This document shows positions 1-64,000 of a stretch of DNA of 64,000 nt, piece by piece. The stretch comes from an uncultured Alphaproteobacteria bacterium (GTDB lineage Bacteria > Pseudomonadota > Alphaproteobacteria > UBA2966): NCBI GenBank assembly GCA_958295725.1, contig OY282368.1, positions 1,282,124 through 1,346,123 of the forward strand, in the 5' to 3' direction. Positions within the stretch are counted from its first letter, which is position 1; every line of letters begins with the position of its first letter. A program made the position numbers and the translations under genes. Under the pieces are notes generated by a model. That model ran no database searches and had not been told where the DNA came from. It saw only the letters and a list, made by a program, of their open reading frames with translations.

Positions 1-198
1 GGACCCCGAATCGGGATCGACGGGCCCGGCGGAGCAGTCTTGGGACGCCGAGCCGCCGCCGACGCCATAGCCGTGGAACCTTCGCCGTCGCGCGTGCGCA
101 CGGCGCCCGAAAAAAGATCCCGCCCGGCTCCCAAGGAATCCCGACCCGCGCGCGTCCGACGGTGTATCGGGAACGCCTGGACGGTCTGATGCCCTGGC

Positions 199-750
199 AT
201 GATTGAGCACGACGACGCGGCGCTGGTTCGCCGGGCCCGCGGGGGAGACCGCGAGGCCTTCGCCGCGCTGATCGAGCGCCACTACGACCGCATCCACCGT
301 CTCGGCGCCCGCGTCCTCGGCGACGGCGAGGAGGCGGAAGACCTGGCGCAGGACGTCTGCGCCGGGCTGGCCGCCAGACTGGGTTCGTATCGCGGCGACA
401 GCCTCTTCACCACGTGGCTCTACCGGGTGGTGGTCAACGCGGCGCGCGACGCGATCCGGCGCGCCGCGATCCGCCGGCGCCGCGAGAGGGAACACGCCGA
501 GGCCGACGCGCTGGTCCGGGCGGCGCGCGCGGACCGGGAAGGCGAGCGGGTCTGGCTGCGGCAGGTCATGGCGCGGCTGCCGGAAGACCTGCGGGCGACG
601 GCGGCCCTCGTCCTCGGGGAGGGCCTGCGCCACGCCGAAGCCGGCGAGATACTGGGCATATCGGAGGCGACGGTGTCGTGGCGGATGCACGAACTGCGCA
701 AGCGCCTGCGTGTCATGGCGGCGGACGAAGAGGAGGAGGCGGTCCCGTGA
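199..750 (+). CDS. ECF (sigma-24/RpoE-like) RNA polymerase sigma factor
   Basis: 183 aa. Region-2-like motif DLAQDV and a region-4 HTH (EAGEILGISEATVSWRMHELRKRL). The stop overlaps the GTG start of the next gene. Confidence 0.85.
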   Translation: MIEHDDAALVRRARGGDREAFAALIERHYDRIHRLGARVLGDGEEAEDLAQDVCAGLAARLGSYRGDSLFTTWLYRVVVNAARDAIRRAAIRRRREREHAEADALVRAARADREGERVWLRQVMARLPEDLRATAALVLGEGLRHAEAGEILGISEATVSWRMHELRKRLRVMAADEEEEAVP

Positions 751-2717
751 GCGACGAGCTGGAGAGATTCGCGAAGGCGTTGCGCGCCGCGCCGCCGCGC
801 CCTTCCGCCGGGGCGCGGGAGCGGGCCGTGGCGGCGGCGCTGGCGGCGTTCGACCGCCTGCATCGGGAACACGGCCAAGGAATCGGCGATGGGGCGCGTC
901 ACAGGGAACAGGCGCCGCGCGGCGGCGCGTCCTTGCCACGGAGATTGGCCATGTCCTTCACGTCCTCCTTCCGCCGCCCCCGGCTCGCGCTGGCCGGCGG
1001 GGCGAGCCTCGCCCTCGTCGCGGGCGCCGCCCTCGTCATCCATCTCTTCCCGGTCGCGCCGCCCACCCCGTTTCCGCTGCTCGCGTCCGTCGAGAGCCCT
1101 CCGGACGCCGCCGGACCGGTCGCCCGGCCCGGCGCTCTCATGAAGACGGCGAGGGAGCCCCGCTCGCTCGACTCGGCGATGTCGATGATCCCGTCGGCGT
1201 CGATGAACTTCTCGGTGGAGGGCCTCTCCGACGGTGAGGAACCGTCGTTCCGCCGGGACGTCCAGGGGCGCGACCGCTTCGCCGCCTTCGATCCCAACCC
1301 GGTGAGAGTCGCCGCCGAGAGGCCCGTCTCGACCTTCTCGGTCGACGTCGACACCGCCTCCTACGCCTTCGCGCGCGCCGCCCTGAACCGGGGCGTGCTG
1401 CCGCCCCCGGACGCGGTGCGTATCGAGGAGCTGGTCAACTACTTCCCCTACGGCTACGAACCGCCGGCGAGCCGCGAGCGGCCCTTCGCCGTCCACGCGG
1501 GGCTGATGCCGGCGCCGTGGAACGACGACGCCCTGCTGCTGCGGATCGGCCTCCAGGGCTACCGGCTGGAGCGCGCCGCCGCGCCGCCCGCCAACCTCGT
1601 GTTCCTGATCGACAGTTCGGGTTCCATGGACGCGCCGGACAAGCTGCCGCTGCTGGTCTCCTCGTTCAAGCTGCTTCTGGACACGCTGGCGCCCGACGAC
1701 ACGGTGGCCATCGTCACCTACGCCGGCGCCGCCGGCACGGTGCTGGAGCCGACCCATGCCGCCGAGCGCGGTCGCATCCTGGCCGCGCTCGAAAGCCTGC
1801 GGGCGGGCGGGTCGACCGCTGGCGGCGAGGGGCTGCGGCAGGCCTACCTGCTGGCCGAGCGGCGCTTCGTCGAGGGCGGCGTCAACCGGGTGATCCTGGC
1901 CACCGACGGCGACTTCAACGTCGGCATCTCCGACCCGGACGAACTGGAGGGCTATATCGCGCGCAAGCGGGAGAGCGGGGTGTACCTGTCGGTTCTGGGC
2001 TTCGGCATGGGCAACTACAACGACGCGCTGATGCAGCGGCTGGCCCAGAACGGCAACGGCGCCGCCGCCTACATCGACGGCCTGCCGGAGGCGCGCAAGG
2101 CGCTGGTGGAGGAGGCGACCTCGATGCTGTTCCCGATCGCCGGGGACGTGAAGGTCCAGGTGGAGTTCAACCCGGCGACGGTGGCCGAGTACCGTCTGAT
2201 CGGCTACGAGACGCGGCTGCTGGCGCGCGAGGACTTCGCCAACGACAGGATGGACGCGGGCGAGATCGGCGCCGGGCATACGGTGACGGCCCTCTACGAG
2301 GTGACGCCTGCGGGGTCGGACGCCCGGCGCGTCGAGCCGCTGCGCTACCGGCGGGAGGCGGCGGAGGCTGGGGAAGCGTCGGCGGCCGGGGCCTTCGCCG
2401 ACGAGATCGCGTTCGTGAAGGTCCGCTACAAGCTTCCGGGGTCCGCGACCGGCGCCGAGATCGCCCGTGCGGTGACCGTCGCCGACGCCTTCGGGAGCGT
2501 CGTGTCGGCGCCCGAGGACCTGCGCTTCGCGGCGGCGGTGGCGGGGTTCGGGCAACTCCTGCGCGGCGGGCGTTACACCGGCGCGTTCGGCTACGACGAC
2601 GTCATCGCGCTGGCCCAGGGGGCCAGAGGCGATGACCCGTTCGGCTACCGGGCCGGGTTCGTCGGCCTCGCGCGTCTGGCGAAGTCGGCCGCCGCCATGG
2701 CGCCGCCCGTCGAATGA
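747..2717 (+). CDS. Anti-sigma factor fused to a von Willebrand factor type A (YfbK-like) domain protein
   Basis: GTGA overlap with the sigma factor stop. Short N-terminal anti-sigma segment and one TM helix (LALAGGASLALVAGAALVIHLF). vWA MIDAS-type motif LVFLIDSSGSMD. Track ORF 414..2717 trimmed to the GTG at 747. Confidence 0.75.
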   Translation: MSDELERFAKALRAAPPRPSAGARERAVAAALAAFDRLHREHGQGIGDGARHREQAPRGGASLPRRLAMSFTSSFRRPRLALAGGASLALVAGAALVIHLFPVAPPTPFPLLASVESPPDAAGPVARPGALMKTAREPRSLDSAMSMIPSASMNFSVEGLSDGEEPSFRRDVQGRDRFAAFDPNPVRVAAERPVSTFSVDVDTASYAFARAALNRGVLPPPDAVRIEELVNYFPYGYEPPASRERPFAVHAGLMPAPWNDDALLLRIGLQGYRLERAAAPPANLVFLIDSSGSMDAPDKLPLLVSSFKLLLDTLAPDDTVAIVTYAGAAGTVLEPTHAAERGRILAALESLRAGGSTAGGEGLRQAYLLAERRFVEGGVNRVILATDGDFNVGISDPDELEGYIARKRESGVYLSVLGFGMGNYNDALMQRLAQNGNGAAAYIDGLPEARKALVEEATSMLFPIAGDVKVQVEFNPATVAEYRLIGYETRLLAREDFANDRMDAGEIGAGHTVTALYEVTPAGSDARRVEPLRYRREAAEAGEASAAGAFADEIAFVKVRYKLPGSATGAEIARAVTVADAFGSVVSAPEDLRFAAAVAGFGQLLRGGRYTGAFGYDDVIALAQGARGDDPFGYRAGFVGLARLAKSAAAMAPPVE

Positions 2718-2930
2718 ACGGCGGCTGGAGAGTCGGGGATGGGCCCGCGTCGCTCCCCGGCCCTCCGCTCCGCCGGGCAATCCCTTCCCGATCCTTCCAT
2801 AACCGGAGACGGCGGACGGCGCCGGGCCGTGGGCGGCGGCTGTCGTGTGGCCTTGGCGGGCGACGTGTGCTTATAGTGCCGTCATCGGCCGCTTCTGTAA
2901 CTGTCGCTGGTTCCGGGGAGGGACGAACAC

Positions 2931-3395
2931 ATGGCGGGGAGCCTCAACAAGGTGCAACTCATCGGCAATCTCGGGCGCGACCCCGAGGTGCGAAACACGC
3001 AATCGGGCGATCAGATCGTGCATCTCTCGGTGGCGACCAGCGAGACCTGGCGCGACCGGCAGTCCGGCGAACGCCGGGAGCGTACCGAATGGCACCGGGT
3101 GGTGATCTTCAGCCAGCAACTCGGGGACGTGGCCAAGCAATATCTGCGCAAGGGGTCCAAGGTCTACCTCGAGGGTCAGCTGCAGACCCGCAAGTGGACG
3201 GATCAGGAGGGGCGCGACCGCTACACCACCGAGGTCGTGCTGCGGCCCTACCGGGGAGAGCTGACCATGCTCGATTCGCGGGGTAGCGGCGGCGGGGAGT
3301 TCGGCGCGCCGGACTCCGGCGCTTCGATGGACGAGCAGTCCGCGACGCGCGAGCCCGTGGCGGGCGCCGACATCGACGACGAGATCCCGTTCTGA
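2931..3395 (+). CDS. ssb: Single-stranded DNA-binding protein
   Basis: OB-fold N-terminus (NKVQLIGNLGRDPEVR...WHRVVIF), a Gly-rich linker, and the acidic C-terminal tail DIDDEIPF typical of SSB. Confidence 0.9.
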   Translation: MAGSLNKVQLIGNLGRDPEVRNTQSGDQIVHLSVATSETWRDRQSGERRERTEWHRVVIFSQQLGDVAKQYLRKGSKVYLEGQLQTRKWTDQEGRDRYTTEVVLRPYRGELTMLDSRGSGGGEFGAPDSGASMDEQSATREPVAGADIDDEIPF

Positions 3396-3433
3396 GCGGC
3401 CGGAGGTCGCGGGCGACGTCGGCACCGGTCCGG

Positions 3434-4453
3434 TTATCGTGCCCGACCGCCCGGTCCGAAGGGATCGGACCGTAGCCACTCGACGGTCTCGCGCAACATG
3501 GTGGGAATGTCTCGGAGCGCCACGCCCAGGCTGTCCCGGCGGGTGAAGTCGAATCTCGTCGGAGGGACGGGCGGCTCGGTCAGGGGTTCAGGAATCTTCA
3601 TGTCCGGCAGGAGTTTCCCGACCTCCGCGTAGATGTCCCGCCAATGCCAGCTCTCGTACACTCCGTAATACCGCCCCGACGCGTCGGGATTTTCATACGC
3701 GGCCAGGAAGAGGGCCGCGAGATCGTGTAGATGGATCATGGAATGGGAGTCGTTGGGCACCTTGCCGTGCCGGGGCTCCCCGCCGTCCATGGCGCGCCGC
3801 AACCAGGCATACGGGTTGTGGTTCATGTGCCCGGGCAGGATCAGCGGCCCGTACATGCCCGTCGGCAAGAGGACGCAGAGGCGCATGCCGTTCTCGTCGG
3901 CGTACCTGATCGCCGCCTTCTCCATGACGGTCTTGGTGGCGGACGTGTATTTCTTCGCCCGGCACTGCTCTTCCTCGTCCGACCAATGGTCGACTTCGTT
4001 CTTGACCGGCGCCGGCGGCACGGGGTTGGTGCTGCTGGTGCTGCTACAGACGACGACGGTCCCGGCGCCCGTCCGCGCCGCGGACCGCATGACGTTCAGG
4101 CAACCCTCCACGGTGGGCGTGATGATCTCGGCGTAGCCCTGCTCGTCGTCCATCTCGCGGGCGGGCTTGCCGTCGCGGCCCGCGTACACCGGGACGAGGC
4201 AGGCGACGAAGACGCCGTCGCATCCCGACACGGCCTCGTCGAACGCGCCGTCCTCGGCCATCTCGGCGCTGAACAGCCGCAGACGCTCCGGCGCGCCCGG
4301 CAGGGCCTCCAGGTAAGGCGCCTTGTCGGCGTCGTTCCGGTCGCGCAGGGTGCCGTTGACGGCGTAGCCCCGCTCCAGGCCCGCCCGGACGATGTTGGAG
4401 CCGACGAGGCCGCTGGCGCCCGCCACGCAGATGGTCTTCCTGTCGGTCGTCAT
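3434..4453 (-). CDS. NAD-dependent epimerase/dehydratase family protein (HpnA-like sugar epimerase/reductase)
   Basis: 339 aa. Rossmann motif ICVAGASGLVGSN. The start ATGA-overlaps the stop of the upstream RND gene. Track ORF 3434..6136 trimmed to the internal Met by residue count. Confidence 0.8.
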   Translation of the reverse strand: MTTDRKTICVAGASGLVGSNIVRAGLERGYAVNGTLRDRNDADKAPYLEALPGAPERLRLFSAEMAEDGAFDEAVSGCDGVFVACLVPVYAGRDGKPAREMDDEQGYAEIITPTVEGCLNVMRSAARTGAGTVVVCSSTSSTNPVPPAPVKNEVDHWSDEEEQCRAKKYTSATKTVMEKAAIRYADENGMRLCVLLPTGMYGPLILPGHMNHNPYAWLRRAMDGGEPRHGKVPNDSHSMIHLHDLAALFLAAYENPDASGRYYGVYESWHWRDIYAEVGKLLPDMKIPEPLTEPPVPPTRFDFTRRDSLGVALRDIPTMLRETVEWLRSDPFGPGGRAR

Positions 4454-6987
4454 GCTCCGCCTCCCTGTTGACGTGACGGGACGAGGGGTGACCGGTCCCG
4501 GCCGAAGGGTCTCCATATCAGGATCAGTTTCGGCAGGACCGTGAGGGCGGCGAGGAGGGCGATGAACATCGCCGCCCCGGTCAACACGCCGAAGTAGATG
4601 GTGGGGATGAAATTGGACAGCATCAGGACAGAGAAGCCGAAGACGATGGTCATGGTCGTGTAGAACACCGCCTTGCCGATGTTGCGGTGGCAGATGTGCA
4701 GAGTCTCCAGATAGTCGCCGTTCAGCGCATACTCCTCCCTGAAGCGGTAGATGTAGTGAATACCGTTGTCGACGGCGATGCCGACGGCGATCGCGGCGAC
4801 CGTGACGGTCATCATGTCCAGGGGTATCTTCGCCAACCCCATGAAGCCCAGGACGGCCGCGGCGCCGAGCAGGTTCGGCAGGATGCCGATGACCGACAGG
4901 ACGACCGACCGGAACAGCACGAGGAACATGATCGCGATTCCCAGCATTACCACCCCGATGGTCTTGATCTGGGACGCGAACAGGCTCTGTAGCATGTTGT
5001 TGTAGAGCACGAGGAGTCCGCTCACGGTGACGTCCTTCTCGTCGTATCCCAGCTCGTCCACGAGGTCGCGGCGGACCGTTTCCAGCAGCTCCTTGCGGCG
5101 CAGATCGGGCCTTGAATCCACGATGCGCGCGAGCAGCCGCGCCTCGTTGTCGCTCACGGAGACATACGGGTCGATGAGGCTCCTCTTCACCTCGGGCGGG
5201 ACCTTCCCGTACAAGATGGCGAGCTCGGTCCCGTCGAGCTCCTTTTTCAGAGAGGCTTCGGCGATGCGCACCGTCGACGCGAGGCTCAGCACCTTGCCGA
5301 CGTCGGGGCGCCCGTCGAGATAGTCGTGGACCTCCTTGATGCGGTCGATCTTGTCGGCCGTGAACCAGTAGCGCGGCGAGTTGGCGCGCTCCCGCGCGTA
5401 CTCCATCTCCATCTCGATTTCCTCCTCGGTCAGCCCTTCGAGGTCCTCGGGCGTGGGGAAGACGTCGGCGTCGGGCTCGAACCTGACGAGGATCTCCAGG
5501 GGCGTGGTGCCGCCGAGCTCCTCGTCGATGAGCTTCAGGCCCTGGTAGATCTCGGTGTCGTCCTTGAAGTAGTTGACGAAGCTGTTCTCGACGCGGAGTT
5601 GCGTCATCCCGGCGATGCTCGCGGCGGTCAGGACCGCCGCCGCTATCATGATCGCGGCGCCCCGGGTCTCGGTCAGGCGCGCCAGCCAGACGGGGGGGCG
5701 GAACCGGTCGCGATCGGGAGCCGGCGGGGTGCGAGCCTTGCCCATCGCCATCAGCAGCGCCGGGAACAGGAGGAACGAGGTCGCGAACGTCACCGCCAGC
5801 CCGGCGCTCATCATCCAGCCGAAGTCGATGACCGGCTTGATCCCGCTGACCAGCAGGGAACCGAACCCTATGACGGTCGTGAGGGCGGTGTAGAGGCAGG
5901 GTCTCGCCATCTTGCTCGCGGTGGTCCGGACCAGCACCGATTGGTCGTCCCCGGGGCGGTCCCGATGGAGTTGCCGGTAGCGCACGATGAGATGGATGTT
6001 CATCGAGATGGTGATGATCAGCATCAGGGCGAGGAAGTTGGACGAGATGACGGTGACCTTCCAGCCGATCAGTCCCAATGCTCCGATCATGGTCAGGCCG
6101 GCGTAGAAGCAACTGAGGAGCGGCAGCGCCACCCAACGCGCTTCCCGGAATATGACCGTGAGCATGACGACCAGAAACACGAGGACTCCGCCGCCGAAGA
6201 CGATCAGGTCGTTGCGCACGAGGGTCATCATGTCGTCGGCGATCATCGGCACGCCGCCGAGATGGAGAACGCCGTGCCGCCGGTACGGCGCGATGATGTC
6301 CCTGATACTCCGGATGTCGAGATGGCGGCGCTCGACGAGCGCCTCGCGCGCCCGGTCGTACTCGGCGGCGACGCGTTCCAAGGTCCGTGCCTCTTCGTCC
6401 GAGAGGCCGGCGCCGCGCCGCTTGGCGCGCAGATCGTTTCTCTCCTTGAGGAGGCTGTCGAGGTTCCGGTTCTCGGCGAGCTCCAGCAGCAGCGCGGTGG
6501 TCCGCCCGTCGGGACTGACGACGAGGTTGCGATAGATCGGGCTCGTGCGCAGTTCCTCGCGGGCTCTGGCGCGGTCGACACCGGGCTTCTCGAGGCTCGG
6601 GATATCCTCGATCAACTCCTGGAGAGGGACATCGGAGCTGGCGAGCAGCGGCGCGTCGAGGATCGTGAACACGGAGGCCACGCTGTCGACTTCTTTCAGT
6701 TCGTCGCGAAGCCGTTTCAACGGCTCCAGGGCCCGATCCGAGAAGAGGTCCGCCTCCGGGCTGTAGGTCACGACGAGCAGGTCGTTGCTCGGGTACCGCT
6801 CGCGGATTTCCCGGAACAGGCGGAGGTCGGCATCGTCCTCCAGCAGCAGGGAGTCGGCCGAGGCGTCGAGCTTGAAGTCCCGCGCGTGGTAGCCGAAGAA
6901 GACCAGGACGGCGAGCAGCGCGGCCAGGACCGGTTTCGGATGGCGGAGCACCGAGGCGTCGTAGATCCTCGCGATACGCGATGTCAT
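4450..6987 (-). CDS. RND superfamily exporter (MMPL/HpnN-like, 12-TM)
   Basis: About 845 aa. Two blocks of 6 TM helices separated by large periplasmic loops. GxxxD-rich TM segments typical of MMPL/HpnN transporters. Confidence 0.8.
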   Translation of the reverse strand: MTSRIARIYDASVLRHPKPVLAALLAVLVFFGYHARDFKLDASADSLLLEDDADLRLFREIRERYPSNDLLVVTYSPEADLFSDRALEPLKRLRDELKEVDSVASVFTILDAPLLASSDVPLQELIEDIPSLEKPGVDRARAREELRTSPIYRNLVVSPDGRTTALLLELAENRNLDSLLKERNDLRAKRRGAGLSDEEARTLERVAAEYDRAREALVERRHLDIRSIRDIIAPYRRHGVLHLGGVPMIADDMMTLVRNDLIVFGGGVLVFLVVMLTVIFREARWVALPLLSCFYAGLTMIGALGLIGWKVTVISSNFLALMLIITISMNIHLIVRYRQLHRDRPGDDQSVLVRTTASKMARPCLYTALTTVIGFGSLLVSGIKPVIDFGWMMSAGLAVTFATSFLLFPALLMAMGKARTPPAPDRDRFRPPVWLARLTETRGAAIMIAAAVLTAASIAGMTQLRVENSFVNYFKDDTEIYQGLKLIDEELGGTTPLEILVRFEPDADVFPTPEDLEGLTEEEIEMEMEYARERANSPRYWFTADKIDRIKEVHDYLDGRPDVGKVLSLASTVRIAEASLKKELDGTELAILYGKVPPEVKRSLIDPYVSVSDNEARLLARIVDSRPDLRRKELLETVRRDLVDELGYDEKDVTVSGLLVLYNNMLQSLFASQIKTIGVVMLGIAIMFLVLFRSVVLSVIGILPNLLGAAAVLGFMGLAKIPLDMMTVTVAAIAVGIAVDNGIHYIYRFREEYALNGDYLETLHICHRNIGKAVFYTTMTIVFGFSVLMLSNFIPTIYFGVLTGAAMFIALLAALTVLPKLILIWRPFGRDRSPLVPSRQQGGGA

Positions 6988-7360
6988 GAGGGTTCCTCTT
7001 CGGACGACGGCGACCTGTCTAGCGCAAAACGGACGCGCGGGCACATGGTTTGCCGCGTGCGCGGCATCATGGGTGTCGTCCGGAGGCGGCAACGACGCGT
7101 TCCGCGCGGAATGGACGGCGCGGCGGTGGACCGACGCGTTGCCGCACAACGAACCGCGCCGCGACCGCTACCGGATTGGGGCGGTTCGCGGCCTTCATTC
7201 GACGGTCCCGTTGACGGCGGCCCGACCCCGTCGGGGAACCGACGAGCCTTTCATGGATGGCGACGTAGTCGTCGGCGAGGCGTTCCGGCCTGTAGGCGCC
7301 GCCGGCCGCCAGACAGGCCGGACGGAACGCCTCCGGCGAATCGAGCTCTTGTTCGGCGCT

Positions 7361-8515
7361 CTATTCGGCGGCCTCGATCCTTTGCCCGCTGCCGAAATCG
7401 AACACTTCATTCCGGAACTCCCGCGCATCCGCGATGAAGTCCTCCAGCATGCGCCAGGCTTTGTCGTCCGTGTACTGGATCGGCGGATGCTTGCAGAAAT
7501 AGCTGGACGGCGGATGGATGGGGCCGCGCAGTCCACGGTCCAGCGCCAGTCTCGCACAGCGGATCGTGTCGATCGCGACGCCCGCCGAATTCGGCGAATC
7601 CTCCACCGACAAGCGCAGCTCGAGGTTCATGGGAACGTCGCCGAAGAGCTTGCCTTCCATGCGGATGAAGCAGATCTTGTTGTCCTTCTGCCAGGGGACG
7701 TAATCGCTGGGGCCGACGTGGATATCGCTGTCGGGCAACCGGATTCCCGCCACCGACTGGACCGCCTCGGTCTTGGACTCCTTCTTGGAAGCCAACCGGT
7801 CACGGTTGAGCATGTTCAGGAAATCGGTGTTTCCCCCGGTGTTGAGCTGGTACGTGCGCTCCAGCTTGACGCCGCGTTTCTTGAACAGGTCCACCAGGGC
7901 ACGATGGGTGATCGTGGCGCCTACCTGGGCCTTGATGTCGTCGCCGATGATCGGCAGTCCGGTCAAATCAAAGCGTCGCGCCCAGACCGGGTCGGAGGCG
8001 ATGAACACCGGGATGTTGTTGACGAAGGCGCATCTCGCTTCGAGGGCGCATTCCGCGTAGAACCGCGTCGCGTCCTCGGACCCCACCGGCAGGTAGTTCA
8101 TGAGGACTTCGACGCCGCGTTCCCGGAGCTCGCGGACGATGTCGTCCTTCCCCGGCTGTTTCACTCGTGACGGCTGGAACGTTCGCGATGGGTCCCAGTC
8201 CGCCATGTGGGCCGAGAATCCGTCCAGGATCTGGCCCATGAGGACGGGGACGTCCATGGCCGGGATGTCCTCGTGGAACACGGTCGTGCAATTGGGCGGG
8301 GCGAAGATCGCCTCCGACAGGTCGCGTCCGACCTTTCGTTCGTCGATGTCGAACGCGGCGACGATGTCGATGTCCGAGGGCCGATATCCCCCGAGGTCCC
8401 AGTGCATCAGGCCGACCGCGGAGTCGGGGTGCTTGTCGTCGTAGTAGCACAGACCCTGGAGTAGCGAGCTGGCGCAGTTCCCCACACCGACGATACCCAC
8501 CTTGATCTGCTTCAT
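7361..8515 (-). CDS. Myo-inositol-1-phosphate synthase (bacterial/archaeal type)
   Basis: 384 aa. N-terminal NAD-binding KVGIVGVGNCASSLLQGL and a conserved SKKESKTEAVQS region characteristic of the Inos-1-P synthase family. Confidence 0.7.
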   Translation of the reverse strand: MKQIKVGIVGVGNCASSLLQGLCYYDDKHPDSAVGLMHWDLGGYRPSDIDIVAAFDIDERKVGRDLSEAIFAPPNCTTVFHEDIPAMDVPVLMGQILDGFSAHMADWDPSRTFQPSRVKQPGKDDIVRELRERGVEVLMNYLPVGSEDATRFYAECALEARCAFVNNIPVFIASDPVWARRFDLTGLPIIGDDIKAQVGATITHRALVDLFKKRGVKLERTYQLNTGGNTDFLNMLNRDRLASKKESKTEAVQSVAGIRLPDSDIHVGPSDYVPWQKDNKICFIRMEGKLFGDVPMNLELRLSVEDSPNSAGVAIDTIRCARLALDRGLRGPIHPPSSYFCKHPPIQYTDDKAWRMLEDFIADAREFRNEVFDFGSGQRIEAAE

Positions 8516-9017
8516 TTCTGCGTACCTCCCTTTGATCGGTTTCTCGTCTCGCCGCGGACGGGGACGATCGGGGACGATCCAGAGTCGTTCCCCTGTTCGA
8601 AATTCGGAGTGCCCCGGCCCCTTTATCGCGAGGCGAAAGGGAGAATCCCCTTCGAGCGTCAGGACACTCGACGGTCTCCGCCCGTTCGATCAGGGGGATG
8701 CACTCGTACCGTCAATATACAGCCTCGACCTCGCCATTATCAAGGCCGTGTCCTGGTTCAGGCCATATGAGGCGGGAGGGTTTCTTCGGCTGGGCGTTCG
8801 GCAAGGTACCGGACGGGCGGTCGGCCGCCTCGGGAGGTTCCTGCTCCGGCGTTCCGGAATTCGACGAGGGGTCTTGAAATCCATCACGCCCCGCCTACAT
8901 GCCTTTTACCGACGGCCGCTTCTCGCAAGGGCCGTCGCATCGTCGATCAGGCGGGGCCGAACGGCACGTCGAACCGACTGGCTGGACCCGCCGGGATATT
9001 GCTTGAAGGAGGATATC

Positions 9018-9488
9018 ATGCGCACGACAGCGTTCGACCTTTCCCCCCTTTTCCGCACGTCCATCGGTTTCGACCGCATGTCGCGTCTGCTCGATTCGGC
9101 GGCGCGTGTCGAGGACAGTGCGCTTTCCTATCCGCCCTACAACATCGCGCAGGTCGGTGAGGACAAGTACGACATCACGATGGCGCTGGCCGGGTTCACC
9201 AGGGACGATATCGAACTGACGGTCCACGAGGGCACCCTGACCGTGAAGAGCGCCCGAGGCGAAACCGGCAGCCGGGACGAAGGCCACAAGTTCCTGCATC
9301 GCGGCATCGCCGCGCGGGCCTTCGAGCGGAAGTTCCAGCTCGCCGACCACGTCGAGGTCGTGGGCGCGGAACTCGAGAACGGCCTGCTTCGGATCGATCT
9401 GGAGCGGGTCGTCCCCGAGGAGAAGAAGCCGCGCACCATCGAGATCGGTGCTCCGAGGCAGATCGAAGGCAAGGCGAAAGCCGCCTGA
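9018..9488 (+). CDS. Small heat-shock protein (Hsp20/alpha-crystallin family)
   Basis: 156 aa. RBS GAAGGAGG lies upstream. Alpha-crystallin domain (YPPYNIAQVGEDKYDITMALAGFTRDDIELTV...GLLRIDL). Confidence 0.85.
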   Translation: MRTTAFDLSPLFRTSIGFDRMSRLLDSAARVEDSALSYPPYNIAQVGEDKYDITMALAGFTRDDIELTVHEGTLTVKSARGETGSRDEGHKFLHRGIAARAFERKFQLADHVEVVGAELENGLLRIDLERVVPEEKKPRTIEIGAPRQIEGKAKAA

Positions 9489-9513
9489 CGTCTTCGGGAA
9501 TCTCCGGGAAGAA

Positions 9514-9539
9514 GGGGGGACGGCCGTGGCCGTCCCCCC
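9514..9539. terminator. Bidirectional intrinsic-terminator-like GC hairpin between convergent hsp20 and the LytTR gene
   Basis: GGGGGGACGGCC-GT-GGCCGTCCCCCC is a perfect 12-nt inverted repeat. T-rich flanks follow on both strands. Confidence 0.5.
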
Positions 9540-9558
9540 TTCGCAGCTACAGGCGTGA

Positions 9559-10359
9559 TCAAACCAGACCGGCGGCGCGGACGTCGGCGAGATAACCGCG
9601 GCTGACCGGCACTTCCCGTCCGCCGGTGAGACGAAGCACCCGGCGGCCGTTGCGGCGCGTCGTTCCGACGACGTGACCGCGTGCGACCCAGTGGGAGCGA
9701 TGCACCCGCAGGCCGTCGGTGCCGTCGAGCTCGGCGATGGCGTCGGCGAAGCGCATCAGGACCAGCGTCGACCCGGCGGTCGTGAACGCCTCGACGTAGT
9801 GATCGGCCATCTTCAGGTGGACGAGGTCGCGACCGAGTTCCGGGGGCAGACGGTCGAGGAAGCGCGCCGTTCCACCGGCGGCGACGTCGCCGCTCGCCGC
9901 CGCGGCTTCCGCGTTCTCCGGGACCCGGCGCCGCCGCGCGAGAACGGCGACCACCGTGGAGCCGATCGCCAGCATCAGCACGGCCACCGACACATAGATG
10001 ATCGGCAACGAGCTCTCGTCGGAATAGTCCGGCCGGAACAGCGCCTCGGCGGTGAACACGACGCCGGTTCCGGGGATCGCGGCCAGGAGCGCCGCTCCGG
10101 CCACCGTCGGTATCCGGGTTCGCGGCGACCCGCCGCGCGCCAGGCGCAGCGCGGTGGTCATGACGCCCGCGCAGACGAGCCAGTTGGCGCCCATCGCCAC
10201 GGCCCAATAACCCAGGCGCCCGAGCGGTCCCATCGAGTCGTAGGTGCCGAACGGCCCGATGAAGGCGAACAGCGTCACGAGGCCCGCGAGCGCCACGGCC
10301 TGGCCCACGAGCGACCTGGTACCGAGCAATTCACGATGCGCGGATGGAGAATCTGGCAT
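9559..10359 (-). CDS. Membrane-associated LytTR-family transcriptional regulator
   Basis: N-terminal TM helices. C-terminal LytTR DNA-binding domain (LVHLKMADHYVEAFTTAGSTLVLMRFADAIAELD...RVHRSHWVA). Start trimmed to MPDSP to avoid a divergent overlap. Confidence 0.6.
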   Translation of the reverse strand: MPDSPSAHRELLGTRSLVGQAVALAGLVTLFAFIGPFGTYDSMGPLGRLGYWAVAMGANWLVCAGVMTTALRLARGGSPRTRIPTVAGAALLAAIPGTGVVFTAEALFRPDYSDESSLPIIYVSVAVLMLAIGSTVVAVLARRRRVPENAEAAAASGDVAAGGTARFLDRLPPELGRDLVHLKMADHYVEAFTTAGSTLVLMRFADAIAELDGTDGLRVHRSHWVARGHVVGTTRRNGRRVLRLTGGREVPVSRGYLADVRAAGLV

Positions 10360-10465
10360 TACACGAATGATTCCGCGCCGTTCGCGTATTTGGCAATGAC
10401 CTCGTCGGCGAATGCGTTCAACACTGGCGGGGTCATGTTCAACCACTGAAACGGGAGTACGCGAA

Positions 10466-10927
10466 ATGACCCGATCGAACAACACGTTGGTGGGCCTCGC
10501 CCTCGCATGTCTCGCCCTGTTTGCCGCCCAGACCGCCCTCGCGGGTGACCTCGAGGTCCGCCTCGATGGCCTGCGCTCGGCGGACGGAGATGCCCGTATC
10601 GCGCTTCATCGCCGTGTCGACGGCGTGAAGTTTCCCGATGGCGCCGGCGTGGTCGCCGCGATATCCCGGCGGGCCGTCGCCGGTTCGATGCGCGTCGTCT
10701 TCACCGACTTGCCGCCCGGCGACTACGCGGTGGCGGCGTTTCACGACGCCGACGGAGACGGCGAGCTGGCGACGAACCTCCTGGGGATGCCGACGGAGGG
10801 CTACGGTTTCTCCAACGGCGCTCGCGGTTTCATGGGACCGCCCCGTTTCGACGCCGCGACCGTGACGGTCGGACAGGAAGCGGGCCTGCTCTCCGTCGCC
10901 GTGCCCATGGGCTATCCCGAAAGCTGA
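10466..10927 (+). CDS. Secreted DUF2141-family protein
   Basis: Signal peptide. FHDADGDGELATNLLGMPTEGYGFSNGA matches the conserved DUF2141 core. Confidence 0.55.
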   Translation: MTRSNNTLVGLALACLALFAAQTALAGDLEVRLDGLRSADGDARIALHRRVDGVKFPDGAGVVAAISRRAVAGSMRVVFTDLPPGDYAVAAFHDADGDGELATNLLGMPTEGYGFSNGARGFMGPPRFDAATVTVGQEAGLLSVAVPMGYPES

Positions 10928-10946
10928 TGCTGAAGAGGAAGACGAT

Positions 10947-12458
10947 ATGATGAAGAAACTCCCGTCCCGCCGCGACGTGTTGCTGGCTACCGCCGGCCTG
11001 CCGGCGCTGTTCGCGGCGAGGGCGGCGGTCGGCGCCACCGACGCGCCGGCCGCCACGTCGGCGCGCCAGTCCCGGACGATCGGGTTCGCTTCCGTCGTGG
11101 CGGAGGAGCTCTCGTCTCCGCTGGAGACGTCGGGCGGCCGCCCGCCGGCGGGACTCACGGGTATCCTGTGGCGCAACGGCCCGGCCGAGCACGATCGTTT
11201 CGGCCACCGCTACGGTCACTGGTTCGACGGCGACGGCATGGTGCAGGCCTTCGCCTTCACCGGAGCCGGCGTCGCGCACCGCGGCCGCGTCCTGGATACC
11301 CCCAAACGACGCCGCGAGACCCGACACGGCAAGCGCGTCGTCCCCGCGTTCGCCACGCTCCCGCCGGGGCACACGCAGGTGCTCGCGCCCGACGACATGA
11401 ACGTGGCCAACACGTCCATCCTCGCTCACGCTGGGCGCCTCATGGCCTTGTGGGAGGGCGGTTCGGCGCTGGAGATCGATCCGGAAACGCTCGCCGCCGG
11501 ACGGTTCGTCGACTGGGCGCCGAGTGTCGCCGGTGTCCCGTTCTCCGCCCATCCGAAGATCGGACGGGACGGGACGCTGTGGAACATCGGTTGCGTGCCG
11601 GGACCGCGGCCGGTACTGGTGTTCTATCGCATCGATCGGGCCGGCCGCCTCGTCAAGGCCAACGTCGCGCCGGTCGCGCCGTTGGGCATGGCGCACGATT
11701 TCGTCATGACGGCGCGGCATCTCGTCGTGATGTTGGCGCCGTTCGTGCTCGAACCCGACTTGCTGGCCTCCGGCCGCGTGAGCTTTCTCGACGCCCACGA
11801 CTGGCGTCCGGCTCTGGGTACCAGGGTCTTGACGATCGACAGGGATACGCTGGAAGTGAAACGGCGCCACGAGCTGCCGCCGGGCTTCCATTTCCACCAC
11901 GGCAACGGCTGGGAGGAGGCGGACGGGACGATCCGGCTCGATCTGTGTCAAGCGCCCGGTCCCGGGTTCGTCACCAGGGACCTGCGGGCCGCGATGCGCG
12001 GGGAGGGGCGGTTCTCCTCCGCCCATCCGAGCTACCGGCAGGTCGTCCTCGAGCCGAACGGCGCCGCCAGGGTCGGGCCGGCGGTTCCGGGCGCGGCGGA
12101 ATTCCCTCGTATCGATTCCCGTCGCACCGGGATCCGGCACGATATGGTTTTCGCGCTCGCCGACGGCGGGGAGGGGGAGGGCTGGCCGTTTTCGCGCGTC
12201 GTCCGTCTCGAGCCCGGCAACGGCGAAGTCGACAGTTGGACGTTCCCCGGGCACCGGATTCCCGAGGAGCACGTGTTCGTGCCGCGCGGCGAGGCGGAAG
12301 GCGACGGCTGGCTCGTCGGCTCCTTTCTCGATGTCCGCCGTCGCGTTACGGGGCTCGGCGTTTTCGAGGCTATGCGCCTCTCCGACGGTCCGGTGTGGGA
12401 AGGCGTCCTGCCCTATCCGCTGCCGCTCGGACTGCACGGCACGTTCGTGAAGTCGTAG
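10947..12458 (+). CDS. Carotenoid cleavage oxygenase (RPE65 family), Tat-secreted
   Basis: Tat motif SRRDVL. Four conserved iron-ligand His contexts (HTQVL..., FSAHPK, MAHDF, HFHHGNGWEE). Confidence 0.75.
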   Translation: MMKKLPSRRDVLLATAGLPALFAARAAVGATDAPAATSARQSRTIGFASVVAEELSSPLETSGGRPPAGLTGILWRNGPAEHDRFGHRYGHWFDGDGMVQAFAFTGAGVAHRGRVLDTPKRRRETRHGKRVVPAFATLPPGHTQVLAPDDMNVANTSILAHAGRLMALWEGGSALEIDPETLAAGRFVDWAPSVAGVPFSAHPKIGRDGTLWNIGCVPGPRPVLVFYRIDRAGRLVKANVAPVAPLGMAHDFVMTARHLVVMLAPFVLEPDLLASGRVSFLDAHDWRPALGTRVLTIDRDTLEVKRRHELPPGFHFHHGNGWEEADGTIRLDLCQAPGPGFVTRDLRAAMRGEGRFSSAHPSYRQVVLEPNGAARVGPAVPGAAEFPRIDSRRTGIRHDMVFALADGGEGEGWPFSRVVRLEPGNGEVDSWTFPGHRIPEEHVFVPRGEAEGDGWLVGSFLDVRRRVTGLGVFEAMRLSDGPVWEGVLPYPLPLGLHGTFVKS

Positions 12459-12637
12459 CGTCCGCTTCTCCGGCTTGCGATCGCATGTGTCCATGCGAAC
12501 CCCCTCCCCTGAGCATAGGGGGAAGGAGACAACGGAGGGGGCAGCAAAGAGTTCGTTCTGTACGCCGGACCGGACATGAAATATCATCCGAATCGTATCG
12601 CCTCCCGGAGGCCGTTCGAACCTGAAGGAGACCCGAC

Positions 12638-13819
12638 ATGAGAAGAATCCTCGTATCTTCCGTGGCGCTCGCGATGATGGCGTCGTCCGCGTCCGCCGAT
12701 ATGAAGATCGGTGTTCTGCTGGGCTTTACCGGACCGATCGAGTCCCTGACCCCCGACATCGCGGCCGGAGCCGAGCTCGCCATGACGGAGGCATCGGAGT
12801 CCGGCAAGTTCCTCGGCGGCCAGAAGGTGGCGCCGGTGCGTGGCGATTCCACCTGCGTCGACGCGGCGGCCGCGACGGCGACGGCCGAGCGCCTGATCAC
12901 CTCGGACGGCGTCGCCGCTATCATGGGCGCGGATTGCTCGGGTGTGACCATCGCCGTCACCAACAACGTCGCGGTGCCGAACGGCGTGGTCATGATCTCC
13001 CCGTCGGCGACCTCGCCGGCGCTCAGCACCATCGAGGACAAGGGATATTTCTTCCGCACGGCGCCTTCCGACGCCCGGCAGGGCGAAGTGCTGGCGCAGG
13101 TCGCCAAGGCGCGCGGCATCGAGAGCATCGCCATCACCTATACCAACAACGACTACGGCAAGGGATTGGCGGAGTCGTTCTCCGACGCGTTCGAGGCCGT
13201 CGGCGGCCGGGTCGAGCTTTCGGCGTCGCACGAGGATGGTAAGGCGGACTATTCCGCGGAAGTCGGTGCGCTGTCCGCCTCGGGCGCCGGGCACTTGGCC
13301 GTCTTCGGCTATATCGACAAGGGCGGCAAGGGCATCATCCAGGCCTCCATCGACACCGGCGCGTTCGACAAGTTCCTCCTGGCGGACGGCATGATCGGGG
13401 ACTCGCTGGTCAAAGCCATCGGCGAGCCGCTGAACGGCGCCGTCGCCACTGCGCCAGGTTCGGATTCTCCTAACGCCACGAAGTTCATCGATGTTGCCAA
13501 GGCCGCGGGAATCAAGGGCGACGCGCCGTTCGTGGGCCAGGCCTACGACGCGGCAGCCCTGATCATCCTGGCGGCGCAGGCGGCGGGCTCGATGGATCGC
13601 GCCGCGATCCAGTCGAAGATCATGACCGTCGCCAACGCGCCGGGCGAGGCGATCGGACCCGGCGAGGTGGGCAAGGCGCTCGAGCTTCTCGCCGCCGGAA
13701 AGGCCGTGAACTTCCAGGGCGCGACGGATGTCGAGTTGAACGAGGTGGGCGAGGCCTCCGGATCCTATAAGGAGTACGAGGTGAGGGACGGCAAGTTCAC
13801 GGGCGTCAACGTGCATTGA
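12638..13819 (+). CDS. ABC transporter substrate-binding protein (branched-chain amino acid/amide type, LivK-like)
   Basis: Signal peptide. Periplasmic binding protein type-6 architecture. First gene of a Liv-type operon. Confidence 0.8.
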   Translation: MRRILVSSVALAMMASSASADMKIGVLLGFTGPIESLTPDIAAGAELAMTEASESGKFLGGQKVAPVRGDSTCVDAAAATATAERLITSDGVAAIMGADCSGVTIAVTNNVAVPNGVVMISPSATSPALSTIEDKGYFFRTAPSDARQGEVLAQVAKARGIESIAITYTNNDYGKGLAESFSDAFEAVGGRVELSASHEDGKADYSAEVGALSASGAGHLAVFGYIDKGGKGIIQASIDTGAFDKFLLADGMIGDSLVKAIGEPLNGAVATAPGSDSPNATKFIDVAKAAGIKGDAPFVGQAYDAAALIILAAQAAGSMDRAAIQSKIMTVANAPGEAIGPGEVGKALELLAAGKAVNFQGATDVELNEVGEASGSYKEYEVRDGKFTGVNVH

Positions 13820-13876
13820 CCCCGTAGCGGAGCTCCCCGGCGCGCTTTCCCCGCGCCCTCGGACGACGGGCGTACC

Positions 13877-14659
13877 GTGATCCGTGTCGTCGACGTGTGC
13901 AAGCATTTCGGCGGCGTCCGCGCCGTCGATGGCGCCACCCTGAAAATCGAGGAAGGCGCCATCACCGGGCTGATCGGCCCGAACGGCGCGGGCAAGACCA
14001 CCTTGTTCAACGTCATCGCCGGGGTCTATCCGCCGACCTCGGGGCGCGTCTACCTCGGAGACGAGGACATCACCGGGCTCCGGCCCCACGAGCTCTTCCG
14101 CAAGGGCGTGGCGCGGACGTTCCAGGTCGCACACGAGTTCTCCACATTGACGGTGTTGGAGAACCTGATGGTGGCCGCCGTGGACCAGATCGGCGAAGAC
14201 CTTCTCGGCGCCTGGATGCGACCGGGTCGGGTTCGCTCCCAGGAAGCGGTGCTCCGCCGCAAGGCCGAGGAGGTTGTCGAGTTCCTGAACCTGGAGGCGG
14301 TCGCGGGGGAACCGGCCGGCAACCTGTCGGGCGGCCAGAAGAAACTGGTCGAAATCGGGCGCGTGATGATGACGGATGCCCGGGTGATTCTGCTCGACGA
14401 GATAGCGGCCGGCGTGAATCGCGCCCTGCTGAGAGACATTTCCGGGACCATCTTGCGCCTCAACCTGCAACGCGGCCTCACGTTCTGCATGATCGAGCAC
14501 GACATGGATCTCATCTCCCTGCTCTGCGACCCGGTCATTGTCATGGCCGAGGGGGCGGTGCTCACCCAGGGCCCGGCCCCGGACGTCCGGGCCGACGAAC
14601 GGGTTATCGAGTCCTATCTGGGCAGGGGGCGCGGAAACCCGCCGGCCGGTTCCGCGTGA
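13877..14659 (+). CDS. livG: ABC transporter ATP-binding protein (LivG-like)
   Basis: Walker [10 protein letters not shown], signature LSGGQKK, Walker B ILLDE. GTG start. Confidence 0.85.
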   Translation: MIRVVDVCKHFGGVRAVDGATLKIEEGAITGLIGPNGAGKTTLFNVIAGVYPPTSGRVYLGDEDITGLRPHELFRKGVARTFQVAHEFSTLTVLENLMVAAVDQIGEDLLGAWMRPGRVRSQEAVLRRKAEEVVEFLNLEAVAGEPAGNLSGGQKKLVEIGRVMMTDARVILLDEIAAGVNRALLRDISGTILRLNLQRGLTFCMIEHDMDLISLLCDPVIVMAEGAVLTQGPAPDVRADERVIESYLGRGRGNPPAGSA

Positions 14660-15360
14660 GCTATCTGGCTGGCGAGGACATGCGCGGCGGCTATGGCGCC
14701 GCCGACATATTGCGTGGATGCGCCATCGCCGTGGACAGGGGCGAGATCGCGGTCATCGTGGGTCCCAATGGGGCCGGAAAATCGACGGCGATGAGGGCGT
14801 TGTTCGGCATGTTGCGGCTACGGCGGGGCAGGGTGCTCTTGGACGGGCGCGACATCGGGAGGCTGACGCCGCGGGAGCGGGTGAGGGCGGGGATGGCCTT
14901 CGTCCCGCAGACCGACAACGTGTTCACGACCATGACGGTCCAGGAGAACCTCGAGATGGGCGCCTTTCTGCGTCGCGACGACATCTCCGAAAGCATGGAG
15001 GAGATCTTCGGGCTGTTCCCGGTGCTGAGGGAAAAGCGTCGCCAGCAGGCCGGCACGCTGTCCGGCGGACAGCGCCAGCAGGCCGCCATCGGACGGGCCC
15101 TGATGACGCGGCCGAGCGTGTTGATGCTCGACGAGCCGACCGCCGGCGTGTCGCCGATCGTCATGGACGAGTTGTTCGACCGGTTGCTCGAAATCCGGCG
15201 GATGGGGATCGCCATCCTGATGGTCGAGCAGAACGCCCGCCGGGCGCTCGCCATCGCCGACCGCGGCTTCGTCCTGGTGAACGGCGGAAACCGGTTCACC
15301 GACACCGGACACGCGCTGCTCGCCAATCCCGAGGTGGGGCGCGCGTTCCTCGGCGGATGA
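14656..15360 (+). CDS. livF: ABC transporter ATP-binding protein (LivF-like)
   Basis: GTGA overlap with livG. Walker A GPNGAGKST, signature LSGGQRQ. An N-terminal length of 12 residues before the YG motif supports the GTG start. Confidence 0.8.
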   Translation: MSYLAGEDMRGGYGAADILRGCAIAVDRGEIAVIVGPNGAGKSTAMRALFGMLRLRRGRVLLDGRDIGRLTPRERVRAGMAFVPQTDNVFTTMTVQENLEMGAFLRRDDISESMEEIFGLFPVLREKRRQQAGTLSGGQRQQAAIGRALMTRPSVLMLDEPTAGVSPIVMDELFDRLLEIRRMGIAILMVEQNARRALAIADRGFVLVNGGNRFTDTGHALLANPEVGRAFLGG

Positions 15361-15380
15361 CCGGAGGGGATGACGGGGCG

Positions 15381-16397
15381 ATGATCGTCGATGTCGCCAA
15401 TGCCTTGGTTCTGCTGTGCAATTTCGTCGTCGTTCCGGCTATTGCCTACGGTTCGCAACTCGCCCTGGGCGCGCTCGGCATAACGCTGGTGTTCGGCGTC
15501 CTGCGTTTCGCCAACTTCTCCCACGGCGATCTCATGGCCCTGGGCACGATGGTCACGATCCTGGCGACCTGGCAGTTGCGGCGCTGGGGCGTCGGCGCCG
15601 GTCCGTTGCCCACCGCGCTGCTGGCCCTGCCGTTCGGCGCGCTGGTCGCGGTCGTCGCGAGCCTCGCCGTCGACCGGTCGGTGTTCCGCTTCTACCGCGT
15701 CAGGCGGAGCGGGCCGGTGGTGCTGACCGTCGTGTCGGTCGGCGTGATGTTCGTGATGAACGGCGTGGTCCGCTTCGTCATCGGTCCGGACGACCGCTCC
15801 TTCGCCGACGGCGCCCGTTACCTGATGACGGCGGGCGAGTTCAAGCGCATGACCGGCCTTGACGAGGGGTTGGCGATTCGCTCCTCCCAGGTTCTGACCG
15901 TGTTTGTCGCCGTCGCGTCGGTGGCGACCCTGTTCTGGTTCCTGCAACGCACGCGCATGGGCAAGTCGATGCGGGCCTATGCGGACAACGAGGATCTGGC
16001 GCTGCTCTCGGGCGTCGACCCGGACCGGGTGGTGCTCGTGACCTGGACCATCACCGCCGTGCTCGCGACCGTCGCCGGCACGCTCTACGGCCTCGACAAG
16101 AGTTTCCAGCCGTTCACCTACCTGCAACTCCTGCTCCCCATGTTCGCCGCTGCCATCGTCGGTGGCATCGGCCAGCCGCTGGGGGCCATCGCCGGGGGGT
16201 TCCTCGTCGCCTTCTCCGAGGTCGCGATCACCTACGCCTACAAGAAGTTCCTGCGGTACCTGCTCCCCGAGCACCTGCATCCCGACGGCCTGGTGCAGCT
16301 TCTGTCGACCGACTACAAGTTTTCGGTCTCGTTCGCCATCCTGGTGGCGGTCCTGCTGTGGCGTCCCACCGGCCTGTTCCGGGGACGGGTGCTGTGA
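15381..16397 (+). CDS. livH: Branched-chain amino acid ABC transporter permease (LivH-like)
   Basis: RBS GGAGGGGA. Multi-TM permease. Confidence 0.8.
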   Translation: MIVDVANALVLLCNFVVVPAIAYGSQLALGALGITLVFGVLRFANFSHGDLMALGTMVTILATWQLRRWGVGAGPLPTALLALPFGALVAVVASLAVDRSVFRFYRVRRSGPVVLTVVSVGVMFVMNGVVRFVIGPDDRSFADGARYLMTAGEFKRMTGLDEGLAIRSSQVLTVFVAVASVATLFWFLQRTRMGKSMRAYADNEDLALLSGVDPDRVVLVTWTITAVLATVAGTLYGLDKSFQPFTYLQLLLPMFAAAIVGGIGQPLGAIAGGFLVAFSEVAITYAYKKFLRYLLPEHLHPDGLVQLLSTDYKFSVSFAILVAVLLWRPTGLFRGRVL

Positions 16398-17758
16398 GCG
16401 AGCGGGCGCGCGCCGTCGGCGGCTTCGCGATCGTCGCCGTGCTGCTGGTCGCCGTCGGCTTCGGCCGATCCTGGTCGGTCAGTCTGGCGGTGTTCAATCT
16501 CTGCCTGATCTCGGCGGTGATGTCGCTCGGCGTGAACATCCAGTGGGGTTACGCCGGCCTGTTCAATGCCGGCGTCATGGCCTTCGCCGCCCTCGGCGGG
16601 CTGGCGGGCGTGCTGGTCTCCCGCCCGCCGGTGTGGGCGGCCGTGGCGGCGGGCGGCGGCGGTCTGCTGTGGGCGGCCGTGGCGGCGTGCCTGACGCTCG
16701 CCCTCGTCCGGGTCGCGTTCCGGCGCTTGCCTCCGGGTCGATGGCGGTTGCTGGGCGTGACGGCAGCGGTCGTCGCCGGCTTTTTCGCGACGCGCGCCTT
16801 TTTCGACCCCGCCGTCGAGGCGATCGAGGCGGTCGATCCCTCCACGAGCGGCTATCTCGGGGGTCTCGGTCTGCCCATCGTCCTGTCGTGGGCGGTCGGC
16901 GGCGTGTTCGCGGCCGCCGTCGCCTGGGTGGTCGGTCGAGTCGCGTTGGGGCTCCGCTCGGATTACCTCGCCATCGCCACGCTCGGCATCTCCGAGATCG
17001 TGATCGCGGTTCTCAAGAACGAGGATTGGCTCGCGCGCGGCGTGAAGAACGTGACCGGTCTCGACCGCCCGGTCCCCTACGAGCTCGACCTCCAGCAGGC
17101 TGTCTGGTTCCGGGATCTCGTGGCGGCGCTCAACGCCGGCAGGCTCTCCGCCCTGGACGCGGCCGAGCGCGCCGCGGCGCTGCATGGCCTCGCGATCGAA
17201 GCGGCGGGCATCTTCGTCAAGCTCTGCTACGCGGGGTTGTTCGCCGCCGTCCTTCTGGTCGTCCTGTTGCTCAGCGAGCGGGCGCTCCGTTCGCCGTGGG
17301 GGCGGATGATGCGGGCGATCCGGGACAACGAGGCGGCGGCGGAAGCCCTCGGCAAGGACGTCGTTCGCCGTCACCGACAGGTCTTCGTCCTCGGTTCCGC
17401 GGTCGTCGGCATCGCCGGCGCGATGCTTGTCACGCTCGACGGACAGTTCACGCCTTCCGCTTACAACCCGTTGCGGTTCACGTTCCTGATCTGGGTGATG
17501 GTGATCGTCGGCGGCTCCGGCAACAACCTGGGCGCGGTGCTTGGCGGCTTCGTCATCTGGTTCGTCTGGATCGAGGCCGAACCGGCCGGCCTGTGGCTGG
17601 TGGGCGCGCTGACGTCGGCCATGGCGCCCGACGATCCGGTTCGCGCGTATCTGGTCGCGTCGGCGGCGCACATGCGTCCGATCCTGATGGGAACGATCCT
17701 GCTTCTGGTGATGCGCTTCAGCCCGCGCGGCATGGTGCCCGAGACAGTCCGGCGCTGA
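16394..17758 (+). CDS. livM: Branched-chain amino acid ABC transporter permease (LivM-like)
   Basis: GTGA overlap with livH. Multi-TM permease. An alternative start at 16358 exists. Confidence 0.8.
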   Translation: MSERARAVGGFAIVAVLLVAVGFGRSWSVSLAVFNLCLISAVMSLGVNIQWGYAGLFNAGVMAFAALGGLAGVLVSRPPVWAAVAAGGGGLLWAAVAACLTLALVRVAFRRLPPGRWRLLGVTAAVVAGFFATRAFFDPAVEAIEAVDPSTSGYLGGLGLPIVLSWAVGGVFAAAVAWVVGRVALGLRSDYLAIATLGISEIVIAVLKNEDWLARGVKNVTGLDRPVPYELDLQQAVWFRDLVAALNAGRLSALDAAERAAALHGLAIEAAGIFVKLCYAGLFAAVLLVVLLLSERALRSPWGRMMRAIRDNEAAAEALGKDVVRRHRQVFVLGSAVVGIAGAMLVTLDGQFTPSAYNPLRFTFLIWVMVIVGGSGNNLGAVLGGFVIWFVWIEAEPAGLWLVGALTSAMAPDDPVRAYLVASAAHMRPILMGTILLLVMRFSPRGMVPETVRR

Positions 17759-17771
17759 AGACTGCCGACGA

Positions 17772-19577
17772 TCACCGCCCGGCGGCGAGCCCTTCCCGGC
17801 GCGGGTCGACGGCCCCGGACAGGGCGACTTCGCCGTCCTTGCGGTCGAGTTGAACGGCGTGCAGCCCGCTGTTCATGTCGCGGACCTTCACCGTATGGCC
17901 CCGGGCCTCCAGTGCGCCCTGGAGCGCGGCCAGCGCGGTGCCCCGTTCGAGCTCGGTCGCGCCGCCCCGGTTGCACCGGTGCGGCAACTCGACCGCGGCT
18001 TGGGCGCCGAGCCCCCAGTCGATCACCGCGACCAGCGTCCCCGCAACGTAGCAGATGATGCGCGAGCCCCCCGGTGAGCCGACGACCAGGTGCAATCGTC
18101 CGTCCGCGTCGAACACCATGGTCGGCGCCATCGAGCTGCGCGGGCGCTTGCCGGGCTGCACGCGGTTGGCGACATCGCGCCCGTCGCGTTCGGGCGCGAA
18201 GGAGAAGTCGGTGAGCTGGTTGTTCAGCAGAAATCCGCGCACCATGAGTGCCGAACCGAACGCGAACTCGATGCTGGAAGTGAGCGCGACCGCGTTGCCG
18301 TGGCGGTCGACGATGCTGAGGTGCGACGTGCCCGGGGCTTCTTCCGGCGACTCGGCCTTCCGCCTCGTGCCTGCGATTCCGGGCGGTGTGCCGGGTGGCG
18401 CGTCGGTGGCGGCGGTATCGGCGTCGATCAGCGCCGCGCGCGCCCGCAGATAGGATCGGTCGAGCAGGCCGCCCGTCGGCACCGCGACGAAGTCCGGATC
18501 GGCGATGTACATGTCCCGGTCGGCGTAGGCGAGGCGGCTCGCCTCGGCGAACAGATGCACGGCGTCGACCGAGTTCGGCGCCAACGCCCCAATGTCGAAA
18601 CGTTCGAGCAATCCGAGGATCTGCAGAACGGTCAGCCCGCCCGAGCTCGGCGGACCCATGCCGCAGACCCGGTATCCGCGATAGGCGAGGCAGACCGGCG
18701 GCCGCAGCTTGGCGGCGTAGTCCGCCATGTCGCTGGCGCTCAGCTCGCCGGGATTGACCGCCGAGGCGGCGACGACGCGCGCGATGTCGTCCGCGACCGC
18801 GCCGCGATAGAAGGCGTCGGCGCCGCCGGCGGCGATACCCCGGAGCGTGTCGGCGAAGGTCGGGTTGCGCAATATCGCGCCGACCGGCTTCGGCTTCCCG
18901 TCGCCGTCGAGAAAATAGGCCGTCGTTTCGGGGAAGCGGGCGACCGTCGCAACGCGCGTCAGCAGCTTGTTGAGCCGCGGGCTGATCGCGAATCCCGCCT
19001 CGGCGAGCGCGATCGCGGGCTCGAACAGATCGGGCCACGGCAGCGCGCCGTGCGCGCGGTGTGCCGCCTCCAGCATACGCAACAGTCCGGGCGCGCCGAC
19101 CGACCGGCCGCCCACCAGAGCTTCGATATAGCCCGGCAGGCCGCCGTCCGGCTTGACGAACAGCTCGGGCGTCGCCGCCGCGGGCGCGGTCTCCCGCCCG
19201 TCATAGGTGATGAGCGCGCCGGTCGCTCCATCGTAGTGGAGCAGGAACGCGCCGCCGCCGATGCCGGACGATTGCGGCTCGACGAGGTTGAGCACGAGTT
19301 GCGCGGCGATCGCGGCGTCGATCGCGCCGCCGCCGGCCGCCAGGATCCGGCCCCCCGCGCGCGCGGCGTGCGGATTGGCCGCGACGACCATCTCGGATCC
19401 CGCCACGATGCCGGCGCGCGCGCTCGTCCCGGCGCCGGTTTCGGGCTGGATATCCCGTTCGCCCGCGTGGCTGCCGCCGGTCCAGAGCAGACAGGCGCAC
19501 AGCGCGGCCGCCGTGCGGCCTCGAGGCTTGGTTCCGGCGTTCGTCGTCTCGGTCATCGGCGGTATTCCTTCCGTCAT
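17772..19577 (-). CDS. ggt: Gamma-glutamyltransferase
   Basis: Signal peptide. GGT signature TSHLSIVDRHGNAVALTSSIEFAFG and the C-terminal GGSRII motif. Confidence 0.9.
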   Translation of the reverse strand: MTEGIPPMTETTNAGTKPRGRTAAALCACLLWTGGSHAGERDIQPETGAGTSARAGIVAGSEMVVAANPHAARAGGRILAAGGGAIDAAIAAQLVLNLVEPQSSGIGGGAFLLHYDGATGALITYDGRETAPAAATPELFVKPDGGLPGYIEALVGGRSVGAPGLLRMLEAAHRAHGALPWPDLFEPAIALAEAGFAISPRLNKLLTRVATVARFPETTAYFLDGDGKPKPVGAILRNPTFADTLRGIAAGGADAFYRGAVADDIARVVAASAVNPGELSASDMADYAAKLRPPVCLAYRGYRVCGMGPPSSGGLTVLQILGLLERFDIGALAPNSVDAVHLFAEASRLAYADRDMYIADPDFVAVPTGGLLDRSYLRARAALIDADTAATDAPPGTPPGIAGTRRKAESPEEAPGTSHLSIVDRHGNAVALTSSIEFAFGSALMVRGFLLNNQLTDFSFAPERDGRDVANRVQPGKRPRSSMAPTMVFDADGRLHLVVGSPGGSRIICYVAGTLVAVIDWGLGAQAAVELPHRCNRGGATELERGTALAALQGALEARGHTVKVRDMNSGLHAVQLDRKDGEVALSGAVDPRREGLAAGR

Positions 19578-19631
19578 ATTGCGCCGCGTTCCATGGACGC
19601 TTTATGAAATATAACGCCGAATCGAGGTGTC

Positions 19632-21740
19632 ATGACCGGATCGCAACCCCGATACCGTATCGGCGTGGACGTGGGCGGCACGTTCACGGACGTGGCCGTG
19701 GTCGACGAGGCGAGCGGCCGTATCGGCGTCGTCAAGACGTCGACCACGCCGCGGGACTTCGTCGCCGGCGTCATCGACGCGCTGAAGGCGGCGATGTCGC
19801 GCCACCGGGTCGCCGCCTCGGACGTCGTTCTCCTGTCGCACGCGACCACCGTCGTGACCAACGCCATTCTCGAGGAGAGGGGTGCGAAGACTGCGTTGAT
19901 CGCCACGCGCGGCTTCAGGGACGTTCTGGAATTGCGCCGCTCGGCCCGTGCGCGCCTCTACGACCGCAACCAGGAACCGCCCGCCGTGCTGGTGCCCCGC
20001 CACAGGCGATTCGAGGTCACCGAGCGCGTCGGTGCGGACGGCGAGGTGGTGGTTCCGCTGGCGGAGGAAGAGCTCGACGCCATCGTCGAGGAGATCGGGA
20101 ACGAGGGGGTGGAAGCGGTCGCGGTATGCCTGCTGTTCTCGTTCCTCCACGACGACCACGAACGGCGGGTCGGCGCGCGGCTGCGGGCCGCGCTGCCCGG
20201 CGTCCCGGTCTTTCTCTCCTGCGACGTCCTGCCCGAGTTGAAGGAGTTCGAGCGCACCAGCACGACCGCCGTCTGCGCCTATGTCGGTCCGCTCCTCGTG
20301 TCGTATCTGGAACGCCTGGAGCGGGCCACCCGCGCGCTGAAGCTGCCGCCGCTCCACGTCATGGGGTCGAGCGGCGGAGTCCTGGATGTCGCCGAAAGCG
20401 TGAAGATGCCGGTCATGGCCGTGGAGTCCGGCCCCGCCGCCGGCGTCATCGCCGCGGCCTTCATCGGCGGGCAGATCGACGAGCCGAACCTGATCTCCTT
20501 CGACATGGGCGGGACGACCGCCAAGGCGAGCCTCATCGCGGACGGACGGATCGAGGTGACGTCGGAGTACGAGGTCGGCGCCGACGCCAATGTCGCCCGC
20601 TGGATGCACGGCGTCGGTCACCCGGTCAAGGCGCCCGTTATCGACCTCGCGGAGGTCAGCGCCGGCGGGGGCAGCATCGCGTGGATCGATCCGGGGGGCG
20701 GACTGCGCGTCGGCCCCCGCAGCGCCGGCGCCGAGCCGGGTCCCGTATGCTACGGACGGGGCGGGCGGGACCCCACGGTCACCGACTGCGACCTGATCCT
20801 CGGATACCTGGACCCGGACTATTTCCTGGGTGGCGAGCTGGCTATCGATACGGCGGCGGCCGAAGCCGCGCTTCGGGAGAAGATCGCCGAGCCTCTCGGC
20901 CTCTCCGTCCTCGAAGCTGCGGCCGGCGTCGTCGAGGTGGTCGACCACAACATGGCGGAGGCGTTGCGCATCGTCTCCGTCGAGCGCGGCCACGACCCGC
21001 GCGAATTCGCGCTCGTGGCGTTCGGTGGCGCGGGGCCGGCGCACGCGGCGAGCCTCGCCCGCGAGCTCGGTATCCCGAAGATCATCGTGCCGCCCATTCC
21101 CGGTGGATTCTCCGCCTTGGGCCTCGTCGCCACCGACCTGCGTCGGGATTACGTCCGCACGTTCCACGGACGGCTCGACCGGGTGTCCCCGGACGAGATC
21201 TCGGAGGCGCTGTCGACGATGGAGGCGGCCGGGCGCGCCGTGCTGGCCGCGGCCGGCGTGCCGGAGGCCAGGCGCAGGCTGCGACGGGCTGCGGACGTGC
21301 GCTACACGCGGCAGGCCTACGAGCTCACGGTACCGATCGAGGACGGCACCATCGGCGCCGCGCACCTCGCGAAGTTGGCGGAGGCGTTCCATGCTCGCCA
21401 CCGGGCCACCTATGGACACGACAGCCCCGGCGAGCCGCTTCAGATCGTCAATCTCCGGGTCGGCGCCATCGGCGTCCTCGAGGGCCTGGATCTGAAGGCG
21501 GGCGATGCCGGGAACGGAGCCGTCGACGACGCCCGGCGCGGGACGCGCCCGGTCTATTTCAAGGATACCGGCGCGGTCGCGTGCGATATCCTCGACCGGG
21601 ACCGCCTACCGTCGCGCGGCGATGCGCCGGGGCCGGCCGTCATCGAGGCGGCGGACACGACGATCGTTGTTCCGCCCGGATGGAGGGCGCGGATCGACCC
21701 GAGGGGAGTCCTCGTCGTGGAGGAGGGCGGCGATGGCTGA
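19632..21740 (+). CDS. hyuA: Hydantoinase/5-oxoprolinase subunit A (HyuA family)
   Basis: 702 aa. N-terminal YRIGVDVGGTFTDVAV ATPase fold motif. Confidence 0.85.
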   Translation: MTGSQPRYRIGVDVGGTFTDVAVVDEASGRIGVVKTSTTPRDFVAGVIDALKAAMSRHRVAASDVVLLSHATTVVTNAILEERGAKTALIATRGFRDVLELRRSARARLYDRNQEPPAVLVPRHRRFEVTERVGADGEVVVPLAEEELDAIVEEIGNEGVEAVAVCLLFSFLHDDHERRVGARLRAALPGVPVFLSCDVLPELKEFERTSTTAVCAYVGPLLVSYLERLERATRALKLPPLHVMGSSGGVLDVAESVKMPVMAVESGPAAGVIAAAFIGGQIDEPNLISFDMGGTTAKASLIADGRIEVTSEYEVGADANVARWMHGVGHPVKAPVIDLAEVSAGGGSIAWIDPGGGLRVGPRSAGAEPGPVCYGRGGRDPTVTDCDLILGYLDPDYFLGGELAIDTAAAEAALREKIAEPLGLSVLEAAAGVVEVVDHNMAEALRIVSVERGHDPREFALVAFGGAGPAHAASLARELGIPKIIVPPIPGGFSALGLVATDLRRDYVRTFHGRLDRVSPDEISEALSTMEAAGRAVLAAAGVPEARRRLRRAADVRYTRQAYELTVPIEDGTIGAAHLAKLAEAFHARHRATYGHDSPGEPLQIVNLRVGAIGVLEGLDLKAGDAGNGAVDDARRGTRPVYFKDTGAVACDILDRDRLPSRGDAPGPAVIEAADTTIVVPPGWRARIDPRGVLVVEEGGDG

Positions 21741-23445
21741 CACCGCGCCCGGAGCGTTCGCGGACGACGATCCGGTCACGTTCGAGGTGGTGAAGAACAG
21801 CCTCTATTCGATGGCCGCGGAAATGCGGGTCGTTCTGTCGAAAACGGCCTATTCGCCGATCCTGAAGTCGGCGGGCGATTTCTCGTGCGGCATCTTCGAC
21901 ATGCGGGGCGACATGGTGGCGCAAGGGCCGGATTTGCCGATGCATCTCGGCTCGATGCCGCTGGCCGTCAAGGCCGTCATCCGCGCCTGGGAGGAGATTG
22001 CGCCCGGCGACGTGTTCATCCACAACGATCCGTACTTCGGCGGCTCGCATCTGCCGGACGTCAACGTGGTGACGCCTGCCTTCGCGGACGGCGGGCGCCT
22101 GCTGGGGTTCGTCTGTCTGCGGGCCCATTGGCCGGACGTGGGCGGCGGCGCGCCCGGCAGCTACGGCGTCGAGACCGAGATATTCGCCGAGGGCCTGCGT
22201 CTGCCTCCCGTCCGGTTGTATCGCCGGGGCGAGCCCGTGCGCGAGGTCGAGGACATCATCTTCGCCAACGTGCGGACGCCGGAGGAGGGACGGGGCAACC
22301 TTCGCGCCCAGGTCGGTGCCAACCGTCGCGCGGCGGCCCGGCTCGAGGGACTGGCGCGCCGTCATGGGGCGGACCGCTTGTTGCGTATCATGCGGGGCGT
22401 GATGGACCGTTCCGAGGCGATGATGCGCCGGGCCCTGGCGGCGTTGCCCGACGGCGAGGGGAGTTTCGAGGACTTCTGCGACGGCGACGGCATCCTCGAG
22501 CCGGGCGAGACCGAGGATTCGCCGTTCGCCATCAGGCTGCGCGTGAGGAAGAGCGGCGACACGCTCGCCGTCGATTTCGCGGGTACCGATCCGGTCGTGC
22601 GAGGTCCCATGAACTCGCCCCTCGCGGTGACGGCGTCGGGGGTCTACACGGCCGTGAAGACCGTGGCCGACTCGGACGCGGCGATCCCCCCGAATTCGGG
22701 CTGCTGGCGTCCGATCTCCGTGAACGCCGAGCCCGGGACTGTCGTCAACGCCACGTTTCCCGCGCCGGTGGTGTACGCCAACCACGAGATCGCCCACCGG
22801 GTCTGCGACATGGTGTTCATGGCCATGTCGGGCTTCGCGCCGGACAACGTCATGGCGTGCTCCCAGGGAACGTCGGCCATTCTCGCCATGGGCGGCATCG
22901 ACCCGCGCGACGGCGCCCGCTACGTCAACTACGAGGTCGTCAAGGGCGGGTTCGGTGCGCGCCCGGGCAAGGACGGCATCAACGCTATCGCCGCCAGCGT
23001 CGCCAACACGGCGAATACGCCGGTGGAGGTCGTGGAGATGAGCTTTCCGCTACGGGTCGACCGCTACGAGCTGATCCCGGACTCGGGCGGAGCCGGGGAG
23101 TACCGCGGTGGTCTGGCGGCCCGCCGCGTGTGGAAGGTTCTCGGCCACGTGGCGGAGGCCACGGTGTGCTGCGAGCGGTCCAAGTCGCCGCCGTTCGGCC
23201 TGTTCGGGGGCGGGGCGGGCGCACCCGCGCGCGTCTACCTGATCGAGGCCGACGGCGCACGGCGCGATCTCAACAGCAAGGAGCACTTCCTCGCGCCCGA
23301 AGGCTCCGAGATCTGGTACGAGGTGCCCGGATCGGGCGGGTTCGGCCCGCCGTCGAAGCGCGATCCGGCGAAGGTCAGGGCAGACGTCCGCGACGGATAC
23401 GTCAGCGCCGAATCGGCCCGGCGCGATTACGGCGTCGAGGTTTAG
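21733..23445 (+). CDS. hyuB: Hydantoinase/5-oxoprolinase subunit B (HyuB family)
   Basis: 8-bp overlap with hyuA. Conserved FEVVKNSLYSMAAEM...KSAGDFSCGIFD motif. Confidence 0.85.
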   Translation: MADTAPGAFADDDPVTFEVVKNSLYSMAAEMRVVLSKTAYSPILKSAGDFSCGIFDMRGDMVAQGPDLPMHLGSMPLAVKAVIRAWEEIAPGDVFIHNDPYFGGSHLPDVNVVTPAFADGGRLLGFVCLRAHWPDVGGGAPGSYGVETEIFAEGLRLPPVRLYRRGEPVREVEDIIFANVRTPEEGRGNLRAQVGANRRAAARLEGLARRHGADRLLRIMRGVMDRSEAMMRRALAALPDGEGSFEDFCDGDGILEPGETEDSPFAIRLRVRKSGDTLAVDFAGTDPVVRGPMNSPLAVTASGVYTAVKTVADSDAAIPPNSGCWRPISVNAEPGTVVNATFPAPVVYANHEIAHRVCDMVFMAMSGFAPDNVMACSQGTSAILAMGGIDPRDGARYVNYEVVKGGFGARPGKDGINAIAASVANTANTPVEVVEMSFPLRVDRYELIPDSGGAGEYRGGLAARRVWKVLGHVAEATVCCERSKSPPFGLFGGGAGAPARVYLIEADGARRDLNSKEHFLAPEGSEIWYEVPGSGGFGPPSKRDPAKVRADVRDGYVSAESARRDYGVEV

Positions 23446-23455
23446 CTTACGAGAG

Positions 23456-24955
23456 GTGCGCGACATGCAAGAAGAGGTGCGCGACATCTGGAACCCCGGA
23501 ACGGGCATCACGGATGTGGATACCGATTGGGAGAACCTGTCCGTCTCGGAGATTCCGGGAATCAAGGCGATATGGCGCGACCAGCGGGAACGCCTCAAGG
23601 GAACGAATCTCGTTTCCGACTTCAACGAGCGGCTCGGGCGCGAATGGGCGATCGAGACCGGCATCATCGAGAACCTCTACGACATCGAGCGCGGAGTTAC
23701 TCAGACACTGATCGACCGGGGGTTTCGGGAAGAGTTGCTGGCCCACGGCTCGACCAACCGTCCGCGTGAATTCGTCCTTCAACTGCTGCGCGATCAGAAA
23801 CGGGCCCTCGATGGCGTGTTCGATTTCGTGAAGGGCGCGCGGCCCTTGTCGGCCTCCTACATCAAGGAGCTCCATGCCGTGCTGCTTCGGAGCCAGACGG
23901 TCACGGAAGGGATCGATTCGCTCGGCCGGCCCGTCGAGGTAGAACTGATCAAGGGCGACTGGAAGAACCAGCCCAACCATCCGGTCCGGGACGGCGTGAC
24001 CTACAGGTACTGTCCGCCGGAGCATGTGGCGGGCGAGATGGAGAGACTCGTCGAACTGCACGCGGAGCATGTCGCCAGGGAAATGCCGGCGGAAGCGCAG
24101 GCGGCCTGGCTGCATCATCGGTTCACGCAGATCCATCCGTTCCAGGACGGCAACGGCCGGTTGGCGCGGGCCCTCGCGTCGCTCGTCCTGATCCAGCACG
24201 GTCTTTTCCCGCTGGTCGTGACCAGGGACGACCGGACGGCCTATCTCGATGCTCTCGAAGCCGCCGATGATGGCGATCTCAAGCCACTCGTCGACCTGAT
24301 CGCCACACTTCAGAGAGTTCAATTCCGCAAGGCGGTGACGCTGGCCGAAACGGTATTGTCCGACAAGACTGACGTCGGGGCGATGCTGGACGGACTCCTC
24401 AAGGCTGCCGATAAGACCGCCGTTGAAAGAAGGCAGGAGCTTAAAGGGGTTTTCGATATAGCTGGCGCGGTAAAGAAACGTTTGCATGAACGGCTGGATG
24501 AAATCGCTCCGGATGTCACAAACGCGTTATTGAAGATAACGCCTTCGGGCGCGGCCTGGATCAAGGTGAAAGACGACAAGACCGGCCATTGGTACCGGGC
24601 GCAGATCATCCAGAACGCAAAACATCATCTGGGCTACTTCGTCAACTTCGGTGAGTTCCGTTCCTGGGTGGCGCTGCATATGACTTGGGAACGGCGGGCG
24701 CGGCTGGTGTTCGCGATCCACGGTATCGGACACGGGTTCACCGGAAGCCTGATCTGCGCGCCGTTCCTGGAGATTCTGGACGAGGACGAGGACGAGGACG
24801 AAGACGGGCACCGGCGCTCCACGCTCGTTCCGGTGGCGGAAGAAGGGTTCATCTTCTTTTACAACGACACGGAGGAGGCGGTCCTGAAGAGGCTCCAGCC
24901 GTGGCTCGAAAACGTGCTCAAGATCACCCTGAAGCAATTGACCGAGAACCTCTGA
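23456..24955 (+). CDS. Fic-family protein (class II, intramolecular inhibitory motif) with a long uncharacterised C-terminal domain
   Basis: Fic active-site motif HPFQDGNGRLAR. N-terminal inhibitory motif TGIIEN (S/TxxxE(G/N)). A C-terminal extension of about 230 aa with an acidic DEDEDEDED run. GC falls locally around 24300-24650. Confidence 0.8.
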   Translation: MRDMQEEVRDIWNPGTGITDVDTDWENLSVSEIPGIKAIWRDQRERLKGTNLVSDFNERLGREWAIETGIIENLYDIERGVTQTLIDRGFREELLAHGSTNRPREFVLQLLRDQKRALDGVFDFVKGARPLSASYIKELHAVLLRSQTVTEGIDSLGRPVEVELIKGDWKNQPNHPVRDGVTYRYCPPEHVAGEMERLVELHAEHVAREMPAEAQAAWLHHRFTQIHPFQDGNGRLARALASLVLIQHGLFPLVVTRDDRTAYLDALEAADDGDLKPLVDLIATLQRVQFRKAVTLAETVLSDKTDVGAMLDGLLKAADKTAVERRQELKGVFDIAGAVKKRLHERLDEIAPDVTNALLKITPSGAAWIKVKDDKTGHWYRAQIIQNAKHHLGYFVNFGEFRSWVALHMTWERRARLVFAIHGIGHGFTGSLICAPFLEILDEDEDEDEDGHRRSTLVPVAEEGFIFFYNDTEEAVLKRLQPWLENVLKITLKQLTENL

Positions 24956-24995
24956 CGCGGGCGACCGGCCGGCTCTCCGGCCGGGATTCCCGGCG

Positions 24996-25886
24996 CTATC
25001 CGCTCCCGTCGTAGCGGTCGTCCCACAACGTCATCAGCGCCGGGCTTTCCCACGCGCCCCTGCCGCGCGCATGGACGGCCGTGTTGAACTGGGCGATGAG
25101 CGCGGTGACCGGGAGCGCGACGCCGAACCGCCGCGCCTCGTCCAGGCAAAGGCCGAGATGGATCATCAGGGAGTCGATGCCGCCGTCCGCGGGGTCGAGA
25201 TCGCCGTCGATCATGCGCCGGATCCGATGGTCGAACCACCAGGACTGCGCCGAGCCCTCGGCGAGCAGCGAGAAAGCCTTGTCGAGATCGAGGCCGGACG
25301 CGCGGGCGAACGCCACTCCCTCGGCGAGGCCCTGCATGGTCGCCGAGATCAGGATCTGGTTGACCATCTTCGCGAGCTGACCGTGCCCGCTCGGCCCGAC
25401 GCGCTCGGCGGTTCGCGAATAGGCGACGAGATACGGCCGCGCCGCCGCCACGCCGGCCTCGGCGCCGCCGATCATCACGGCCAGCTCTCCGGCGTCGGCG
25501 AGCTCCTCCGCCCCCGACACCGGCGCGTCCAAGTAGTAGATGCCGCGTTCCGCGGCCGCCTCGGCCGACGCCCGCGCGGCCCGCGCCGTCATCGTGTCGT
25601 GATCGACGAACACCGCGCCTTCAGACATCGTCCGGAAAGCGCCCGCCGGCCCCTGGGTCGCCTCCCGCGACTCGTCGTCGCCGCCGACACAGGCGGCGAT
25701 GTAGACGGCGCCGTCCGCGGCCTCGGCGGCCGTGCGGGCGGCCCGTCCGCCATGCGCGGCGACGAACGCGTCCGCCTTCTCGGGCGCGATGTCGTGAACC
25801 GTCACGTCGTGACCCGCGTCGGCGAGATGCCTCGCCATGGGTCCGCCCATCCGGCCGATGCCGATGAATGCGACCTTGTCCACCAC
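24996..25886 (-). CDS. NAD-binding 3-hydroxyisobutyrate dehydrogenase-like oxidoreductase
   Basis: VAFIGIGRMGGPMARHLADAGH Rossmann motif of the 6PGDH/HIBADH family. Confidence 0.8.
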   Translation of the reverse strand: MVDKVAFIGIGRMGGPMARHLADAGHDVTVHDIAPEKADAFVAAHGGRAARTAAEAADGAVYIAACVGGDDESREATQGPAGAFRTMSEGAVFVDHDTMTARAARASAEAAAERGIYYLDAPVSGAEELADAGELAVMIGGAEAGVAAARPYLVAYSRTAERVGPSGHGQLAKMVNQILISATMQGLAEGVAFARASGLDLDKAFSLLAEGSAQSWWFDHRIRRMIDGDLDPADGGIDSLMIHLGLCLDEARRFGVALPVTALIAQFNTAVHARGRGAWESPALMTLWDDRYDGSG

Positions 25887-25914
25887 TGGAACGCCTCCGG
25901 AAGGTTGCCCGCGC

Positions 25915-26703
25915 TCAGCTCTCGCGATAATCCGGCGTCCGCTTTTCGAGGAAGGCGCTCACGCCCTCGTCGCGTTCGCCGCTCGCCAGACACAACGCGA
26001 AGAGCTTGCGCTCGTAGTCGATGCCGGCGGCGAGATCGGCGTCCGGACTCGCCAGGACGGCGTCCCGCGCCGCCATCAGGGAGACGGGGCCCTTGACCTG
26101 CCATTTACGGCAGACCTCGCGGCCCGCGTCCATCAGTTCGCCGTCCTCGTGAACGGCGTTGACCAGCCCGACAGCGAGCGCCTCGTCGGCGGATATCGGC
26201 TCGCCCAGGGTCACCATCGCCATGGCCCGTCCGAGGCCGACCATGCGGGTCAACCGCTGGGTTCCGCCGCTGCCGGGAATGACGCCGAGATTGATCTCGG
26301 GCAGGCCGAGCCGCGCCGAGCGCGCCGCGATGCGGAGCGTGCAGGCCAGCGCGATCTCGAGGCCGGCGCCGAGGCAATGGCCGTTGACGCAGGCGAGCGT
26401 CGGCAGGCGCATGGTCTCCAGCAGGCGCGGAAGCTCGCGGCGCAGGCCGGCCCTGGTGGAGAGCTCGCTCGCGACCGTGCGTTCCTTCAGCTCGTTGATG
26501 TCGGCGCCGGCGGAGAAGGCCCTGTTGCCGGCGCCGGTCAGGATGACGCAGTCCGCCTCGCCGTCGTCCTCCAGGGAACGCAGGGCGTCCATGCATTCCT
26601 CCCGCATCGGCAGGCTCATGGCGTTGCGCCGCTCGGGATCGGTGAGGGTGACGGTCGCGATGCGTTCCTCGATATCGACCGAAATCCGGGTGTAGGCGGC
26701 CAT
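25915..26703 (-). CDS. Enoyl-CoA hydratase/isomerase (crotonase family)
   Basis: Crotonase fold motifs AFSAGADI and ACVNGHCLGAGLEIALACTLRIA. Start trimmed to MAAYTRIS by residue count. Confidence 0.85.
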   Translation of the reverse strand: MAAYTRISVDIEERIATVTLTDPERRNAMSLPMREECMDALRSLEDDGEADCVILTGAGNRAFSAGADINELKERTVASELSTRAGLRRELPRLLETMRLPTLACVNGHCLGAGLEIALACTLRIAARSARLGLPEINLGVIPGSGGTQRLTRMVGLGRAMAMVTLGEPISADEALAVGLVNAVHEDGELMDAGREVCRKWQVKGPVSLMAARDAVLASPDADLAAGIDYERKLFALCLASGERDEGVSAFLEKRTPDYRES

Positions 26704-26722
26704 GGTTTCTCCTCTCCGGGTT

Positions 26723-28288
26723 TCAGGCGGATGCCGCTTCCAGCAGGCTGGCGGCGAGCCCGGCGCGAACGGTCTTGCCGCTCGCGTTCCTGGGGATCGT
26801 CGCCACCACCTCGAGCCGGCGAGGCTTCTTGTAGTCCGCCAGTTCCCGCGCGCAGTGGGACTGGAGCTCCGCCAGGTCGGGGCGCTCTCCACGGCGCGGG
26901 ACGACGCACGCGGCGACGATCTGCCCCCACTTGGCGTCGGGCAGGCCGACGACGGCGCAATCGAGCACCGCCGGGTGAGACATCAGCACCCGCTCGATCT
27001 CGGCCGGGTGGATGTTGACGCCTCCGCTGATGACGATCTCCTTCAGCCGGCCGACCAAATGGAGGTATCCATCCTCGTCGAGATAGCCGAGATCGCCGGT
27101 GTGGAACCACCCGTCCGTGAAGGCCGCCTTCGTGGCCTCGGGATCGTCCAGGTATTCGCGCATGACCGAGGGATTGAGGCACAGTATCTCGCCGACCTCG
27201 CCGGCGGGCAGGGCCGCGCCATTCTCTCCGACGATCCGGATCTCGACGCCGGCGAACGGCCGGCCGACCGACGCAGGCTTGCGCCGCTGATCCGCGGGCT
27301 CCAGGACCGTCATGCTGTTCGACTCCGTCGAGCCGTAGTAGTCGAACAGACGGGGCGTGACGCGCTCCAGCACCTTTTCCTTGATCGCCGGTTGCAGGGG
27401 CGATCCGCAGGTCACGAGGCGGGACAGGCTGTCCAGTTTCGGCGGGAAGGAGCCGCGTTCCAGCTCGTCGAGCACCATGACCAGGACGGTGGGCACGACG
27501 AGGCTCGACGTCACCCGTTCGCCAGCCACGAGCGACAGATACTCCGCGGGATCGAAGTCGCGCTGGATGCGCACGCGACCGCCCACGCACAGATGCATCA
27601 GCGTGAACGTGAGGCCCGCCGAATGCACCTGGGGCATGACGCCGAGGTAGGTATCCTCGGGGCCGAGGCCGTAGACGTCGATCGCCTTGTAGATCCAGGC
27701 CATGCGGGCGCGATGGGTGGAGAGCGCGCCCTTGGGCTCGCCCGTCGTGCCCGAGGTGAACATCAGGCCGAAGTCGTCGTCGGGAGAAACGTCGGGAAGC
27801 GCGCCGAACGCCGATTCGTGCGGTCGCTCGAACGCGGCGTCGCTCGCGTTTCCGCCGGGGTCGATGGCGACGATCTCGGGGCGGACGACCTCGGCGCGCT
27901 CGACCGCCCGCTCGATCGTGTCCGCGCGGTCGACGGCGGTGACGAGGCAGCGGGGACGGGCGAGGGCGAGAAGGCCGGCGGCCTCGCCTTCCTTCAGACG
28001 CGGGTTGATGGGCGAGAAGACCCCGCCCGCCCGCGCCACCGCCAGAACGACGACGACATAGGCGATGCAGTTGGGGAGATACGCCGAGACGACGTCCCCC
28101 TTCCGCACGCCGAGGCCGGTCAAGGCCGTCGCGAAGCCGTCGGCGCGGCGGTCGAGATCGTCGAACGTCAACGAGGCGCCGCCGTCGGTCAGGGCGATCC
28201 TGTCGGGCGTGGTCCGGGCGACTGTCGCGCCGATCCGCCCGACGAGGAAATCCTCGTCTCCCCGGGGTCGCTCAGCCCTCGTCGTCAT
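26723..28288 (-). CDS. AMP-dependent acyl-CoA synthetase/ligase
   Basis: AMP-binding motif FTSGTTGEPKGA and C-terminal GKTVRAG. Confidence 0.85.
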   Translation of the reverse strand: MTTRAERPRGDEDFLVGRIGATVARTTPDRIALTDGGASLTFDDLDRRADGFATALTGLGVRKGDVVSAYLPNCIAYVVVVLAVARAGGVFSPINPRLKEGEAAGLLALARPRCLVTAVDRADTIERAVERAEVVRPEIVAIDPGGNASDAAFERPHESAFGALPDVSPDDDFGLMFTSGTTGEPKGALSTHRARMAWIYKAIDVYGLGPEDTYLGVMPQVHSAGLTFTLMHLCVGGRVRIQRDFDPAEYLSLVAGERVTSSLVVPTVLVMVLDELERGSFPPKLDSLSRLVTCGSPLQPAIKEKVLERVTPRLFDYYGSTESNSMTVLEPADQRRKPASVGRPFAGVEIRIVGENGAALPAGEVGEILCLNPSVMREYLDDPEATKAAFTDGWFHTGDLGYLDEDGYLHLVGRLKEIVISGGVNIHPAEIERVLMSHPAVLDCAVVGLPDAKWGQIVAACVVPRRGERPDLAELQSHCARELADYKKPRRLEVVATIPRNASGKTVRAGLAASLLEAASA

Positions 28289-28985
28289 GATCGGCGACGA
28301 GGGCCTTGAGCCGTTCCAGGGTCGCGGACAACGGTATCCGGGCGGGACAGACGCTTTCGGCGCGGGCCATCGCCTCCGCGCTCAGGCCGCGCGCTTCCCC
28401 GGCGATGTCCCCCAGACGCGCGATCCCGGCGCCGTCGCGTTCGTCGAGCGCGAGCATGAGCACGCGGTTCAGGGCGGCCGGCCCGACGCCATCGCCGCTC
28501 GTCGCCTCACCGGCGACGGCGGAAACGCAGGCGCCGCAGGTGATGCAGCCGTTCCGCGCCTCGATCGCGGCTCGTTCGTCGGAATCGGGCGGCAGGACCG
28601 GCAGATCGCGTCGATCCGGTTCCCGTGGACGAAGGGCGGCCCCGGCGCGGGCGAGGCCCTCGAAGAAGGGCCGCATGTCGACGATCAGGTCGTGTCGCGC
28701 GGGCAGGCCCCGCAACGGCTCGACGCGCAAGGTTCCGCTCTCGACGTCGCCGAGAGCGGTCTGGCAGGTCAGGGCTTCCTTGCCGTCGATCACGACGGCG
28801 CAGGCTCCGCACATGCCGACGCGGCAGGCGTAACGAAACCCGAGCGTGGGATCCTCGTTCTCGCGGATCCAGTTCAAGGCGTCGAGGACGCGCGCGTGCG
28901 CGGACCGGACCGGCACCTCGAAGCGGTTCCGGCCCGCCGGGTCGGTGCGGACGACTTCGAGGGTGACGGTCGCGTTCGATCCCAT
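28272..28985 (-). CDS. Succinate dehydrogenase/fumarate reductase-type iron-sulfur subunit
   Basis: 237 aa. 2Fe-2S motif CRVGMCGAC...C and a CITCGAC 4Fe-4S-type motif. 17-bp overlap with the ligase start. Confidence 0.65.
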   Translation of the reverse strand: MGSNATVTLEVVRTDPAGRNRFEVPVRSAHARVLDALNWIRENEDPTLGFRYACRVGMCGACAVVIDGKEALTCQTALGDVESGTLRVEPLRGLPARHDLIVDMRPFFEGLARAGAALRPREPDRRDLPVLPPDSDERAAIEARNGCITCGACVSAVAGEATSGDGVGPAALNRVLMLALDERDGAGIARLGDIAGEARGLSAEAMARAESVCPARIPLSATLERLKALVADHDDEG

Positions 28986-29005
28986 GTTCGATCCGGTCGC
29001 GCCGC

Positions 29006-30712
29006 TCACGCGGGGATGAGGATATCGCCCTGCAACGCCTCGGGCGTGCGGCGGGTGAAGGCCACGGAGCGGGGTTCGGTACGCGGTTTTCCGTCGGCGC
29101 CGCGTCGCTGGACGAAATTGACGAGGAAGCGGTCGTCGGAGTCGGGGAAGTCCTCGCGGAAATGGCTGCCCCGGCTCTCTTCCCGGAGTTCCGCCGCCGC
29201 GCCGATGAGGCGCGCCACGTCGATCAGGTTCTCGGCGTCGAGACGCTCCTGGAGGTCGGGGTTTCCGCCGCGTCGCGTCGGCATGGCCAGGGCGCCGAGC
29301 TCGTCTTCGATGGCGTCGATCTCGCCCGCCGCCCGCGTCAGGCCGTTCGCGTCGCGGAGAACGCCGAGGCGGTCCCAGGCCAGGGCGCGCAACCGCTTCT
29401 TCAGCTCGAAGGGCCGTCCGGTGATCCCGCCGGAACCCTCCAGGCGGGTGCGGGCGGCGTCGAGCCGGTCCCTGTCGATGGACGCGCGTGTCCCTTCCGT
29501 CGCGTGACGGGCGATCGATTCGCCGGCGATGGCCCCGAACACCATCGATTCGGCCACTCCGTTGCCGCCGAGGCGGTTGGCGCCGTGGACGCCGCCGGCG
29601 TCCTCGCCGGCCGCGAACAGCCCCTCCAGGGTCGCTCGGCAGTCGGCGTCGATGCGGATACCTCCCATCTGGAAGTGCGCCGTGGGGGTTACCTCGATCA
29701 GGTCCGTCGCCATGTCGGCGCCGACGGTCAGGCAGCGGGCGTACATGCCTGGGGAGGACTCGAGCAGGAACTCCTTCCCGAGATGCCGGACGTCGAGATA
29801 GACGCCCCCGCTGGCCGTGCCGCGGCCGGCCCGGACCTCCATCATGCCGCTCCGCGAGACGCGGTCGCGGGTGGAGCGTTCCATCTTCTCGGGATCGTAG
29901 CGCGCCATATAGCGCTCGCGACCGGCGTTGAGCAGATGGCCGCCGGCGCCCCGCAGGCCTTCCTCGAGGACCGTCCCGTTCATCAGCGAGCCGTCCACGA
30001 TAAGTCCCGTGGGATGGAACTGCATCATCTCCATGTCGACGAACTCGGCGCCGGCCCGGTAGGCCATGGCGAGGCCGTCCCCCGACTTCTCGAGCGAGGC
30101 CGCGGTGATGCGGTAGAGCGGGGCGGCCCCGCCCGTCGCCAGCAGGACGGCGGTGGTGTGGACGGCGATGAGCTCGCCGCTGTGAAGGTCGAGCAGCAGT
30201 GCGCCGGCCACCGCCCGGCCCGAGGCGTCCAGCAGCAGGTCGACGCCGCGGACTTCGTCGAGCAGCTCGATGTCGCGAACCAGAACCTGTTCCGCGAGGC
30301 GGCCGACGATCTCGATTCCGGTGAGATCGCCGCGGTGGATCGTCCGGTTGAACGACTGTCCGGCGAGCGCGCGCTGGTGGATGGCGCCGTCGGCGTCGCG
30401 GTCGAAGACGCAGCCGAAGGCGTTCTCCATCTCGAAGACGCGCTCCGGCGCTTGCGTGACCAGGGTCCAGGCCAGCTCCTGATCGTTGATCAGGCCGCCG
30501 CCCCGGATCGTGTCGTCGTAATGCCTGTCGAACGAATCGTCCTCGTGCAGGACGGCGTTGTAGCCGCCCTGGACCATGCGGGTGCATCCGCTCTTGCCGA
30601 ACAGGCCCTTGCTGGCCACGACGATATCGAGGCCGGGCGCGGCGTCGCGCGCGTGGATCGCCGCGTACAGCGCGCCGCCGCCGCCGCCGATGATCAGGAT
30701 ATCGCAGGTCAT
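29006..30712 (-). CDS. FAD-binding fumarate reductase/succinate dehydrogenase-type flavoprotein subunit
   Basis: 568 aa. N-terminal DILIIGGGGGALYAA, the FAD-attachment context MQFHPTG, and the C-terminal RGSHFREDFP motif. Confidence 0.8.
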   Translation of the reverse strand: MTCDILIIGGGGGALYAAIHARDAAPGLDIVVASKGLFGKSGCTRMVQGGYNAVLHEDDSFDRHYDDTIRGGGLINDQELAWTLVTQAPERVFEMENAFGCVFDRDADGAIHQRALAGQSFNRTIHRGDLTGIEIVGRLAEQVLVRDIELLDEVRGVDLLLDASGRAVAGALLLDLHSGELIAVHTTAVLLATGGAAPLYRITAASLEKSGDGLAMAYRAGAEFVDMEMMQFHPTGLIVDGSLMNGTVLEEGLRGAGGHLLNAGRERYMARYDPEKMERSTRDRVSRSGMMEVRAGRGTASGGVYLDVRHLGKEFLLESSPGMYARCLTVGADMATDLIEVTPTAHFQMGGIRIDADCRATLEGLFAAGEDAGGVHGANRLGGNGVAESMVFGAIAGESIARHATEGTRASIDRDRLDAARTRLEGSGGITGRPFELKKRLRALAWDRLGVLRDANGLTRAAGEIDAIEDELGALAMPTRRGGNPDLQERLDAENLIDVARLIGAAAELREESRGSHFREDFPDSDDRFLVNFVQRRGADGKPRTEPRSVAFTRRTPEALQGDILIPA

Positions 30713-30765
30713 GGATTGCACGCGGGTCTCTCCGGACGCCTCTCGGGGACAGGCCGCGCCGGAAG

Positions 30766-32142
30766 CTACAGGCCGTCGGCGAGGTCCGACAGCGCGCGGT
30801 CGATCCTCTCCACGATGTAGTCGACGTCGTCGCTGGTCGTGATGAGGGGCGGCAGGATCGGGATCACGCCGTCGGCGGCTCGCGTCAACAGGCCGTGGCC
30901 GTCGAGGAGGGCGGTAATCCTGTCGCCGATGCCTGCGGCCGCCGGGAACCGTTCCCGCGTCTCGCGGTCCCCGACCAGCTCGACGGCGGCGAACAGCCCC
31001 TTGCCGCCCCTGATATCGCCGACGAAAGGATGTCGGTAGAGCACCTGGAGGCGCTCGAACAAGTACCGCCCCATCTTCGCGGAGTTCTCGACCAGGTTCT
31101 CCTTCTCGATGATGTCGAGATTGGCGAGCGCCGCGGCGCAGGCGATCGGGTGCCCACCGTAGGTGTACAGATGGCGGAACTTCTCGTCCTCGCCGCCCAT
31201 GAACGTGTCGGCGATCCGCTTGCGGACGATCGCGCCGGCGGCGGGGAGATAGCCGCTGCTCAACTGCTTGGCCATGGTCGTGATGTCGGGCCGCGCGTCC
31301 CAGTGCATGCTGGCGAACCATTTGCCCGTCCGCCCATATCCGGTGACCACCTCGTCCATGATCATCAGGACGCCGAAGCGGTCGCAGATCTCGCGAACGG
31401 TCGGCCAGTAATCCTCGTGCGGGATGTAGACGCCGCCGGTGATCGACATCGGCTCGCCGATGAAGGCGGCCACCGTCTCCGGTCCCTCGTCCTCGATGAC
31501 GCGCTCGACCTCGCGCGCGCACTCAAGCGTGCATGAGCCGTTCGCCGCGCACAGCGCGCAGTGGTACTCGTTGGGCTGGGTCACGTGGATGTTGCCGGGT
31601 TGCAGCGGACCGTAGTCCCCGGGCGCCGCGATGCCGCCGCCGCCCGCGGCCATCGTCGCGTGCGTGCCGCCGTGGTACGAACCGGCCCTGCTGACGACCT
31701 TGTAGCGGCCCTTCTCGCCTTGGATCCGGTGGTATTTCTTGGCGATCTTGAGCGCGACCTCGTTGGACTCGGCGCCGCCGTTGGTCAGGAACACCCGCGA
31801 TCCCGTATCGGGCGCGAGGCTGGCGATCCTGGCCGAGAGTCGGATGGTGTTGGGGTTCGTGCCCGCCCAAGGGTTCGATGTGATCCCTCGCATGGCCTCG
31901 TATACGGCGTCCGCGATCTCCCCGCGACCGTAGCCCACCGCCTGTAACCACATCCCCGACATCATGTCGAATATCTTTCGCCCGTCGATGTCGGTCAGCC
32001 AGCAGCCTTCGCCGCTCGCGTAGATCTTCAACGACTCCGGGGCCTTGGCGAAGTCGTTCATCTGGTGGAACGGGAGCCACAGATGATCGACCGCCATTCG
32101 CCGCAGGTCTTCGTGCGCTCGTTCGCGTCCTTGTCCGGTCAT
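30766..32142 (-). CDS. Class-III (omega) aminotransferase, PLP-dependent
   Basis: 458 aa. Fold-type-I motifs including the MIMDEVVTGYGRTG region and the PLP-lysine context (TMAKQLSSG). Confidence 0.85.
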   Translation of the reverse strand: MTGQGRERAHEDLRRMAVDHLWLPFHQMNDFAKAPESLKIYASGEGCWLTDIDGRKIFDMMSGMWLQAVGYGRGEIADAVYEAMRGITSNPWAGTNPNTIRLSARIASLAPDTGSRVFLTNGGAESNEVALKIAKKYHRIQGEKGRYKVVSRAGSYHGGTHATMAAGGGGIAAPGDYGPLQPGNIHVTQPNEYHCALCAANGSCTLECAREVERVIEDEGPETVAAFIGEPMSITGGVYIPHEDYWPTVREICDRFGVLMIMDEVVTGYGRTGKWFASMHWDARPDITTMAKQLSSGYLPAAGAIVRKRIADTFMGGEDEKFRHLYTYGGHPIACAAALANLDIIEKENLVENSAKMGRYLFERLQVLYRHPFVGDIRGGKGLFAAVELVGDRETRERFPAAAGIGDRITALLDGHGLLTRAADGVIPILPPLITTSDDVDYIVERIDRALSDLADGL

Positions 32143-32173
32143 GTCGTCGGCTCTCCAGGGACGTCTTCACCCG

Positions 32174-33556
32174 TCATGAAGCGAGCACGGCGTCGGCACG
32201 TTCGCGCGCGGCGGTCGCGCGCTCCGAGTCGCCCAAGGCCTCCAGGGTCTCGGCGTACTTGAGCCAGTTTCCGCGGCTGTTGGGTCTCTCGGCGACCCGC
32301 TCGGCGAGCAAGGCACGCGCGAGGGCGAGGCGCTTGTTCCGGATCGCCGATTCGATCAGCACCTGGGCGAAGATATCGCGCTGCGCGTGGCTACCGCCGA
32401 GGCAGGCGAGGTCGTAGCGCAGGGGCAGCAGGCCATCGACCACGGCGTCATGGTCGTCCCTGGCGAAGTCCAGCAAGGCCTGGCAGATCGGGATCGCCAC
32501 GGATTCCATGGTCGCGGCGGCGAAGTTGTCCGGCGTCCCGGCGAACGCGCGCAGCGACGCCAGCAACTTCTCGGCGGCGTCGAAACGCCTGTCGGCCGCC
32601 AACGCCATCATCGTGTGGGTGTCGGTGAAGGCGAGGACGTGGTCGTCCACGTGCGCCTCCATGGCGTCCGCCATGGGCTTCCAACGGCCGCCCACGTCGA
32701 CGCCGAGGAGGTCGAGGCGCAGCAGCATGGAGGCGCCATTCTGGACATCGAGATAGAAGTCCCATGCCTCGGGCGTGACGGAGCGGTCGAACAGCGCCAG
32801 CGCGCTGCCATAGTCGCCTGTTTCGACCGAGTACATGGTCCGGTGCCACCAGAGATGGCCCCTGAAGGGATTGCGGTCCTCCCAGGCGTCGGCCGGGTAA
32901 TCCAGCCAGTCCATTCCCTCGCGCACGCGACCTTGCATCTCGAGGACATGGGCGACCGCGTGGATCGCCCACAGGTCGTCCGGGTTGGCCTCGACGGCGC
33001 GACGCCCGAATTCCTCGGCCCGCGCGTACTCGCCGCATTCCTCCAGGCCGAAGGCGTACATGCCTTGAACGCCGCCATAGCCGGGCACGGACTCGTCCCA
33101 CCGGTCGATGACCCGGGCGACGCCGTCGCGGAGGTCGCCCGCCCGGCCCATCCAGAAGGCGTTGTAGTGCTGCAGGCGCAGCGCCAGCAGGTCGTGGGGA
33201 TGTTCCCGGAGGATTTCGTCCCAGACGGCGCAGGCCGCCGCGAGGTCCCCGCGGGACCAGGCGCCGAGCGCCGCCACGTGGGCGGCTTCCCGGCTCGTGA
33301 CCTTGCCGACGCCGGCTTCCGCGGCGGCGAGGCTCTCCTCGATCTTGGGCCGCACCGCGGTGGTCCCGAACAGGTTGAAGAGATAGCCCTTGAAGCACTG
33401 CCCCATGACGAAGCCGGGGTCGGCCTCGAGCATCCGTTTGACGGCGTCCCCGACTCCCGCCCGATAATCCAGATACTGCGCCATCGTCTCGTCGAAGCCC
33501 TCGGCCGCGGCAGCGCTGTCGGTGGTCAGGGCGAGACCGCGTTCGTCGGCGTACAT
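32174..33556 (-). CDS. TPR-repeat protein (TTC38-like)
   Basis: All-helical, with repeated A/L-rich TPR-like units. RBS GAGGAG lies before MYADERG. Confidence 0.5.
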   Translation of the reverse strand: MYADERGLALTTDSAAAAEGFDETMAQYLDYRAGVGDAVKRMLEADPGFVMGQCFKGYLFNLFGTTAVRPKIEESLAAAEAGVGKVTSREAAHVAALGAWSRGDLAAACAVWDEILREHPHDLLALRLQHYNAFWMGRAGDLRDGVARVIDRWDESVPGYGGVQGMYAFGLEECGEYARAEEFGRRAVEANPDDLWAIHAVAHVLEMQGRVREGMDWLDYPADAWEDRNPFRGHLWWHRTMYSVETGDYGSALALFDRSVTPEAWDFYLDVQNGASMLLRLDLLGVDVGGRWKPMADAMEAHVDDHVLAFTDTHTMMALAADRRFDAAEKLLASLRAFAGTPDNFAAATMESVAIPICQALLDFARDDHDAVVDGLLPLRYDLACLGGSHAQRDIFAQVLIESAIRNKRLALARALLAERVAERPNSRGNWLKYAETLEALGDSERATAARERADAVLAS

Positions 33557-33833
33557 GGCTGCTCCTCTCGCGGGTCGGGACGGCATGGTGTAGACGGGAA
33601 TCCCGAAATCTTCAACGCCGTCCCGATCTACAATTCATATAACAAACAAAATGAATGTTGTAATACTTTGATTGAAATGAATTTTTGAACTCACAACACC
33701 GACCCCGCGATCCGGGACTCGATCGCTTCCCATTGCCTGTCTCCGCCCGGAGATCGCCGATGTCTGGATTGGCGTCGACGGGGCGAGACCGGGGCCGCGG
33801 GAGCGCGCGCGGGCCGCAGCCGTCGCCTTCCGG

Positions 33834-34169
33834 TCACGAGTCCGGCGCTCGGGACTCGTCGAGGCGGACGTATATCTTCCCGTTCTCGACCTTGGTGGCG
33901 TAGGTGTCGAGGGCGACGGACACCGGCGCGCCCTTGGGCTTGCCGGTGGGGATGTGGAACCGCCCCTGATGGACCGGACACTCGATGATGTCGTCGATCA
34001 CGACCCCTTCCGACAGGAAGGCGAAGGCGTGGGTGCAGATGTTCTCGGTGGCGTAGAACTTTCCCTTCACGTTGTAGACGGCGACGGCGGTGCCCGCCAC
34101 GTCGACGCCGATCACGTCCTCTTCCTCGATATCGTCGGTCGACGCGACCAAGCGCCACTCTCCGGCCAT
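33834..34169 (-). CDS. Rieske [2Fe-2S] ferredoxin
   Basis: CTH...CPVHQG Rieske ligand boxes. 111 aa. Confidence 0.8.
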   Translation of the reverse strand: MAGEWRLVASTDDIEEEDVIGVDVAGTAVAVYNVKGKFYATENICTHAFAFLSEGVVIDDIIECPVHQGRFHIPTGKPKGAPVSVALDTYATKVENGKIYVRLDESRAPDS

Positions 34170-34206
34170 GCAACGGGTCTCCTGTCGTCCGTGGACGGAC
34201 GTCAGT

Positions 34207-35214
34207 TCAGAGGGATTGGACGATGCGGAATCGGAATTTCCGTTCCAGGTGGTGACGTAGCACGTCCCGCTGGACCGCCCAGTACCCCTTGTCGACGGGG
34301 TTCATTTCGTGACCCACCTCGGCATGGAGCGCGGGCAGGGCGTGGAACGGAACGGACGGCGCCAGATGATGCTCGCAGTGATAGGGCATGTTCCAGCACA
34401 GGAACCGGGTCAGGGGACCGGTCCTCACGGTGCGGGCGTAGGTCCGGAGATCGAGCTTCCCTTCCGTGCAGCCGGTATGGTCGGCGATACGGATGGCCCG
34501 CGCCACGGGTACGCCGATGACCGTGGGGATAGCCCAGTAGATGGCGACGGCCCACGTCCCGAGAGCGACGCTGACGGCGGCGAGGCCGACGTAGATCGCC
34601 AGCATGACACGGGCTTCGAGGAAAATTCTGGGGAGCTGGTCCTCGGGCACGAACTGGCGGTTGAACGGGCGGATACGGCCCATGGAATGGCGCAGGATCC
34701 AGCCGATGTTCTTGATCCAGAGCTGGGTGGCCGTGACGTAGTACACGTAGTCCATCCACGACGAGGGGCTCGGCAGGACCAACTCCGGGTCCTTGCCGAA
34801 TTCCTGGGCATGGGTGTGATGGCCGGTATGGTCGTAGCGGAAATACGTCGGCGGCCACAGGATCATGATGCCCGTGATCCAATGCACGGTCTCGTTGAGC
34901 CAGCGGGTGCGGAAGGCGGTACCGTGGCTGCACTCGTGCATCGGCGCGAACAGATGCCCCAGCATGACGCCGTGCAGAAGCATCGCCGGGATCAGCCATC
35001 CCGTCCCCGTGGCCAGATACACCAGGTATCCGGTGCCGAGGACGATCGACATGTGTCCGCCGAAATAGATCAGGCCGTGGCGATCGGTGCGCTTGGTGAA
35101 GGGCTTGAGCCGCTCGCGCGAGACGATCTCCCGCTGCGCAGCCAGGAGCTTCGCGTTGGCCTCGGGGCTGGTCAGTTTTCGGGTCCGGAGGTCGTCGACG
35201 GCTACGGCTTCCAA
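34207..35214 (-). CDS. Membrane fatty-acid desaturase/hydroxylase family protein (three His boxes)
   Basis: His boxes HECSH, HTGHHTH, HCEHH. Multiple TM segments. Confidence 0.75.
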   Translation of the reverse strand: MEAVAVDDLRTRKLTSPEANAKLLAAQREIVSRERLKPFTKRTDRHGLIYFGGHMSIVLGTGYLVYLATGTGWLIPAMLLHGVMLGHLFAPMHECSHGTAFRTRWLNETVHWITGIMILWPPTYFRYDHTGHHTHAQEFGKDPELVLPSPSSWMDYVYYVTATQLWIKNIGWILRHSMGRIRPFNRQFVPEDQLPRIFLEARVMLAIYVGLAAVSVALGTWAVAIYWAIPTVIGVPVARAIRIADHTGCTEGKLDLRTYARTVRTGPLTRFLCWNMPYHCEHHLAPSVPFHALPALHAEVGHEMNPVDKGYWAVQRDVLRHHLERKFRFRIVQSL

Positions 35215-35390
35215 TGTCGCACCCTTTCGCTAAACTCCCGCTGGAGCGGTTCGGGAGAACATTGCCGAATCTAGCAGCGGCGCTCCGTACCCGCAAGCGA
35301 TCGCGGATCCGCGATCGAAGGCGCGGGTCGCGTCTCGTCCGAACCGGTCCGGGCGTCGCGACGATGCGAAAATCATGTCTCGGGGAGGCG

Positions 35391-36992
35391 ATGAAACAGA
35401 TGTCAGCACCGAATTTCCTTTTCATTCAGGCCGATCAGATGGCGGCGCCGGTTCTTCCGGTCTACGGCCACCCGCTGGTCAAGGCGCCGTATCTGGAAGG
35501 TCTGGCGCGCGACGGGGTCGTCTTCGAGAACGCCTACTGCAACAACCCGATCTGCGCGTCGTCCCGTTTCTCGATGATGGCGGGTCAGCTTCCCTCGCGC
35601 ATCGGCGCCTATGACAACGCGGCGGAGTTTCCCGCGACCGTGCCGACCTTCGCCCATTACCTGCGGGCGCTCGGCTACGCGACGTGCCTGAGCGGCAAGA
35701 TGCACTTCGTCGGTCCGGACCAGCTCCACGGCTTCGAGGAGCGGCTGACCACCGATATCTATCCGTCCGATTTCGGCTGGACGCCCGACTGGTCCAGGGG
35801 CGACAGGCAATTGCCGCCGTCGGGCATGAGCATGCGCAGCGTCGTCGAGGCCGGCCTCTGCCGGCGCAGCCTGCAGATCGACTACGACGAGGACGTCGGC
35901 TTCCAGGCGGTGCGGAGGATCTACGACTACGCGCGCGACCCGGACGGCAAGCCGTTCTTCCTCGCGGCGTCGTTCACGCATCCGCACAACCCGTTCACGA
36001 TCACGCCGGAGTTCTGGAATCTCTACGACCACGACGATATCGACCTGCCCAGGTATCCCGGCAAGCCGGTCGAGGAGCGCGATCCCTGGAGCCGGCGCTA
36101 CCACTACCTGATCCGCCAGGACGAGCACGAGGTCGCCGACGAACACCTGCGCAACGCGCGGCATGCCTACTACGGGATGGTGAGCTATGTCGACAGCCAC
36201 GTGGGCCGGCTGCTCGACGCGTTGGAAGCCACGGGTCTCGCCGACAACACGGTCGTGATCTTCACCGCGGACCACGGCGAAATGATGGGCGAGCGCGGCA
36301 TGTGGTACAAGTTCAACCCCTTCGAATGGTCCGTGCGCGTGCCGTTGATCGTGCGCGCGCCGGGGAACGCCAAGGGGCGGCGCGAGGCGAAGTCGGTCTC
36401 GCTCGTCGACCTGCTGCCGACGTTGCTCGACCTCGCCACGGACGGCGGCCCGCCCGATCTCGTGGAACCCGTCGACGGACGCACATGGTCCGGAATGCTC
36501 CACGGCCCGGACGAGTCGCGCCCCGACGAAGCCATGATCGAGTTCACCGCCGAGGGCGCCATCGCGCCTTGCCTGATCCTGCGCAAGGGTCCCTACAAGT
36601 ACGTCTACAGCGAGCCCGATCCCGGCATGATGTTCAACGTCGAGACCGACCCGGGAGAGCAGGAGAACCTCTGTGGTGATCCCGCGCACAAGGACGTCGA
36701 GGACGAACTGCTGGCGGACATCCTCGGCCGGTGGGATCCGCGGCGCATCGAGGAAGACATCCTGGAAAGCCAGCGGCGGCGTCTCTTCATCCAGGACGTG
36801 CTGACGAGCGGCCGGCCTACCCCGTGGGACTATCAGCCGATGCGCGATGCCTCGCGGCAATACCTGCGGTCGGGCGGCAGCCCGACGATGGTCAAGGGTC
36901 TCGCGCGTTTCCCCTACATGGAGCCGGTGCCCCCGGACTTCCCGCGGCCCGACGCCGTTCGACCCGCGCGGGAAAAGGAGGCGCGATCATGA
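35391..36992 (+). CDS. Choline-sulfatase-like (BetC family) sulfatase with an atypical active-site motif
   Basis: Strong BetC-like blocks (YDNAAEF...GKMHFVGPDQLHGFEERLTTDIYPSDFGWTPDW). The motif reads C-A-S-S-R (35553..35567) instead of the canonical C-x-P-x-R. RBS GGGGAGG. An alternative start at 35364 exists. Confidence 0.8.
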   Translation: MKQMSAPNFLFIQADQMAAPVLPVYGHPLVKAPYLEGLARDGVVFENAYCNNPICASSRFSMMAGQLPSRIGAYDNAAEFPATVPTFAHYLRALGYATCLSGKMHFVGPDQLHGFEERLTTDIYPSDFGWTPDWSRGDRQLPPSGMSMRSVVEAGLCRRSLQIDYDEDVGFQAVRRIYDYARDPDGKPFFLAASFTHPHNPFTITPEFWNLYDHDDIDLPRYPGKPVEERDPWSRRYHYLIRQDEHEVADEHLRNARHAYYGMVSYVDSHVGRLLDALEATGLADNTVVIFTADHGEMMGERGMWYKFNPFEWSVRVPLIVRAPGNAKGRREAKSVSLVDLLPTLLDLATDGGPPDLVEPVDGRTWSGMLHGPDESRPDEAMIEFTAEGAIAPCLILRKGPYKYVYSEPDPGMMFNVETDPGEQENLCGDPAHKDVEDELLADILGRWDPRRIEEDILESQRRRLFIQDVLTSGRPTPWDYQPMRDASRQYLRSGGSPTMVKGLARFPYMEPVPPDFPRPDAVRPAREKEARS

Positions 36993-37059
36993 CCCGTATG
37001 GCCGGACGTCGACGCGGCCTGTCTGGACACTCGGACAGATCGGGGAACAGGACGCGCCT

Positions 37060-38010
37060 TCACGAGCCGGGCCGGGGCGGCCGGGAAGCGCCAGGGCGGG
37101 GCAGCACCGTCGAGACGCCGCCGACGAGCAGGAAGAGGGCGACAACCTCGACCCAACCCAACGGCTCGTCGAGAACGACGGCGCCCGATACGAGGCCCAC
37201 CGCCGGAATCGCCAGCGTCGACAGCGAGGCGACCCAGACCGGCACGAGTTGCAGGATCTTGAAGTAGAGCCAGTGGGCGAGCGCGATGCCGACGACGATG
37301 ACGTAGGCCGTGGCGAGCAAGACCTCCCACGTCGTGCCGCGCAGGTCCTGGAACTGGACGGCCCCGGCGACGATGACGGGCAGACCGCCGATCAACGCCT
37401 GCCAGCCCACGACCGCCGTGGCCGAGACCTGCCAGCGCACCCGTTTCACGACGATGGAGGACAGCGCCCAGAACACGGCGCCGCCGCTCATGACCGCGAG
37501 GCCGAGCCAGCCCCGATAGGTCGCCTCGAGGTCGCGCGCGGCCAGCAGCGCGATGGCGCCGAGGCCGAGAGCGAGGCCGAGCCACTTGCCGGGGGTGGGC
37601 CGCTCACCCAGGAACAGCGTTCCGATCAGGAACACGTAGAGCGGCATGGTATAGGCGGCGATCGCGGTGTGGCCCGAGGTCGTGAGCCGGACGGCGAGCG
37701 CGGAACAGATGAACCACACGGTCATGTTGCAGAAGCCCACGACGCCGACGCCTATCCAGTTGTCGCGCGGCATCCGCAGACGTTCCCGGTTGGCGGCCGC
37801 GATGGTCAGCATGAGGACGCCCACGCTGAGCACGCAGATCGCCCGGAACGGGAGCAGGGGCAGGCCCATCGACGCGATCTTGAGAATCGGCCAGTTGACG
37901 CCCCATGCCAAGGTCAGCAGCCCCAGCAACAGGAGGCCGCGGGTCGGAAGGCGCGTCGGTTCCGGCGCCGGGTCGGGGCCGTCCAGATGTCGGCCTGTCG
38001 CGTCCGTCAT
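37060..38010 (-). CDS. EamA/DMT-family transporter
   Basis: 10-TM protein with two EamA-like halves. Confidence 0.7.
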   Translation of the reverse strand: MTDATGRHLDGPDPAPEPTRLPTRGLLLLGLLTLAWGVNWPILKIASMGLPLLPFRAICVLSVGVLMLTIAAANRERLRMPRDNWIGVGVVGFCNMTVWFICSALAVRLTTSGHTAIAAYTMPLYVFLIGTLFLGERPTPGKWLGLALGLGAIALLAARDLEATYRGWLGLAVMSGGAVFWALSSIVVKRVRWQVSATAVVGWQALIGGLPVIVAGAVQFQDLRGTTWEVLLATAYVIVVGIALAHWLYFKILQLVPVWVASLSTLAIPAVGLVSGAVVLDEPLGWVEVVALFLLVGGVSTVLPRPGASRPPRPGS

Positions 38011-38111
38011 GGTTCGCGCAGCTACGGGGAACGGTCGGCGCCGCGGCCGGATCCCGACAGCGTCGAGGCGAAGGCGAGGGAGGCTCTCCCCATTCGCGTC
38101 CGGCGGCGGCT

Positions 38112-39338
<1,227 letters not shown>

Positions 39339-39423
39339 GGTTTCCCGTTATTCCCTTGCGATCCGGCGGGGGACGGAGGCGATCGTTCCAGTCTTCCGCC
39401 TCGATTATACACCACGTCGAAAG

Positions 39424-39917
39424 GCGCGGCGTCCGCACAATCCGCACACCCTCCGGGGGTCGAACCCGGCGTGGCGTCCGCACAATCCGCACACCCTTCG
39501 GGGGTCGAGCCCGGCGTGGCGATCCGCACAATCCGCACACTCTCCGGGGGTCGAACCCGGCGTGGCGATCCGCACAATCCGCACACCCTTCGAGGGTCGA
39601 ACCCGGCGCGGCGATCCGCACGATCCGCACACTCTCCGGGGGTCGAACCCGGCGCGGCAATCCGCACGATCCGCACACTCTCCGGGGGTCGAGCCCGGCG
39701 CGGCGATCCGCACGATCCGCACACTCTCCGGGGGTCGAACCCGGCGCGGCGATCCGCACGATCCGCACACCCTCCGGGGGTCGAGCCCGGCGCGGCGATC
39801 CGCACGATCCGCACACCCTTCGCGGGTCGAGCCCGGCGCGGCGATCCGCACGATCCGCACACTCTCCGGGGGTCGAACCCGGCGCGGCGATCCGCACAAT
39901 CCGCACACCGTCGGGCC
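39424..39917. repeat. Tandem array of about 11 direct repeats of a 45-46-bp unit (no spacers)
   Basis: Unit (G)ATCCGCACAATCCGCACA-CCCTCCGGGGGTCGAACCCGG-CGTGGC. It contains an internal ATCCGCACA duplication and the palindrome CCGGG-GGTCGAA-CCCGG. Variant positions are caatcc/cgatcc, ccctcc/cccttc/actctc, gaaccc/gagccc and gcgtgg/gcgcgg. Confidence 0.9.
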
Positions 39918-39961
39918 GCATATTCCCGGAGCGCCAACCCGGCGCGCGACGGATTTTGACC

Positions 39962-41350
39962 TGTCGAGAACATTTTGAGTTGACCGGATTATGTACCAAA
40001 TGGATTGACCGCTTCTGTTGGGGTTGTTGGCCCTGTGGGGAAGTGGTCAGGCGCGGGGCGGCTGTCCACTTGTCCACAGGGCGCCGGCGGGTTGCGTCGA
40101 AGCGGGTCACGCGGCCTTGCGGGTTTGGGTTTCGAGCGGGGTTCCGTCGGCTTGGTAGTGAGCGAGGCGCCTGGGTCCGTGGAAGACGGCGAGGGTGTCG
40201 TCGGGGTACTCGTGCACCCGGACCTTGACCTTGACGTAGTGGTGGCGATGTCGCCCGGCGGGGATCTGCAGGCTGCGTCCCTTGTAGCGCACGGTGTTGT
40301 CGCCTGACACGGTGCGGTCCTCCTGGACGCAGAGGATGTCTTCCAAGGCGCCGGCGAAGGGCACGAAGGCCGAACCCTCGGCCTCGGGCGGGGTCGCGAA
40401 GCGTCTGTTGTGGTCCGGCAGGTAGACCTCCTCGAGGAAGCGGTTGGCCTCGGCCATGTCGGTGATGCCGGCGAGCCTGAGTTCCTGGGGCAGGCGCTTC
40501 TGCACGGTGGCGAACATGCGCTCCGAGCGCCCCCTGGCCTCGGGCGAGTAGGCGGCGATGTGCTCGATGCCGAGTTGGTGAAGCGCGCGACCGACCTGGG
40601 TCGGAGTGTCCTTGTCCACCTTGCCGCCGGCCTCGGGGGTGCGCCAGTAGTGGCTGCCGCGGTCGGTGTAGAGCGAACAGAACAGTCCGCGCTCGCGGAT
40701 CACCTCGCGGAGCGCCCGGAAGCTCGACATGGTGCCCTCCTCGGTGACGAAGAAGGCCGAGTAGACCTCGCTGGTGGCGTCGTCCAGGGTGACGATCAGG
40801 TCCCACTCCCGACCGGGTGCCCACTCATGGCGCGAGCCGTCCTGATGCAGCATCATGCCGGGCAGTGCCCGGCGCGGCCGCTTGCGCCGGTGGGCGCCGC
40901 GCCGGGGCGCCGCGCGCCTGCGGCCATGAGCCTGCAAGGTCAGCCGAACCCAGTTGTAGCTGCGCTTGATGCCGTGCGCGGTGACCAGCTTCTCGTGAAA
41001 ATGCTTGGCGTTGAAGTCCCAGTAGCGGGTGTCGAACAACGCCAGAACCCGCGCCACCTCGTCCACGCCGGCGCGGCGCGCCGAGACCCGGCCCAGACGG
41101 CGGTCGTACAACCCCTCCGCCCCCTCCGCCTCGTAGCGGTCGCGCCAGCGCCGGAAGGTCCGTTCCGAAACACCCAGAACCTCCGCCGCCTCGCCTTGGC
41201 TCAACACACCCCGATGGGTGCGACCGTAAACCTCCTCGAACTTCATCAATCTCAGTCCCTGTCGCTGCTCCGTCCGACGCATCCAGTCCCTCCTTGGCCT
41301 GAATACGTTCTAAAACCGGACAGATCAGTTGGTACATAATCCGGTCATAT
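39962..41350 (-). mobile_element. Insertion sequence (ISNCY/IS481-like) with about 38-bp imperfect terminal inverted repeats
   Basis: IRL TGTCGAGAACATTTTGAGTTGACCGGATTATGTACCAA (39962..). IRR reverse complement GCTGTCGTTAACAGAGGATATGACCGGATTATGTACCAA (..41361). Flanked by the direct repeat GACGGATTTTGACC (39948-39961 and 41364-41377). Confidence 0.75.
40107..41282 (-). CDS. DDE transposase (rve/integrase-core; ISNCY/IS481-like)
   Basis: 391 aa. N-terminal HTH (LSQGEAAEVLGVSERTFRRWRDRYEAEG) and an integrase-core segment with a YTDRGSHY-type motif. Confidence 0.8.
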   Translation of the reverse strand: MRRTEQRQGLRLMKFEEVYGRTHRGVLSQGEAAEVLGVSERTFRRWRDRYEAEGAEGLYDRRLGRVSARRAGVDEVARVLALFDTRYWDFNAKHFHEKLVTAHGIKRSYNWVRLTLQAHGRRRAAPRRGAHRRKRPRRALPGMMLHQDGSRHEWAPGREWDLIVTLDDATSEVYSAFFVTEEGTMSSFRALREVIRERGLFCSLYTDRGSHYWRTPEAGGKVDKDTPTQVGRALHQLGIEHIAAYSPEARGRSERMFATVQKRLPQELRLAGITDMAEANRFLEEVYLPDHNRRFATPPEAEGSAFVPFAGALEDILCVQEDRTVSGDNTVRYKGRSLQIPAGRHRHHYVKVKVRVHEYPDDTLAVFHGPRRLAHYQADGTPLETQTRKAA

Positions 41351-41375
41351 CCTCTGTTAACGACAGCGACGGATT

Positions 41376-41405
41376 TTGACCTTGCGGCGTCGTTCGTGGT
41401 AGGAT
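41376..41405 (+). promoter_or_regulatory. Candidate sigma70-type promoter of SLP gene copy 1 (TTGACC-N18-TAGGAT)
   Basis: The same element with TAGGGT as the -10 is present at 56531-56560 upstream of copy 2. Its position just upstream of the 13-bp repeat tract would put the repeats in the 5' UTR. Confidence 0.3.
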
Positions 41406-41419
41406 AAGGTTGCGAACTT

Positions 41420-41549
41420 CACGGGGCCTCTTCACGGGGCCTCTTCACGGGGCCTCTTCACGGGGCCTCTTCACGGGGCCTCTTCACGGGGCCTCTTCAC
41501 GGGGCCTCTTCACGGGGCCTCTTCACGGGGCCTCTTCACGGGGCCTCTT
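41420..41549 (+). repeat. Simple sequence repeat (CACGGGGCCTCTT)x10 between the putative promoter and the RBS of the SLP gene
   Basis: Exactly 10 perfect 13-bp units. The RBS GGAGG lies 9 nt after the tract and the ATG is at 41573. Confidence 0.9.
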
Positions 41550-41572
41550 CAGGAAGCGGAGGTCCTGTTCCG

Positions 41573-42904
41573 ATGTTCTTCAGCAGTGCTCGTGGATTCG
41601 TCTTGTCGGCGGTGGCGTGCGCCCTCGTTCTCATTCTCTCCGGCTGCGGCGGCGGCGGGAGCAGCAGCGGCACCGCGCCTCCTCCGGGACGGTCGATGGC
41701 GCAACTCGATCCCGAGCCGACGCCGGCACCAACGCCAACGCCGGAGCCGACGCCGCCGGAGACGCTGAGTAATGCGCTGGCTGTTGAAACGATACAGCCG
41801 GGTGCCGTGCTGGGGATCGAGAAGGCCATCGGCGCCGAACCAAAGGCCAGCAGCAGCACGCTGTCTAGCATCACACAGTCTTCGAATACGGACGCTGATG
41901 GTGTCACGACCGACCAAGTGGAGATATTCGCGGAGTACGGAGCCACCACACCCCGTTTTTCGGTGACAAACGGAGCCGAATGGGCCATCGGCATGGATGA
42001 AGGAAATCCCATGGCGATACAGGGCTTCGACCAATCTTGGAAAGGTGCTCAGTTGATCAACACTCATCTCTCCCATATCTCCGGGGGCACCTTGTACGTC
42101 GATGCCTACACGAACATCGAGGCGCCGACGACGGAGAATGTGCCGGGACCTTCCCAAATAGTAAGGAGAGGTGATACAGTAGGCGGTGTCTTCTTTTCCA
42201 TACCGTCCTCCGGAACTCTGAACGGCGAAGATGGCGAGTTTGAGTGTGGCTCTTCTACATGTTCTTTCAACTACCGGCGGGACTTCTCCGGCCGCGGCCC
42301 CGTTACCGATATCTCAGGGACCGTCTTATTCACCCCAGCCTCTACAACGCGCACAGACACCGACTATCTGGCCGGTGGGGTCTGGCTGTTCGTTCCCGAC
42401 ACTGCGTCAAGCACCGACGACTACGTATTCGGCGTCTTTGCGCGCGGCGAGGATCCTTTCAATCAAGGGCGGATCATGGCTCTAACCGGCAGCGCGACGT
42501 ATATGGGGGGCGCCACCGGGAAATATTCGCAAAAGGATGGTAGTTCGACCACCATCGGATCCTTCGAGGCCGACGTTAGCCTGACGGCCAGCTTTGGTGC
42601 TGCCGACAGCCTTGGTACGATCAGCGGTACGATCACCGATTTCGAATTGGACGGTGAGGCGACCGCGGGCAGCTTGACCTTGGGAGAGGCCGCTATCGGC
42701 TCCGCCAACAGCGGCTTCTTCAAGGGTGCGGTGGGCGGCTCGGATGGCTCCCGCACATACGCTGGCAAGTGGGGTGGCCAGTTCTTCGGCAACGGGGCGG
42801 CCAGTACCGACCATCCGGGATCGGTTGCCGGGACGTTCGGCGCACAGTCCACGGACGAGGCTGTGAACTACATCGGCTTTTTCGGCGCGGACCGGGAGCA
42901 GTAA
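41573..42904 (+). CDS. Surface lipoprotein with TbpB/fHbp-like C-terminal beta-barrel (putative Slam/T11SS cargo), copy 1
   Basis: Lipobox LILSGC followed by a Gly/Ser/Pro-rich linker. Handle-domain-like motifs (ATYMGGATGKY, FEADVSLTASFG...LGTISGTI). C-terminal barrel signature YAGKWGGQFFGNGA...GSVAGTFGA...YIGFFGADREQ. Confidence 0.65.
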   Translation: MFFSSARGFVLSAVACALVLILSGCGGGGSSSGTAPPPGRSMAQLDPEPTPAPTPTPEPTPPETLSNALAVETIQPGAVLGIEKAIGAEPKASSSTLSSITQSSNTDADGVTTDQVEIFAEYGATTPRFSVTNGAEWAIGMDEGNPMAIQGFDQSWKGAQLINTHLSHISGGTLYVDAYTNIEAPTTENVPGPSQIVRRGDTVGGVFFSIPSSGTLNGEDGEFECGSSTCSFNYRRDFSGRGPVTDISGTVLFTPASTTRTDTDYLAGGVWLFVPDTASSTDDYVFGVFARGEDPFNQGRIMALTGSATYMGGATGKYSQKDGSSTTIGSFEADVSLTASFGAADSLGTISGTITDFELDGEATAGSLTLGEAAIGSANSGFFKGAVGGSDGSRTYAGKWGGQFFGNGAASTDHPGSVAGTFGAQSTDEAVNYIGFFGADREQ

Positions 42905-42971
42905 CGCGATATCCAATCTCGCAACCCCGAACGGGAGAAGGGCGGCCCCGCGGCTGCCCTTCTTTTTCTCC

Positions 42972-44327
42972 ATGATGACGATGAAGTGGATCTGCGCCCT
43001 CGCCGTCGCCGTTCTGGTCCACGCTTCGGCGCTCGCCGCTTCCGACCGTTCCCATCTGTCCTCCGACCCCCGGGTCAACGACGCCCGGACACTCATCGAA
43101 AGCGGCCGCTTCGCCGAGGCGCTGGACGTCCTGCGCCCGCTGGCGCCGGACCATCCGGACCGGACGGACGTCCTCTTCCTCCTCGGTCTGGCCGCCGTCG
43201 AGGCCTCCCGGCGGGCCGACACCGGGGAAGCGGAACGGACCGTCCTGCTCGACGAGGCCATCGCCGCGCTCCGCGCCATCCTGATCGATCGGCCGGGTCT
43301 CGTGCGCGTGCGCCTGGAGCTGGCGCGGGCGTTCTTCCTCAAGCGCGAGGACGACCTCTCGCGCGAGCATTTCGAGCGCGTGCTGGCCGGCGGGCCGTCG
43401 CCGGCGATGGTCGCCAACATCCGCCGTTATCTGGCGGAAATGCGGGAGCGCCGGCGTTGGAGCGCCTGGTTCGGCGCGGCGCTGGCGCCGGACAGCAATC
43501 TCAACACGGCCTCGGACTCGGACGTCATCTACATCCGCGGCCTGCCGTTCCGCCGCGGGGCGGACGCGGGCCCCCGCTCGGGGGTGGGCGCCATCCTCTG
43601 GACGGGCGGCGAATACCAGCACCCCCTCGGCCAGCGCCTGCGCCTGCGCGCGGGCGCCGACCTCGCTCGCCGGGAGTATGCCGGAAGCGGCTTCGATCGG
43701 ACCTTTCTGTCCGGGCACGTCGGGCCGCGCTGGCTGGCGGACGCGAAGACCGAGGCGAGCCTGCTCGCCAGCGCCCGGCGCAGCTGGAGAGCCGGGGCGC
43801 CGGAGAGCCATGACCTCGGCGCCCGTCTGGAGGGCGAGCGCCGCTTCTCCCGACGCGTGACGGCGAGCGCGCGAACCTCCCTGCACTGGCGCGAATACCG
43901 GAGCGACCGACGCCTCGACGGGCCGGTTTTCGATCTCTCCCTGGGCGCCGCATGGCTCGCGACGCCGACCGTGCGGTTCGACGCGACGCTCGGCTATGCG
44001 CGTGAACGTCCGGGGCGAACGGTCTGGCGCAATACCAGCCGATGGGCGCGGGCCGGTTTCTCCATGGCGCTGCCGCTGGGCTTCACCGTCGGCGTCGGCG
44101 GTGAGTTGCGCCGGACAAGGTACGAGGGCCGGTCGCCGTACACGCTCGGCGGCGCGTCCCGCGAGGACCGGGTCCGGGTGCTGCGGATCTCGACGTTCAA
44201 TCGGGTCTTCACCCTGTACGGATACAGTCCGCGGCTCGTGCTGGCGAACGAGGCGCGCGACTCCAACGCGCAATTGCACGACTACAAGCGCAATCGCGCC
44301 GAATTGCGATTCGTGCGGCAGTTCTAG
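42972..44327 (+). CDS. Slam (surface lipoprotein assembly modulator)/DUF560 outer-membrane protein, type XI secretion, copy 1
   Basis: Signal peptide. N-terminal TPR-like periplasmic region. DUF560 onset motif RWSAWFGAALAPDSNLN. An alternating beta-strand-rich C-terminal half ending in the aromatic residue (RFVRQF) typical of OM barrels. Confidence 0.7.
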   Translation: MMTMKWICALAVAVLVHASALAASDRSHLSSDPRVNDARTLIESGRFAEALDVLRPLAPDHPDRTDVLFLLGLAAVEASRRADTGEAERTVLLDEAIAALRAILIDRPGLVRVRLELARAFFLKREDDLSREHFERVLAGGPSPAMVANIRRYLAEMRERRRWSAWFGAALAPDSNLNTASDSDVIYIRGLPFRRGADAGPRSGVGAILWTGGEYQHPLGQRLRLRAGADLARREYAGSGFDRTFLSGHVGPRWLADAKTEASLLASARRSWRAGAPESHDLGARLEGERRFSRRVTASARTSLHWREYRSDRRLDGPVFDLSLGAAWLATPTVRFDATLGYARERPGRTVWRNTSRWARAGFSMALPLGFTVGVGGELRRTRYEGRSPYTLGGASREDRVRVLRISTFNRVFTLYGYSPRLVLANEARDSNAQLHDYKRNRAELRFVRQF

Positions 44328-44520
44328 GCTCAGGATTCATAACCGGACCTGCTCATCCGCACGACTCGTCCAGCGACGGGAGTGCCGATCATGGACTTCA
44401 TCGCCGTCGGGTCCATCCATACTCCCCCCTGAAAGGGGGAGGAGTGGCGCACCGGACATTGCCGTCTTGACGATTCCGGTGTCGCGCGGGTGGAATCGCC
44501 GTGGGGTCTCGCTCCCGGTC

Positions 44521-44555
44521 CCCGGCGTGGCGATCCGCACAATCCGCACACCGTC
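44521..44555. repeat. Solitary copy of the terminal variant of the 45-bp repeat unit
   Basis: CCCGGCGTGGCGATCCGCACAATCCGCACACCGTCGG. It matches the last unit of the array at 39424-39917, including the ...CCGTCGG ending. Confidence 0.85.
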
Positions 44556-44973
44556 GGACCCTGCGAGCGTTCCAGATAAAACCACTATATGTCGTATTTC
44601 CTGTGTCATGAATATCGATATATGGTATCGTCGAGGGGGTTATCGAAACGATCCTCGCCGAGTCGCGGGACTATGGCCCCCTCCCGACTTCCTCCCTGAC
44701 CAAGGGGGAGAAGTATGAACGGATCCGGCGGATGAACCCCGGCTCGGCACTCCACCGACCGCGCGGCCGACGAGTTCCCAACGTCCCGCATGTAGCGAAC
44801 CAGGACATGCAATGGACAAATACACCGAGTTGGTGCTATCGATCGGACGCTGAAGGGAAGGGAGGCCCGATAGTCCCGGAAATCGCGAATCCGGCGGCGG
44901 TCGTGCGAACCGCCGCCCGGGAACCCGAACCCGACGCCGGAACGTGGCTACCGAAGATTCAAGGAGTACCCTC

Positions 44974-45699
44974 ATGACGGAGACGACCACCCTCGCATCC
45001 CAGGCGGAGTCGCTGACGTCGCTGCTGGGGTTGTCCGACCCCCCGCTCGCCATCACGTTCTCGTCCGAGGCGCCGGACGGCGTGAAACGTTTCGACGCCG
45101 CGATGCCGGAGCCGACGCCGGACGGTCGGACGGGCCGGGTCGCCGCGAGCTGCGTGTTCTGGATCAAGGCTCGCGATCGGACATTCACGACGGTGGCGGA
45201 GGACCACGGCAATTGCAGCGTCGGTTCGCTGACCCACGGGTTCAAGACCTTGGAGGAGGCGGCGGCCGGCGCCGACGTAGCGGCGCTGGTCGAGTCGGAG
45301 TGGGTGACGCCCGACGTGTTCCCGCACATCCCGACGGTGAACGAGAAGCCCGGGTTCGTCACCTACGGCCCCCTCGCCGAATCCCCGGCCGCCCCGGACG
45401 TCGTGTTCCTCCGGCTGAACGGCAAGCAGGCCATGATGCTGCATGACGCCTGGCCCGACCTTCGCGTCGAGGGTAAGCCCCAGTGCCACATAATCCCCAT
45501 CGCCAAGGAGGGCGGCGAGGTCGCGGTGAGCGTCGGCTGCATGTTGAGCCGCGTTCGCACGGGCATGAGCAACAACGAGGTCACGTGCGCCATTCCGACG
45601 ACCAGGCTGGGCGAGCTCCTCGAGCGTCTCGAGACGGCGAACGCCGCCGACATGAAGGTGGCGGCCTACGCCGCGGCGGACGCCAAACGTTTCGCATAG
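44974..45699 (+). CDS. DUF169 (COG2043, ArCR-type) domain protein
   Basis: About 240 aa. Conserved Cys/His pattern (ASCVFW...HGNCSVG...CHIIPIA...VGCMLSR). RBS AAGGAG. Confidence 0.5.
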   Translation: MTETTTLASQAESLTSLLGLSDPPLAITFSSEAPDGVKRFDAAMPEPTPDGRTGRVAASCVFWIKARDRTFTTVAEDHGNCSVGSLTHGFKTLEEAAAGADVAALVESEWVTPDVFPHIPTVNEKPGFVTYGPLAESPAAPDVVFLRLNGKQAMMLHDAWPDLRVEGKPQCHIIPIAKEGGEVAVSVGCMLSRVRTGMSNNEVTCAIPTTRLGELLERLETANAADMKVAAYAAADAKRFA

Positions 45700-45791
45700 G
45701 GCCCGGGCCCGCCTTCGCCCCCCCTGGGAGCACGGAGCGGAAGCCGCGTCTCCGGAGCGTCCGTCGAGGCCGGAGAAGGGGGGGAGGCGCG

Positions 45792-46784
45792 ATGTCCGAC
45801 ACGATTCCCGTCATTGACGTCGCCGACTTCATGGCCGGCTCGGCGCGGGGATTGGAGGACGCCGCGCGTGGGGTGCGCGAGGCCCTGACGACGGTCGGCT
45901 TCTTCGTCCTCACGGGACACGGCGTGCCGTGGACGCGGATCGACAGGGCATTCGACGCCGCCGCGCGGCTGCACGCCTTGCCCATGTCCAGGAAGCTCGC
46001 CCTGAGGATGAACGAGCACAACAACGGGTACATGGCCCTGGGCCATTACGCGGTCTGGACGTCGGAGGTGAACGACAACGACCGGCCCGACCTGAACGAG
46101 GCTTTCTTCGTCCGGCGCGAACGGCCCGACGACGACCCCGTGTACGCGTCGGGACGGCGTTTCCTCGGGCCCAACCGATGGCCCGACGAGGACGACCTGC
46201 CGGGATTCCGCGCCGAGATCCTCGCCTACACGGGCACCCTCGAGGCGCTGGCGCGCCGCTTCCTGCCCGTCGCCGCCCGGGCTCTCGACCTCCGGCCGGA
46301 CTGGTTCGACGGGTTCTTCGCGGACGCCTACTACATCCTGCGCCTGTCCCATTATCCCCCGGTGGAGGCGGAGACCAACCAGTTCGGGATCGCGCCGCAC
46401 ACCGACGCCAATTTCCTGACATTCCTGCCGCTCGCCGACGTTCCCGGGCTCCAGGTGCGTATGCCCGGCGGCGAATGGAAGGACGTGCCCCGCGTTCCCG
46501 GCGCCTTCGCCGTGAATTCCGGCGACATCGTGAAGCGTTGGTCGAACGGGCGCTTCAGGTCGACCCCGCACCGGGCGCTGCCGCCGGTGGGCCGGGACCG
46601 CTACGCCCTGCCGTTCTTCTTCGGCCCGGACTGGGACGCGACCATCGAATGCCTGCCGGGTTGCGGCGGGCCGGACGATCCGCCGCGCTGGCCGGCGATC
46701 ACTTACGGCGAGTGGATGACGGGCTGGTACGACGCCAACTACGACCACAAGGTCCAGGAACGGGCGACCGCGCGCCGCCACTGA
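45792..46784 (+). CDS. 2-oxoglutarate/Fe(II)-dependent oxygenase (isopenicillin-N-synthase-like)
   Basis: HxD...H facial-triad context (APHTDANFLTFL ... RFRSTPHRA) and an N-terminal DIOX_N-like region (IPVIDVADF). Confidence 0.7.
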   Translation: MSDTIPVIDVADFMAGSARGLEDAARGVREALTTVGFFVLTGHGVPWTRIDRAFDAAARLHALPMSRKLALRMNEHNNGYMALGHYAVWTSEVNDNDRPDLNEAFFVRRERPDDDPVYASGRRFLGPNRWPDEDDLPGFRAEILAYTGTLEALARRFLPVAARALDLRPDWFDGFFADAYYILRLSHYPPVEAETNQFGIAPHTDANFLTFLPLADVPGLQVRMPGGEWKDVPRVPGAFAVNSGDIVKRWSNGRFRSTPHRALPPVGRDRYALPFFFGPDWDATIECLPGCGGPDDPPRWPAITYGEWMTGWYDANYDHKVQERATARRH

Positions 46785-46873
46785 GTTTCCGTTCCCGGCT
46801 CCGGCTCCCGGGTTCGTCCTTGCGGTTCCCGCGGCGCGCGGATTATCAAGATCGCCGACGGGAGGGACCGCGT

Positions 46874-47800
<927 letters not shown>

Positions 47801-47804
47801 ACCG

Positions 47805-49331
47805 GTGACGGACGCCACGGCGCCGCCTCCGTCCGCTCCCGGGCCGTTCCATGTGCGGGGCGCGCTGAAGGAGGCCGGCCTCGCGGCGTTCGTCATGCTC
47901 GGCCTGAGCCTCGCCCTGATCGGGGCGCGCATCGACGACGTGTCCGGTGGGTTGGCGGTCCGGTGGCGACCGTTCGACGTCCTCGCGGCCGTCGTCGTGG
48001 CGTTTCTCGGGCGGCTCGGTCTCGCGTTCCTGCGCGCCGGCCGTCCGGCGCCCGTGGCGCTGGCCTCGGGGCTGTCCTGCGCGGCGCTGGCGCCGTTGCT
48101 GGCAGTCTCGGCGACCGGCGGCGGTGCGGCGGACTGGGCGCGGACGGCGCTCCCGTTCAGCGGTTTCGCCGTCAACGTCCTCGTTCTCGTCGTCGTCGTC
48201 GTCCTGGCGTTGCGCGCCGGGCTGGCCTGGCGCTTCGGCGCACGGGCCGGCGCGAGAGCGAGAGCGGGCGCGCCCGGGGCGGAGACGATGGACCGGCTCG
48301 CGTCTGTGGCGCGGCGCGCCGCCGTCCACGCCGTTCCCGTCCTTCTCCTGGCGGCGGTGCTCTTCCCGTTCCTGCCCTTCGCCGACCGCCGCATCCTCGA
48401 CATCGCCATCCTCGTGGTCACCTACGTCATGCTCGGCTGGGGACTGAACATCGTGGTCGGGCTGGCCGGCCTCCTCGATCTGGGATACGTCGCCTTCTAC
48501 GCTGTCGGCGCCTACGCCTACGCCCTGCTGGCGACGGAAATGGGCCTCGGCTTCTGGCTCTGCCTGCCGTTCGCCGGCGTCATGGCGGCGCTGGCGGGCG
48601 TGCTTCTGGGGTTCCCGGTGCTGCGCCTGCGCGGCGACTATCTCGCCATCGTCACGCTCGGTTTCGGCGAGATGATCCGCATCGTCCTGCTGAACTGGTA
48701 CGAGGTCACGAACGGCCCGGACGGCATCTCCGGCATTCCGAAGCCCACGTTCTTCGGCCTCCCGTTCGTGCGCTCTCCGCCGGAGGGTACAGAGTCGTTC
48801 CACACCTTCTTCGGGCTGGCTTACGCGCCCATCGACCGGATCGTCTTCCTCTACTATGTGATCCTGGCGATGGCGCTGATCACCAACCAGTTCACGTTAC
48901 GGATCCGCAAGCTGCCCGTGGGCCGCGCCTGGGAGGCTCTGCGCGAGGACGAGACGGCCAGCCGGTCGCTCGGGATCAACCCCCGCAACACCAAGCTCAC
49001 GGCGTTCGGCATCGGCGCGATGTTCGCCGGTTTCGCGGGATCGTTCTTCGCGACGCGCCAGGGCTTCATCAGTCCGGAGAGCTTCGTATTCATCGAATCG
49101 GCGGTGATCCTGGCGATCGTCGTGCTCGGCGGCATGGGAAGCCAGGTCGGCGTGGTGCTCGCCGCCGTCCTGCTGATCGGCCTGCCCGAGATATTCCGGG
49201 ATCTCCAGGAATTCCGGATGCTGGCGTTCGGGGCCACCATGGTGTTGATCATGACCTGGCGGCCACGCGGGCTCCTGGCCCATCGCGAGCCCACGATCCG
49301 CCTGTCCGGGAAGGGAGCGGTCAGGCGATGA
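47805..49331 (+). CDS. livM: Branched-chain amino acid-type ABC permease (LivM-like), second operon
   Basis: 508 aa. Long N-terminal extension followed by the LivM core ([31 protein letters not shown]). Confidence 0.85.
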
Positions 49332-50227
49332 CGACGGCGCCCGATACCACGGAGCCGGCCCGGCCGTTCTCGCCGCCGCAGCGGCCGCTGCTCGACGTCG
49401 AGCACCTGACGATGCGGTTCGGTGGCCTCGTGGCCGTCGACGACGTCTCCTTCGCCGCCGCGCCGGGGGACATCACGGCGATCATCGGACCCAACGGGGC
49501 GGGCAAGACGACCGTGTTCAACTGCCTGACAGGCTTCTATCGGCCATCGGTCGGGCGCCTCGCGCTGCGCGGGAACGGGCGCGAGTACCTGCTCGAGCGC
49601 ATGGAGTGCCACGACATCGCCCGGGCCGGCATGGCGCGGACGTTCCAGAGCATCCGGCTGTTTCCGCGGATGTCCGCGTTCGAGAACCTCGTCGTCGCCC
49701 AGCACAACAAGCTGATGCGGGCGTCGGGGTACACGGTGTTCGGACTGCTGGGGACGCGGAGCTACGCGGAGGCGGAGGCCGGGGCCGTGGAGCTCGCCCG
49801 GTACTGGCTGGAGAAGATCGGGCTGGTGGACCGCGCGGACGACGACGCGGGCAACCTCGCCTACGGACAGCAGCGTCGGCTGGAAATCGCGCGGGCGATG
49901 TGCACGGAGCCGCTGCTCCTCTGCCTGGACGAGCCCGCAGCGGGCCTGAACCCGCGCGAGTCGGCGGAGCTGGAGGAACTCCTGCTCTTCGTCCGGGAAC
50001 GGCACGACGTCGGCATCCTGCTGATCGAACACGACATGAGCGTGGTCATGAAGATATCCGATCGCATCGTGGTCCTCGATCACGGGCGGAAGATCGCCGA
50101 CGGAACGCCGGCGGCGGTCCGCGGCGCCCCGGCCGTGATCCGCGCTTATCTCGGCGAGGCGGACGGCGCCGACACCGACACTCATACCCGCGCGGACACC
50201 CGCCGGGACGCGGGCATGGGCGCGTGA
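49328..50227 (+). CDS. livG: ABC ATP-binding protein (LivG-like), second operon
   Basis: ATGA overlap with the preceding gene. Walker [10 protein letters not shown]. Confidence 0.85.
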
Positions 50228-50970
50228 TGCTCGAGGCGACCGGTGTCGAGACCTTCTACGGCAACATCCAGGCGTTGCGCGGGGTCGACGTCTCGATCCG
50301 GCGGGGAGAGATCGTGGCGCTCATCGGGGCCAACGGCGCCGGGAAGTCGACGTTGTTGATGACGATCTGCGGCAATCCGCGCGCGGCCTCCGGGCGCATC
50401 GTCTTCGAGAGCCGGGACATCGCATCCCTGCCGACCCACGAGATCGCGCGGCTCGGGATCGCGCAGGTGCCCGAGGGGCGTCGGATCTTTCCTCGCATGA
50501 CGGTGCTGGAGAACCTCCAGATGGGTGCGACGGTCGCCGAAGAGGCCTGCTACGAGGAGGACGTCGAGCGCGTCTTCGAGCTCTTTCCCGTCCTTCGCGA
50601 GCGCCAGCGCCAGCGCGGCGGCACGTTGTCCGGCGGCGAACAGCAGATGCTCGCCATCGCCCGCGCCCTGATGAGCCGGCCCAGACTCCTGTTGCTGGAC
50701 GAACCCTCTCTCGGCCTCGCGCCGCGTCTCGTGGCCCGGATCTTCGAGACCATCGGGGAGATCAACGAACGCCAGGACGTGACGATCTTCCTCGTCGAGC
50801 AGAACGCCCATCACGCCTTGCGTCTGGCGCACCGGGCCTACGTGATGGCGAACGGCGCCATCCTGTTGACGGGGACGGGACGGGAGCTGCTCGACAACGA
50901 CGAGGTCCGCGCGGCCTACCTGGAGGGCGGGGCCGGGAAGACGGATGTCGAACGGGGAGGGGACGTGTGA
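50227..50970 (+). CDS. livF: ABC ATP-binding protein (LivF-like), second operon
   Basis: Overlapping start. Walker A GANGAGKST, signature LSGGEQQ. Confidence 0.85.
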   Translation: MLEATGVETFYGNIQALRGVDVSIRRGEIVALIGANGAGKSTLLMTICGNPRAASGRIVFESRDIASLPTHEIARLGIAQVPEGRRIFPRMTVLENLQMGATVAEEACYEEDVERVFELFPVLRERQRQRGGTLSGGEQQMLAIARALMSRPRLLLLDEPSLGLAPRLVARIFETIGEINERQDVTIFLVEQNAHHALRLAHRAYVMANGAILLTGTGRELLDNDEVRAAYLEGGAGKTDVERGGDV

Positions 50971-51329
50971 TGGAGGGGCCGCCCGACGCGAACCTCGGTG
51001 TCTTCCTCGTCGTGACCGTCGCGGTCATGGGCTTCGCCGCGTACATGACGGGGCAGGCCTGCGCGAACACCTGGCGTCCCGTCGGACACGTGGTCTTTTA
51101 CTGCTTGCTGCTGGGTTTGGCGGACCGGTTCCTGGTCTTCGCCCTGTTCGAGGGCGAGTTGCTGTCGGTCGGCGGCTACCTCGTCGATACCGCGGTGCTG
51201 GTTGCCGTCGCGCTGCTCGCCTTCCGGCTGAATCGGACCGCGCGCCTGACGACGCAGTATCCGTGGCTTTACGAGCGTGTGGGGCTTCTGTCGTGGCGCG
51301 ACCGGCCCCGGCACGGCGACGGCCCGTGA
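50970..51329 (+). CDS. Small 3-TM membrane protein commonly trailing Liv operons (DUF6867-like)
   Basis: Start overlaps the livF stop. Three hydrophobic helices. Family assignment is from memory only. Confidence 0.4.
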   Translation: MEGPPDANLGVFLVVTVAVMGFAAYMTGQACANTWRPVGHVVFYCLLLGLADRFLVFALFEGELLSVGGYLVDTAVLVAVALLAFRLNRTARLTTQYPWLYERVGLLSWRDRPRHGDGP

Positions 51330-51506
51330 CAACGACATGGACCCGTTCGACAAGACGGCGAGGATCCCGGGCGCGGGCGGCAACGGCGTGACGAACGCGG
51401 AAGCTCCCGGTTCGACAGGGCGCGTCGCGGCGTGCTACATTGCGAGCGTCACGAGCGTCGATACCCACCGGAAAAGTAAGGCGCCCCGGAGATCGAGGAG
51501 CACGTC

Positions 51507-52592
51507 ATGTCCGCAGCCGAGGAATTGACCGATTACGCCATGCCGCCCGACGAGATCGCCGGGCCGAGCGTCTGGTACGGCCCCGAAATGGCCGCACGGG
51601 AAGACACGTGGCTTCGTCCCTTCGACGAGAAGGAGCTCGCCGAGCTCGACGCCGCCATGCGGGACGTGAAATCCCGAGGTCTCGACATTCTGGACATCGA
51701 CAGAAACGCTTTCCCGTTACCCACGCTTTCGCCGGTCTTCGACGAGATCCGTCGCGAGCTGCTGCGCGGCCGCGGTTTCGTCCTGATGCGCGGAATCCCG
51801 GTGGAGCGCTATTCCATCGAGGAATCGGCGATCGTCTATTTCGGCATCGGCTCGCACTTCGGTCTCTCCCTGCCGCAGAACGCCAGGGGGCACGTGCTGG
51901 GACACATCAGGGACGTCGGCCGCCATGAGTTCGATACCAAATCGCGCATCTACCAGACCAACGCGCGTCAGACCTTCCATTCGGATACCGCAGACATCAT
52001 CGGCCTTATGTGCCTGCATCCGGCCAGGAAAGGCGGGGAGTCGGCAGTCGTCTCGTCCGACACTCTCTACAACGAGGTGCGCCGCCGCCGTCCGGACCTG
52101 CTGCCGCTGCTCTTTCAGCCCTACGCCACGGACTGGCGTAACGAGGCGCCGGACGGAGGCGAGGGCCATTACTCCGTGCCGGTCCTCAGTTGGCACGCGG
52201 GACGGCTCTACTGCCGGTACGCGCGGCGCTACATCGATTCGGCCCAGCGTTTCGATGACGTGCCGCCGCTGACGGAGCGGGAGGTCGAGGCACTCGATTT
52301 CTTCGACTCGGTGGCGGACGATCCCGCCATCCACCTGAAGATGGAGTTCAAGGCGGGGGACATTCAACTGATCCACAACCACCAGACCCTGCACGACCGC
52401 ACCGAGTTCGAGGACTGGCCGGAACCCGAGCGCAAGCGCCACCTGTTGCGGCTGTGGCTCAACTGCGTGGACGGCTTGCCGTTACCGGAATCCTTGCGGC
52501 CCCGCTATCGCGAGCTCGAAATCGGGAGCCCGTTGCGCGGCGGCCTCCGCGTCCCCGGCCAAGTCCTTGTCGCGCCCCTCGAGGCGGAGTAG
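51507..52592 (+). CDS. TauD/TfdA-family Fe(II)/2-oxoglutarate dioxygenase
   Basis: HxD motif (FHSDTAD) and a distal His (HNHQTLHDR) in a TauD-like fold. 361 aa. Confidence 0.7.
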   Translation: MSAAEELTDYAMPPDEIAGPSVWYGPEMAAREDTWLRPFDEKELAELDAAMRDVKSRGLDILDIDRNAFPLPTLSPVFDEIRRELLRGRGFVLMRGIPVERYSIEESAIVYFGIGSHFGLSLPQNARGHVLGHIRDVGRHEFDTKSRIYQTNARQTFHSDTADIIGLMCLHPARKGGESAVVSSDTLYNEVRRRRPDLLPLLFQPYATDWRNEAPDGGEGHYSVPVLSWHAGRLYCRYARRYIDSAQRFDDVPPLTEREVEALDFFDSVADDPAIHLKMEFKAGDIQLIHNHQTLHDRTEFEDWPEPERKRHLLRLWLNCVDGLPLPESLRPRYRELEIGSPLRGGLRVPGQVLVAPLEAE

Positions 52593-52678
52593 CTCCCGGC
52601 CGCGGCAGACGGCCGAAACGGTCGGACAGCGGTCTCCGGGGCGACGCCGACGCGGAGGACGGGGAAGGGGGATATCCG

Positions 52679-54127
52679 TTACTCCAGCCCCACCCAGACG
52701 CTCTTCTGCTGGAGATACTCGCGGATCATGGCGGAGCCCGACTCGCGCCCGAGACCGGATTTCTTGTAGCCGCCGAAGGGCATCATCGGGGACTGCTGGC
52801 GATAGGTATTGATCCACACCGTTCCGGCCTGCACGCCACGGGCGACCCTGTGCGCGCGGCCCAGGTTCTCGGTCCAGATACCGGCGGCGAGACCGAAGTC
52901 GATGTCGTTGGCGATACTCACGGCCTCGTCGTCGTCCTTGAAGCGGATGACCGAGAGGACGGGACCGAATATCTCCTCCCGCGCCACGCGCATCCCGTTG
53001 TCGACGCCGTCGAACACGGTGGCCTCGATGAAGCGGCCGTCGCCGCATTCCGGCCCGGCGCCCCGGTTGCCCCCGCACACGAGCTCCGCGCCCTCCGCCT
53101 TGGCCACATCGACGTATTCCATGATCTTGTCGAACTGCGAGGCGGTGGCCACGGGACCGAGTTGCGTGTCTTCACGGGTCGGGTCGCCCATCTTCCGGGA
53201 GGCGGCGACGGCGGCGATGGCGGTCACGACCTCCCTGTGGATATCCTCCTGGATCAGGAGGCGCGAGCCGGCGATGCAGGTCTGGCCGGTCGAGGCGAAA
53301 ATGCCGGCGACGACTCCGGGGACGGCTTTTTCCAGGTCCGCGTCGGCGAACAGGATATTGGGGGACTTGCCGCCGAGCTCCAGCGTCACGCGCTTGAGAT
53401 GCCTGGCGCCGGCCTCGTAGACCCGTGCGCCGGCCTCGGTGCTCCCGGTAAAGGCGATCTTGGCGGTCAGCGGGTGCTCGACCAGCGCCATGCCCGCTTC
53501 GCCGCCGCCGCCGGTGACGACGTTGACGACACCTGCCGGAAACCCGGCCTCCTCCACGAGACGCATGAAGACGAGGGTCGATGTCGAGGTGTTGCTGGAG
53601 GGCTTGACGACCATGGTGTTGCCCGCCGAGAGCGCCGGGGCGAGCTTCCATGACAGCAACCTGAGCGGGGAGTTCCACGGCGTGACGGCGACGCAGACGC
53701 CGACCGGCTCGAAGCGCGTGTAGTTGAGGAACCTGTCCTCGTCGACGGGAACGGTGTCGCCCTGGACCTTGTCAGCGAGACCCCCGTAGTAACGATACCA
53801 GCCGGCCATGGTGCGCATCTGGTTACGAGTCTCGCCGATGACCTTGCCGTTATCGCGCGTTTCGGCCTGGGCGAGTTCCTCGGCGTTCTCCAGGACCAGA
53901 TCGCCCAGCCGGCCCAGGAGCCCGCCGCGGTCGGACGCCTTCATCTTCGGCCACTCGCCGGTCGTGAAGGCGCGGTGCGCCGCCCGCACGGCCCGGTCGG
54001 CGTCCGTGGCGTCGGCCTTGGCGACCCTGGCCCAGGGCGCGGCGGTGTAAGGGTTGTCCGTGTCGAACCAGGCGCCGGCGGCGGCCTCGCGGCGCTCGCC
54101 GTCGATATACATGCCGAAGTGTTCCAT
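52679..54127 (-). CDS. NAD(P)-dependent aldehyde dehydrogenase
   Basis: ALDH catalytic motifs LELGGKSP and FASTGQTCIAGSRLL (catalytic Cys) and the C-terminal PFGGYKKSG motif. Confidence 0.9.
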   Translation of the reverse strand: MEHFGMYIDGERREAAAGAWFDTDNPYTAAPWARVAKADATDADRAVRAAHRAFTTGEWPKMKASDRGGLLGRLGDLVLENAEELAQAETRDNGKVIGETRNQMRTMAGWYRYYGGLADKVQGDTVPVDEDRFLNYTRFEPVGVCVAVTPWNSPLRLLSWKLAPALSAGNTMVVKPSSNTSTSTLVFMRLVEEAGFPAGVVNVVTGGGGEAGMALVEHPLTAKIAFTGSTEAGARVYEAGARHLKRVTLELGGKSPNILFADADLEKAVPGVVAGIFASTGQTCIAGSRLLIQEDIHREVVTAIAAVAASRKMGDPTREDTQLGPVATASQFDKIMEYVDVAKAEGAELVCGGNRGAGPECGDGRFIEATVFDGVDNGMRVAREEIFGPVLSVIRFKDDDEAVSIANDIDFGLAAGIWTENLGRAHRVARGVQAGTVWINTYRQQSPMMPFGGYKKSGLGRESGSAMIREYLQQKSVWVGLE

Positions 54128-54206
54128 GAGGTCGCGTCTCTCCGTCGTGGATGTTCTCGTGAATTCGGGTGCGGATCGACCGTGTAGCGGAGTATGTCGG
54201 CTTCAT

Positions 54207-54329
54207 CCCATCGAGCGCATGTTCGACAGAATCAAGGACTGGCGGCGTATCGCCACACGATACGACCGATGCGCCCACACCTTCTTCAGCGCCATCTGCA
54301 TCGCCGCTACCGTCATCTTCCGGTTATGA
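54207..54329 (+). pseudogene. C-terminal remnant of an IS5-family transposase
   Basis: IERMFDRIKDWRRIATRYDRCAHTFFSAICIAATVIFRL matches the conserved IS5/IS427 transposase C-terminus (ERFFxxIKxxRRIATRYDK). No upstream catalytic domain was found. Confidence 0.6.
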
Positions 54330-54579
54330 GTCCCGAGCCCGGATTTCCGACCGGACCCGACGTCCGGTCAACCCGTGATTCCATTTCTTGAAAATTCGCC
54401 AGGGCAACTGCATGGATGGGAATATATCGAAAAGGGTTGGGGGCCGTTCATGGCCGGGGGAGGGGCCTGCTCCGCGGTCGCCGATAGTCTCCTCCTTCCC
54501 GCGTTCCTCACGATGGGCCGCCGTTCCCGACCGCGCCGCGGGCGGCCGGGCCGCTCTACGCGGCCGCCCGCGGCGCGGC

Positions 54580-54882
54580 CTACGGAAGCAGCTTGAGCAA
54601 GGCGAAGGTCAAGCCGGCGTTGGCGAGCACGATGCCGACGGCAATCCCGACGAACCGGACGGTCACGCGGGTTTCGAGGGCGGCAAGGTCGGCTTTCGTC
54701 GCCATCTTGTCCTCGATGTGTTCGATCTTGTCTTCAAGGTGGGCGATGTCGGTCTTGGCGGCGACGCCTCCGGTGATGGCGTCGCGAACCGTCGCCACGA
54801 CGCTTTCGGCCTGGCGTTCGTCGAACCCGGCTTCCCGGAGCGCCTTGGCGGCGGCGCAGGTGTCGAAGGCGGTAGCGGTCAT
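54580..54882 (-). CDS. DUF1640-like small coiled-coil/TM protein, tandem paralogue 1 of 5
   Basis: N-terminal MTATAFDTCAAAKALREAGFDERQAE, a central coiled coil, and C-terminal TM GIAVGIVLANAGLTFALLKLLP. Confidence 0.5.
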   Translation of the reverse strand: MTATAFDTCAAAKALREAGFDERQAESVVATVRDAITGGVAAKTDIAHLEDKIEHIEDKMATKADLAALETRVTVRFVGIAVGIVLANAGLTFALLKLLP

Positions 54883-54909
54883 GCGGCGGTTCCCCCGGTC
54901 GGGCGCGGC

Positions 54910-55173
54910 CTACGGAAGCAGCTTGAGCAAGGCGAAGGTCAAGCCGGCGTTGGCGAGAACGATGCCGACGGCAATCCCGACGAACCGGACGGTCATGCGG
55001 GTTTCGAGGGCGGCAATCTCGATCCTGAGGTCAGCTTTGGTCGCCAGTTCGTTCCGGTCGGCGGCAGTGGCGTCGCGCATGACGGCGACGGCGGCTTCGG
55101 CCTGGCGTTCGTCGAACCCGGCTTCCCGAAGGGTCTTGGCGGCGGCGCAGGTGTCGAAGGCGGTAGCGGTCAT
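54910..55173 (-). CDS. DUF1640-like small coiled-coil/TM protein, tandem paralogue 2 of 5
   Basis: Same N- and C-terminal modules with a different central segment. Start trimmed to MTATAF. Confidence 0.5.
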   Translation of the reverse strand: MTATAFDTCAAAKTLREAGFDERQAEAAVAVMRDATAADRNELATKADLRIEIAALETRMTVRFVGIAVGIVLANAGLTFALLKLLP

Positions 55174-55199
55174 GCGGCGGTTCCCCGGTCGGGCGCGGC

Positions 55200-55451
55200 C
55201 TACGGAAGCAGCTTGATGAGCGCGACGACGGCGGCGACGATGGCTCCGGCCTGCATCCACGAGGCGCGGTACATCCGCGCTTCGAGAGCGGCAATCTCGA
55301 TCCTGAGGTCAGCTTTGGTCGCCAGTTCGTTCCGGTCGGCGGCAGTGGCGTCGCGCATGACGGCGACGGCGGCTTCGGCCTGGCGTTCGTCGAACCCGGC
55401 TTCCCGAAGGGTCTTGGCGGCGGCGTAGGTGTCGAAGGCAGTGGCGGTCAT
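55200..55451 (-). CDS. DUF1640-like small coiled-coil/TM protein, tandem paralogue 3 of 5
   Basis: Same N-terminus. The C-terminal TM has diverged (WMQAGAIVAAVVALIKLLP). Confidence 0.5.
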   Translation of the reverse strand: MTATAFDTYAAAKTLREAGFDERQAEAAVAVMRDATAADRNELATKADLRIEIAALEARMYRASWMQAGAIVAAVVALIKLLP

Positions 55452-55506
55452 GCGGCGGTTCCCCGGTCGGGCGCGGCCTACGGAAGCAGCTTGAGGGCGG
55501 CGCCGA

Positions 55507-55758
55507 TCAAGCCGCCGGCGGAAGCAGCTTGAGCAAGGCGAAGGTCAAGCCGGCGTTGGCGAACACGATCCCGATAGCGACCTTGAGCATGTCGGCCTTG
55601 AGATCGGCGAGATCGGCCTTGTCGGCCTTGGTGGCCATCTTGTCTTCAAGGCGGGCGATGTCGGTCTTGGTGGCGACGCCTTCGGCCTGGCGTTCGTCGA
55701 ACCCGGCTTCCCGGAGCGCCTTGGCGGCGGCGCAGGTGTCGAAGGCGGTGGCGGTCAT
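55507..55758 (-). CDS. DUF1640-like small coiled-coil/TM protein, tandem paralogue 4 of 5
   Basis: Same N-terminus and a shortened central region. A 3' duplication scar (LKLLPPAA plus a vestigial repeat at 55490-55520). Confidence 0.45.
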   Translation of the reverse strand: MTATAFDTCAAAKALREAGFDERQAEGVATKTDIARLEDKMATKADKADLADLKADMLKVAIGIVFANAGLTFALLKLLPPAA

Positions 55759-55784
55759 GCGGCGGTTCCCCGGTCGGGCGCGGC

Positions 55785-56024
55785 CTACGGAAGCAGCTTG
55801 AGCAAGCCGACGATGAGCACGGCCTGTCCGGCGGCGACGGCGAAGACGAAGCGGACCAGCCGGGTTTCGAGGTTGGCGAGATCGGCCTTCGTCGCCAGCG
55901 TGTCCCGCTCGGCGGCAGTGGCGTCGCGCATGACGGCGACGGCGGCTTCGGCCTGGCGTTCGTCGAACCCGGCTTCCCGAAGAGTCTTGGCGGCGGCGTA
56001 AGTGTCGAAGGCGGTGGCGGGCAT
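55785..56024 (-). CDS. DUF1640-like small coiled-coil/TM protein, tandem paralogue 5 of 5
   Basis: MPATAFDTYAAAKTLREAGFDERQAE... The track ORF extends to 56090, and the start is uncertain. Confidence 0.45.
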   Translation of the reverse strand: MPATAFDTYAAAKTLREAGFDERQAEAAVAVMRDATAAERDTLATKADLANLETRLVRFVFAVAAGQAVLIVGLLKLLP

Positions 56025-56186
56025 GAAGCGATCATGGGCCATCACGGGTCCTTGCGCAAGTTCCGCACGGTCCCGCAACATCCCGTCCATGCCCGTTTCA
56101 GATTGTTGGCGAAATTGGGGGTGTAATCCGATGTCCAGAAGAAATATCGCATTTTTCTGTGGATTTCAGGACATTTAGCGGCGGAT

Positions 56187-56230
56187 TCCCAATCCGCAGG
56201 CCGGAGGTTCGAATCCCTCCGGGGTCGCCA
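56187..56230 (+). other. tRNA-Gly(CCC)-like 3' fragment (anticodon arm, imperfect T-arm, acceptor 3' strand plus CCA) lacking a 5' half
   Basis: GCGGA-TTCCCAA-TCCGC stem-loop with anticodon CCC. GGTTCGAATCC T-loop. ...GGGGTCGCCA at the end. The upstream 30 nt cannot form the D-arm or acceptor 5' strand. Confidence 0.35.
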
Positions 56231-56574
56231 AGCCTCTCCTTCCAGAAACCCTGGAGAAACAGCGACTTTCACGGAACGAGGCCAAAGAAATTGGCTCGAT
56301 TGGCGAATCGCAGGCATGTCCCGGCCGTGGCGGTCGGACATGGCAGCCTCTCCTATATCCGGGGAACCTGAACCACATGCCGCTCGAATACTGAATGCCG
56401 CTTACAGGTCCTGAGCCTGGCGACACACGACCGCACCGGGCACTCGACGGACATACCCCTGCCGAGTACCTTCACTCGCTCACAGCCAATGAGACCCCAT
56501 CGTCTCATATATCCTGAACCAGGACGAATTTTGACCTTGCGGCGTCGTTCGTGGTAGGGTAGGGTTGCGAACTT

Positions 56575-56605
56575 CACGGGGCCTCTTATCTTCACGGGGC
56601 CTCTT
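56575..56605 (+). repeat. Two copies of the CACGGGGCCTCTT unit (separated by ATCTT) upstream of SLP gene copy 2
   Basis: Same promoter-proximal context as 41420-41549, but 2 units rather than 10. Confidence 0.85.
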
Positions 56606-56628
56606 ATTAAGAAACAGAGAGGTTCCGA

Positions 56629-58164
56629 ATGTCTATCAACGGTACGAGTGGATTCGTCTTGTCGGCGGCGGCGTGCGCGATCGTGCTGTCCGGCTGCGGC
56701 GGCGGCGGCGGCGGCTCGTCGCCGGCGAAAGAGATCGCGGATTTGGCCGAAGGCGGCCGTCTACAGATCATGAAAGCCGCCGGGAACGACCCCGCGCCGA
56801 GCGGCAGCGTGATGCAATCCTCGAATGCGACGGACGGCGTGACGAAGGACAGCATCGGCGTCATGGCAAAGCACGAGAACGGGCAGGTGACGTTCGCCGT
56901 AGACTACGACGACGGCTCCGGGGGAGACCCCGAGATAACGATGGGCACGGCGGACGACCTGCGCGCGAGGTTCTCCGGCGACGTCATTTGCGAACAGTGC
57001 GACGCCAAGCCGTTCAGCGGCAACGCCAGGTGGAACGGCGCCGAACTGCGAAAGTCGTACGGGGACGGAACGTTGTGGGTCGATGTCTACACGGATATCG
57101 AGAAACCGACGACGGAGACGGTGACGACCGGCGGCGACGCTCCTCAAACCGGCGATGGCACCCGGGATGTTCCTACCGGGACGCGGATATCGTTTACGCA
57201 ATTCATCGGAGGCCGCGTCGACATCGATAGGCCAGGTGGGTTTAGCACTCTTGGGACACTGGATGGCGCTATGGGTACGTTCACGTGCCCGTCGAGTTGT
57301 GTTGTCAGTAACCACATCGTGGCAGGGGGGAGTTGGACCTTCACCCCCACCCGGCCGCCGGGAGCCCTTGACGTTCTAAGCAACGCGGCCGGCGTCGTCC
57401 TTACAGGGAACTTCGATGAGACTCGAACTGACGGCACCTTCAACGGCGCGGCGGGATACTTCAAATGCCTGTCCCGGTTGACGGGAAGTTGCGGTCGTGG
57501 CGTATCGAACGGCCGCACTACGCTCAGTGGCGAGTGGGTATTCATTCCCACCACCCCCACGCCAGCAGGTACGACGACGACACGCACCGTACAGGATGCC
57601 GACTATCTGGCCGGCGGAGTCTGGTTGTACGTTCCGGAGAGCGGCGACGCTTATCAGTTCGGCGCCTTCGTAGACGGCGGCCAGCCCTTTCTCCAGAGCC
57701 GTATCGAGGGCCTGACGGGCACCGCGAAGTATGCAGGAGACGCGACCGGTATCTACGTGGAAAAGGAATCCTCCACCGCCGCCGCCGAGATCGGATATTT
57801 CGACGCGGAGGTGACGTTGACGGCCGACTTCGGCACGAATGCCGAGCTGGGAACGATCCGTGGAGTCATCGATAACTTCGTCGAGGAGTCGACCGACGAG
57901 GCCATTGTCGGGGATCCGGAGGTGACGCTGCGGCAGGCTGACATCGGGTCCGCGGACAGCGGTTTCTTCAAGGGCAAGACGACGGCAACCCTCTCCGGCA
58001 GAGAGTTCACCGGCAAATGGGGTGGCCAGTTCTACGGCAACGGCGCCACCGCCACCGCCCACCCCGGTTCCGTCGCCGGCACGTTCGGCGGCGCGGCGCC
58101 GGAGAACGCCGACGACGGTTACGAAGCCTCGTTCGTAGGGGCGTACGGGGCCTACAAACAGTAA
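56629..58164 (+). CDS. Surface lipoprotein with TbpB/fHbp-like C-terminal beta-barrel (putative Slam/T11SS cargo), copy 2
   Basis: Lipobox VLSGC plus a Gly-rich linker. Its central region differs from copy 1. Conserved handle motifs (AKYAGDATGIY, FDAEVTLTADFG...LGTIRGVI) and C-terminal barrel (FTGKWGGQFYGNGA...GSVAGTFGG...FVGAYGAYKQ). Confidence 0.65.
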   Translation: MSINGTSGFVLSAAACAIVLSGCGGGGGGSSPAKEIADLAEGGRLQIMKAAGNDPAPSGSVMQSSNATDGVTKDSIGVMAKHENGQVTFAVDYDDGSGGDPEITMGTADDLRARFSGDVICEQCDAKPFSGNARWNGAELRKSYGDGTLWVDVYTDIEKPTTETVTTGGDAPQTGDGTRDVPTGTRISFTQFIGGRVDIDRPGGFSTLGTLDGAMGTFTCPSSCVVSNHIVAGGSWTFTPTRPPGALDVLSNAAGVVLTGNFDETRTDGTFNGAAGYFKCLSRLTGSCGRGVSNGRTTLSGEWVFIPTTPTPAGTTTTRTVQDADYLAGGVWLYVPESGDAYQFGAFVDGGQPFLQSRIEGLTGTAKYAGDATGIYVEKESSTAAAEIGYFDAEVTLTADFGTNAELGTIRGVIDNFVEESTDEAIVGDPEVTLRQADIGSADSGFFKGKTTATLSGREFTGKWGGQFYGNGATATAHPGSVAGTFGGAAPENADDGYEASFVGAYGAYKQ

Positions 58165-58204
58165 CGCCGCAGGCCGTCCCGAAACGGAAAGAAGGCATCG
58201 CGAG

Positions 58205-59578
58205 ATGCCTTCTTTTTCGTTCGCGCCCCGGCTGTTCGGCGCGCTCGCCGCCGTCCTGTTCCTTCTCCCGGTCCTCGCGACCGTCGCGGCTTCCGACCGT
58301 TCCCACCTGTCCTCCGACCCCCGGGTCAACGACGCCCGGACACTCATCGAAAGCGGCCGCTTCGCCGAGGCGCTGGACGTCCTGCGCCCGCTGGCGCCGG
58401 ACCATCCGGACCGGACGGACGTCCTCTTCCTCCTCGGTCTGGCCGCCGTCGAGGCCTCCCGGCGGGCCGACACCGGGGAAGCGGAACGAACCGTCCTGCT
58501 CGACGAGGCCATCGCCGCGCTCCGCGCCATCCTGATCGATCGGCCGGGTCTCGTGCGCGTGCGCCTGGAGCTGGCGCGGGCGTTCTTCCTCAAGCGCGAG
58601 GACGACCTCTCGCGCGAGCATTTCGAGCGCGTGCTGGCCGGCGGGCCGTCGCCGGCGATGGTCGCCAACATCCGCCGTTATCTGGCGGAAATGCGGGAGC
58701 GCCGGCGTTGGAGCGCCTGGTTCGGCGCGGCGCTGGCGCCGGACAGCAATCTCAACACGGCCTCGGACTCGGACGTCATCTACATCCGCGGTCTGCCGTT
58801 CCGCCGCGGGGCGGACGCGGGCCCCCGCTCGGGGGTGGGCGCCATCCTCTGGACGGGCGGCGAATACCAGCACCCCCTCGGCCAGCGCCTGCGCCTGCGC
58901 GCGGGCGCCGACCTCGCTCGCCGGGAGTATGCCGGAAGCGGCTTCGATCGGACCTTTCTGTCCGGGCACGTCGGGCCGCGCTGGCTGGCGGACGCGAAGA
59001 CCGAGGCGAGCCTGCTCGCCAGCGCCCGGCGCAGCTGGAGAGCCGGGGCGCCGGAGAGCCATGACCTCGGCGCCCGTCTGGAGGGCGAGCGCCGCTTCTC
59101 CCGACGCGTGACGGCGAGCGCGCGAACCTCCCTGCACTGGCGCGAATACCGGAGCGACCGACGCCTCGACGGGCCGGTTTTCGATCTCTCCCTGGGCGCC
59201 GCATGGCTCGCGACGCCGACCGTGCGGTTCGATGCGACGCTCGGCTATGCGCGTGAACGCCCGGGGCGAACGGTCTGGCGCAATACCAGCCGATGGGCGC
59301 GGGCCGGTTTCTCCATGGCGCTGCCGCTGGGCTTCACCGTCGGCGTCGGCGGTGAATTGCGCCGGACAGGGTACGAGGGCCGGTCGCCGTACACGCTCGG
59401 CGGCGCGTCCCGCGAGGACCGGGTCCGGGTGCTGCGGATCTCGACGTTCAATCGGGTCTTCACCCTGTACGGATACAGTCCGCGGCTCGTGCTGGCGAAC
59501 GAGGCGCGCGACTCCAACGCGCAACTGCACGACTACAAGCGCAACCGCGCCGAATTGCGATTCGTGCGGCAGTTCTAG
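58205..59578 (+). CDS. Slam/DUF560 outer-membrane protein, type XI secretion, copy 2
   Basis: Mature region essentially identical to copy 1. Only the signal peptide and a few residues differ. Confidence 0.7.
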   Translation: MPSFSFAPRLFGALAAVLFLLPVLATVAASDRSHLSSDPRVNDARTLIESGRFAEALDVLRPLAPDHPDRTDVLFLLGLAAVEASRRADTGEAERTVLLDEAIAALRAILIDRPGLVRVRLELARAFFLKREDDLSREHFERVLAGGPSPAMVANIRRYLAEMRERRRWSAWFGAALAPDSNLNTASDSDVIYIRGLPFRRGADAGPRSGVGAILWTGGEYQHPLGQRLRLRAGADLARREYAGSGFDRTFLSGHVGPRWLADAKTEASLLASARRSWRAGAPESHDLGARLEGERRFSRRVTASARTSLHWREYRSDRRLDGPVFDLSLGAAWLATPTVRFDATLGYARERPGRTVWRNTSRWARAGFSMALPLGFTVGVGGELRRTGYEGRSPYTLGGASREDRVRVLRISTFNRVFTLYGYSPRLVLANEARDSNAQLHDYKRNRAELRFVRQF

Positions 59579-59813
59579 GCTCAGGACTCATAACCGGACC
59601 TGCTCATCCGCAAGACTCGTCCAGCGACGGGAGTGCCGATCATGGACTTCATCGCCGTCGGGTCCATCCATACTCCCCCCCTGAAAGGGGAAGAAGTGGC
59701 GCACCGGACATTGCCGTCTTGACGATTCCGGTGTCGCGCGGGTGGAATCGCCGTGGGGTCTCGCTCCCGGTCCCCGATGCGGCGACCCGGCGGGAGGCCG
59801 GAAGGAGGGACGG

Positions 59814-60323
59814 ATGGGCGGCGGCTACCGCGGTTTCATGAAGGCGACGATGCCGGCCCTGGCCACCGGCATCGCGTTGGGCGGGTGTTTCGATCCCGGA
59901 ACCGATTGCTGGGACCGGGAGCGATACCAGGCCGCGGCGCGAAACCCGGGCGGTCCGATCCACGAGATACGGGCCGGGACGCACCCTGGAGAGGTCGTGG
60001 TCGAAAACCCGGACAACTGGTGGACGGGCGTCCGGTTCACGGGCGAGTCGTGCCGGATGGAGGTCGAGCACCGACCGGAAGGGACGTACGTCCGCGCGTC
60101 TTTCCTGGACGCGGCGGTGAGGCTGCGCGTGCGCATGGGCCCGGAGGACAGCCCGTTCTTTTCCGGAGAGACCGCGGACGGGAAGGCCGTCGTCCTGCAA
60201 CACCATCTGGGCCGCCCCGTGTCGCTGACGCTGACCCACTACCGGGCGGACGGGACGCTGAGCTACGGGGCCTGCGGCGAACCGGGAGAACCCTTTCTGG
60301 AGTGTCACGGCGGACGCGAGTAG
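59814..60323 (+). CDS. Small predicted lipoprotein of unknown function
   Basis: RBS GAAGGAGGGA. Lipobox IALGGC. 169 aa, with no recognisable family. Confidence 0.45.
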   Translation: MGGGYRGFMKATMPALATGIALGGCFDPGTDCWDRERYQAAARNPGGPIHEIRAGTHPGEVVVENPDNWWTGVRFTGESCRMEVEHRPEGTYVRASFLDAAVRLRVRMGPEDSPFFSGETADGKAVVLQHHLGRPVSLTLTHYRADGTLSYGACGEPGEPFLECHGGRE

Positions 60324-60501
60324 GGATTGCCGGGCTTCTCGACCGGAGGTCGCCACGGCTTCGGCGAGACCGGACGCGGATTGACTCGCGCGGCGCGCCG
60401 TCGTCTGATTTTACGGGAACGCGCCGCCAACCGCGGACAGCCGCCACGATCGTCCGCGTCTCGCCGATATCCGCCGCCCGTCCAACGACAGGGAAGCCCG
60501 C

Positions 60502-61446
60502 ATGACATCGACCCCGTCCCGAATCGTTTCCCTGCTTCCCAGTGCTACGGAAATCGTGTCCGCAGTGGGCCATCGGGACGCGCTGGTCGGCCGCTCCCAC
60601 GAGTGCGACTTTCCGGCCGGCGTCGAGGCCCTGCCGGTCTGTACCCGGCCGCGTGTGAAACTGGACGGGAGTAGCTTCGAAATCGACCGTGAAGTCAAGG
60701 CGATCGTCGAACAAGCTCTATCCGTATATGAAATCCTGGAAGATACCTTGAAGCACCTGTCGCCCGAGATCGTCGTGACCCAGGACAGATGCGAGGTGTG
60801 CGCCGTCTCGCTGTCCGACGTCGAGGCCGCGGTCCGCGAACGGATCGGCGGCGACGTCGATATCGTTTCGCTCACGGCGGAGTCCACGGAAGCCGTGTAC
60901 GAAGACATCCGACGGGTCGCCGCGGCACTCGATGCCGTCGAGGACGGCGCCGTCGTCGTCGAGCGGATGCGAAGCCGCTTCGCCGAAATCTCGGAGCGCG
61001 CGGCGGAGTTCGACGACCGTCCGCGAGTCGCCTGTATCGAATGGGCGGATCCCCTGATGGCGGCCGGCAATTGGATTCCGGAATTCGTCTCCGCGGCGGG
61101 CGGCGAGGACCCGTTCGGGGAGGCCGGCGAGCATTCGCGGTGGCTGGACTGGGAGACGCTCGCGGACGCCGACCCCGACGCGATCGTCCTGATGCCCTGC
61201 GGCTACGACCTCGGACGGACGCGCGAGGAAGCGGACCTGCTCTCCGGGGACCCCCGTTGGCGGGGCCTGCGGGCGGCGAGGGAGGGGTGGGCCTTCGCCG
61301 TCGACGGCAACGCCTGGTTCAATCGTCCCGGTCCGCGCCTGCTGGACTCGCTGGAGATGATGGCCGAGATGCTGCATCCGGAGCGCTTCTCGTTCGGTCA
61401 CGAGGGGCGCGGATGGATACGTCTTCCGGCGGCGGACGCGGCCTGA
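60502..61446 (+). CDS. BtuF/FecB-like (class III periplasmic-binding-protein fold) cobalamin/iron-complex binding protein, apparently without a signal peptide
   Basis: Conserved N-terminal RIVSLLPSATEIV and two-lobe architecture. The N-terminus is not hydrophobic. Confidence 0.6.
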   Translation: MTSTPSRIVSLLPSATEIVSAVGHRDALVGRSHECDFPAGVEALPVCTRPRVKLDGSSFEIDREVKAIVEQALSVYEILEDTLKHLSPEIVVTQDRCEVCAVSLSDVEAAVRERIGGDVDIVSLTAESTEAVYEDIRRVAAALDAVEDGAVVVERMRSRFAEISERAAEFDDRPRVACIEWADPLMAAGNWIPEFVSAAGGEDPFGEAGEHSRWLDWETLADADPDAIVLMPCGYDLGRTREEADLLSGDPRWRGLRAAREGWAFAVDGNAWFNRPGPRLLDSLEMMAEMLHPERFSFGHEGRGWIRLPAADAA

Positions 61447-61529
61447 GCGAGCCGCGCCCGTCCTCGACCCCGCCGCGCGCGGGCGGCAAGCGGGGAGGCC
61501 GGCGGGGCGGCCCGTGGGGCGTCTTGTGG

Positions 61530-62357
61530 ATGCTGGGCGCGATCTGTTCGTTCGCGACGCTGGCGCTGGCGGGACGCGCGCTCGCCGGGGAGCTCGACGC
61601 TTTCCAGATCATGCTCTACCGGAGCGTTATTTCCCTGCTCATCGTCGTCGGCCTGCTGGCGCTCGGCGGATTCGGGGAAACGGGCTTCGGTCAGTTGCGA
61701 ACCTCGGTCCCCGCCTTTCATCTCGGCCGTAACCTCGTCCATTACGTCGGCCAGTACAGCTGGTTCTACGCGCTTCCATTGATCCCGCTGGCGCAGATAA
61801 CGGCACTCGAGTTCAGCGCCCCGGTCTGGACGGTCCTGCTCGCTGCCGCGGTCCTCGGCGAGCGGTTGACCGCCCGGCGAGGTCTCGCCGTCCTCCTCGG
61901 CTTCGGCGGGATTCTGGCCATCCTCCGTCCCGGCGCGGTTCCGGTCGAGCCGGCGGCCCTTGTCGTGCTCGGGGCGGCGTTCTGCTACGCCGTCGTCTTC
62001 GTCGTCACCAAGCGCATGACGGCGACCGAAACGCCGCTCGCCATCCTGTTCTACATGTTCCTGATCCAGTCCGCGGTCGGCCTCGGTCCGGCGCTTCCGG
62101 GGTTCGTCGTACCCCCGACGGAGGACTGGCCCTGGGTGTTCGCGGTGGGCGTCACCGGCCTCTCTGCCCACTACTGCCTGACGCGCGCCTTCATGGCCGC
62201 CGAGGCGAGCGTCGTGGTGCCGGTCGATTTCCTGCGCCTGCCGTTGCTCGGCGTCGTCGGCTGGCTGCTCTACGGCGAGGGCGTGGACGGGTGGCTGATC
62301 GTGGGCGCAGGGCTGATCCTCTCCAGCGTCTGGATCAACGTCCGCGCGGGCGCGTGA
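61530..62357 (+). CDS. EamA/DMT-family transporter
   Basis: 10-TM protein with duplicated EamA halves. A TTG at 61524 or a start further upstream is possible. Confidence 0.6.
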   Translation: MLGAICSFATLALAGRALAGELDAFQIMLYRSVISLLIVVGLLALGGFGETGFGQLRTSVPAFHLGRNLVHYVGQYSWFYALPLIPLAQITALEFSAPVWTVLLAAAVLGERLTARRGLAVLLGFGGILAILRPGAVPVEPAALVVLGAAFCYAVVFVVTKRMTATETPLAILFYMFLIQSAVGLGPALPGFVVPPTEDWPWVFAVGVTGLSAHYCLTRAFMAAEASVVVPVDFLRLPLLGVVGWLLYGEGVDGWLIVGAGLILSSVWINVRAGA

Positions 62358-62383
62358 CGGGATTCGACCGGAATGGCCGGGGT

Positions 62384-63124
62384 TCAGAGCACGGTCGCCG
62401 CGACTCCCACCACCGCCAGCAGCCACAGCGCGACGCGGCGATAGAGCGCTCCGGAGGTGCCGCGGAAGATCCGCGAGCCGATCCACAGGGATGTCATGTA
62501 GGTGGGCAGATAGACCAGCATCTTGAGCAGGTCGGCGGCGGCCACGCCGCCCCCGGCGGCGAGGAAGGCGAGGCCGGCGGCGGTCAGTGCGCCGATGATG
62601 ACGATCAGGTTCGCCCGGATCGTCGCCACGGGTTCGGGCGACGAGATGAGGTAGAGTGTGGCGATGGCGCCGCCGACCCCGCCGAGGCCCGTCACCAGGC
62701 CGCAGGCCGCGCCGACGGCGCAGCCGATTGCCGTCGTCCGCGGGCCGCGCCAGCTCCAGCCGCGCAGCATGGCGATGGCGCACGCGAGCACGAAGACGCC
62801 GATCCCCCGGCGCACGAGATCGGGGTCGATCGTCAGCAGCAGCCAGGTGCCGAACGGCATCGAGACCAGGGCGGCGAGGACGAGGGGGACGAAGAGGCGA
62901 CGACTCGCCAGTGGCAGCGCGCCCGGCATCAGCTGGACGGTGCCGACCGCCCCGCACGCCAGGACCACGGCGATGGCCGAGGTCGGCCCGTAGATCAGGC
63001 CGAGGAGGGGAATGGCGAAGATGGCGCCGCCGAACCCCGTGTACCCGCGGAGCACGCCGGCGCCCAACCCCACCGCCAGCGTCGCCGCCGTGGAGGCGGA
63101 AAGGAGGTCGGCGAGGATGTTCAT
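62384..63124 (-). CDS. TauE/SafE (DUF81) family sulfite/anion exporter
   Basis: 7-8 TM, glycine-rich helices (GFGGAIFAIPLL). An alternative start at 63139 exists. Confidence 0.65.
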   Translation of the reverse strand: MNILADLLSASTAATLAVGLGAGVLRGYTGFGGAIFAIPLLGLIYGPTSAIAVVLACGAVGTVQLMPGALPLASRRLFVPLVLAALVSMPFGTWLLLTIDPDLVRRGIGVFVLACAIAMLRGWSWRGPRTTAIGCAVGAACGLVTGLGGVGGAIATLYLISSPEPVATIRANLIVIIGALTAAGLAFLAAGGGVAAADLLKMLVYLPTYMTSLWIGSRIFRGTSGALYRRVALWLLAVVGVAATVL

Positions 63125-63231
63125 GCGTTTCCCTAACATATGGTCCGGCGCCGGGGAATCGTGCTAGATACCGCCTTGCCCGCGCAGCGGGACGCTCGCG
63201 GAATCCGGACACGATCGGGGAGGATCGACCC

Positions 63232-63768
63232 ATGGACATCGCCTCGCACCTCGAGAAGGTGAAGCGGTTCGAGCGCTACAGGGCCAAGCTCGACCCGGAG
63301 AAGGAGTTCGAGATGTGGTACTGGATGTCGCTCAGTGGCGGCACCAGCGTCGTCAATGCCGCCCTGCACGCGGCCGGATTGACCGACGACGGCGACTACT
63401 TCTGCACCCAGTCGGTCGACGTCTACATGCGCGACGGCAAGCGCGACGACCCGGGGTCCTGGAAGCCCGGGTTCATGTGGGACGCGGACCTCATCCATAT
63501 CCACATGCCCGAGATATCCAAGCCGCTGACGCCCAAGATCGAGAAGGCCTACGCGGCGATGCAGGTGCTCGAGGACGTGCGCGACCCCTGCGTGCGCGGC
63601 GGCAGGAAGATCACGAAGAAGATCGTCCGCGACGTCGATGCCGCGTTCACGACCGCCGTGACCCTGTGTCGCGAAGTGGTCGAGGAAGCGGGCGCCGGAG
63701 AGGAGAAGGCGCCGGCGAAGCCGCGCCGCACGGCGACCCGAGCCGGAGGAGGGAGGAAACGCCGATGA
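63232..63768 (+). CDS. Hypothetical protein (first of two tandem paralogues)
   Basis: 178 aa with no family recognised. Shares the W..N(A)ALH..GL.DD.D core with the next ORF. Confidence 0.4.
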   Translation: MDIASHLEKVKRFERYRAKLDPEKEFEMWYWMSLSGGTSVVNAALHAAGLTDDGDYFCTQSVDVYMRDGKRDDPGSWKPGFMWDADLIHIHMPEISKPLTPKIEKAYAAMQVLEDVRDPCVRGGRKITKKIVRDVDAAFTTAVTLCREVVEEAGAGEEKAPAKPRRTATRAGGGRKRR

Positions 63769-64000
63769 CCCCCGAGTTCCACCGCGACAAGGCCAAAAGG
63801 ATCGCGCGCGCCATGCGCCATTTCACGGCGCGGGACTACGAGGCCGTGATCGAAGGCTGCATGTTGGCCGGCACTCACTGGTTCAACGCCGCCCTGCACA
63901 AGTTCGGCCTGTTCCCGGACGACCATGACGTGTTGCACGCCGAATATCTGCACAACGCCGACCGCACCCGGATAAACATCGTCGCGCCGCAGATGCTGAC
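63765..64000 (+). CDS. Hypothetical protein, paralogue of the previous ORF (3' end truncated by the window)
   Basis: ATGA overlap with the upstream stop. MTPEFHRDKAKRIARAM...WFNAALHKFGLFPDDHD. Confidence 0.35.
   Translation, partial: MTPEFHRDKAKRIARAMRHFTARDYEAVIEGCMLAGTHWFNAALHKFGLFPDDHDVLHAEYLHNADRTRINIVAPQML

Follow-up and report, generated by a model that had tools for sequence, protein, structure and literature searches.

A Fic protein with a class II inhibitory motif and a family-specific C-terminal module, encoded by a horizontally acquired gene of an uncultured alphaproteobacterium and found in bacteria of many phyla

Here, we describe a gene for a Fic protein located in a window of 64,000 nucleotides (the whole stretch of DNA that was analysed) from an uncultured Alphaproteobacteria bacterium. 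The encoded protein belongs to the Fic superfamily and, by its motifs, to class II. The copy in the window is one ordinary member of a large and widespread Fic family whose C-terminal domain was seen, among the matches examined, only in fusion with its own Fic family, and the gene is accessory and horizontally acquired. We consider it somewhat probable that the protein is an autoinhibited class II AMP-transferase with a C-terminal regulatory or target-binding module and that it would act as a conditional toxin-like switch of growth or immunity. The chemistry and the logic of autoinhibition are familiar; the accessory domain and the family are uncharacterised. The features of the locus are as follows.

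23456..24955, + strand: Fic-family gene, open reading frame from GTG 23456, 499 aa, stop codon 24953-24955
23452..23487, + strand: two 15-nt direct repeats AGAGGTGCGCGACAT with 21-nt spacing, across the start codon
23657..23674, + strand: inhibitory-helix motif TGIIEN, matching (S/T)xxxE(G/N), single occurrence in the protein
23843..24190, + strand: Fic core domain (Pfam PF02661)
24134..24169, + strand: catalytic Fic motif HPFQDGNGRLAR, single match of HxFx(D/E)GNGRxxR
24281..24538, + strand: long helical hairpin predicted in structure models (helices 273-300 and 304-358), between Fic core and roll
24551..24952, + strand: family-specific C-terminal alpha/beta roll as predicted, residues ~363-496
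24778..24806, + strand: (GGACGA)x4.8 tandem repeat encoding the DEDEDEDED loop, predicted disordered
25001..25042, strand not given: 3' end of the convergent dehydrogenase gene, att-like repeat copy

The true start is probably ATG 23465, which gives a protein of 496 aa, because a Shine-Dalgarno-like GAGAGG lies 8 nt 5' of it and an identical database protein (P0001, 100% identity) comprises 496 aa. Residue numbers refer to this 496-aa form if not stated otherwise; addition of 3 converts them to the 499-aa form.

A Pfam scan of the protein found Fic (PF02661) as the sole domain, with 66.6 bits against a cut-off of 24 and spanning residues 130-245 of the 499-aa form. The canonical Fic motif noticed in the initial annotation was located by a regular-expression scan exactly once, as HPFQDGNGRLAR at residues 224-235. 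The proposed N-terminal class II inhibitory motif holds as well: TGIIEN at residues 65-70 is the only (S/T)xxxE(G/N) motif of the protein and lies 155 residues N-terminal to the catalytic histidine, with E69 (E72 in 499-aa numbering) as inhibitory glutamate. It thus occurs, as defined for class II, in the same polypeptide and N-terminal to the Fic core, and a scan of the whole protein revealed no such motif C-terminal to the Fic motif, unlike in class III. Both HPFQDGNGRLAR and the residues E64, T65, G66 and E69 of the inhibitory motif are invariant in family alignment A1. Among 47 full-length members of only 31-52% identity these four positions are still conserved in at least 90%, and the same applies to H224, P225, F226, D228, G229, N230, G231, R232 and R235. 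The region around TGIIEN is predicted to be helical (helices 50-65 and 67-71), at a low pLDDT of 34-51. A PDB search with the first 121 residues, intended to align this helix with class II proteins of solved structure, returned no usable match. Engel and colleagues reportedly described in 2012 that the glutamate of such motifs competes with the gamma-phosphate of ATP and that AMP transfer stays low until the glutamate is displaced. In the glutamate-bearing enzymes FICD and EfFIC the residue also supports deAMPylation, these enzymes being bifunctional with metal or oligomeric state setting the switch between AMPylation and deAMPylation (PMC6408439, PMC6826200).

The C-terminal half, for which the initial annotation recognised no obvious family, gave no match in Pfam, NCBIfam, PADLOC or PHROGs and no sequence match in the PDB, where a profile search with 34 C-terminal sequences returned only coiled-coil noise (E ≥0.27). 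A match of this half to a well-known Fic-associated domain, which would have refuted the initial annotation, did not occur. Structure models predict a helical hairpin followed by a cystatin/frataxin-like alpha/beta roll, in which a helix is packed against a curved antiparallel sheet and a further helix forms the C-terminus. The predicted fold resembles small protein-binding rolls including cystatins, frataxin, the TriTu immunity protein and type III secretion chaperones. Structural similarity reaches 7.5-9.2 for cystatins (full model) and ~5.5 for the type III secretion chaperones, all at 3-14% identity, and such likenesses between models and known structures indicate a fold class and are no evidence of homology. 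Within the gene, the hairpin has the lowest conservation and the highest AT content. In the roll Y391, W401, H419, G422, G427, F462 and W480 are conserved in at least 90% of the same 47 members, that is mostly core aromatics and a His-Gly-rich hairpin, and conservation across these divergent members points to no obvious set of catalytic residues in the C-terminal domain. A catalytic Cys-His reading of the segment HGIGxxFxGSLxCxPF was rejected, C431 being unconserved in divergent members that keep only H419, G422 and G427. The description of the domain as acidic was correct only in part. The DEDEDEDED tract is present and the rest of the C-terminal half has a pI of 9.2 with 26 D+E versus 30 K+R, hence the domain is not acidic. 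Since the tract is situated in a loop with pLDDT <50 at residues 442-449, and since the family consensus reads RDTDEEGQ at this place, it is a local, lineage-specific expansion of a hexanucleotide repeat in a loop predicted to be disordered.

Search with the C-terminal 215 residues alone against 1.84 billion representative proteins yielded 268 clusters at E ≤0.001, counted as representatives at 50% identity. Among the matches listed, proteins of ~480-500 aa carry the domain at positions ~280-490. Every match examined (10 by Pfam scan and 8 further ones that were read) possesses a Fic domain or a Fic tail, including all 8 longer or intermediate-length matches scanned, which have a Fic domain upstream of the C-terminal domain; N-terminal fusions among the scanned relatives comprise one with ankyrin and one with an AbiEi-type HTH. 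Apparent stand-alone versions of ~250 aa were rejected as truncated gene calls, all 8 that were read starting within the Fic tail with a sequence of the form …LFPLVV.RDDR..YI.ALEAAD.GDL…. It follows from the Fic-bearing nature of all examined matches, together with the truncation of the short ones, that the domain is seen only in its own Fic family.

This two-domain architecture is not peculiar to the genome, as the search for homologues revealed a large family across many phyla. The 120 best database matches are 62-84% identical over 98-100% of the length (~490 aa), and the named relatives among them are called 'Fic family protein' and nothing else. A scan of one genome per species returned at least 571 relatives, the best 80 of which are nearly all full length with 39-82% identity. 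Altogether full-length relatives of 39-84% identity are present in at least 80 species of many phyla. The hosts of the best 80 include Alpha- and Gammaproteobacteria and Burkholderiales among the Proteobacteria, and besides them Acidobacteriota, Rhodothermales and other Bacteroidota, Verrucomicrobiota, Latescibacterota, Binatia, Clostridia and many Cyanobacteria; Caldilinea and Truepera occur among the 120 best database matches too. Most of the hosts of the best 80 are free-living cyanobacteria and marine or soil bacteria known solely from metagenome-assembled genomes. In a literature search with subscription journals outside its coverage no description of an architecture with Fic, hairpin and roll was found.

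The initial annotation further suspected horizontal acquisition from a local drop in GC content. This dip is real and even larger than claimed, as it extends over the whole gene with a GC of 0.605 compared with a window mean of 0.680 (sd 0.026 in 1500-bp windows, only 0.4% of which are as low), and it culminates between 24300 and 24650 with 0.544, within the lowest 0.04% of 350-bp windows. The dip is thereby outside the usual spread of the window. GC3 amounts to 0.78 in the Fic gene versus 0.89-0.91 in four neighbouring genes, therefore the difference exists at the codon level, beyond amino-acid content. The same trend is found throughout the family: 79 of 81 loci show a lower GC in the gene than in its flanks (median -6.5 points; Wilcoxon p = 7e-15), and the GC of the gene tracks that of the host with a slope of 0.67, as expected of an often-transferred accessory gene that is partly adjusting to host composition. 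The identity of 62-84% among the 120 best matches, which spans several phyla, was also counted toward horizontal transfer.

A direct trace of the insertion is preserved in a sister genome, the metagenome-assembled alphaproteobacterial OZ251449.1, with 91-94% nucleotide identity and the same order of hyuA, hyuB, Fic and dehydrogenase genes. There, a 560-bp spacer with a GC of 0.51 precedes the Fic gene, and spacer and gene together form an insert of ~2.1 kb between 72-bp direct repeats of 80% identity (L001 9397-9468 and 11510-11577). As the flanking repeat duplicates the 3' end of the dehydrogenase gene, it represents an insertion scar in that 3' end. In the window only the right-hand copy (25001-25042) is left, and the left copy and the spacer are gone; the 15-nt repeats at 23452-23466 and 23473-23487 are found at the very junction where the spacer of the sister genome is missing. 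Thus, the low GC and GC3, the repeat-bounded insert and the GC-poorer state of nearly all family loci together bear out the suspected horizontal acquisition. The insertion into the dehydrogenase 3' end dates to the ancestor shared with the sister genome, and in the window the Fic gene was later fused directly behind hyuB.

Between the two genomes dN/dS is 0.23 overall (Fic half 0.27, C-terminal half 0.19), therefore both halves are under purifying selection. As a separate observation, the dS of the Fic gene (0.44) exceeds the values of five flanking genes (0.08-0.14) by a factor of 3-5. This excess could reflect faster synonymous change at non-equilibrium composition or the replacement of the allele by a diverged copy.

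In the window 19 nt separate the Fic ORF from the stop codon of hyuB, which belongs to a hydantoinase A/B pair, and a convergent gene for a 3-hydroxyisobutyrate-dehydrogenase-like protein ends 40 nt after the Fic stop codon, followed by genes for an enoyl-CoA hydratase and an acyl-CoA synthetase. These gaps of 19 and 40 nt leave no room for an antitoxin or partner gene beside the Fic gene and none is present in the window; no secretion-system gene is adjacent either. A scan of positions 22800-25300 detected no promoter and no canonical terminator after the gene. Because a promoter-like site is absent upstream, the gene is likely transcribed by read-through from hyuAB.

An antitoxin-like partner, the lack of which was already remarked in the initial annotation, is not conserved in the ~80 other loci either. 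All-against-all clustering of flanking ORFs from 84 loci revealed no conserved neighbour or antitoxin, the largest cluster comprising 9 loci, and the nearest ORFs on either side, when scanned with Pfam and PADLOC, included no recurrent partner; their Pfam families are scattered housekeeping ones, none of which occurs in more than 3 of 79 loci. More than 90% of the family loci are embedded in ordinary metabolic or housekeeping surroundings. Of 84 loci, 8 have type I restriction-modification (R-M) genes at a distance of up to 10 kb. The gene immediately adjacent encodes a type I specificity subunit in 5 of ~80 loci, and in a few further loci MADS genes or a type I methyltransferase adjoin; ~6-10% of the loci are found in type I R-M or MADS operons. 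Some family loci reside in islands with recombinases or IS elements. The Rhodovulum locus adjoins IS66, a HATPase gene and a type I R-M system, with a VgrG-like gene ~1.5 kb downstream; the Mesorhizobium locus is at the end of a type I R-M island beside a serine recombinase; and in one alphaproteobacterium a 99-aa Mrr_N protein overlaps the start of the Fic gene. Such conflict or mobile contexts exceed chance, yet they make up less than 10% of the loci. No family match was present in the PLSDB plasmids at E ≤1e-30, the phages of INPHARED contained matches to the Fic core only and no full-length family member, and IMG/VR held one full-length copy among 2.9 million contigs. Owing to this near-absence from plasmids and phages the reading of the gene as plasmid- or phage-borne cargo is rejected.

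From these data we suggest an ATP-dependent AMP-transferase as the most likely identity of the enzyme, which may be a reversible AMPylase/deAMPylase and whose active site would be kept off by E69 on the protein's own N-terminal helix. Hairpin and roll may form a protein-binding, oligomerisation or sensor element, and this C-terminal module may control the displacement of the glutamate or the choice of target, comparable to the TPR domain in FICD or to the C-terminal domain in SoFic (PMC12249575). The role would be that of a conditional toxin-like growth or immunity switch similar to SoFic and not that of a secreted effector. We favour such a conditional immunity or stress switch only weakly. 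The loci in R-M or MADS operons and in recombinase or IS islands, the fusion with an AbiEi-type HTH and the precedent of SoFic point toward a role in conflict; pointing against it are the ordinary surroundings of more than 90% of the loci, the identity of 62-84% among the 120 best matches, which is high for an immunity gene, and the essential absence of the family from plasmids and phages.

A main rival, possible although we hold it to be on the doubtful side, is a housekeeping regulator that would reversibly AMPylate a conserved protein of the cytoplasm, for instance a chaperone, a topoisomerase or a translation factor, in the manner of FICD and BiP; the C-terminal domain would dock this substrate like the TPR domain of FICD. 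BT_2513 and FICD are indeed the nearest relatives of solved structure, the intact inhibitory glutamate is the residue that supports deAMPylation in FICD and EfFIC (PMC6408439, PMC6826200), cross-phylum conservation is unusually high and accompanied by purifying selection, most loci lie among ordinary genes, and the gene of the window follows 19 nt behind hyuB with no promoter of its own detected. Such a regulator is less easily reconciled with the patchy distribution of a single-copy accessory gene that is GC-poorer than its flanks in 97% of the loci, with the insertion scar in the sister genome, with the lack of conserved synteny to a candidate substrate gene in 84 loci, or with the occasional R-M, MADS and island contexts and the one AbiEi-HTH fusion.

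A tentative and rather unlikely proposal is that Fic, hairpin and roll constitute a one-protein sensor-effector module for immunity, abortive infection or stress arrest. The roll would bind a protein or ligand derived from phage or stress, whereupon the hairpin would release the inhibitory glutamate and an essential host target would become AMPylated. This would explain why the gene travels solo between phyla, is AT-rich compared with its hosts, and occasionally appears in R-M or MADS operons and in fusion with an AbiEi-type HTH.

The initial annotation also named an effector, which is the least likely of the three roles it proposed. We regard as very improbable a Fic toxin delivered by secretion or contact (type III, IV or VI) into eukaryotic or rival bacterial cells, with the C-terminal domain serving targeting or delivery. 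Numerous Fic effectors are known, and the Fic core gives weak matches to XopAC and AnkX; a VgrG-like gene is present ~1.5 kb downstream in Rhodovulum, some relatives bear N-terminal ankyrin repeats, and the predicted C-terminal fold is similar to the TriTu immunity protein and to chaperones of type III secretion. Against this the effector models remain far under threshold (XopAC 39.5 bits versus a cut-off of 450, AnkX 9.4 versus 1400), no secretion-system gene is conserved nearby across ~80 loci or adjacent in the window, free-living cyanobacteria and bacteria of marine or soil habitats make up most of the hosts, and the inhibitory glutamate motif is conserved. Translocated effectors such as VopS and IbpA typically lack this motif. 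Finally, a decaying, functionless remnant with a low GC due to ordinary local variation can hardly be believed: although the gene is the only surviving cargo of the insert and has lost in the window its upstream spacer and probably also its promoter, the reading frame is intact with all catalytic motifs, dN/dS is 0.23 versus the sister genome, both domains are conserved family-wide, and GC falls in the lowest 0.4% of windows with a GC3 of 11-13 points under the neighbours.

The chemistry of Fic proteins is well understood and most bacterial members are without known target or trigger. With 268 clusters for the C-terminal domain and full-length members in at least 80 species, the family described here is large, strongly conserved and single-gene, and its accessory domain has no described relatives. 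It can therefore be considered a tractable system for learning how bacteria switch on a Fic enzyme that is inhibited within its own chain, and it allows asking whether single-gene Fic immunity reaches beyond SoFic. For the source genome it provides a clear and datable one-gene horizontal insertion that was later wired into a metabolic operon.

Among known systems all relatives of solved structure are Fic proteins, and the fold matches Fic proteins. Judged by sequence, the protein falls outside the SoFic, NmFic, FicT/FicA, FICD, XopAC and AnkX families because one defining feature of each was tested and found lacking. The best solved relative is the class II Fic protein BT_2513 from Bacteroides thetaiotaomicron (3CUC; E 3.8e-19), a protein of 291 aa and unknown function that aligns with ~204 of the 496 residues and possesses neither helical hairpin nor alpha/beta roll. 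FICD ranks second (E 3e-15) with the likeness confined to residues 188-285; FICD/HYPE carries a membrane anchor and a substrate-docking TPR domain N-terminal to the Fic core, whereas our protein gave no Pfam match to TPR and has a family-unique C-terminal module instead. Compared with EfFIC, a bacterial enzyme of a single domain, it carries this module in addition. The NCBIfam model of class III NmFic scored 12.4 bits against a cut-off of 230. A small adjacent antitoxin gene with the inhibitory motif, which defines the class I pairs FicT/FicA and VbhT/VbhA, is missing in the window, and no neighbour is conserved across ~80 loci. 'Mobile mystery protein B' (TIGR02613) matched weakly with 45.9 bits against a cut-off of 124.4, and the window contains no HTH partner corresponding to 'mystery protein A'. 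A minority of family members, situated between or beside hsdM, hsdS and hsdR genes or MADS genes, are like the Fic/Doc proteins of type I R-M operons, from which the gene of the window differs by having no R-M neighbours.

The C-terminal domain of SoFic is a winged helix, a fold unlike the one predicted for our protein. The PADLOC model of SoFic matched the Fic core only (E 1.3e-21, model positions 93-288 of 361), as did PDC-S04, and the NCBIfam equivalog of SoFic reached 29.7 bits against a cut-off of 550, far from a full-length match. A small anti-SoFic-like gene is not found downstream in the window, where the dehydrogenase gene ends 40 nt past the stop codon. The likeness lies in the overall design: both SoFic, the single-gene anti-phage system of Shewanella and E. 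coli, and the protein described here are class II Fic proteins that stand alone and carry an additional domain at the C-terminus, and in SoFic, which is an abortive-infection AMPylase, it is this domain that controls toxicity (PMC12249575).

The Fic gene (window 23465-24955) has diverged much further from its counterpart in the sister genome (10001-11473 of the sister-genome locus L001) than its surroundings have, with a dS of 0.44 and a dN of 0.10 compared with 0.08-0.14 and 0.02-0.05, respectively, for five flanking genes. This means either that a foreign gene has been changing faster while adapting to the composition of its host, or that in one lineage the allele at this same site was swapped for a diverged copy.

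The start region of the gene carries a short repetition of its own:

Window 23452-23487: a perfect direct repeat of 15 nt, AGAGGTGCGCGACAT, whose two copies stand 21 nt apart and span the Fic start codon.

This is precisely the place at which the window lacks two elements that the sister genome has, the left att-like repeat and the 560-bp AT-rich spacer. The pair appears to stem from a small duplication, formed at the junction of a deletion, by which the ribosome-binding and start region of Fic was rebuilt. In the sister genome the following lies 5' of hyuAB:

L001 1-3539: two copies of an N6_N4 methyltransferase-HNH fusion gene, alternating with fragments of gamma-glutamyltranspeptidase.

The arrangement suggests that ggt was broken up there by duplication or insertion.

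Elsewhere in the family two kinds of close neighbour were found:

L002 9709-10008, an alphaproteobacterial genome: 99-aa Mrr_N-domain protein, with an 8-nt overlap with the start of Fic.
L054 9091-9942, and two further cyanobacterial loci: shorter second Fic-like gene, immediately 5' of the family member.

The pairing with Mrr_N turned up at only one of the 84 loci; the two Fic genes of the few cyanobacterial loci are tandem paralogues. Some family members are also extended by additional N-terminal modules, as in P0133 (723 aa) and in P0062 and P0121 (634-637 aa); one of these variants has an AbiEi_4/DUF6088 HTH together with a sub-threshold match to EAD1, and several variants, one of them from Truepera, carry ankyrin repeats.

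Apart from the Fic region, the window contains a second low-GC patch at about 41000-43000 (GC 0.57-0.65) and a third at 56001-58000 (GC 0.58-0.63). The following genes are located in or beside them:

Window 40107-41282, minus strand: ORF with HTH_28, HTH_29 and HTH_32 domains, at the border of the second low-GC patch.
Window 41573-42904, plus strand: 443-aa ORF, directly 5' of the Slam gene.
Window 42972-44327, plus strand: Slam gene, whose product, a surface lipoprotein assembly modifier, contains TPR repeats.
Window 56629-58164, plus strand: 511-aa ORF in the third patch.

The 511-aa ORF gave no Pfam match and is possibly another acquired gene. HTH_28, HTH_29 and HTH_32 are typical of transposase N-termini. 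The GC minimum of the window (0.568 at 42001-42500) falls within the stretch of the 443-aa ORF, which likewise has no match in Pfam and may encode a Slam-dependent surface lipoprotein.

What the first reader, a model, noticed from the sequence alone, without database searches (positions are those of the whole stretch)
24996..35214. Ten-gene minus-strand catabolic cluster headed by a membrane desaturase/hydroxylase and a Rieske ferredoxin
The order is: desaturase (His-box), Rieske [2Fe-2S], a 240-bp AT-rich gap, TPR/TTC38-like, class-III aminotransferase, FAD flavoprotein and 2Fe-2S/4Fe-4S subunit (soluble fumarate-reductase-like, no membrane anchor), acyl-CoA ligase, enoyl-CoA hydratase, HIBADH-like dehydrogenase. 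A Rieske partner for a di-iron membrane desaturase is an unusual electron-delivery arrangement. The combination of an aminotransferase, a soluble SdhAB-like oxidoreductase and a CoA-ligase/hydratase/dehydrogenase set suggests a dedicated pathway for an amino- or hydroxy-acid or lipid-derived substrate that is not obviously one of the textbook routes.
Basis: inference. Interest (0 to 1): 0.5.

Follow-up and report, generated by a model that had tools for sequence, protein, structure and literature searches.

The report
Two-module oxygenase plus succinate-dehydrogenase-like catabolic operon
A real nine-gene cluster in an uncultured marine-type alphaproteobacterium joins two separately evolving modules, a known kind of membrane oxygenase tied to a choline-sulfate gene and a stripped-down soluble relative of succinate dehydrogenase that probably breaks down a succinate look-alike, possibly a sulfonate.

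Summary
There are nine minus-strand genes, not ten, in the stated order and tightly packed. The same cluster recurs in three related lineages (83-94% identity).

It is a composite of two modules.

- Module A is desaturase + Rieske ferredoxin + TTC38-like TPR protein, divergent from a bona fide choline sulfatase. It recurs without module B in other Alphaproteobacteria.
- The desaturase/Rieske pairing is not unusual. It is the MocD/MocE arrangement, adjacent in 47 of 80 genome loci.
- Module B's core is flavoprotein + Fe-S subunit + CoA ligase + enoyl-CoA hydratase. It recurs without module A in Betaproteobacteria, there with SdhC/SdhD anchors.

The flavoprotein belongs to a large uncharacterised SdhA-like clade. 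The clade keeps the dicarboxylate-binding residues. It lacks the covalent-FAD histidine and carries Glu in place of the substrate-contacting Thr. In the window's lineage the anchors are gone, and so are exactly the three [3Fe-4S] cysteines.

More distant clade members sit beside TauE, YeiH, SuyAB-like and Ldh_2 genes. I therefore propose oxidation of a succinate analogue, CoA activation, then hydration, with 3-sulfopropionate/homotaurine as the leading substrate. That assignment is inferred only: no sulfite-handling gene lies in the cluster itself.

The parts
35391..36992 (+). Choline sulfatase (BetC-type), divergently transcribed from the cluster. It is the constant neighbour of module A.
   Evidence: TIGR03417 scores 641.8 bits against a cutoff of 433.45, and the protein has the Choline_sulf_C domain. 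A homologue lies within 10 kb of the desaturase in every locus whose desaturase is at least 60% identical. The start codon is approximate.
34207..35214 (-). Membrane di-iron oxygenase of the fatty-acid desaturase/hydroxylase family (MocD-like).
   Evidence: PF00487 at 132.6 bits. His boxes HECSH, HxxHH and HxxHH are invariant in 31 homologues. The protein is 335 aa, as in its 95%-identical database relatives.
33834..34169 (-). Soluble Rieske [2Fe-2S] ferredoxin (MocE/AndAb-like), the electron donor to the oxygenase.
   Evidence: PF00355 at 70.7 bits. AndAb scores 98 bits and the MocE family 91.5 bits, both below their cutoffs. The CTH...CPVH motif is visible in the sequence.
33557..33833 (-). 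Intergenic gap. It contains a ~270-bp lineage-specific insertion with an ~80-nt AT-rich core. This may be an internal promoter or regulatory region.
   Evidence: Absent from L003. Unique within the window and the fetched loci. No Rfam family matches. The RNA fold z-score is -2.85.
32174..33556 (-). TTC38-like all-alpha TPR solenoid protein, third member of module A.
   Evidence: Weak TPR Pfam hits. The AlphaFold model has pLDDT 94.8 and is all helical. Foldseek returns only generic TPR scaffolds, with query-normalised TM-score at most 0.56. 67 columns are invariant. Its start overlaps the Rieske stop in L001 and L092-L094. In Cupriavidus it lies directly after betA-like and betC genes, with no desaturase.
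30766..32142 (-). Class-III omega-aminotransferase (pyruvate-dependent type).
   Evidence: PF00202 at 315 bits. Its nearest solved relatives are omega-, putrescine- and polyamine:pyruvate transaminases. It is present in L083 and L099 and deleted in L003, where a 12-codon remnant remains.
29006..30712 (-). SdhA/FrdA/TfrA-like FAD flavoprotein of a distinct clade, marked by KSGCTRMVQGG and LEEGLRGAGG.
   Evidence: PF00890 plus PF02910. The best curated model is TfrA at 577 bits, below its 718 cutoff. Aligned to E. coli FrdA, H232, R287, H355 and R390 are kept, H44 is not His, and T244 is Glu. Both motifs are invariant in 120 homologues and in 63 of 64 scored metagenome loci.
28272..28985 (-). 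SdhB-like Fe-S subunit that keeps the [2Fe-2S] and [4Fe-4S] ligands but has lost the three [3Fe-4S] cysteines.
   Evidence: PF13085 only. The alignment with SdhCD-linked orthologues shows CITCGACVSAV against CLTCGACFSAC, and AEAMARAESVCP against CHTLGNCSVVCP.
26723..28288 (-). AMP-forming acyl-CoA ligase. Its start overlaps the Fe-S gene by 17 nt.
   Evidence: PF00501 plus PF13193. It is 53-56% identical to the ligase that follows the Fe-S gene in L085-L087. Its nearest solved relatives are feruloyl-, oxalyl- and malonyl-CoA ligases.
25915..26703 (-). Short-chain enoyl-CoA hydratase (crotonase).
   Evidence: PF00378 at 213 bits. It is 70-72% identical to the hydratase in L085-L087. The nearest solved structures are a short-chain enoyl-CoA hydratase and 3-hydroxypropionyl-CoA dehydratase. 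Both catalytic Glu motifs are visible (GAGLE and LPE).
24996..25886 (-). Beta-hydroxyacid dehydrogenase (HIBADH / tartronate-semialdehyde-reductase family), last gene of the cluster.
   Evidence: PF03446 plus PF14833. All NCBIfam equivalogs fall below cutoff; tartronate semialdehyde reductase scores 184.7 against 340.75. PDB relatives are listed. It is present in L003, L083 and L099 and absent from the betaproteobacterial loci.

Best explanation
The region is a composite catabolic operon made of two modules that evolve separately and were joined in one alphaproteobacterial lineage.

Module A
- It comprises the desaturase-family membrane di-iron oxygenase, a Rieske ferredoxin and a TTC38-like TPR protein, divergent from a choline sulfatase.
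- It is a MocD/MocE-type oxygenase. The ferredoxin delivers electrons to the di-iron centre, which hydroxylates a C-H next to a heteroatom. That amounts to dealkylation or demethylation.
- Its substrate is probably a choline-O-sulfate-related zwitterion or quaternary amine.

Module B
- It works like the succinate to fumarate to malate segment of the TCA cycle, but on a succinate analogue.
- The soluble FAD/[2Fe-2S]/[4Fe-4S] SdhAB-like enzyme introduces a double bond.
- The ligase makes the CoA thioester of the unsaturated acid.
- The crotonase hydrates it.
- The aminotransferase and the beta-hydroxyacid dehydrogenase handle an aldehyde. This is either the entry aldehyde or the semialdehyde product.

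My leading candidate substrate is the C3 sulfonate 3-sulfopropionate.
- It would be fed by homotaurine through the aminotransferase and by 3-hydroxypropanesulfonate through the dehydrogenase.
- The route would be 3-sulfopropionate to 3-sulfoacrylate to 3-sulfoacryloyl-CoA.
- Hydration at the sulfonated carbon would release sulfite and malonate semialdehyde.

What is shown: gene identities, the modularity, the altered active-site and cluster ligands, and the contexts of relatives. What is inferred: the order of reactions, the substrate, and any metabolic link between modules A and B.
For: Modularity
- The desaturase + Rieske + TPR trio with choline sulfatase and a LysR regulator, but without module B, occurs in the P0010 locus, L001/L002, L092, L093 and L094.
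- Flavoprotein + Fe-S + ligase + hydratase without module A occur in L085-L088 and L101. Identities are 63-69% (flavoprotein), 49-54% (Fe-S), 51-56% (ligase) and 66-72% (hydratase), with SdhC/SdhD between the flavoprotein and Fe-S genes.
- The full nine-gene order occurs only in the window's own lineage: L003, L099 and L083/L084.
- The module junctions are where indels fall. There is a 270-bp insertion in the window, a GIY-YIG gene in L099, and the aminotransferase deletion in L003.

Oxygenase type
- The His boxes are present.
- The MocE-family and AndAb ferredoxin models are the top hits.
- Annotated desaturase + MocE-family pairs exist.
- The two genes are adjacent in 47 of 80 genomes.
- mocDEF is an operon required for rhizopine catabolism, for which Bahar et al. 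1998 proposed a ferredoxin oxygenase complex.

Link to choline sulfate
- The sulfatase passes its equivalog cutoff.
- OpuAC-type binding protein and GMC (BetA-like) genes lie nearby in L092 and L093.
- A betA-like, betC, TTC38-like run occurs in Cupriavidus.

Succinate-analogue logic
- The FrdA residues H232, R287, H355 and R390 are kept. The substrate-contacting T244 is Glu and the FAD-linking His is absent, throughout the clade.
- Relatives 42-57% identical have an Fe-S fumarase/tartrate-dehydratase-like alpha/beta pair in place of ligase + hydratase. This looks like a non-orthologous replacement of the hydration step.

Sulfonate lead
- Those relatives sit with TauE sulfite exporter, YeiH sulfate exporter, Ldh_2, split UxaA-family (SuyAB-like) genes and SsuA-like or TctC binding proteins. 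In Pseudomonas MPC6 a CoA-acylating methylmalonate-semialdehyde dehydrogenase, as annotated, is also present.
- A Paracoccus gene cluster described as 'fumarate and tartrate metabolism' plus TauE is induced on a sulfosugar.
- A thesis cited in PMC11489063 reports the route homotaurine to 3-sulfopropionate to sulfoacrylate to sulfolactate in Roseovarius.
Against: - No TauE, YeiH or SuyAB-like gene lies within 10 kb in the window-type loci or in the ligase/hydratase-type loci. The only TauE gene in the window is 27 kb away.
- The sulfonate assignment therefore rests on relatives only 42-57% identical, plus a weak SsuA-family hit (57.6 bits against a 163.5 cutoff).
- A Glu beside an anionic sulfonate is not an obvious fit.
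- The best curated model for the flavoprotein is TfrA, a true fumarate reductase. I could not check whether TfrA shares the two motifs, so succinate/fumarate itself is not excluded.
- No aldehyde dehydrogenase lies in the cluster to make 3-sulfopropionate from 3-sulfopropanal. The nearest is at 52679-54127.
- No reductase for the Rieske ferredoxin and no regulator is encoded in the window.
- L085 carries glutamate mutase genes downstream, which points to methyl-branched C5 acids instead.
- Nothing shows that the product of module A enters module B.
- I did not confirm that the Paracoccus 'cluster 3' flavoprotein belongs to this clade. The supplementary files held no gene annotations.
Confidence: 0.4

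Rival explanations
1. Module B degrades an alkyl-substituted succinate such as methylsuccinate. The route would be dehydrogenation to mesaconate, CoA activation, and hydration to methylmalyl- or citramalyl-CoA. It could equally be another non-sulfur dicarboxylate. The aminotransferase and the dehydrogenase would then act on glyoxylate or semialdehyde products.
For: - The dicarboxylate-binding residues are conserved.
- In L085 the orthologous module is followed by a PrpD/MmgE-family gene, a second crotonase and glutamate mutase genes, with two CaiB-type CoA transferases upstream.
- CaiB-type neighbours of the module A oxygenase locus L001, not of module B, score against the succinyl-CoA:mesaconate CoA-transferase model.
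- The dehydrogenase's best model is tartronate semialdehyde reductase.
- No sulfite-handling genes lie in the window-type loci.
Against: - No methylmalyl- or citramalyl-CoA lyase is present in the cluster.
- Glutamate mutase is missing from L087.
- The binding protein adjacent in L085-L087 matches only the SsuA sulfonate-binding family.
- The wider clade is tied to TauE, YeiH and SuyAB-like genes.
Confidence: 0.2
2. The two modules are functionally unrelated neighbours. Module A serves choline-O-sulfate or quaternary-amine use. Module B is an independent operon that happens to lie downstream on the same strand in this lineage.
For: - The modules have independent distributions.
- The junction is a site of insertions: the 270-bp AT-rich insert that could carry its own promoter, and a GIY-YIG gene in L099.
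- In other lineages module A is followed by a quite different set: an FNR-type reductase, an Fe-ADH, an esterase and a Zn-ADH.
Against: - The same order and strand are kept across lineages down to 83% identity.
- The TPR protein and the aminotransferase are 31 nt apart here.
- No terminator-like site was found.
- The loss of the anchors and of the [3Fe-4S] ligands coincides with the fusion to module A.
Confidence: 0.25
3. This is a C3 pathway without sulfur, covering beta-alanine, 3-hydroxypropionate and acrylate. The aminotransferase interconverts beta-alanine and malonate semialdehyde. The dehydrogenase makes or uses 3-hydroxypropionate. Ligase and hydratase interconvert 3-hydroxypropionyl-CoA and acryloyl-CoA. 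The soluble SdhAB-like enzyme acts as an enoate (fumarate- or acrylate-type) reductase.
For: - The second-best solved relative of the hydratase is 3-hydroxypropionyl-CoA dehydratase.
- The aminotransferase is of the omega/beta-alanine:pyruvate type.
- The dehydrogenase belongs to the HIBADH family.
- Lack of a covalent-FAD His favours the reductive direction. This is established for FrdA His44 variants and is stated from my own knowledge.
- The best model is the reductase TfrA.
Against: - The flavoprotein keeps both pairs of carboxylate-binding residues, which suggests a two-anion substrate rather than acrylate.
- Orthologues in Betaproteobacteria carry quinone-type anchors and lack the aminotransferase and the dehydrogenase.
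- This reading does not explain the clade's TauE, YeiH and SuyAB-like contexts.
Confidence: 0.1

Closest known systems
MocD/MocE/MocF oxygenase of rhizopine (3-O-methyl-scyllo-inosamine) catabolism in Rhizobium/Sinorhizobium
   Same: Both have a membrane fatty-acid-desaturase-family protein followed directly by a ~105-aa Rieske ferredoxin on the same strand. The ferredoxin's top curated matches are AndAb and the MocE family.
   Different: - Identity to an annotated desaturase/MocE pair is only 32% (desaturase) and 39% (Rieske).
- The MocE model cutoff is not reached.
- No MocF-type reductase is present in the window.
- There is no inositol or moc context.
- An extra TTC38-like partner and a choline-sulfatase neighbour are present.
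Respiratory complex II (E. coli SdhABCD / FrdABCD)
   Same: The domain architecture of the flavoprotein and the N-terminal [2Fe-2S] domain of the Fe-S subunit match. The catalytic residues H232, R287, H355 and R390 and the hinge Thr are conserved.
   Different: - There are no membrane anchors here.
- The three [3Fe-4S] cysteines are lost.
- The covalent-FAD His is replaced (KSGCT).
- The substrate-contacting Thr244 is replaced by Glu.
- The genes are embedded with a CoA ligase and a crotonase rather than in a TCA operon.
Thiol:fumarate reductase TfrAB of methanogens
   Same: It is a soluble, anchor-less relative of fumarate reductase, and TfrA is the best-scoring curated model for the flavoprotein (577 bits).
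   Different: The score is below the TfrA cutoff of 718. The Fe-S protein here is 237 aa and aligns only to the first ~218 of 488 positions of the TfrB model. It therefore lacks the thiol-oxidising C-terminal half.
Sulfolactate / C3-sulfonate desulfonation loci (SuyAB, ComC/SlcC, TauE), and the homotaurine to 3-sulfopropionate route of Cupriavidus necator H16, with the thesis-reported sulfoacrylate route in Roseovarius nubinhibens
   Same: - Clade relatives of the flavoprotein are clustered with TauE, YeiH, Ldh_2 (ComC family), split UxaA-family (SuyAB-like) genes and TTT or SsuA-like binding proteins.
- An omega-aminotransferase sits directly upstream of the flavoprotein here, as a homotaurine route would need.
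   Different: - None of the diagnostic sulfonate genes lies in the window cluster.
- Hydration would be CoA-dependent (ligase + crotonase) rather than by an Fe-S hydro-lyase.
- No enzyme of this clade has been assayed.
DmdB/DmdD steps of DMSP demethylation (CoA ligase, then a crotonase that hydrates a heteroatom-substituted acryloyl-CoA and expels the heteroatom group)
   Same: The chemical logic I propose for ligase + hydratase on 3-sulfoacryloyl-CoA is the same. This is stated from my own knowledge of DmdD.
   Different: No specific sequence relation was found. The hydratase's nearest solved relatives are generic short-chain hydratases, and no NCBIfam equivalog is reached.

Membership tests
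MocD/MocE-type two-component membrane oxygenase | Integral-membrane FA_desaturase-family protein with the three His boxes | tested here: met
   PF00487 at 132.6 bits. H93/E94/H97, H129/H132/H133 and H279/H282/H283 are invariant.
MocD/MocE-type two-component membrane oxygenase | Small Rieske [2Fe-2S] ferredoxin encoded immediately downstream | tested here: met
   The gap is 37 nt. PF00355 scores 70.7 bits and the CxH...CxxH motif is present. The pair is adjacent in 47 of 80 genome loci.
MocD/MocE-type two-component membrane oxygenase | Ferredoxin reaches the curated MocE family score (TIGR02377) | tested here: not met
   91.5 bits against a cutoff of 136.15.
MocD/MocE-type two-component membrane oxygenase | Cognate ferredoxin reductase (MocF-like) in the operon | tested here: not met
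   The 64-kb window has no homologue of the Fer2/FAD_binding_6/NAD_binding_1 reductase found in L001 and L094.
MocD/MocE-type two-component membrane oxygenase | Demethylating or hydroxylating activity on a defined substrate | not testable with these tools
   This needs an enzyme assay.
Succinate:quinone oxidoreductase / quinol:fumarate reductase (complex II) | Flavoprotein with FAD_binding_2 and Succ_DH_flav_C domains and the catalytic His/Arg set | tested here: met
Succinate:quinone oxidoreductase / quinol:fumarate reductase (complex II) | Histidine for covalent 8-alpha-FAD attachment | tested here: not met
   KSGCT aligns with FrdA RSHT. The motif is invariant in 120 homologues.
Succinate:quinone oxidoreductase / quinol:fumarate reductase (complex II) | Fe-S subunit with [2Fe-2S], [4Fe-4S] and [3Fe-4S] ligands | tested here: not met
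   The three [3Fe-4S] cysteines are replaced in the window, L083 and L099, and kept in L085 and L087.
Succinate:quinone oxidoreductase / quinol:fumarate reductase (complex II) | Membrane anchor subunit(s) SdhC/SdhD | tested here: not met
   None is present in the window. They are present in the orthologous loci L085-L088 and L101.
Thiol:fumarate reductase TfrAB | TfrA and TfrB reach their curated scores, and TfrB carries the C-terminal thiol-oxidising half | tested here: not met
   TfrA scores 577.1 against 718. TfrB scores 103.2 against 385 and covers only model positions 3-218 of 488.
Choline sulfatase BetC (neighbour gene) | Reaches the TIGR03417 equivalog cutoff and has the Choline_sulf_C domain | tested here: met
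   641.8 bits against 433.45, and PF12411 is present.
betICBA choline-sulfate/choline to glycine betaine operon | BetA, BetB and BetI encoded with BetC | tested here: not met
   None lies next to the sulfatase in the window. BetA-like genes occur near the trio in L092, L093 and L090 only.
C3-sulfonate (sulfolactate/3-sulfopropionate) desulfonation locus | Sulfo-lyase (SuyAB) or another desulfonating enzyme, plus a sulfite exporter, in the locus | tested here: not met
   Absent within 10 kb in the window, L003, L083 and L099. Present next to flavoprotein relatives 42-57% identical.
C3-sulfonate (sulfolactate/3-sulfopropionate) desulfonation locus | Activity of the flavoprotein on 3-sulfopropionate | not testable with these tools
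   No member of the clade has been assayed. The only literature is a thesis cited in PMC11489063.

The most novel reading that the evidence does not exclude
In this lineage the SdhAB-like enzyme has become the electron-input module of the oxygenase.

- It has lost its quinone-facing [3Fe-4S] cluster and its membrane anchors.
- The loss coincides with its fusion to an oxygenase operon that lacks any ferredoxin reductase.
- It would pass electrons from dehydrogenation of its substrate through [2Fe-2S] and [4Fe-4S] to the co-encoded Rieske ferredoxin, and on to the membrane di-iron oxygenase.
- One catabolic step would then power another oxygenation without NAD(P)H.

The pathway as a whole would be the missing aerobic route for 3-sulfopropionate/homotaurine-type sulfonates.
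Probability: 0.08. Interest if true: 0.85.

Novelty: new variant of a known kind. Interest (0 to 1): 0.55.

Why it matters
1. It marks out a large, widespread and unassayed clade of succinate-dehydrogenase-like flavoproteins. The clade has a diagnostic active-site signature: no covalent-FAD His, and Glu in place of the substrate-binding Thr. Its gene contexts point to a succinate analogue. If that analogue is 3-sulfopropionate, the clade would supply the missing aerobic enzyme for a C3 sulfonate. This sulfonate is now known to be excreted by sulfoquinovose/DHPS fermenters and to arise from homotaurine, and its degradation is described only in a thesis.

2. The window shows a natural 'minimal' version of complex II: two soluble subunits, with the [3Fe-4S] ligands removed cleanly. 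This is a useful case for studying how these enzymes are rewired to new electron partners.

3. It defines a conserved, uncharacterised three-gene oxygenase module (MocD-like, Rieske, TTC38-like) linked to choline sulfatase in marine-type Alphaproteobacteria. It also gives the first genomic hint of a role for the TTC38 family, which has no known function in any organism.

None of these points is proven here. All are directly testable with cultured carriers such as Paracoccus versutus, Sulfitobacter and Methylobacterium.

Tried and rejected
- Literature searches for TTC38 in bacteria, for choline sulfatase with desaturase/Rieske, and for choline-O-sulfate monooxygenases found nothing relevant. 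A search for 'sulfoacrylate' returned only the one paper citing the thesis, plus one unrelated paper.
- A sequence search of the PDB with the TPR protein gave no meaningful hit. Foldseek with a high-confidence model gave only generic TPR scaffolds, so there is no enzyme-fold clue.
- TPR homologues on plasmids and in metagenomes sit in unrelated contexts. The protein is therefore not an obligate oxygenase subunit.
- I considered choline dehydrogenase (GbsB-type) for the Fe-ADH next to the sulfatase in relatives. It scores higher against a 4-hydroxybutyrate dehydrogenase model (464 against 252 bits), and both are below cutoff.
- I considered the DMSP demethylation genes DmdB, DmdC and DmdD for the ligase, the nearby acyl-CoA dehydrogenase and the hydratase. 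No specific support emerged.
- I considered that the acyl-CoA dehydrogenase at 38112-39338 might be the 3-sulfinopropanoyl-CoA desulfinase seen in L001 and L094. It is not: 139.7 bits against a cutoff of 600, and 24% identity.
- I looked for a riboswitch or known RNA in the intergenic regions and found none.
- A sigma-70 promoter scan found nothing.
- I could not confirm the gene content of the Paracoccus wurundjeri 'cluster 3' from the supplementary files held.

Full report
**1. What is in the sequence**

The window is about 70% GC, so raw ORF lists are full of spurious frames. Third-position GC picks one frame per stretch. Between 24996 and 35214 this gives nine minus-strand genes. Pfam and NCBIfam identify them as follows:

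| Gene | Coordinates | Key evidence |
|---|---|---|
| Fatty-acid-desaturase-family membrane protein | 34207-35214 | PF00487 |
| Rieske ferredoxin, 111 aa | 33834-34169 | PF00355 |
| TPR protein | 32174-33556 | weak TPR hits |
| Class-III aminotransferase | 30766-32142 | PF00202 |
| SdhA/FrdA-like flavoprotein | 29006-30712 | PF00890 + PF02910 |
| SdhB-like Fe-S protein | 28272-28985 | PF13085 |
| AMP-forming CoA ligase | 26723-28288 | PF00501 + PF13193 |
| Crotonase | 25915-26703 | PF00378 |
| HIBADH-family dehydrogenase | 24996-25886 | PF03446 + PF14833 |

Spacing is operon-like, from a 17-nt overlap to 53 nt, except for 277 nt between the Rieske and TPR genes. No terminator-like site lies on the coding strand and no Rfam family matches.

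Across a ~150-bp divergent intergenic region lies a sulfatase. It passes the choline-sulfatase equivalog cutoff (641.8 against 433.45 bits).

**2. Conservation and source**

Several of the encoded proteins occur, 100% identical, on one 3.52-Mb contig in public data. A MAG chromosome, OZ241357.1 (L003), is ~90% identical in DNA over window 23260-39369. Two further lineages carry the same gene order with the divergent sulfatase: L099 (flavoprotein 86%) and L083/L084 (83%). The cluster is therefore real and inherited.

Three differences are informative.

- In L003 the aminotransferase gene is cleanly deleted, leaving a 12-codon open remnant. The gene is ancestral but dispensable.
- The window's Rieske/TPR gap contains a ~270-bp insertion with an ~80-nt core of 23-30% GC. 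It is absent from L003, where the TPR ATG follows the Rieske stop by 2 nt.
- L099 has a small GIY-YIG gene between the TPR and aminotransferase genes.

Downstream of the last gene the content varies: a Fic gene in a lower-GC island here and in L003, Fic plus a restriction-modification system in L099, and cupin plus 2OG-oxygenase genes in L083.

**3. Two modules**

I anchored first on the desaturase.

- Loci with 60-67% identical orthologues are the P0010 locus, L001/L002, L092, L093 and L094. They carry choline sulfatase, a LysR regulator, the desaturase, the Rieske ferredoxin (stop overlapping the next start) and the TPR protein.
- They then continue with a different set: an FNR-type ferredoxin reductase in two lineages, an Fe-ADH closest to a 4-hydroxybutyrate dehydrogenase model, an HSL-type esterase and a Zn-ADH.
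- Nearby lie OpuAC-type binding protein and GMC (BetA-like) genes. In two lineages there is also a CoA-transferase plus a protein passing the 3-sulfinopropanoyl-CoA desulfinase equivalog (654 against 600 bits; 75% identical in L094).
- None of these loci has the flavoprotein, Fe-S protein, ligase, hydratase, dehydrogenase or aminotransferase.
- L004 (desaturase 64% identical) also keeps the Rieske and sulfatase genes, but no TPR gene was detected there at the thresholds used.

I then anchored on the flavoprotein. Betaproteobacterial and other contigs (L085-L088, L101) carry an IclR regulator, the flavoprotein, SdhC, SdhD, the Fe-S protein, the ligase and the hydratase. Identities to the window are 63-69%, 49-54%, 51-56% and 66-72% respectively. 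An SsuA-like/NMT1 binding protein, a PrpD/MmgE-family protein and a second crotonase follow. There is no desaturase, Rieske, TPR, aminotransferase or HIBADH gene.

The nine-gene cluster is thus a lineage-specific fusion of module A (desaturase, Rieske, TPR, with the sulfatase) and module B (core of flavoprotein, Fe-S, ligase and hydratase, plus the aminotransferase and the dehydrogenase).

**4. Module A is a known kind of oxygenase**

- The desaturase has the three His boxes, invariant in 31 homologues.
- The Rieske protein has the CxH...CxxH motif. Its best curated matches are the anthranilate-dioxygenase ferredoxin AndAb and the MocE family, both below cutoff.
- A Rieske gene lies within 1.5 kb of the desaturase homologue in 47 of 80 genomes spanning 34-94% identity.
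- A Rhizobium plasmid is annotated 'fatty acid desaturase family protein' followed by 'MocE family 2Fe-2S type ferredoxin'.
- mocDEF is an operon required for rhizopine catabolism, and Bahar et al. 1998 modelled that catabolism with a ferredoxin oxygenase complex, as cited in PMC10107442.
- A Ruegeria plasmid has the pair among sarcosine oxidase, Rieske oxygenase and MttB-family genes, which is a methylated-amine context.

What is new is the third partner.

- The TTC38-like protein is confidently an all-alpha TPR solenoid (pLDDT 94.8) with no enzyme-like structural neighbour.
- It nevertheless has 67 invariant columns, many of them polar.
- It is not exclusive to the oxygenase.
- In Cupriavidus sp. 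EM10 it lies directly after a betA-like gene and a choline sulfatase, with no desaturase. Its most consistent link is thus to choline-sulfate genes.

I infer that module A hydroxylates a C-H next to a heteroatom (dealkylation) on a choline-O-sulfate-related compound. The substrate is unknown. No reductase for the ferredoxin is encoded in the window.

**5. Module B: an SdhAB-like enzyme of a distinct clade, stripped down here**

The flavoprotein scores highest against TfrA (577 bits), then generic SdhA/FrdA (428), then NadB (341). All are below cutoff. It therefore sits on the Sdh/Frd/Tfr side, not with NadB or KstD.

Aligned to E. coli FrdA:
- It keeps H232, the hinge Thr, R287, H355 and R390.
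- It has KSGCT where FrdA has RSHT, the covalent-FAD His44.
- It has LEEG where FrdA has MTEG.

From my own knowledge (Tomasiak et al. 2008), T244 is the active-site Thr that hydrogen-bonds the substrate. Both changes are invariant in the 120 best homologues. They also appear in 63 of 64 scored metagenome loci fetched with an EEG-containing pattern. The KSGCT-type motif was not part of that pattern.

The Fe-S subunit was aligned with its SdhCD-linked orthologues. The window, L083 and L099 retain the [2Fe-2S] cysteines and the CxxCxxC...CP set. They have replaced exactly the three cysteines that bind the [3Fe-4S] cluster in SdhB: CxxCxxCxxxC has become ...V, and CxxxxxCxxxCP has become S/A...CP. 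The loss coincides with the absence of SdhC/SdhD. The enzyme here is a genuinely soluble FAD/[2Fe-2S]/[4Fe-4S] protein that must use a soluble partner.

**6. What the clade is likely to act on**

Among 50 metagenome loci of at least 7 kb (relatives 47-57% identical), de novo neighbour clustering gave these counts:

| Neighbour | Loci (of 50) |
|---|---|
| Two-subunit Fe-S fumarase/tartrate-dehydratase-like hydro-lyase | 39-42 |
| Ldh_2-family dehydrogenase (best hit L-sulfolactate dehydrogenase, below cutoff) | 25 |
| SdhC and SdhD | 22-23 |
| Split UxaA-family pair | 19-20 |
| TctC binding protein | 19 |
| TauE/SafE sulfite-exporter-family permease | 13 |

From my own knowledge, the split UxaA architecture is that of SuyAB sulfolactate sulfo-lyase.

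Annotated plasmids of cultured bacteria show the same picture.
- Paracoccus versutus pTAV3: with YeiH sulfate exporter, TauE, an Ldh-family gene and a TTT transporter.
- Sulfitobacter sp. THAF37: with TauE and a TTT transporter.
- Methylobacterium radiotolerans: with TauE, a UxaA pair and a TPP enzyme.
- Pseudomonas sp. MPC6: with TauE, a sulfate exporter and a CoA-acylating methylmalonate-semialdehyde dehydrogenase (as annotated).

Two papers bear on this.
- In Paracoccus wurundjeri, a gene cluster described as 'fumarate and tartrate metabolism' plus a TauE homologue rises in abundance on the sulfosugar sulfofucose (PMC12421959). I could not verify its gene list.
- PMC11489063 records that 3-sulfopropionate degradation has not otherwise been reported. 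The exception is a thesis describing homotaurine to 3-sulfopropionate to sulfoacrylate to sulfolactate in Roseovarius nubinhibens.

3-Sulfopropionate, sulfoacrylate and sulfolactate are the sulfonate analogues of succinate, fumarate and malate. That is exactly the chemistry an SDH-like enzyme followed by a fumarase-like enzyme would perform.

In the window's branch, ligase + crotonase stand where the fumarase-like pair stands elsewhere. I read this as replacement of the hydration step by a CoA-dependent one. A crotonase would add water at C3 of 3-sulfoacryloyl-CoA, giving an alpha-hydroxysulfonate that loses sulfite to leave malonate semialdehyde. This is an inference, analogous to DmdD. An HIBADH-type dehydrogenase and an omega-aminotransferase are both enzymes that act on malonate semialdehyde. 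Alternatively they feed 3-sulfopropanal from 3-hydroxypropanesulfonate and homotaurine.

**7. Weaknesses**

- The sulfonate markers are absent within 10 kb in every window-type locus and every ligase/hydratase-type locus.
- The only hints in that branch are a weak SsuA-family binding protein and one ComA-family gene.
- The window's TauE gene is 27 kb away.
- L085 has glutamate mutase genes downstream, which favours methyl-branched acids.
- I could not test whether TfrA, a real fumarate reductase, shares the motifs.
- A Glu facing a sulfonate is not intuitive.
- The ligase, hydratase, dehydrogenase and aminotransferase reach no equivalog, and their closest solved relatives are generic.

I therefore put the general mechanism (succinate-analogue dehydrogenation, CoA activation, hydration) at about 0.6. 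The specific 3-sulfopropionate/homotaurine assignment for this window I put at about 0.3-0.35. The combined statement I put at 0.4.

**8. Are the modules linked?**

For a link:
- The order and strand are conserved in four lineages.
- Spacing is tight.
- The anchors and the [3Fe-4S] ligands are lost precisely in the lineage where the enzyme is fused to an oxygenase operon lacking a reductase.

Against a link:
- The modules have independent histories.
- The junction is prone to insertions and may carry its own promoter.
- Module A is followed by quite different genes elsewhere.

The most novel reading not excluded is that the soluble SdhAB-like enzyme feeds the Rieske ferredoxin directly. From my own knowledge, membrane desaturase-family enzymes accept electrons from donors near 0 mV such as cytochrome b5, so this is not thermodynamically absurd. 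There is no direct evidence, and I give it under 10%.

**9. Verdict**

The finding is real and moderately interesting. The interest lies elsewhere:
- an unassayed SdhA-like clade with a clear signature and a plausible sulfonate substrate;
- a naturally minimised two-cluster soluble version of the Fe-S subunit;
- a conserved oxygenase/TTC38/choline-sulfatase module of unknown substrate.

I class it as a new variant of known kinds.

Noticed in passing
window 23456-24955 (+): A Fic-domain gene sits in a lower-GC island (0.61 against ~0.70), immediately downstream of and convergent with the last cluster gene. The same position holds Fic in L003, Fic plus a restriction-modification system in L099, and cupin plus 2OG-oxygenase genes in L083. 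It looks like a hot spot for gene exchange.
   Followed up: partly
window 39370-44960 and 45706-46860: Two segments are absent from the ~90%-identical relative L003. The first carries an IS481-like HTH/integrase transposase gene (40107-41282) and a Slam (surface lipoprotein assembly modifier) gene.
   Followed up: partly
window 42687-44537 and 57935-59789: A ~1.85-kb segment is duplicated at 91% identity, and each copy contains a Slam gene (42972-44327 and 58205-59578). The second copy is preceded by a 511-aa ORF with no Pfam match (56629-58164), possibly its lipoprotein cargo.
   Followed up: no
L090 (Cupriavidus sp. EM10 plasmid p352-1) 4566-9281: A betA-like choline dehydrogenase, a choline sulfatase and a TTC38-like TPR gene lie in a row, with a YeiH sulfate exporter upstream and no desaturase or Rieske gene. 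This is the clearest hint that the TTC38 family is tied to choline-sulfate use.
   Followed up: partly
L001 3561-5979 and L094 1300-3806: A protein passing the 3-sulfinopropanoyl-CoA desulfinase equivalog (654 against 600 bits) and a CaiB-type CoA-transferase lie beside the choline sulfatase and oxygenase module in two lineages. This is another organosulfur link for module A.
   Followed up: partly
window 51507-54127 and 62384-63139: A TauD-family dioxygenase 45% identical to the one adjacent to the desaturase in L001 lies next to an aldehyde dehydrogenase. A TauE/SafE-family permease lies further on. All may belong to the same metabolism, but they are 16-27 kb from the cluster.
   Followed up: no
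window 19632-23445 (+); L083, L099, L098, P0057 locus: Hydantoinase/oxoprolinase A and B genes lie convergent to the cluster here and in L083 and L099. They recur near desaturase or TTC38 homologues elsewhere, and in L098 HydB directly follows a TTC38-like gene. The meaning is unknown.
   Followed up: no
window 33557-33833 (-): The lineage-specific Rieske/TPR spacer has a GC-rich half that folds better than shuffled controls (z = -2.85), followed by an AT-rich stretch containing AATTCAT/ATGAATT inverted repeats. No Rfam family matches.
   Followed up: partly
window 10947-12458 (+) and 7361-8515 (-): An RPE65-family carotenoid-cleavage oxygenase gene and a myo-inositol-1-phosphate synthase gene lie upstream in the window. 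They are unrelated to the finding.
   Followed up: no

Follow-up and report, generated by a model that had tools for sequence, protein, structure and literature searches.

The window (the whole 64,000-nt stretch of DNA that was analysed) carries a 46-bp tandem array between a gcdH-like gene and a cassette formed by a surface-lipoprotein gene and a Slam gene. The features of this region are given below; L126 and L127 are two other loci that carry related arrays.

38112 to 39338, minus strand: acyl-CoA dehydrogenase (gcdH-like) gene, whose start lies 84 bp from the array.
39339 to 39422, minus strand: 84-bp spacer between the gcdH start codon and the array, the same in both alleles of this locus.
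39423 to 39917, plus strand: 46-bp tandem array of 10 full units and a truncated terminal unit (TRF, unit list and motif counts against shuffles).
39878 to 39917, plus strand: terminal junction unit CCCGGCGCGGCGATCCGCACAATCCGCACACCGTCGGGCC, the left copy of a 40-nt direct repeat (repeat family D4).
39908 to 39962, plus strand: first part of flankB (CGTCGGGCCGCATATTCCCGG...GACGGATTTTGACCT), which matches L126 and L127 (alignment A3).
About 39961 to 41367, minus strand: insertion sequence (IS) of 1.4 kb with a 15-bp target duplication, GACGGATTTTGACCT.
41368 to 41572, plus strand: remainder of the shared lipoprotein promoter module (promoter scan, TRF and alignment A3).
41573 to 42904, plus strand: surface-lipoprotein candidate SLP1, with a signal peptide, an LSGC lipobox and a Gly-rich linker.
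42972 to 44327, plus strand: Slam (surface lipoprotein assembly modifier) gene, with Pfam SlipAM and TPR repeats.
44521 to 44560, plus strand: solo unit, 95% identical to the terminal unit and the right copy of the 40-nt direct repeat.
44561 to 44812, plus strand: flankA, a dispersed non-coding repeat of ~250 bp (alignment A1, four copies).

The 84-bp spacer next to gcdH is a neighbour of the element and lies outside it. It contains a perfect TATAAT on the minus strand (39404-39409) that could be a promoter element, and the consensus scan reported no full promoter in these 84 bp. On the other side of the array, flankB belongs to the lipoprotein promoter module, as its proximal upstream sequence, and is interrupted by the IS. 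The two copies of the IS target duplication lie at 39948-39962 and 41368-41382, the transposase (40107..41282) has an HTH domain, and copies of the same IS were found in L126 (100% identical) and in L128, a further array locus (99.7%). The IS is a later arrival and no part of the repeat element. Downstream of it, the module continues with a predicted sigma-70-like promoter (TTGACC at 41376-41381, an 18-nt spacer and TAGGAT at 41400-41405), followed by a leader with a perfect 13-bp tandem repeat, variable in copy number, at 41417-41551, and by the ribosome-binding region of SLP1, a protein for which no Pfam match was found.

The Slam gene at 42972..44327 has a second copy at 58205-59578 (99.8% protein identity), within a paralogous lipoprotein-Slam cassette at 56523-59789. 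In the two cassettes of the window, these near-identical Slam genes pair with divergent lipoproteins. The cassette at 56.5 kb has the promoter module and lacks the array, flankA and the degenerate unit, and homology between the two cassettes stops inside a unit (44537 and 59789). The 40-nt direct repeat brackets the segment formed by the IS, the lipoprotein gene and the Slam gene. The four copies of flankA show scattered differences only; they come after the terminal unit in L126, L127 and L128, and after the solo unit in the window. The copy in L127 carries a 1-nt indel that breaks the small ORFs there, which argues against a coding role.

TRF called a single array at 39423-39909, with a period of 46, 10.6 copies, 93% matches, 0% indels and a score of 799. 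Orientation was set by ATCCGCACRATCCGCACAC on the plus strand. Anchoring on the double 9-mer divides the array into eleven units, the first of 45 nt, nine of 46 nt and the last partial, so that the eleven-unit array of the preliminary description is real. Its last unit is degenerate, as had been described, and stops after ...CCGCACACCGTCGG. The ending ...CACACCGTCGG also closes the arrays of L001, L126, L127 and L128, and a variant ending, ...CACACCATCGG, closes that of L072. According to both TRF and the unit list, the units are contiguous, head-to-tail and in the same orientation; CRISPR, already dismissed in the preliminary description, is rejected on the same ground, namely that no unique spacers separate the units. 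The array is far above chance expectation: allowing up to 2 mismatches, the window contains 12 matches to the 18-mer ATCCGCACRATCCGCACA, where shuffles predict 0.01, and 10 to the palindrome CCGGGGGTCGARCCCGG, where they predict 0.36.

Polymorphism along the array is confined to about 7 sites, each with two or three states, and these sites tile the array as first described. The internal 9-bp duplication was only partly borne out: each unit has a double 9-mer, but in 6/11 units the first 9-mer is ATCCGCACG rather than ATCCGCACA. No sigma-70 promoter was found inside the array by the consensus scan, there is no GC-skew switch at the array, and the repeat search of the window detected no inverted repeats within or flanking the units.

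The same locus was found in contig L001 (ENA ERZ19489113), whose GcdH protein does not differ from that of the window and whose sequence matches positions 33750-39915 at 99.35% identity. Its array has 16.6 units against 10.6 in the window, a length difference of 274 nt, while the 84 bp next to gcdH are unchanged. When each unit variant is given a letter, the window reads ABCD-EF-GHIGJ and L001 reads ABCD-KLMNOPQP-GHIGJ; the two alleles agree at both edges and differ in an internal block, which has been replaced. In the L126 array, K, O and P of L001 recur in the same order, and unit variants are common to different loci. Among the 61 internal units of the six arrays compared, 44 variants are distinct, all drawn from those 7 or so two- or three-state sites. 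This pattern would fit repeated unequal exchange together with conversion, and not one recent expansion. A second polymorphic locus lies upstream of the same amtB gene in two other metagenomes, with 12.7 units in L136 and 4.1 in L137; here the left flanks are 93% identical and the right flanks are unrelated. Copy number thus differs between near-identical strains, and the minisatellite behaviour suggested by the preliminary description was confirmed. That description had named a fixed copy number and a conserved reading frame as signs of a genuine repetitive protein; the copy number is not fixed, and as the 274-nt allele difference is not a multiple of 3, no reading frame can be conserved. Spacerless tandem units, a copy number that varies between strains at one locus and a non-coding nature are the features of a minisatellite, or VNTR.

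These alleles also bear on the proximity to gcdH. The preliminary description placed the array directly upstream of gcdH and next to an IS, and this position is correct (84 bp from the start codon, with the IS just to the right). The link to gcdH that it implied did not hold. An upstream activating or operator array specific to gcdH would be consistent with this short distance and with the array-spanning ORF, whose end and the gcdH start overlap in ATGA. Against it, arrays of the same type adjoin unrelated genes elsewhere (a glycosyltransferase gene, a DUF192 gene, amtB and a GntR-family gene), and the two strains whose GcdH is identical have arrays that differ in length by 274 bp. The array is unlikely to control gcdH, because the proximal 84 bp stay unchanged while array length differs by that much. 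Moreover, at its gcdH side the array begins mid-unit, and the left flank known from L126 and L127 is missing; this points to a secondary junction at the contact with gcdH. We therefore consider a gcdH-specific element extremely unlikely, and the array would have little or no specific role in gcdH expression. It might act on the lipoprotein promoter, by spacing or by insulating that promoter from the divergent gene.

A repetitive protein-coding gene or a tRNA-derived integrase attachment site can both be regarded as effectively refuted. For the first, gene callers did place ORFs over the arrays, and six of six frames are open across the window array, since none of the unit's frames contains a stop codon. 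The preliminary description had correctly noted open frames, but its explanation, a 45-bp unit divisible by 3, does not apply to an array of period 46. Neither the period nor the allele difference is divisible by 3 (the latter leaves a remainder of 1), and the openness of all six frames at once likewise speaks against coding. When array translations were searched against protein databases, the only apparent homologues were other arrays called as ORFs, with no Pfam domain. For the attachment site, a 13-mer of the unit was said to be shared with a tRNA-like fragment. What is shared is an exact 10-mer, CCCTCCGGGG, which occurs in two units and once outside the array, in the tRNA-like 3' fragment at 56157-56222; by chance it is expected 0.61 times per window. 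The fragment scores 22.5 bits, below the 29-bit threshold of the tRNA model. ARAGORN found no tRNA gene in the window, no Rfam family reached its gathering score there and no integrase was found among the scanned window ORFs. An attachment site of this kind should resemble a tRNA 3' end significantly and have an integrase close by; neither was observed, and the array has no tRNA or Rfam match.

The T-arm-like palindrome of the preliminary description is present, at the excess over shuffles given above, but it is not the key feature of the unit. It is found in the lineage of the window, is weakened in L072 and is absent from L136 and L137. Within the available units 95% of the palindrome cells pair, and the covariation test detected no compensatory change, with zero pairs altered on both sides. 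An apparent C-G to T-A compensation in one L072 unit was lost after alignment. The folding check did not favour a structural role either: three units are no more stably folded than shuffles (z = +1.37 for plus-strand RNA, -0.63 for minus-strand RNA and +0.95 for plus-strand DNA). The palindrome is therefore lineage-specific and not unusually stable.

These results weigh on the proposal that the array is transcribed as a repetitive structured RNA, made of C(UUCG)G / C(UCCG)G tetraloop stems or of the CCGGG...CCCGG stem. The retention of CCCTTCGGGG / CCCTCCGGGG in all lineages agrees with it, as do the one-sided changes of the CCGGG/CCCGG stem, which are G-U compatible on the plus strand (13 U-G and 7 G-U cells), and a promoter-like TTGACC-N17-CACGAT seen by eye, and missed by the scan, before the L126 and L127 arrays. 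Nevertheless, neither excess folding stability nor compensatory changes were found, L136 and L137 lack the 5-bp palindrome, the window has no such promoter-like left flank, and Rfam returned nothing relevant, either for the whole window at gathering thresholds or for 39300-45000 at E <= 1. We consider this proposal very improbable.

Searching relatives for the unit, as the preliminary description had advised, uncovered arrays at further loci and in other lineages. Three other loci of the same metagenome carry unit arrays (11.5 units in L126, 9.5 in L127 and 7.5 in L128), so that L001, L126, L127 and L128 represent four gene contexts of one metagenome. In the complete alphaproteobacterial MAG OZ251449.1, the L072 array consists of 9.2 units of 45 bp; its identity with the window array is 84%, and it lies upstream of a GntR-family gene. 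There the double 9-mer is also found in solo copies and inside mosaic tandem repeats of 157-217 bp, which combine it with two hairpin modules. The units of the L136 and L137 arrays are 45/46 bp long. Altogether, arrays of 4 to 17 units occupy several loci per genome in at least three lineages. A scan of a genome collection with the 18-mer gave at least about 110 single chance matches, and among the matches listed OZ251449.1 is the only real family member. Eleven single chance matches, with no array at any of them, came from the JGI metagenome scan with TCCGCACACYCTCCGGGGG; the pattern scan of IMG/VR viral contigs likewise gave single chance matches only, and neither plasmids nor phages matched the array region in blastn.

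The surroundings of these arrays tie the window array to the lipoprotein side. In this species the usual arrangement, seen in L126 and L127 and given here in the orientation of the window, runs left flank, array, flankA, degenerate unit, flankB, promoter-like sequence, 13-bp repeat and lipoprotein gene. The conserved left flank ends in TTGACCGCCGGTCGGG, flankB comes after a single degenerate unit, the promoter-like sequence is TTGACC-18-TAGGGT in L126 with a TGGGGT counterpart in L127, and the lipoprotein genes encode 911 or 707 aa. In the window, the array occupies the position of the degenerate unit, right before flankB, and flankA is found instead after the solo unit, past Slam. We thus assign the window array to the lipoprotein-Slam cassette on its right, from which the later IS insertion split it off; this assignment follows from the comparison of arrangements. 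Crossovers within units could interconvert the arrangement of the window and the related ones. Every known flanking gene starts facing the array, with gcdH, the glycosyltransferase gene, the DUF192 gene and amtB on the left, and three lipoprotein genes, an AAA_21 ATPase gene and the GntR-family gene on the right. Consequently, the arrays occupy 5' intergenic regions. They are also found where variable segments begin or end.

Taken together, we propose that the array is probably one locus of a lineage-specific, dispersed, non-coding 45/46-bp minisatellite (VNTR) family of the MIRU-like type. Slipped-strand mispairing, unequal crossing-over and gene conversion between arrays would account for array growth, shrinkage and block exchange. 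Units would act as 40-500 bp of portable homology, that is, as crossover points by which lipoprotein(-Slam) cassettes may be moved, deleted or duplicated, and joined to unrelated neighbours such as gcdH. A recombinogenic role had been raised in the preliminary description, and the solo unit at 44521-44560 and the unrelated right flanks of L136 and L137 are in line with it. The crossover role is drawn from comparing arrangements and not from a recombination event seen directly; exact-protein look-ups with the DUF169 and Slam proteins found no contig that lacks exactly the cassette between the two units.

As an element the array is of an ordinary kind, and several known repeats resemble it. MIRUs have 40-100-bp units that form tandem arrays at many intergenic loci of a genome, with about 40-50 repeats per genome and a strain-variable copy number (PMC3184786, PMC3635867). 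Likewise, the units described here are 45/46 bp long, arrays are present at multiple loci of one genome (at least four) and two loci are polymorphic. The array has no sequence relationship to MIRUs, its period is not a multiple of 3 and its frame is lost between alleles. MIRUs lie inside operons and contain small ORFs that overlap the stop and start codons of their neighbours, whereas our arrays lie between divergent genes, and the ATGA overlap of the window is frame-shifted in L001.

NIMEs of Neisseria have been linked to recombination of surface-protein (pilin) genes, and BIMEs of enterobacteria to recombination (PMC3184786). Our family shares with NIME and BIME/REP elements the combination of GC-rich hairpin-containing repeat modules in arrays, best seen in the OZ251449.1 mosaics. 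The window array differs in being purely head-to-tail in a single orientation and in its 5', rather than 3' or convergent, location; it also lacks the ~20-bp dRS3-like inverted repeats that bound NIMEs, and the alternating orientation of REP units. The comparison with REP/BIME elements called for in the preliminary description thus came out negative, as units are all direct, the stem is 5 bp long and not conserved in relatives, and the position is 5' intergenic. RIMEs of rhizobia are also counted among the GC-rich, hairpin-containing intergenic mosaic elements. REP2 of Neisseria is a promoter-carrying repeat found upstream of several genes (PMC3184786). Like REP2 and promoter-bearing Correia elements, the module described here is a portable leader, with a predicted promoter, upstream of unrelated surface-protein genes; unlike them, it adds a 46-bp upstream tandem tract and a 13-bp leader tract.

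Across lineages, the unit has the consensus core CGGCGCGGCG-RTCCGCACA-NN-YCGCACAC-CCTYCGGGGG, followed by a variable tail of ~8 nt, and in all four lineages its most conserved part is the double CGCACA motif with its immediate flanks. Such a near-invariant core is unlike plain neutral minisatellite drift and suggests either a sequence-specific function or a recent horizontal spread. It is tempting to consider that the units together form a bank of sites bound by a protein that recognizes the direct heptamer pair CCGCACA-NN-CCGCACA; the array would then be a platform for regulation, a means of titration or an element of the centromere or iteron type. The conservation of the double motif next to a varying tail favours this idea, and so do the double 9-mers in the different mosaic repeats and solo copies of OZ251449.1, the ParA-like ATPase gene cluster between two inverted arrays in the 2.9-kb contig L137, and the AT-rich stretch that follows the terminal unit, in flankA. 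Centromere and iteron arrays, such as sopC of plasmid F (12 x 43 bp) or incA of P1, also consist of tandem repeats. As in our array, there are about a dozen units of ~45 bp, each with a short conserved motif.

However, no partition (par) or replication (rep) gene was found among the window ORFs scanned at about 35-63 kb, the arrays are found at several chromosomal loci, the motif is a direct and not an inverted heptamer pair, and the copy number is unconstrained. No candidate binding protein is consistently adjacent to the arrays; in the window, the neighbours are the acyl-CoA dehydrogenase gene, the IS, the lipoprotein gene and Slam. Further copies of CGCACANNNCGCACA were not detected elsewhere in the 64-kb window, so there is no sign of a regulon, and the 46-bp period is out of helical phase. 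A DnaA-box, oriC or iteron array was rejected, as there is no GC-skew switch and no rep gene among the scanned ORFs; the 9-mer of the array presumably differs from the DnaA box as well. We regard a binding-site bank as unlikely, though it is the alternative to the minisatellite family that we take most seriously.

The minisatellite family could have a more specific task. The upstream promoter module is common to SLP1 and SLP2 in the window and to the lipoprotein genes of L126 and L127, and the 13-bp repeat of its leader varies from 2 to 31 copies. The units might then be the recombination sites of surface-lipoprotein cassette shuffling, with the 13-bp repeat tuning expression, which would result in phase and antigenic variation of Slam-dependent lipoproteins. 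Unit-by-unit recombination would excise, insert or exchange lipoprotein(-Slam) cassettes that have a common promoter module, perhaps with a helper protein recognizing the invariant double CGCACA core. We hold this more specific reading to be rather improbable. Nevertheless, the portable upstream module with its two hypervariable repeat tracts is a more interesting lead than the array itself, as at least four surface-lipoprotein genes, divergent from one another, share it, and two of these have near-identical Slam partners. Should the repeats really bring about an exchange of cassettes or a switching of expression, Slam-lipoprotein biology resembling phase variation would extend beyond the host-adapted Neisseria, Moraxella and Haemophilus.

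The dispersed minisatellite had not been described before, belongs to a poorly known alphaproteobacterial lineage and provides ready markers for strain typing. It is also a source of annotation errors: gene callers turn the arrays into spurious "proteins" of 170-380 aa (P0001-P0007), two of which, P0004 and P0007, are found on one NCBI contig of 3.52 Mb.

A lipoprotein-Slam cassette is present twice in the window, once on the array side and again near 56.5 kb:

41368-44537, first cassette
56523-59789, second (paralogous) cassette

Their Slam proteins are 99.8% identical across residues 25-451, and the paired lipoproteins share 45% identity in their C-terminal halves only, the N-terminal parts being without any similarity. 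This distribution of identity suggests that the flanks were converted or recently duplicated and that the lipoprotein was replaced. Short repeats occupy the leaders of the lipoprotein genes:

41417-41551, 13-bp unit CTTCACGGGGCCT in perfect tandem repetition, downstream of the predicted lipoprotein promoter and ahead of the start codon
56572-56607, counterpart in the window
L001 (near-identical strain, same gcdH locus) 1225-1632, counterpart
L126 (array-bearing contig of the same metagenome as L001) 7539-7633, counterpart

There are 10.4 copies in the window versus 31.4 in L001 and 7.3 in L126. In L127, from the same metagenome, there are about 3 copies, of which the later ones are variants of 12 bp; at this position the paralogous cassette carries 2 x 18 bp. 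By its appearance, the 13-bp unit looks like a leader-length repeat that would tune expression.

The region upstream of the second cassette contains:

54580-56090, minus strand, five small paralogous genes in tandem (83-116 aa)
56157-56230, tRNA-like 3' fragment with anticodon arm (CCC anticodon) and T arm

The tandem paralogues account for a TRF match of 278-bp period at 54805-56025, and the two of them that were scanned against Pfam gave CCDC90-like (DUF1640-like) matches, both sub-threshold. The tRNA-like fragment scores 22.5 bits against the Rfam tRNA model, below threshold, and ARAGORN predicted no tRNA gene at this position. It may be an old integration scar; the second cassette begins about 300 bp downstream.

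The arrays are accompanied by other repeats, among them flankA, a non-coding dispersed repeat of about 250 bp:

44561-44812, flankA in the window
L126 8020-7760, flankA
L127 8058-7800, flankA
L128 (same metagenome) 4895-4650, flankA
L014 879-3584 (OZ251449.1 3472001-3480000, an alphaproteobacterial MAG), large mosaic array of >15 tandem units, with periods of 157-217 bp

The four flankA loci differ only at scattered positions and invariably follow an array or a solo unit. The repeat combines an AT-rich stretch (…ATGAATATCGATATATGG…) with a C-rich/G-rich hairpin, and the start of flankA resembles the sequence upstream of, and the 5' end of, a GntR-family gene located after another OZ251449.1 array (L072). 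The L014 mosaic is built from the double 9-mer and two C-rich/G-rich hairpin modules; a hairpin module of this mosaic is also found in the window, at approximately 44424-44450 and 44683-44715.

In L137, a contig from another metagenome, two arrays lie in inverted orientation:

403-589, 46-bp unit, 4.1 copies
2817-2905, 35-bp single-motif variant, 2.5 copies

Genes for a ParA/CbiA-like ATPase and for three small proteins lie in the 2.2-kb segment between them, which amtB adjoins.

Next to the window array are:

39404-39409, minus strand, perfect TATAAT, 65 nt before the start codon of gcdH
39961-41367, 1.4-kb IS encoding a transposase with an HTH domain; target duplication of 15 bp

No -35 hexamer matching this TATAAT was found; the 84-bp gcdH-array spacer in which it sits is identical in both array alleles. 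Since copies near the L126 and L128 arrays are 100% and 99.7% identical, the IS is currently active. Its assignment to the IS481 family, from duplication length and transposase motifs, is only a guess. The database proteins matching the translated array (P0001-P0007) are spurious ORFs: gene-caller products of arrays, 180-380 aa long, from both strands and without domains.
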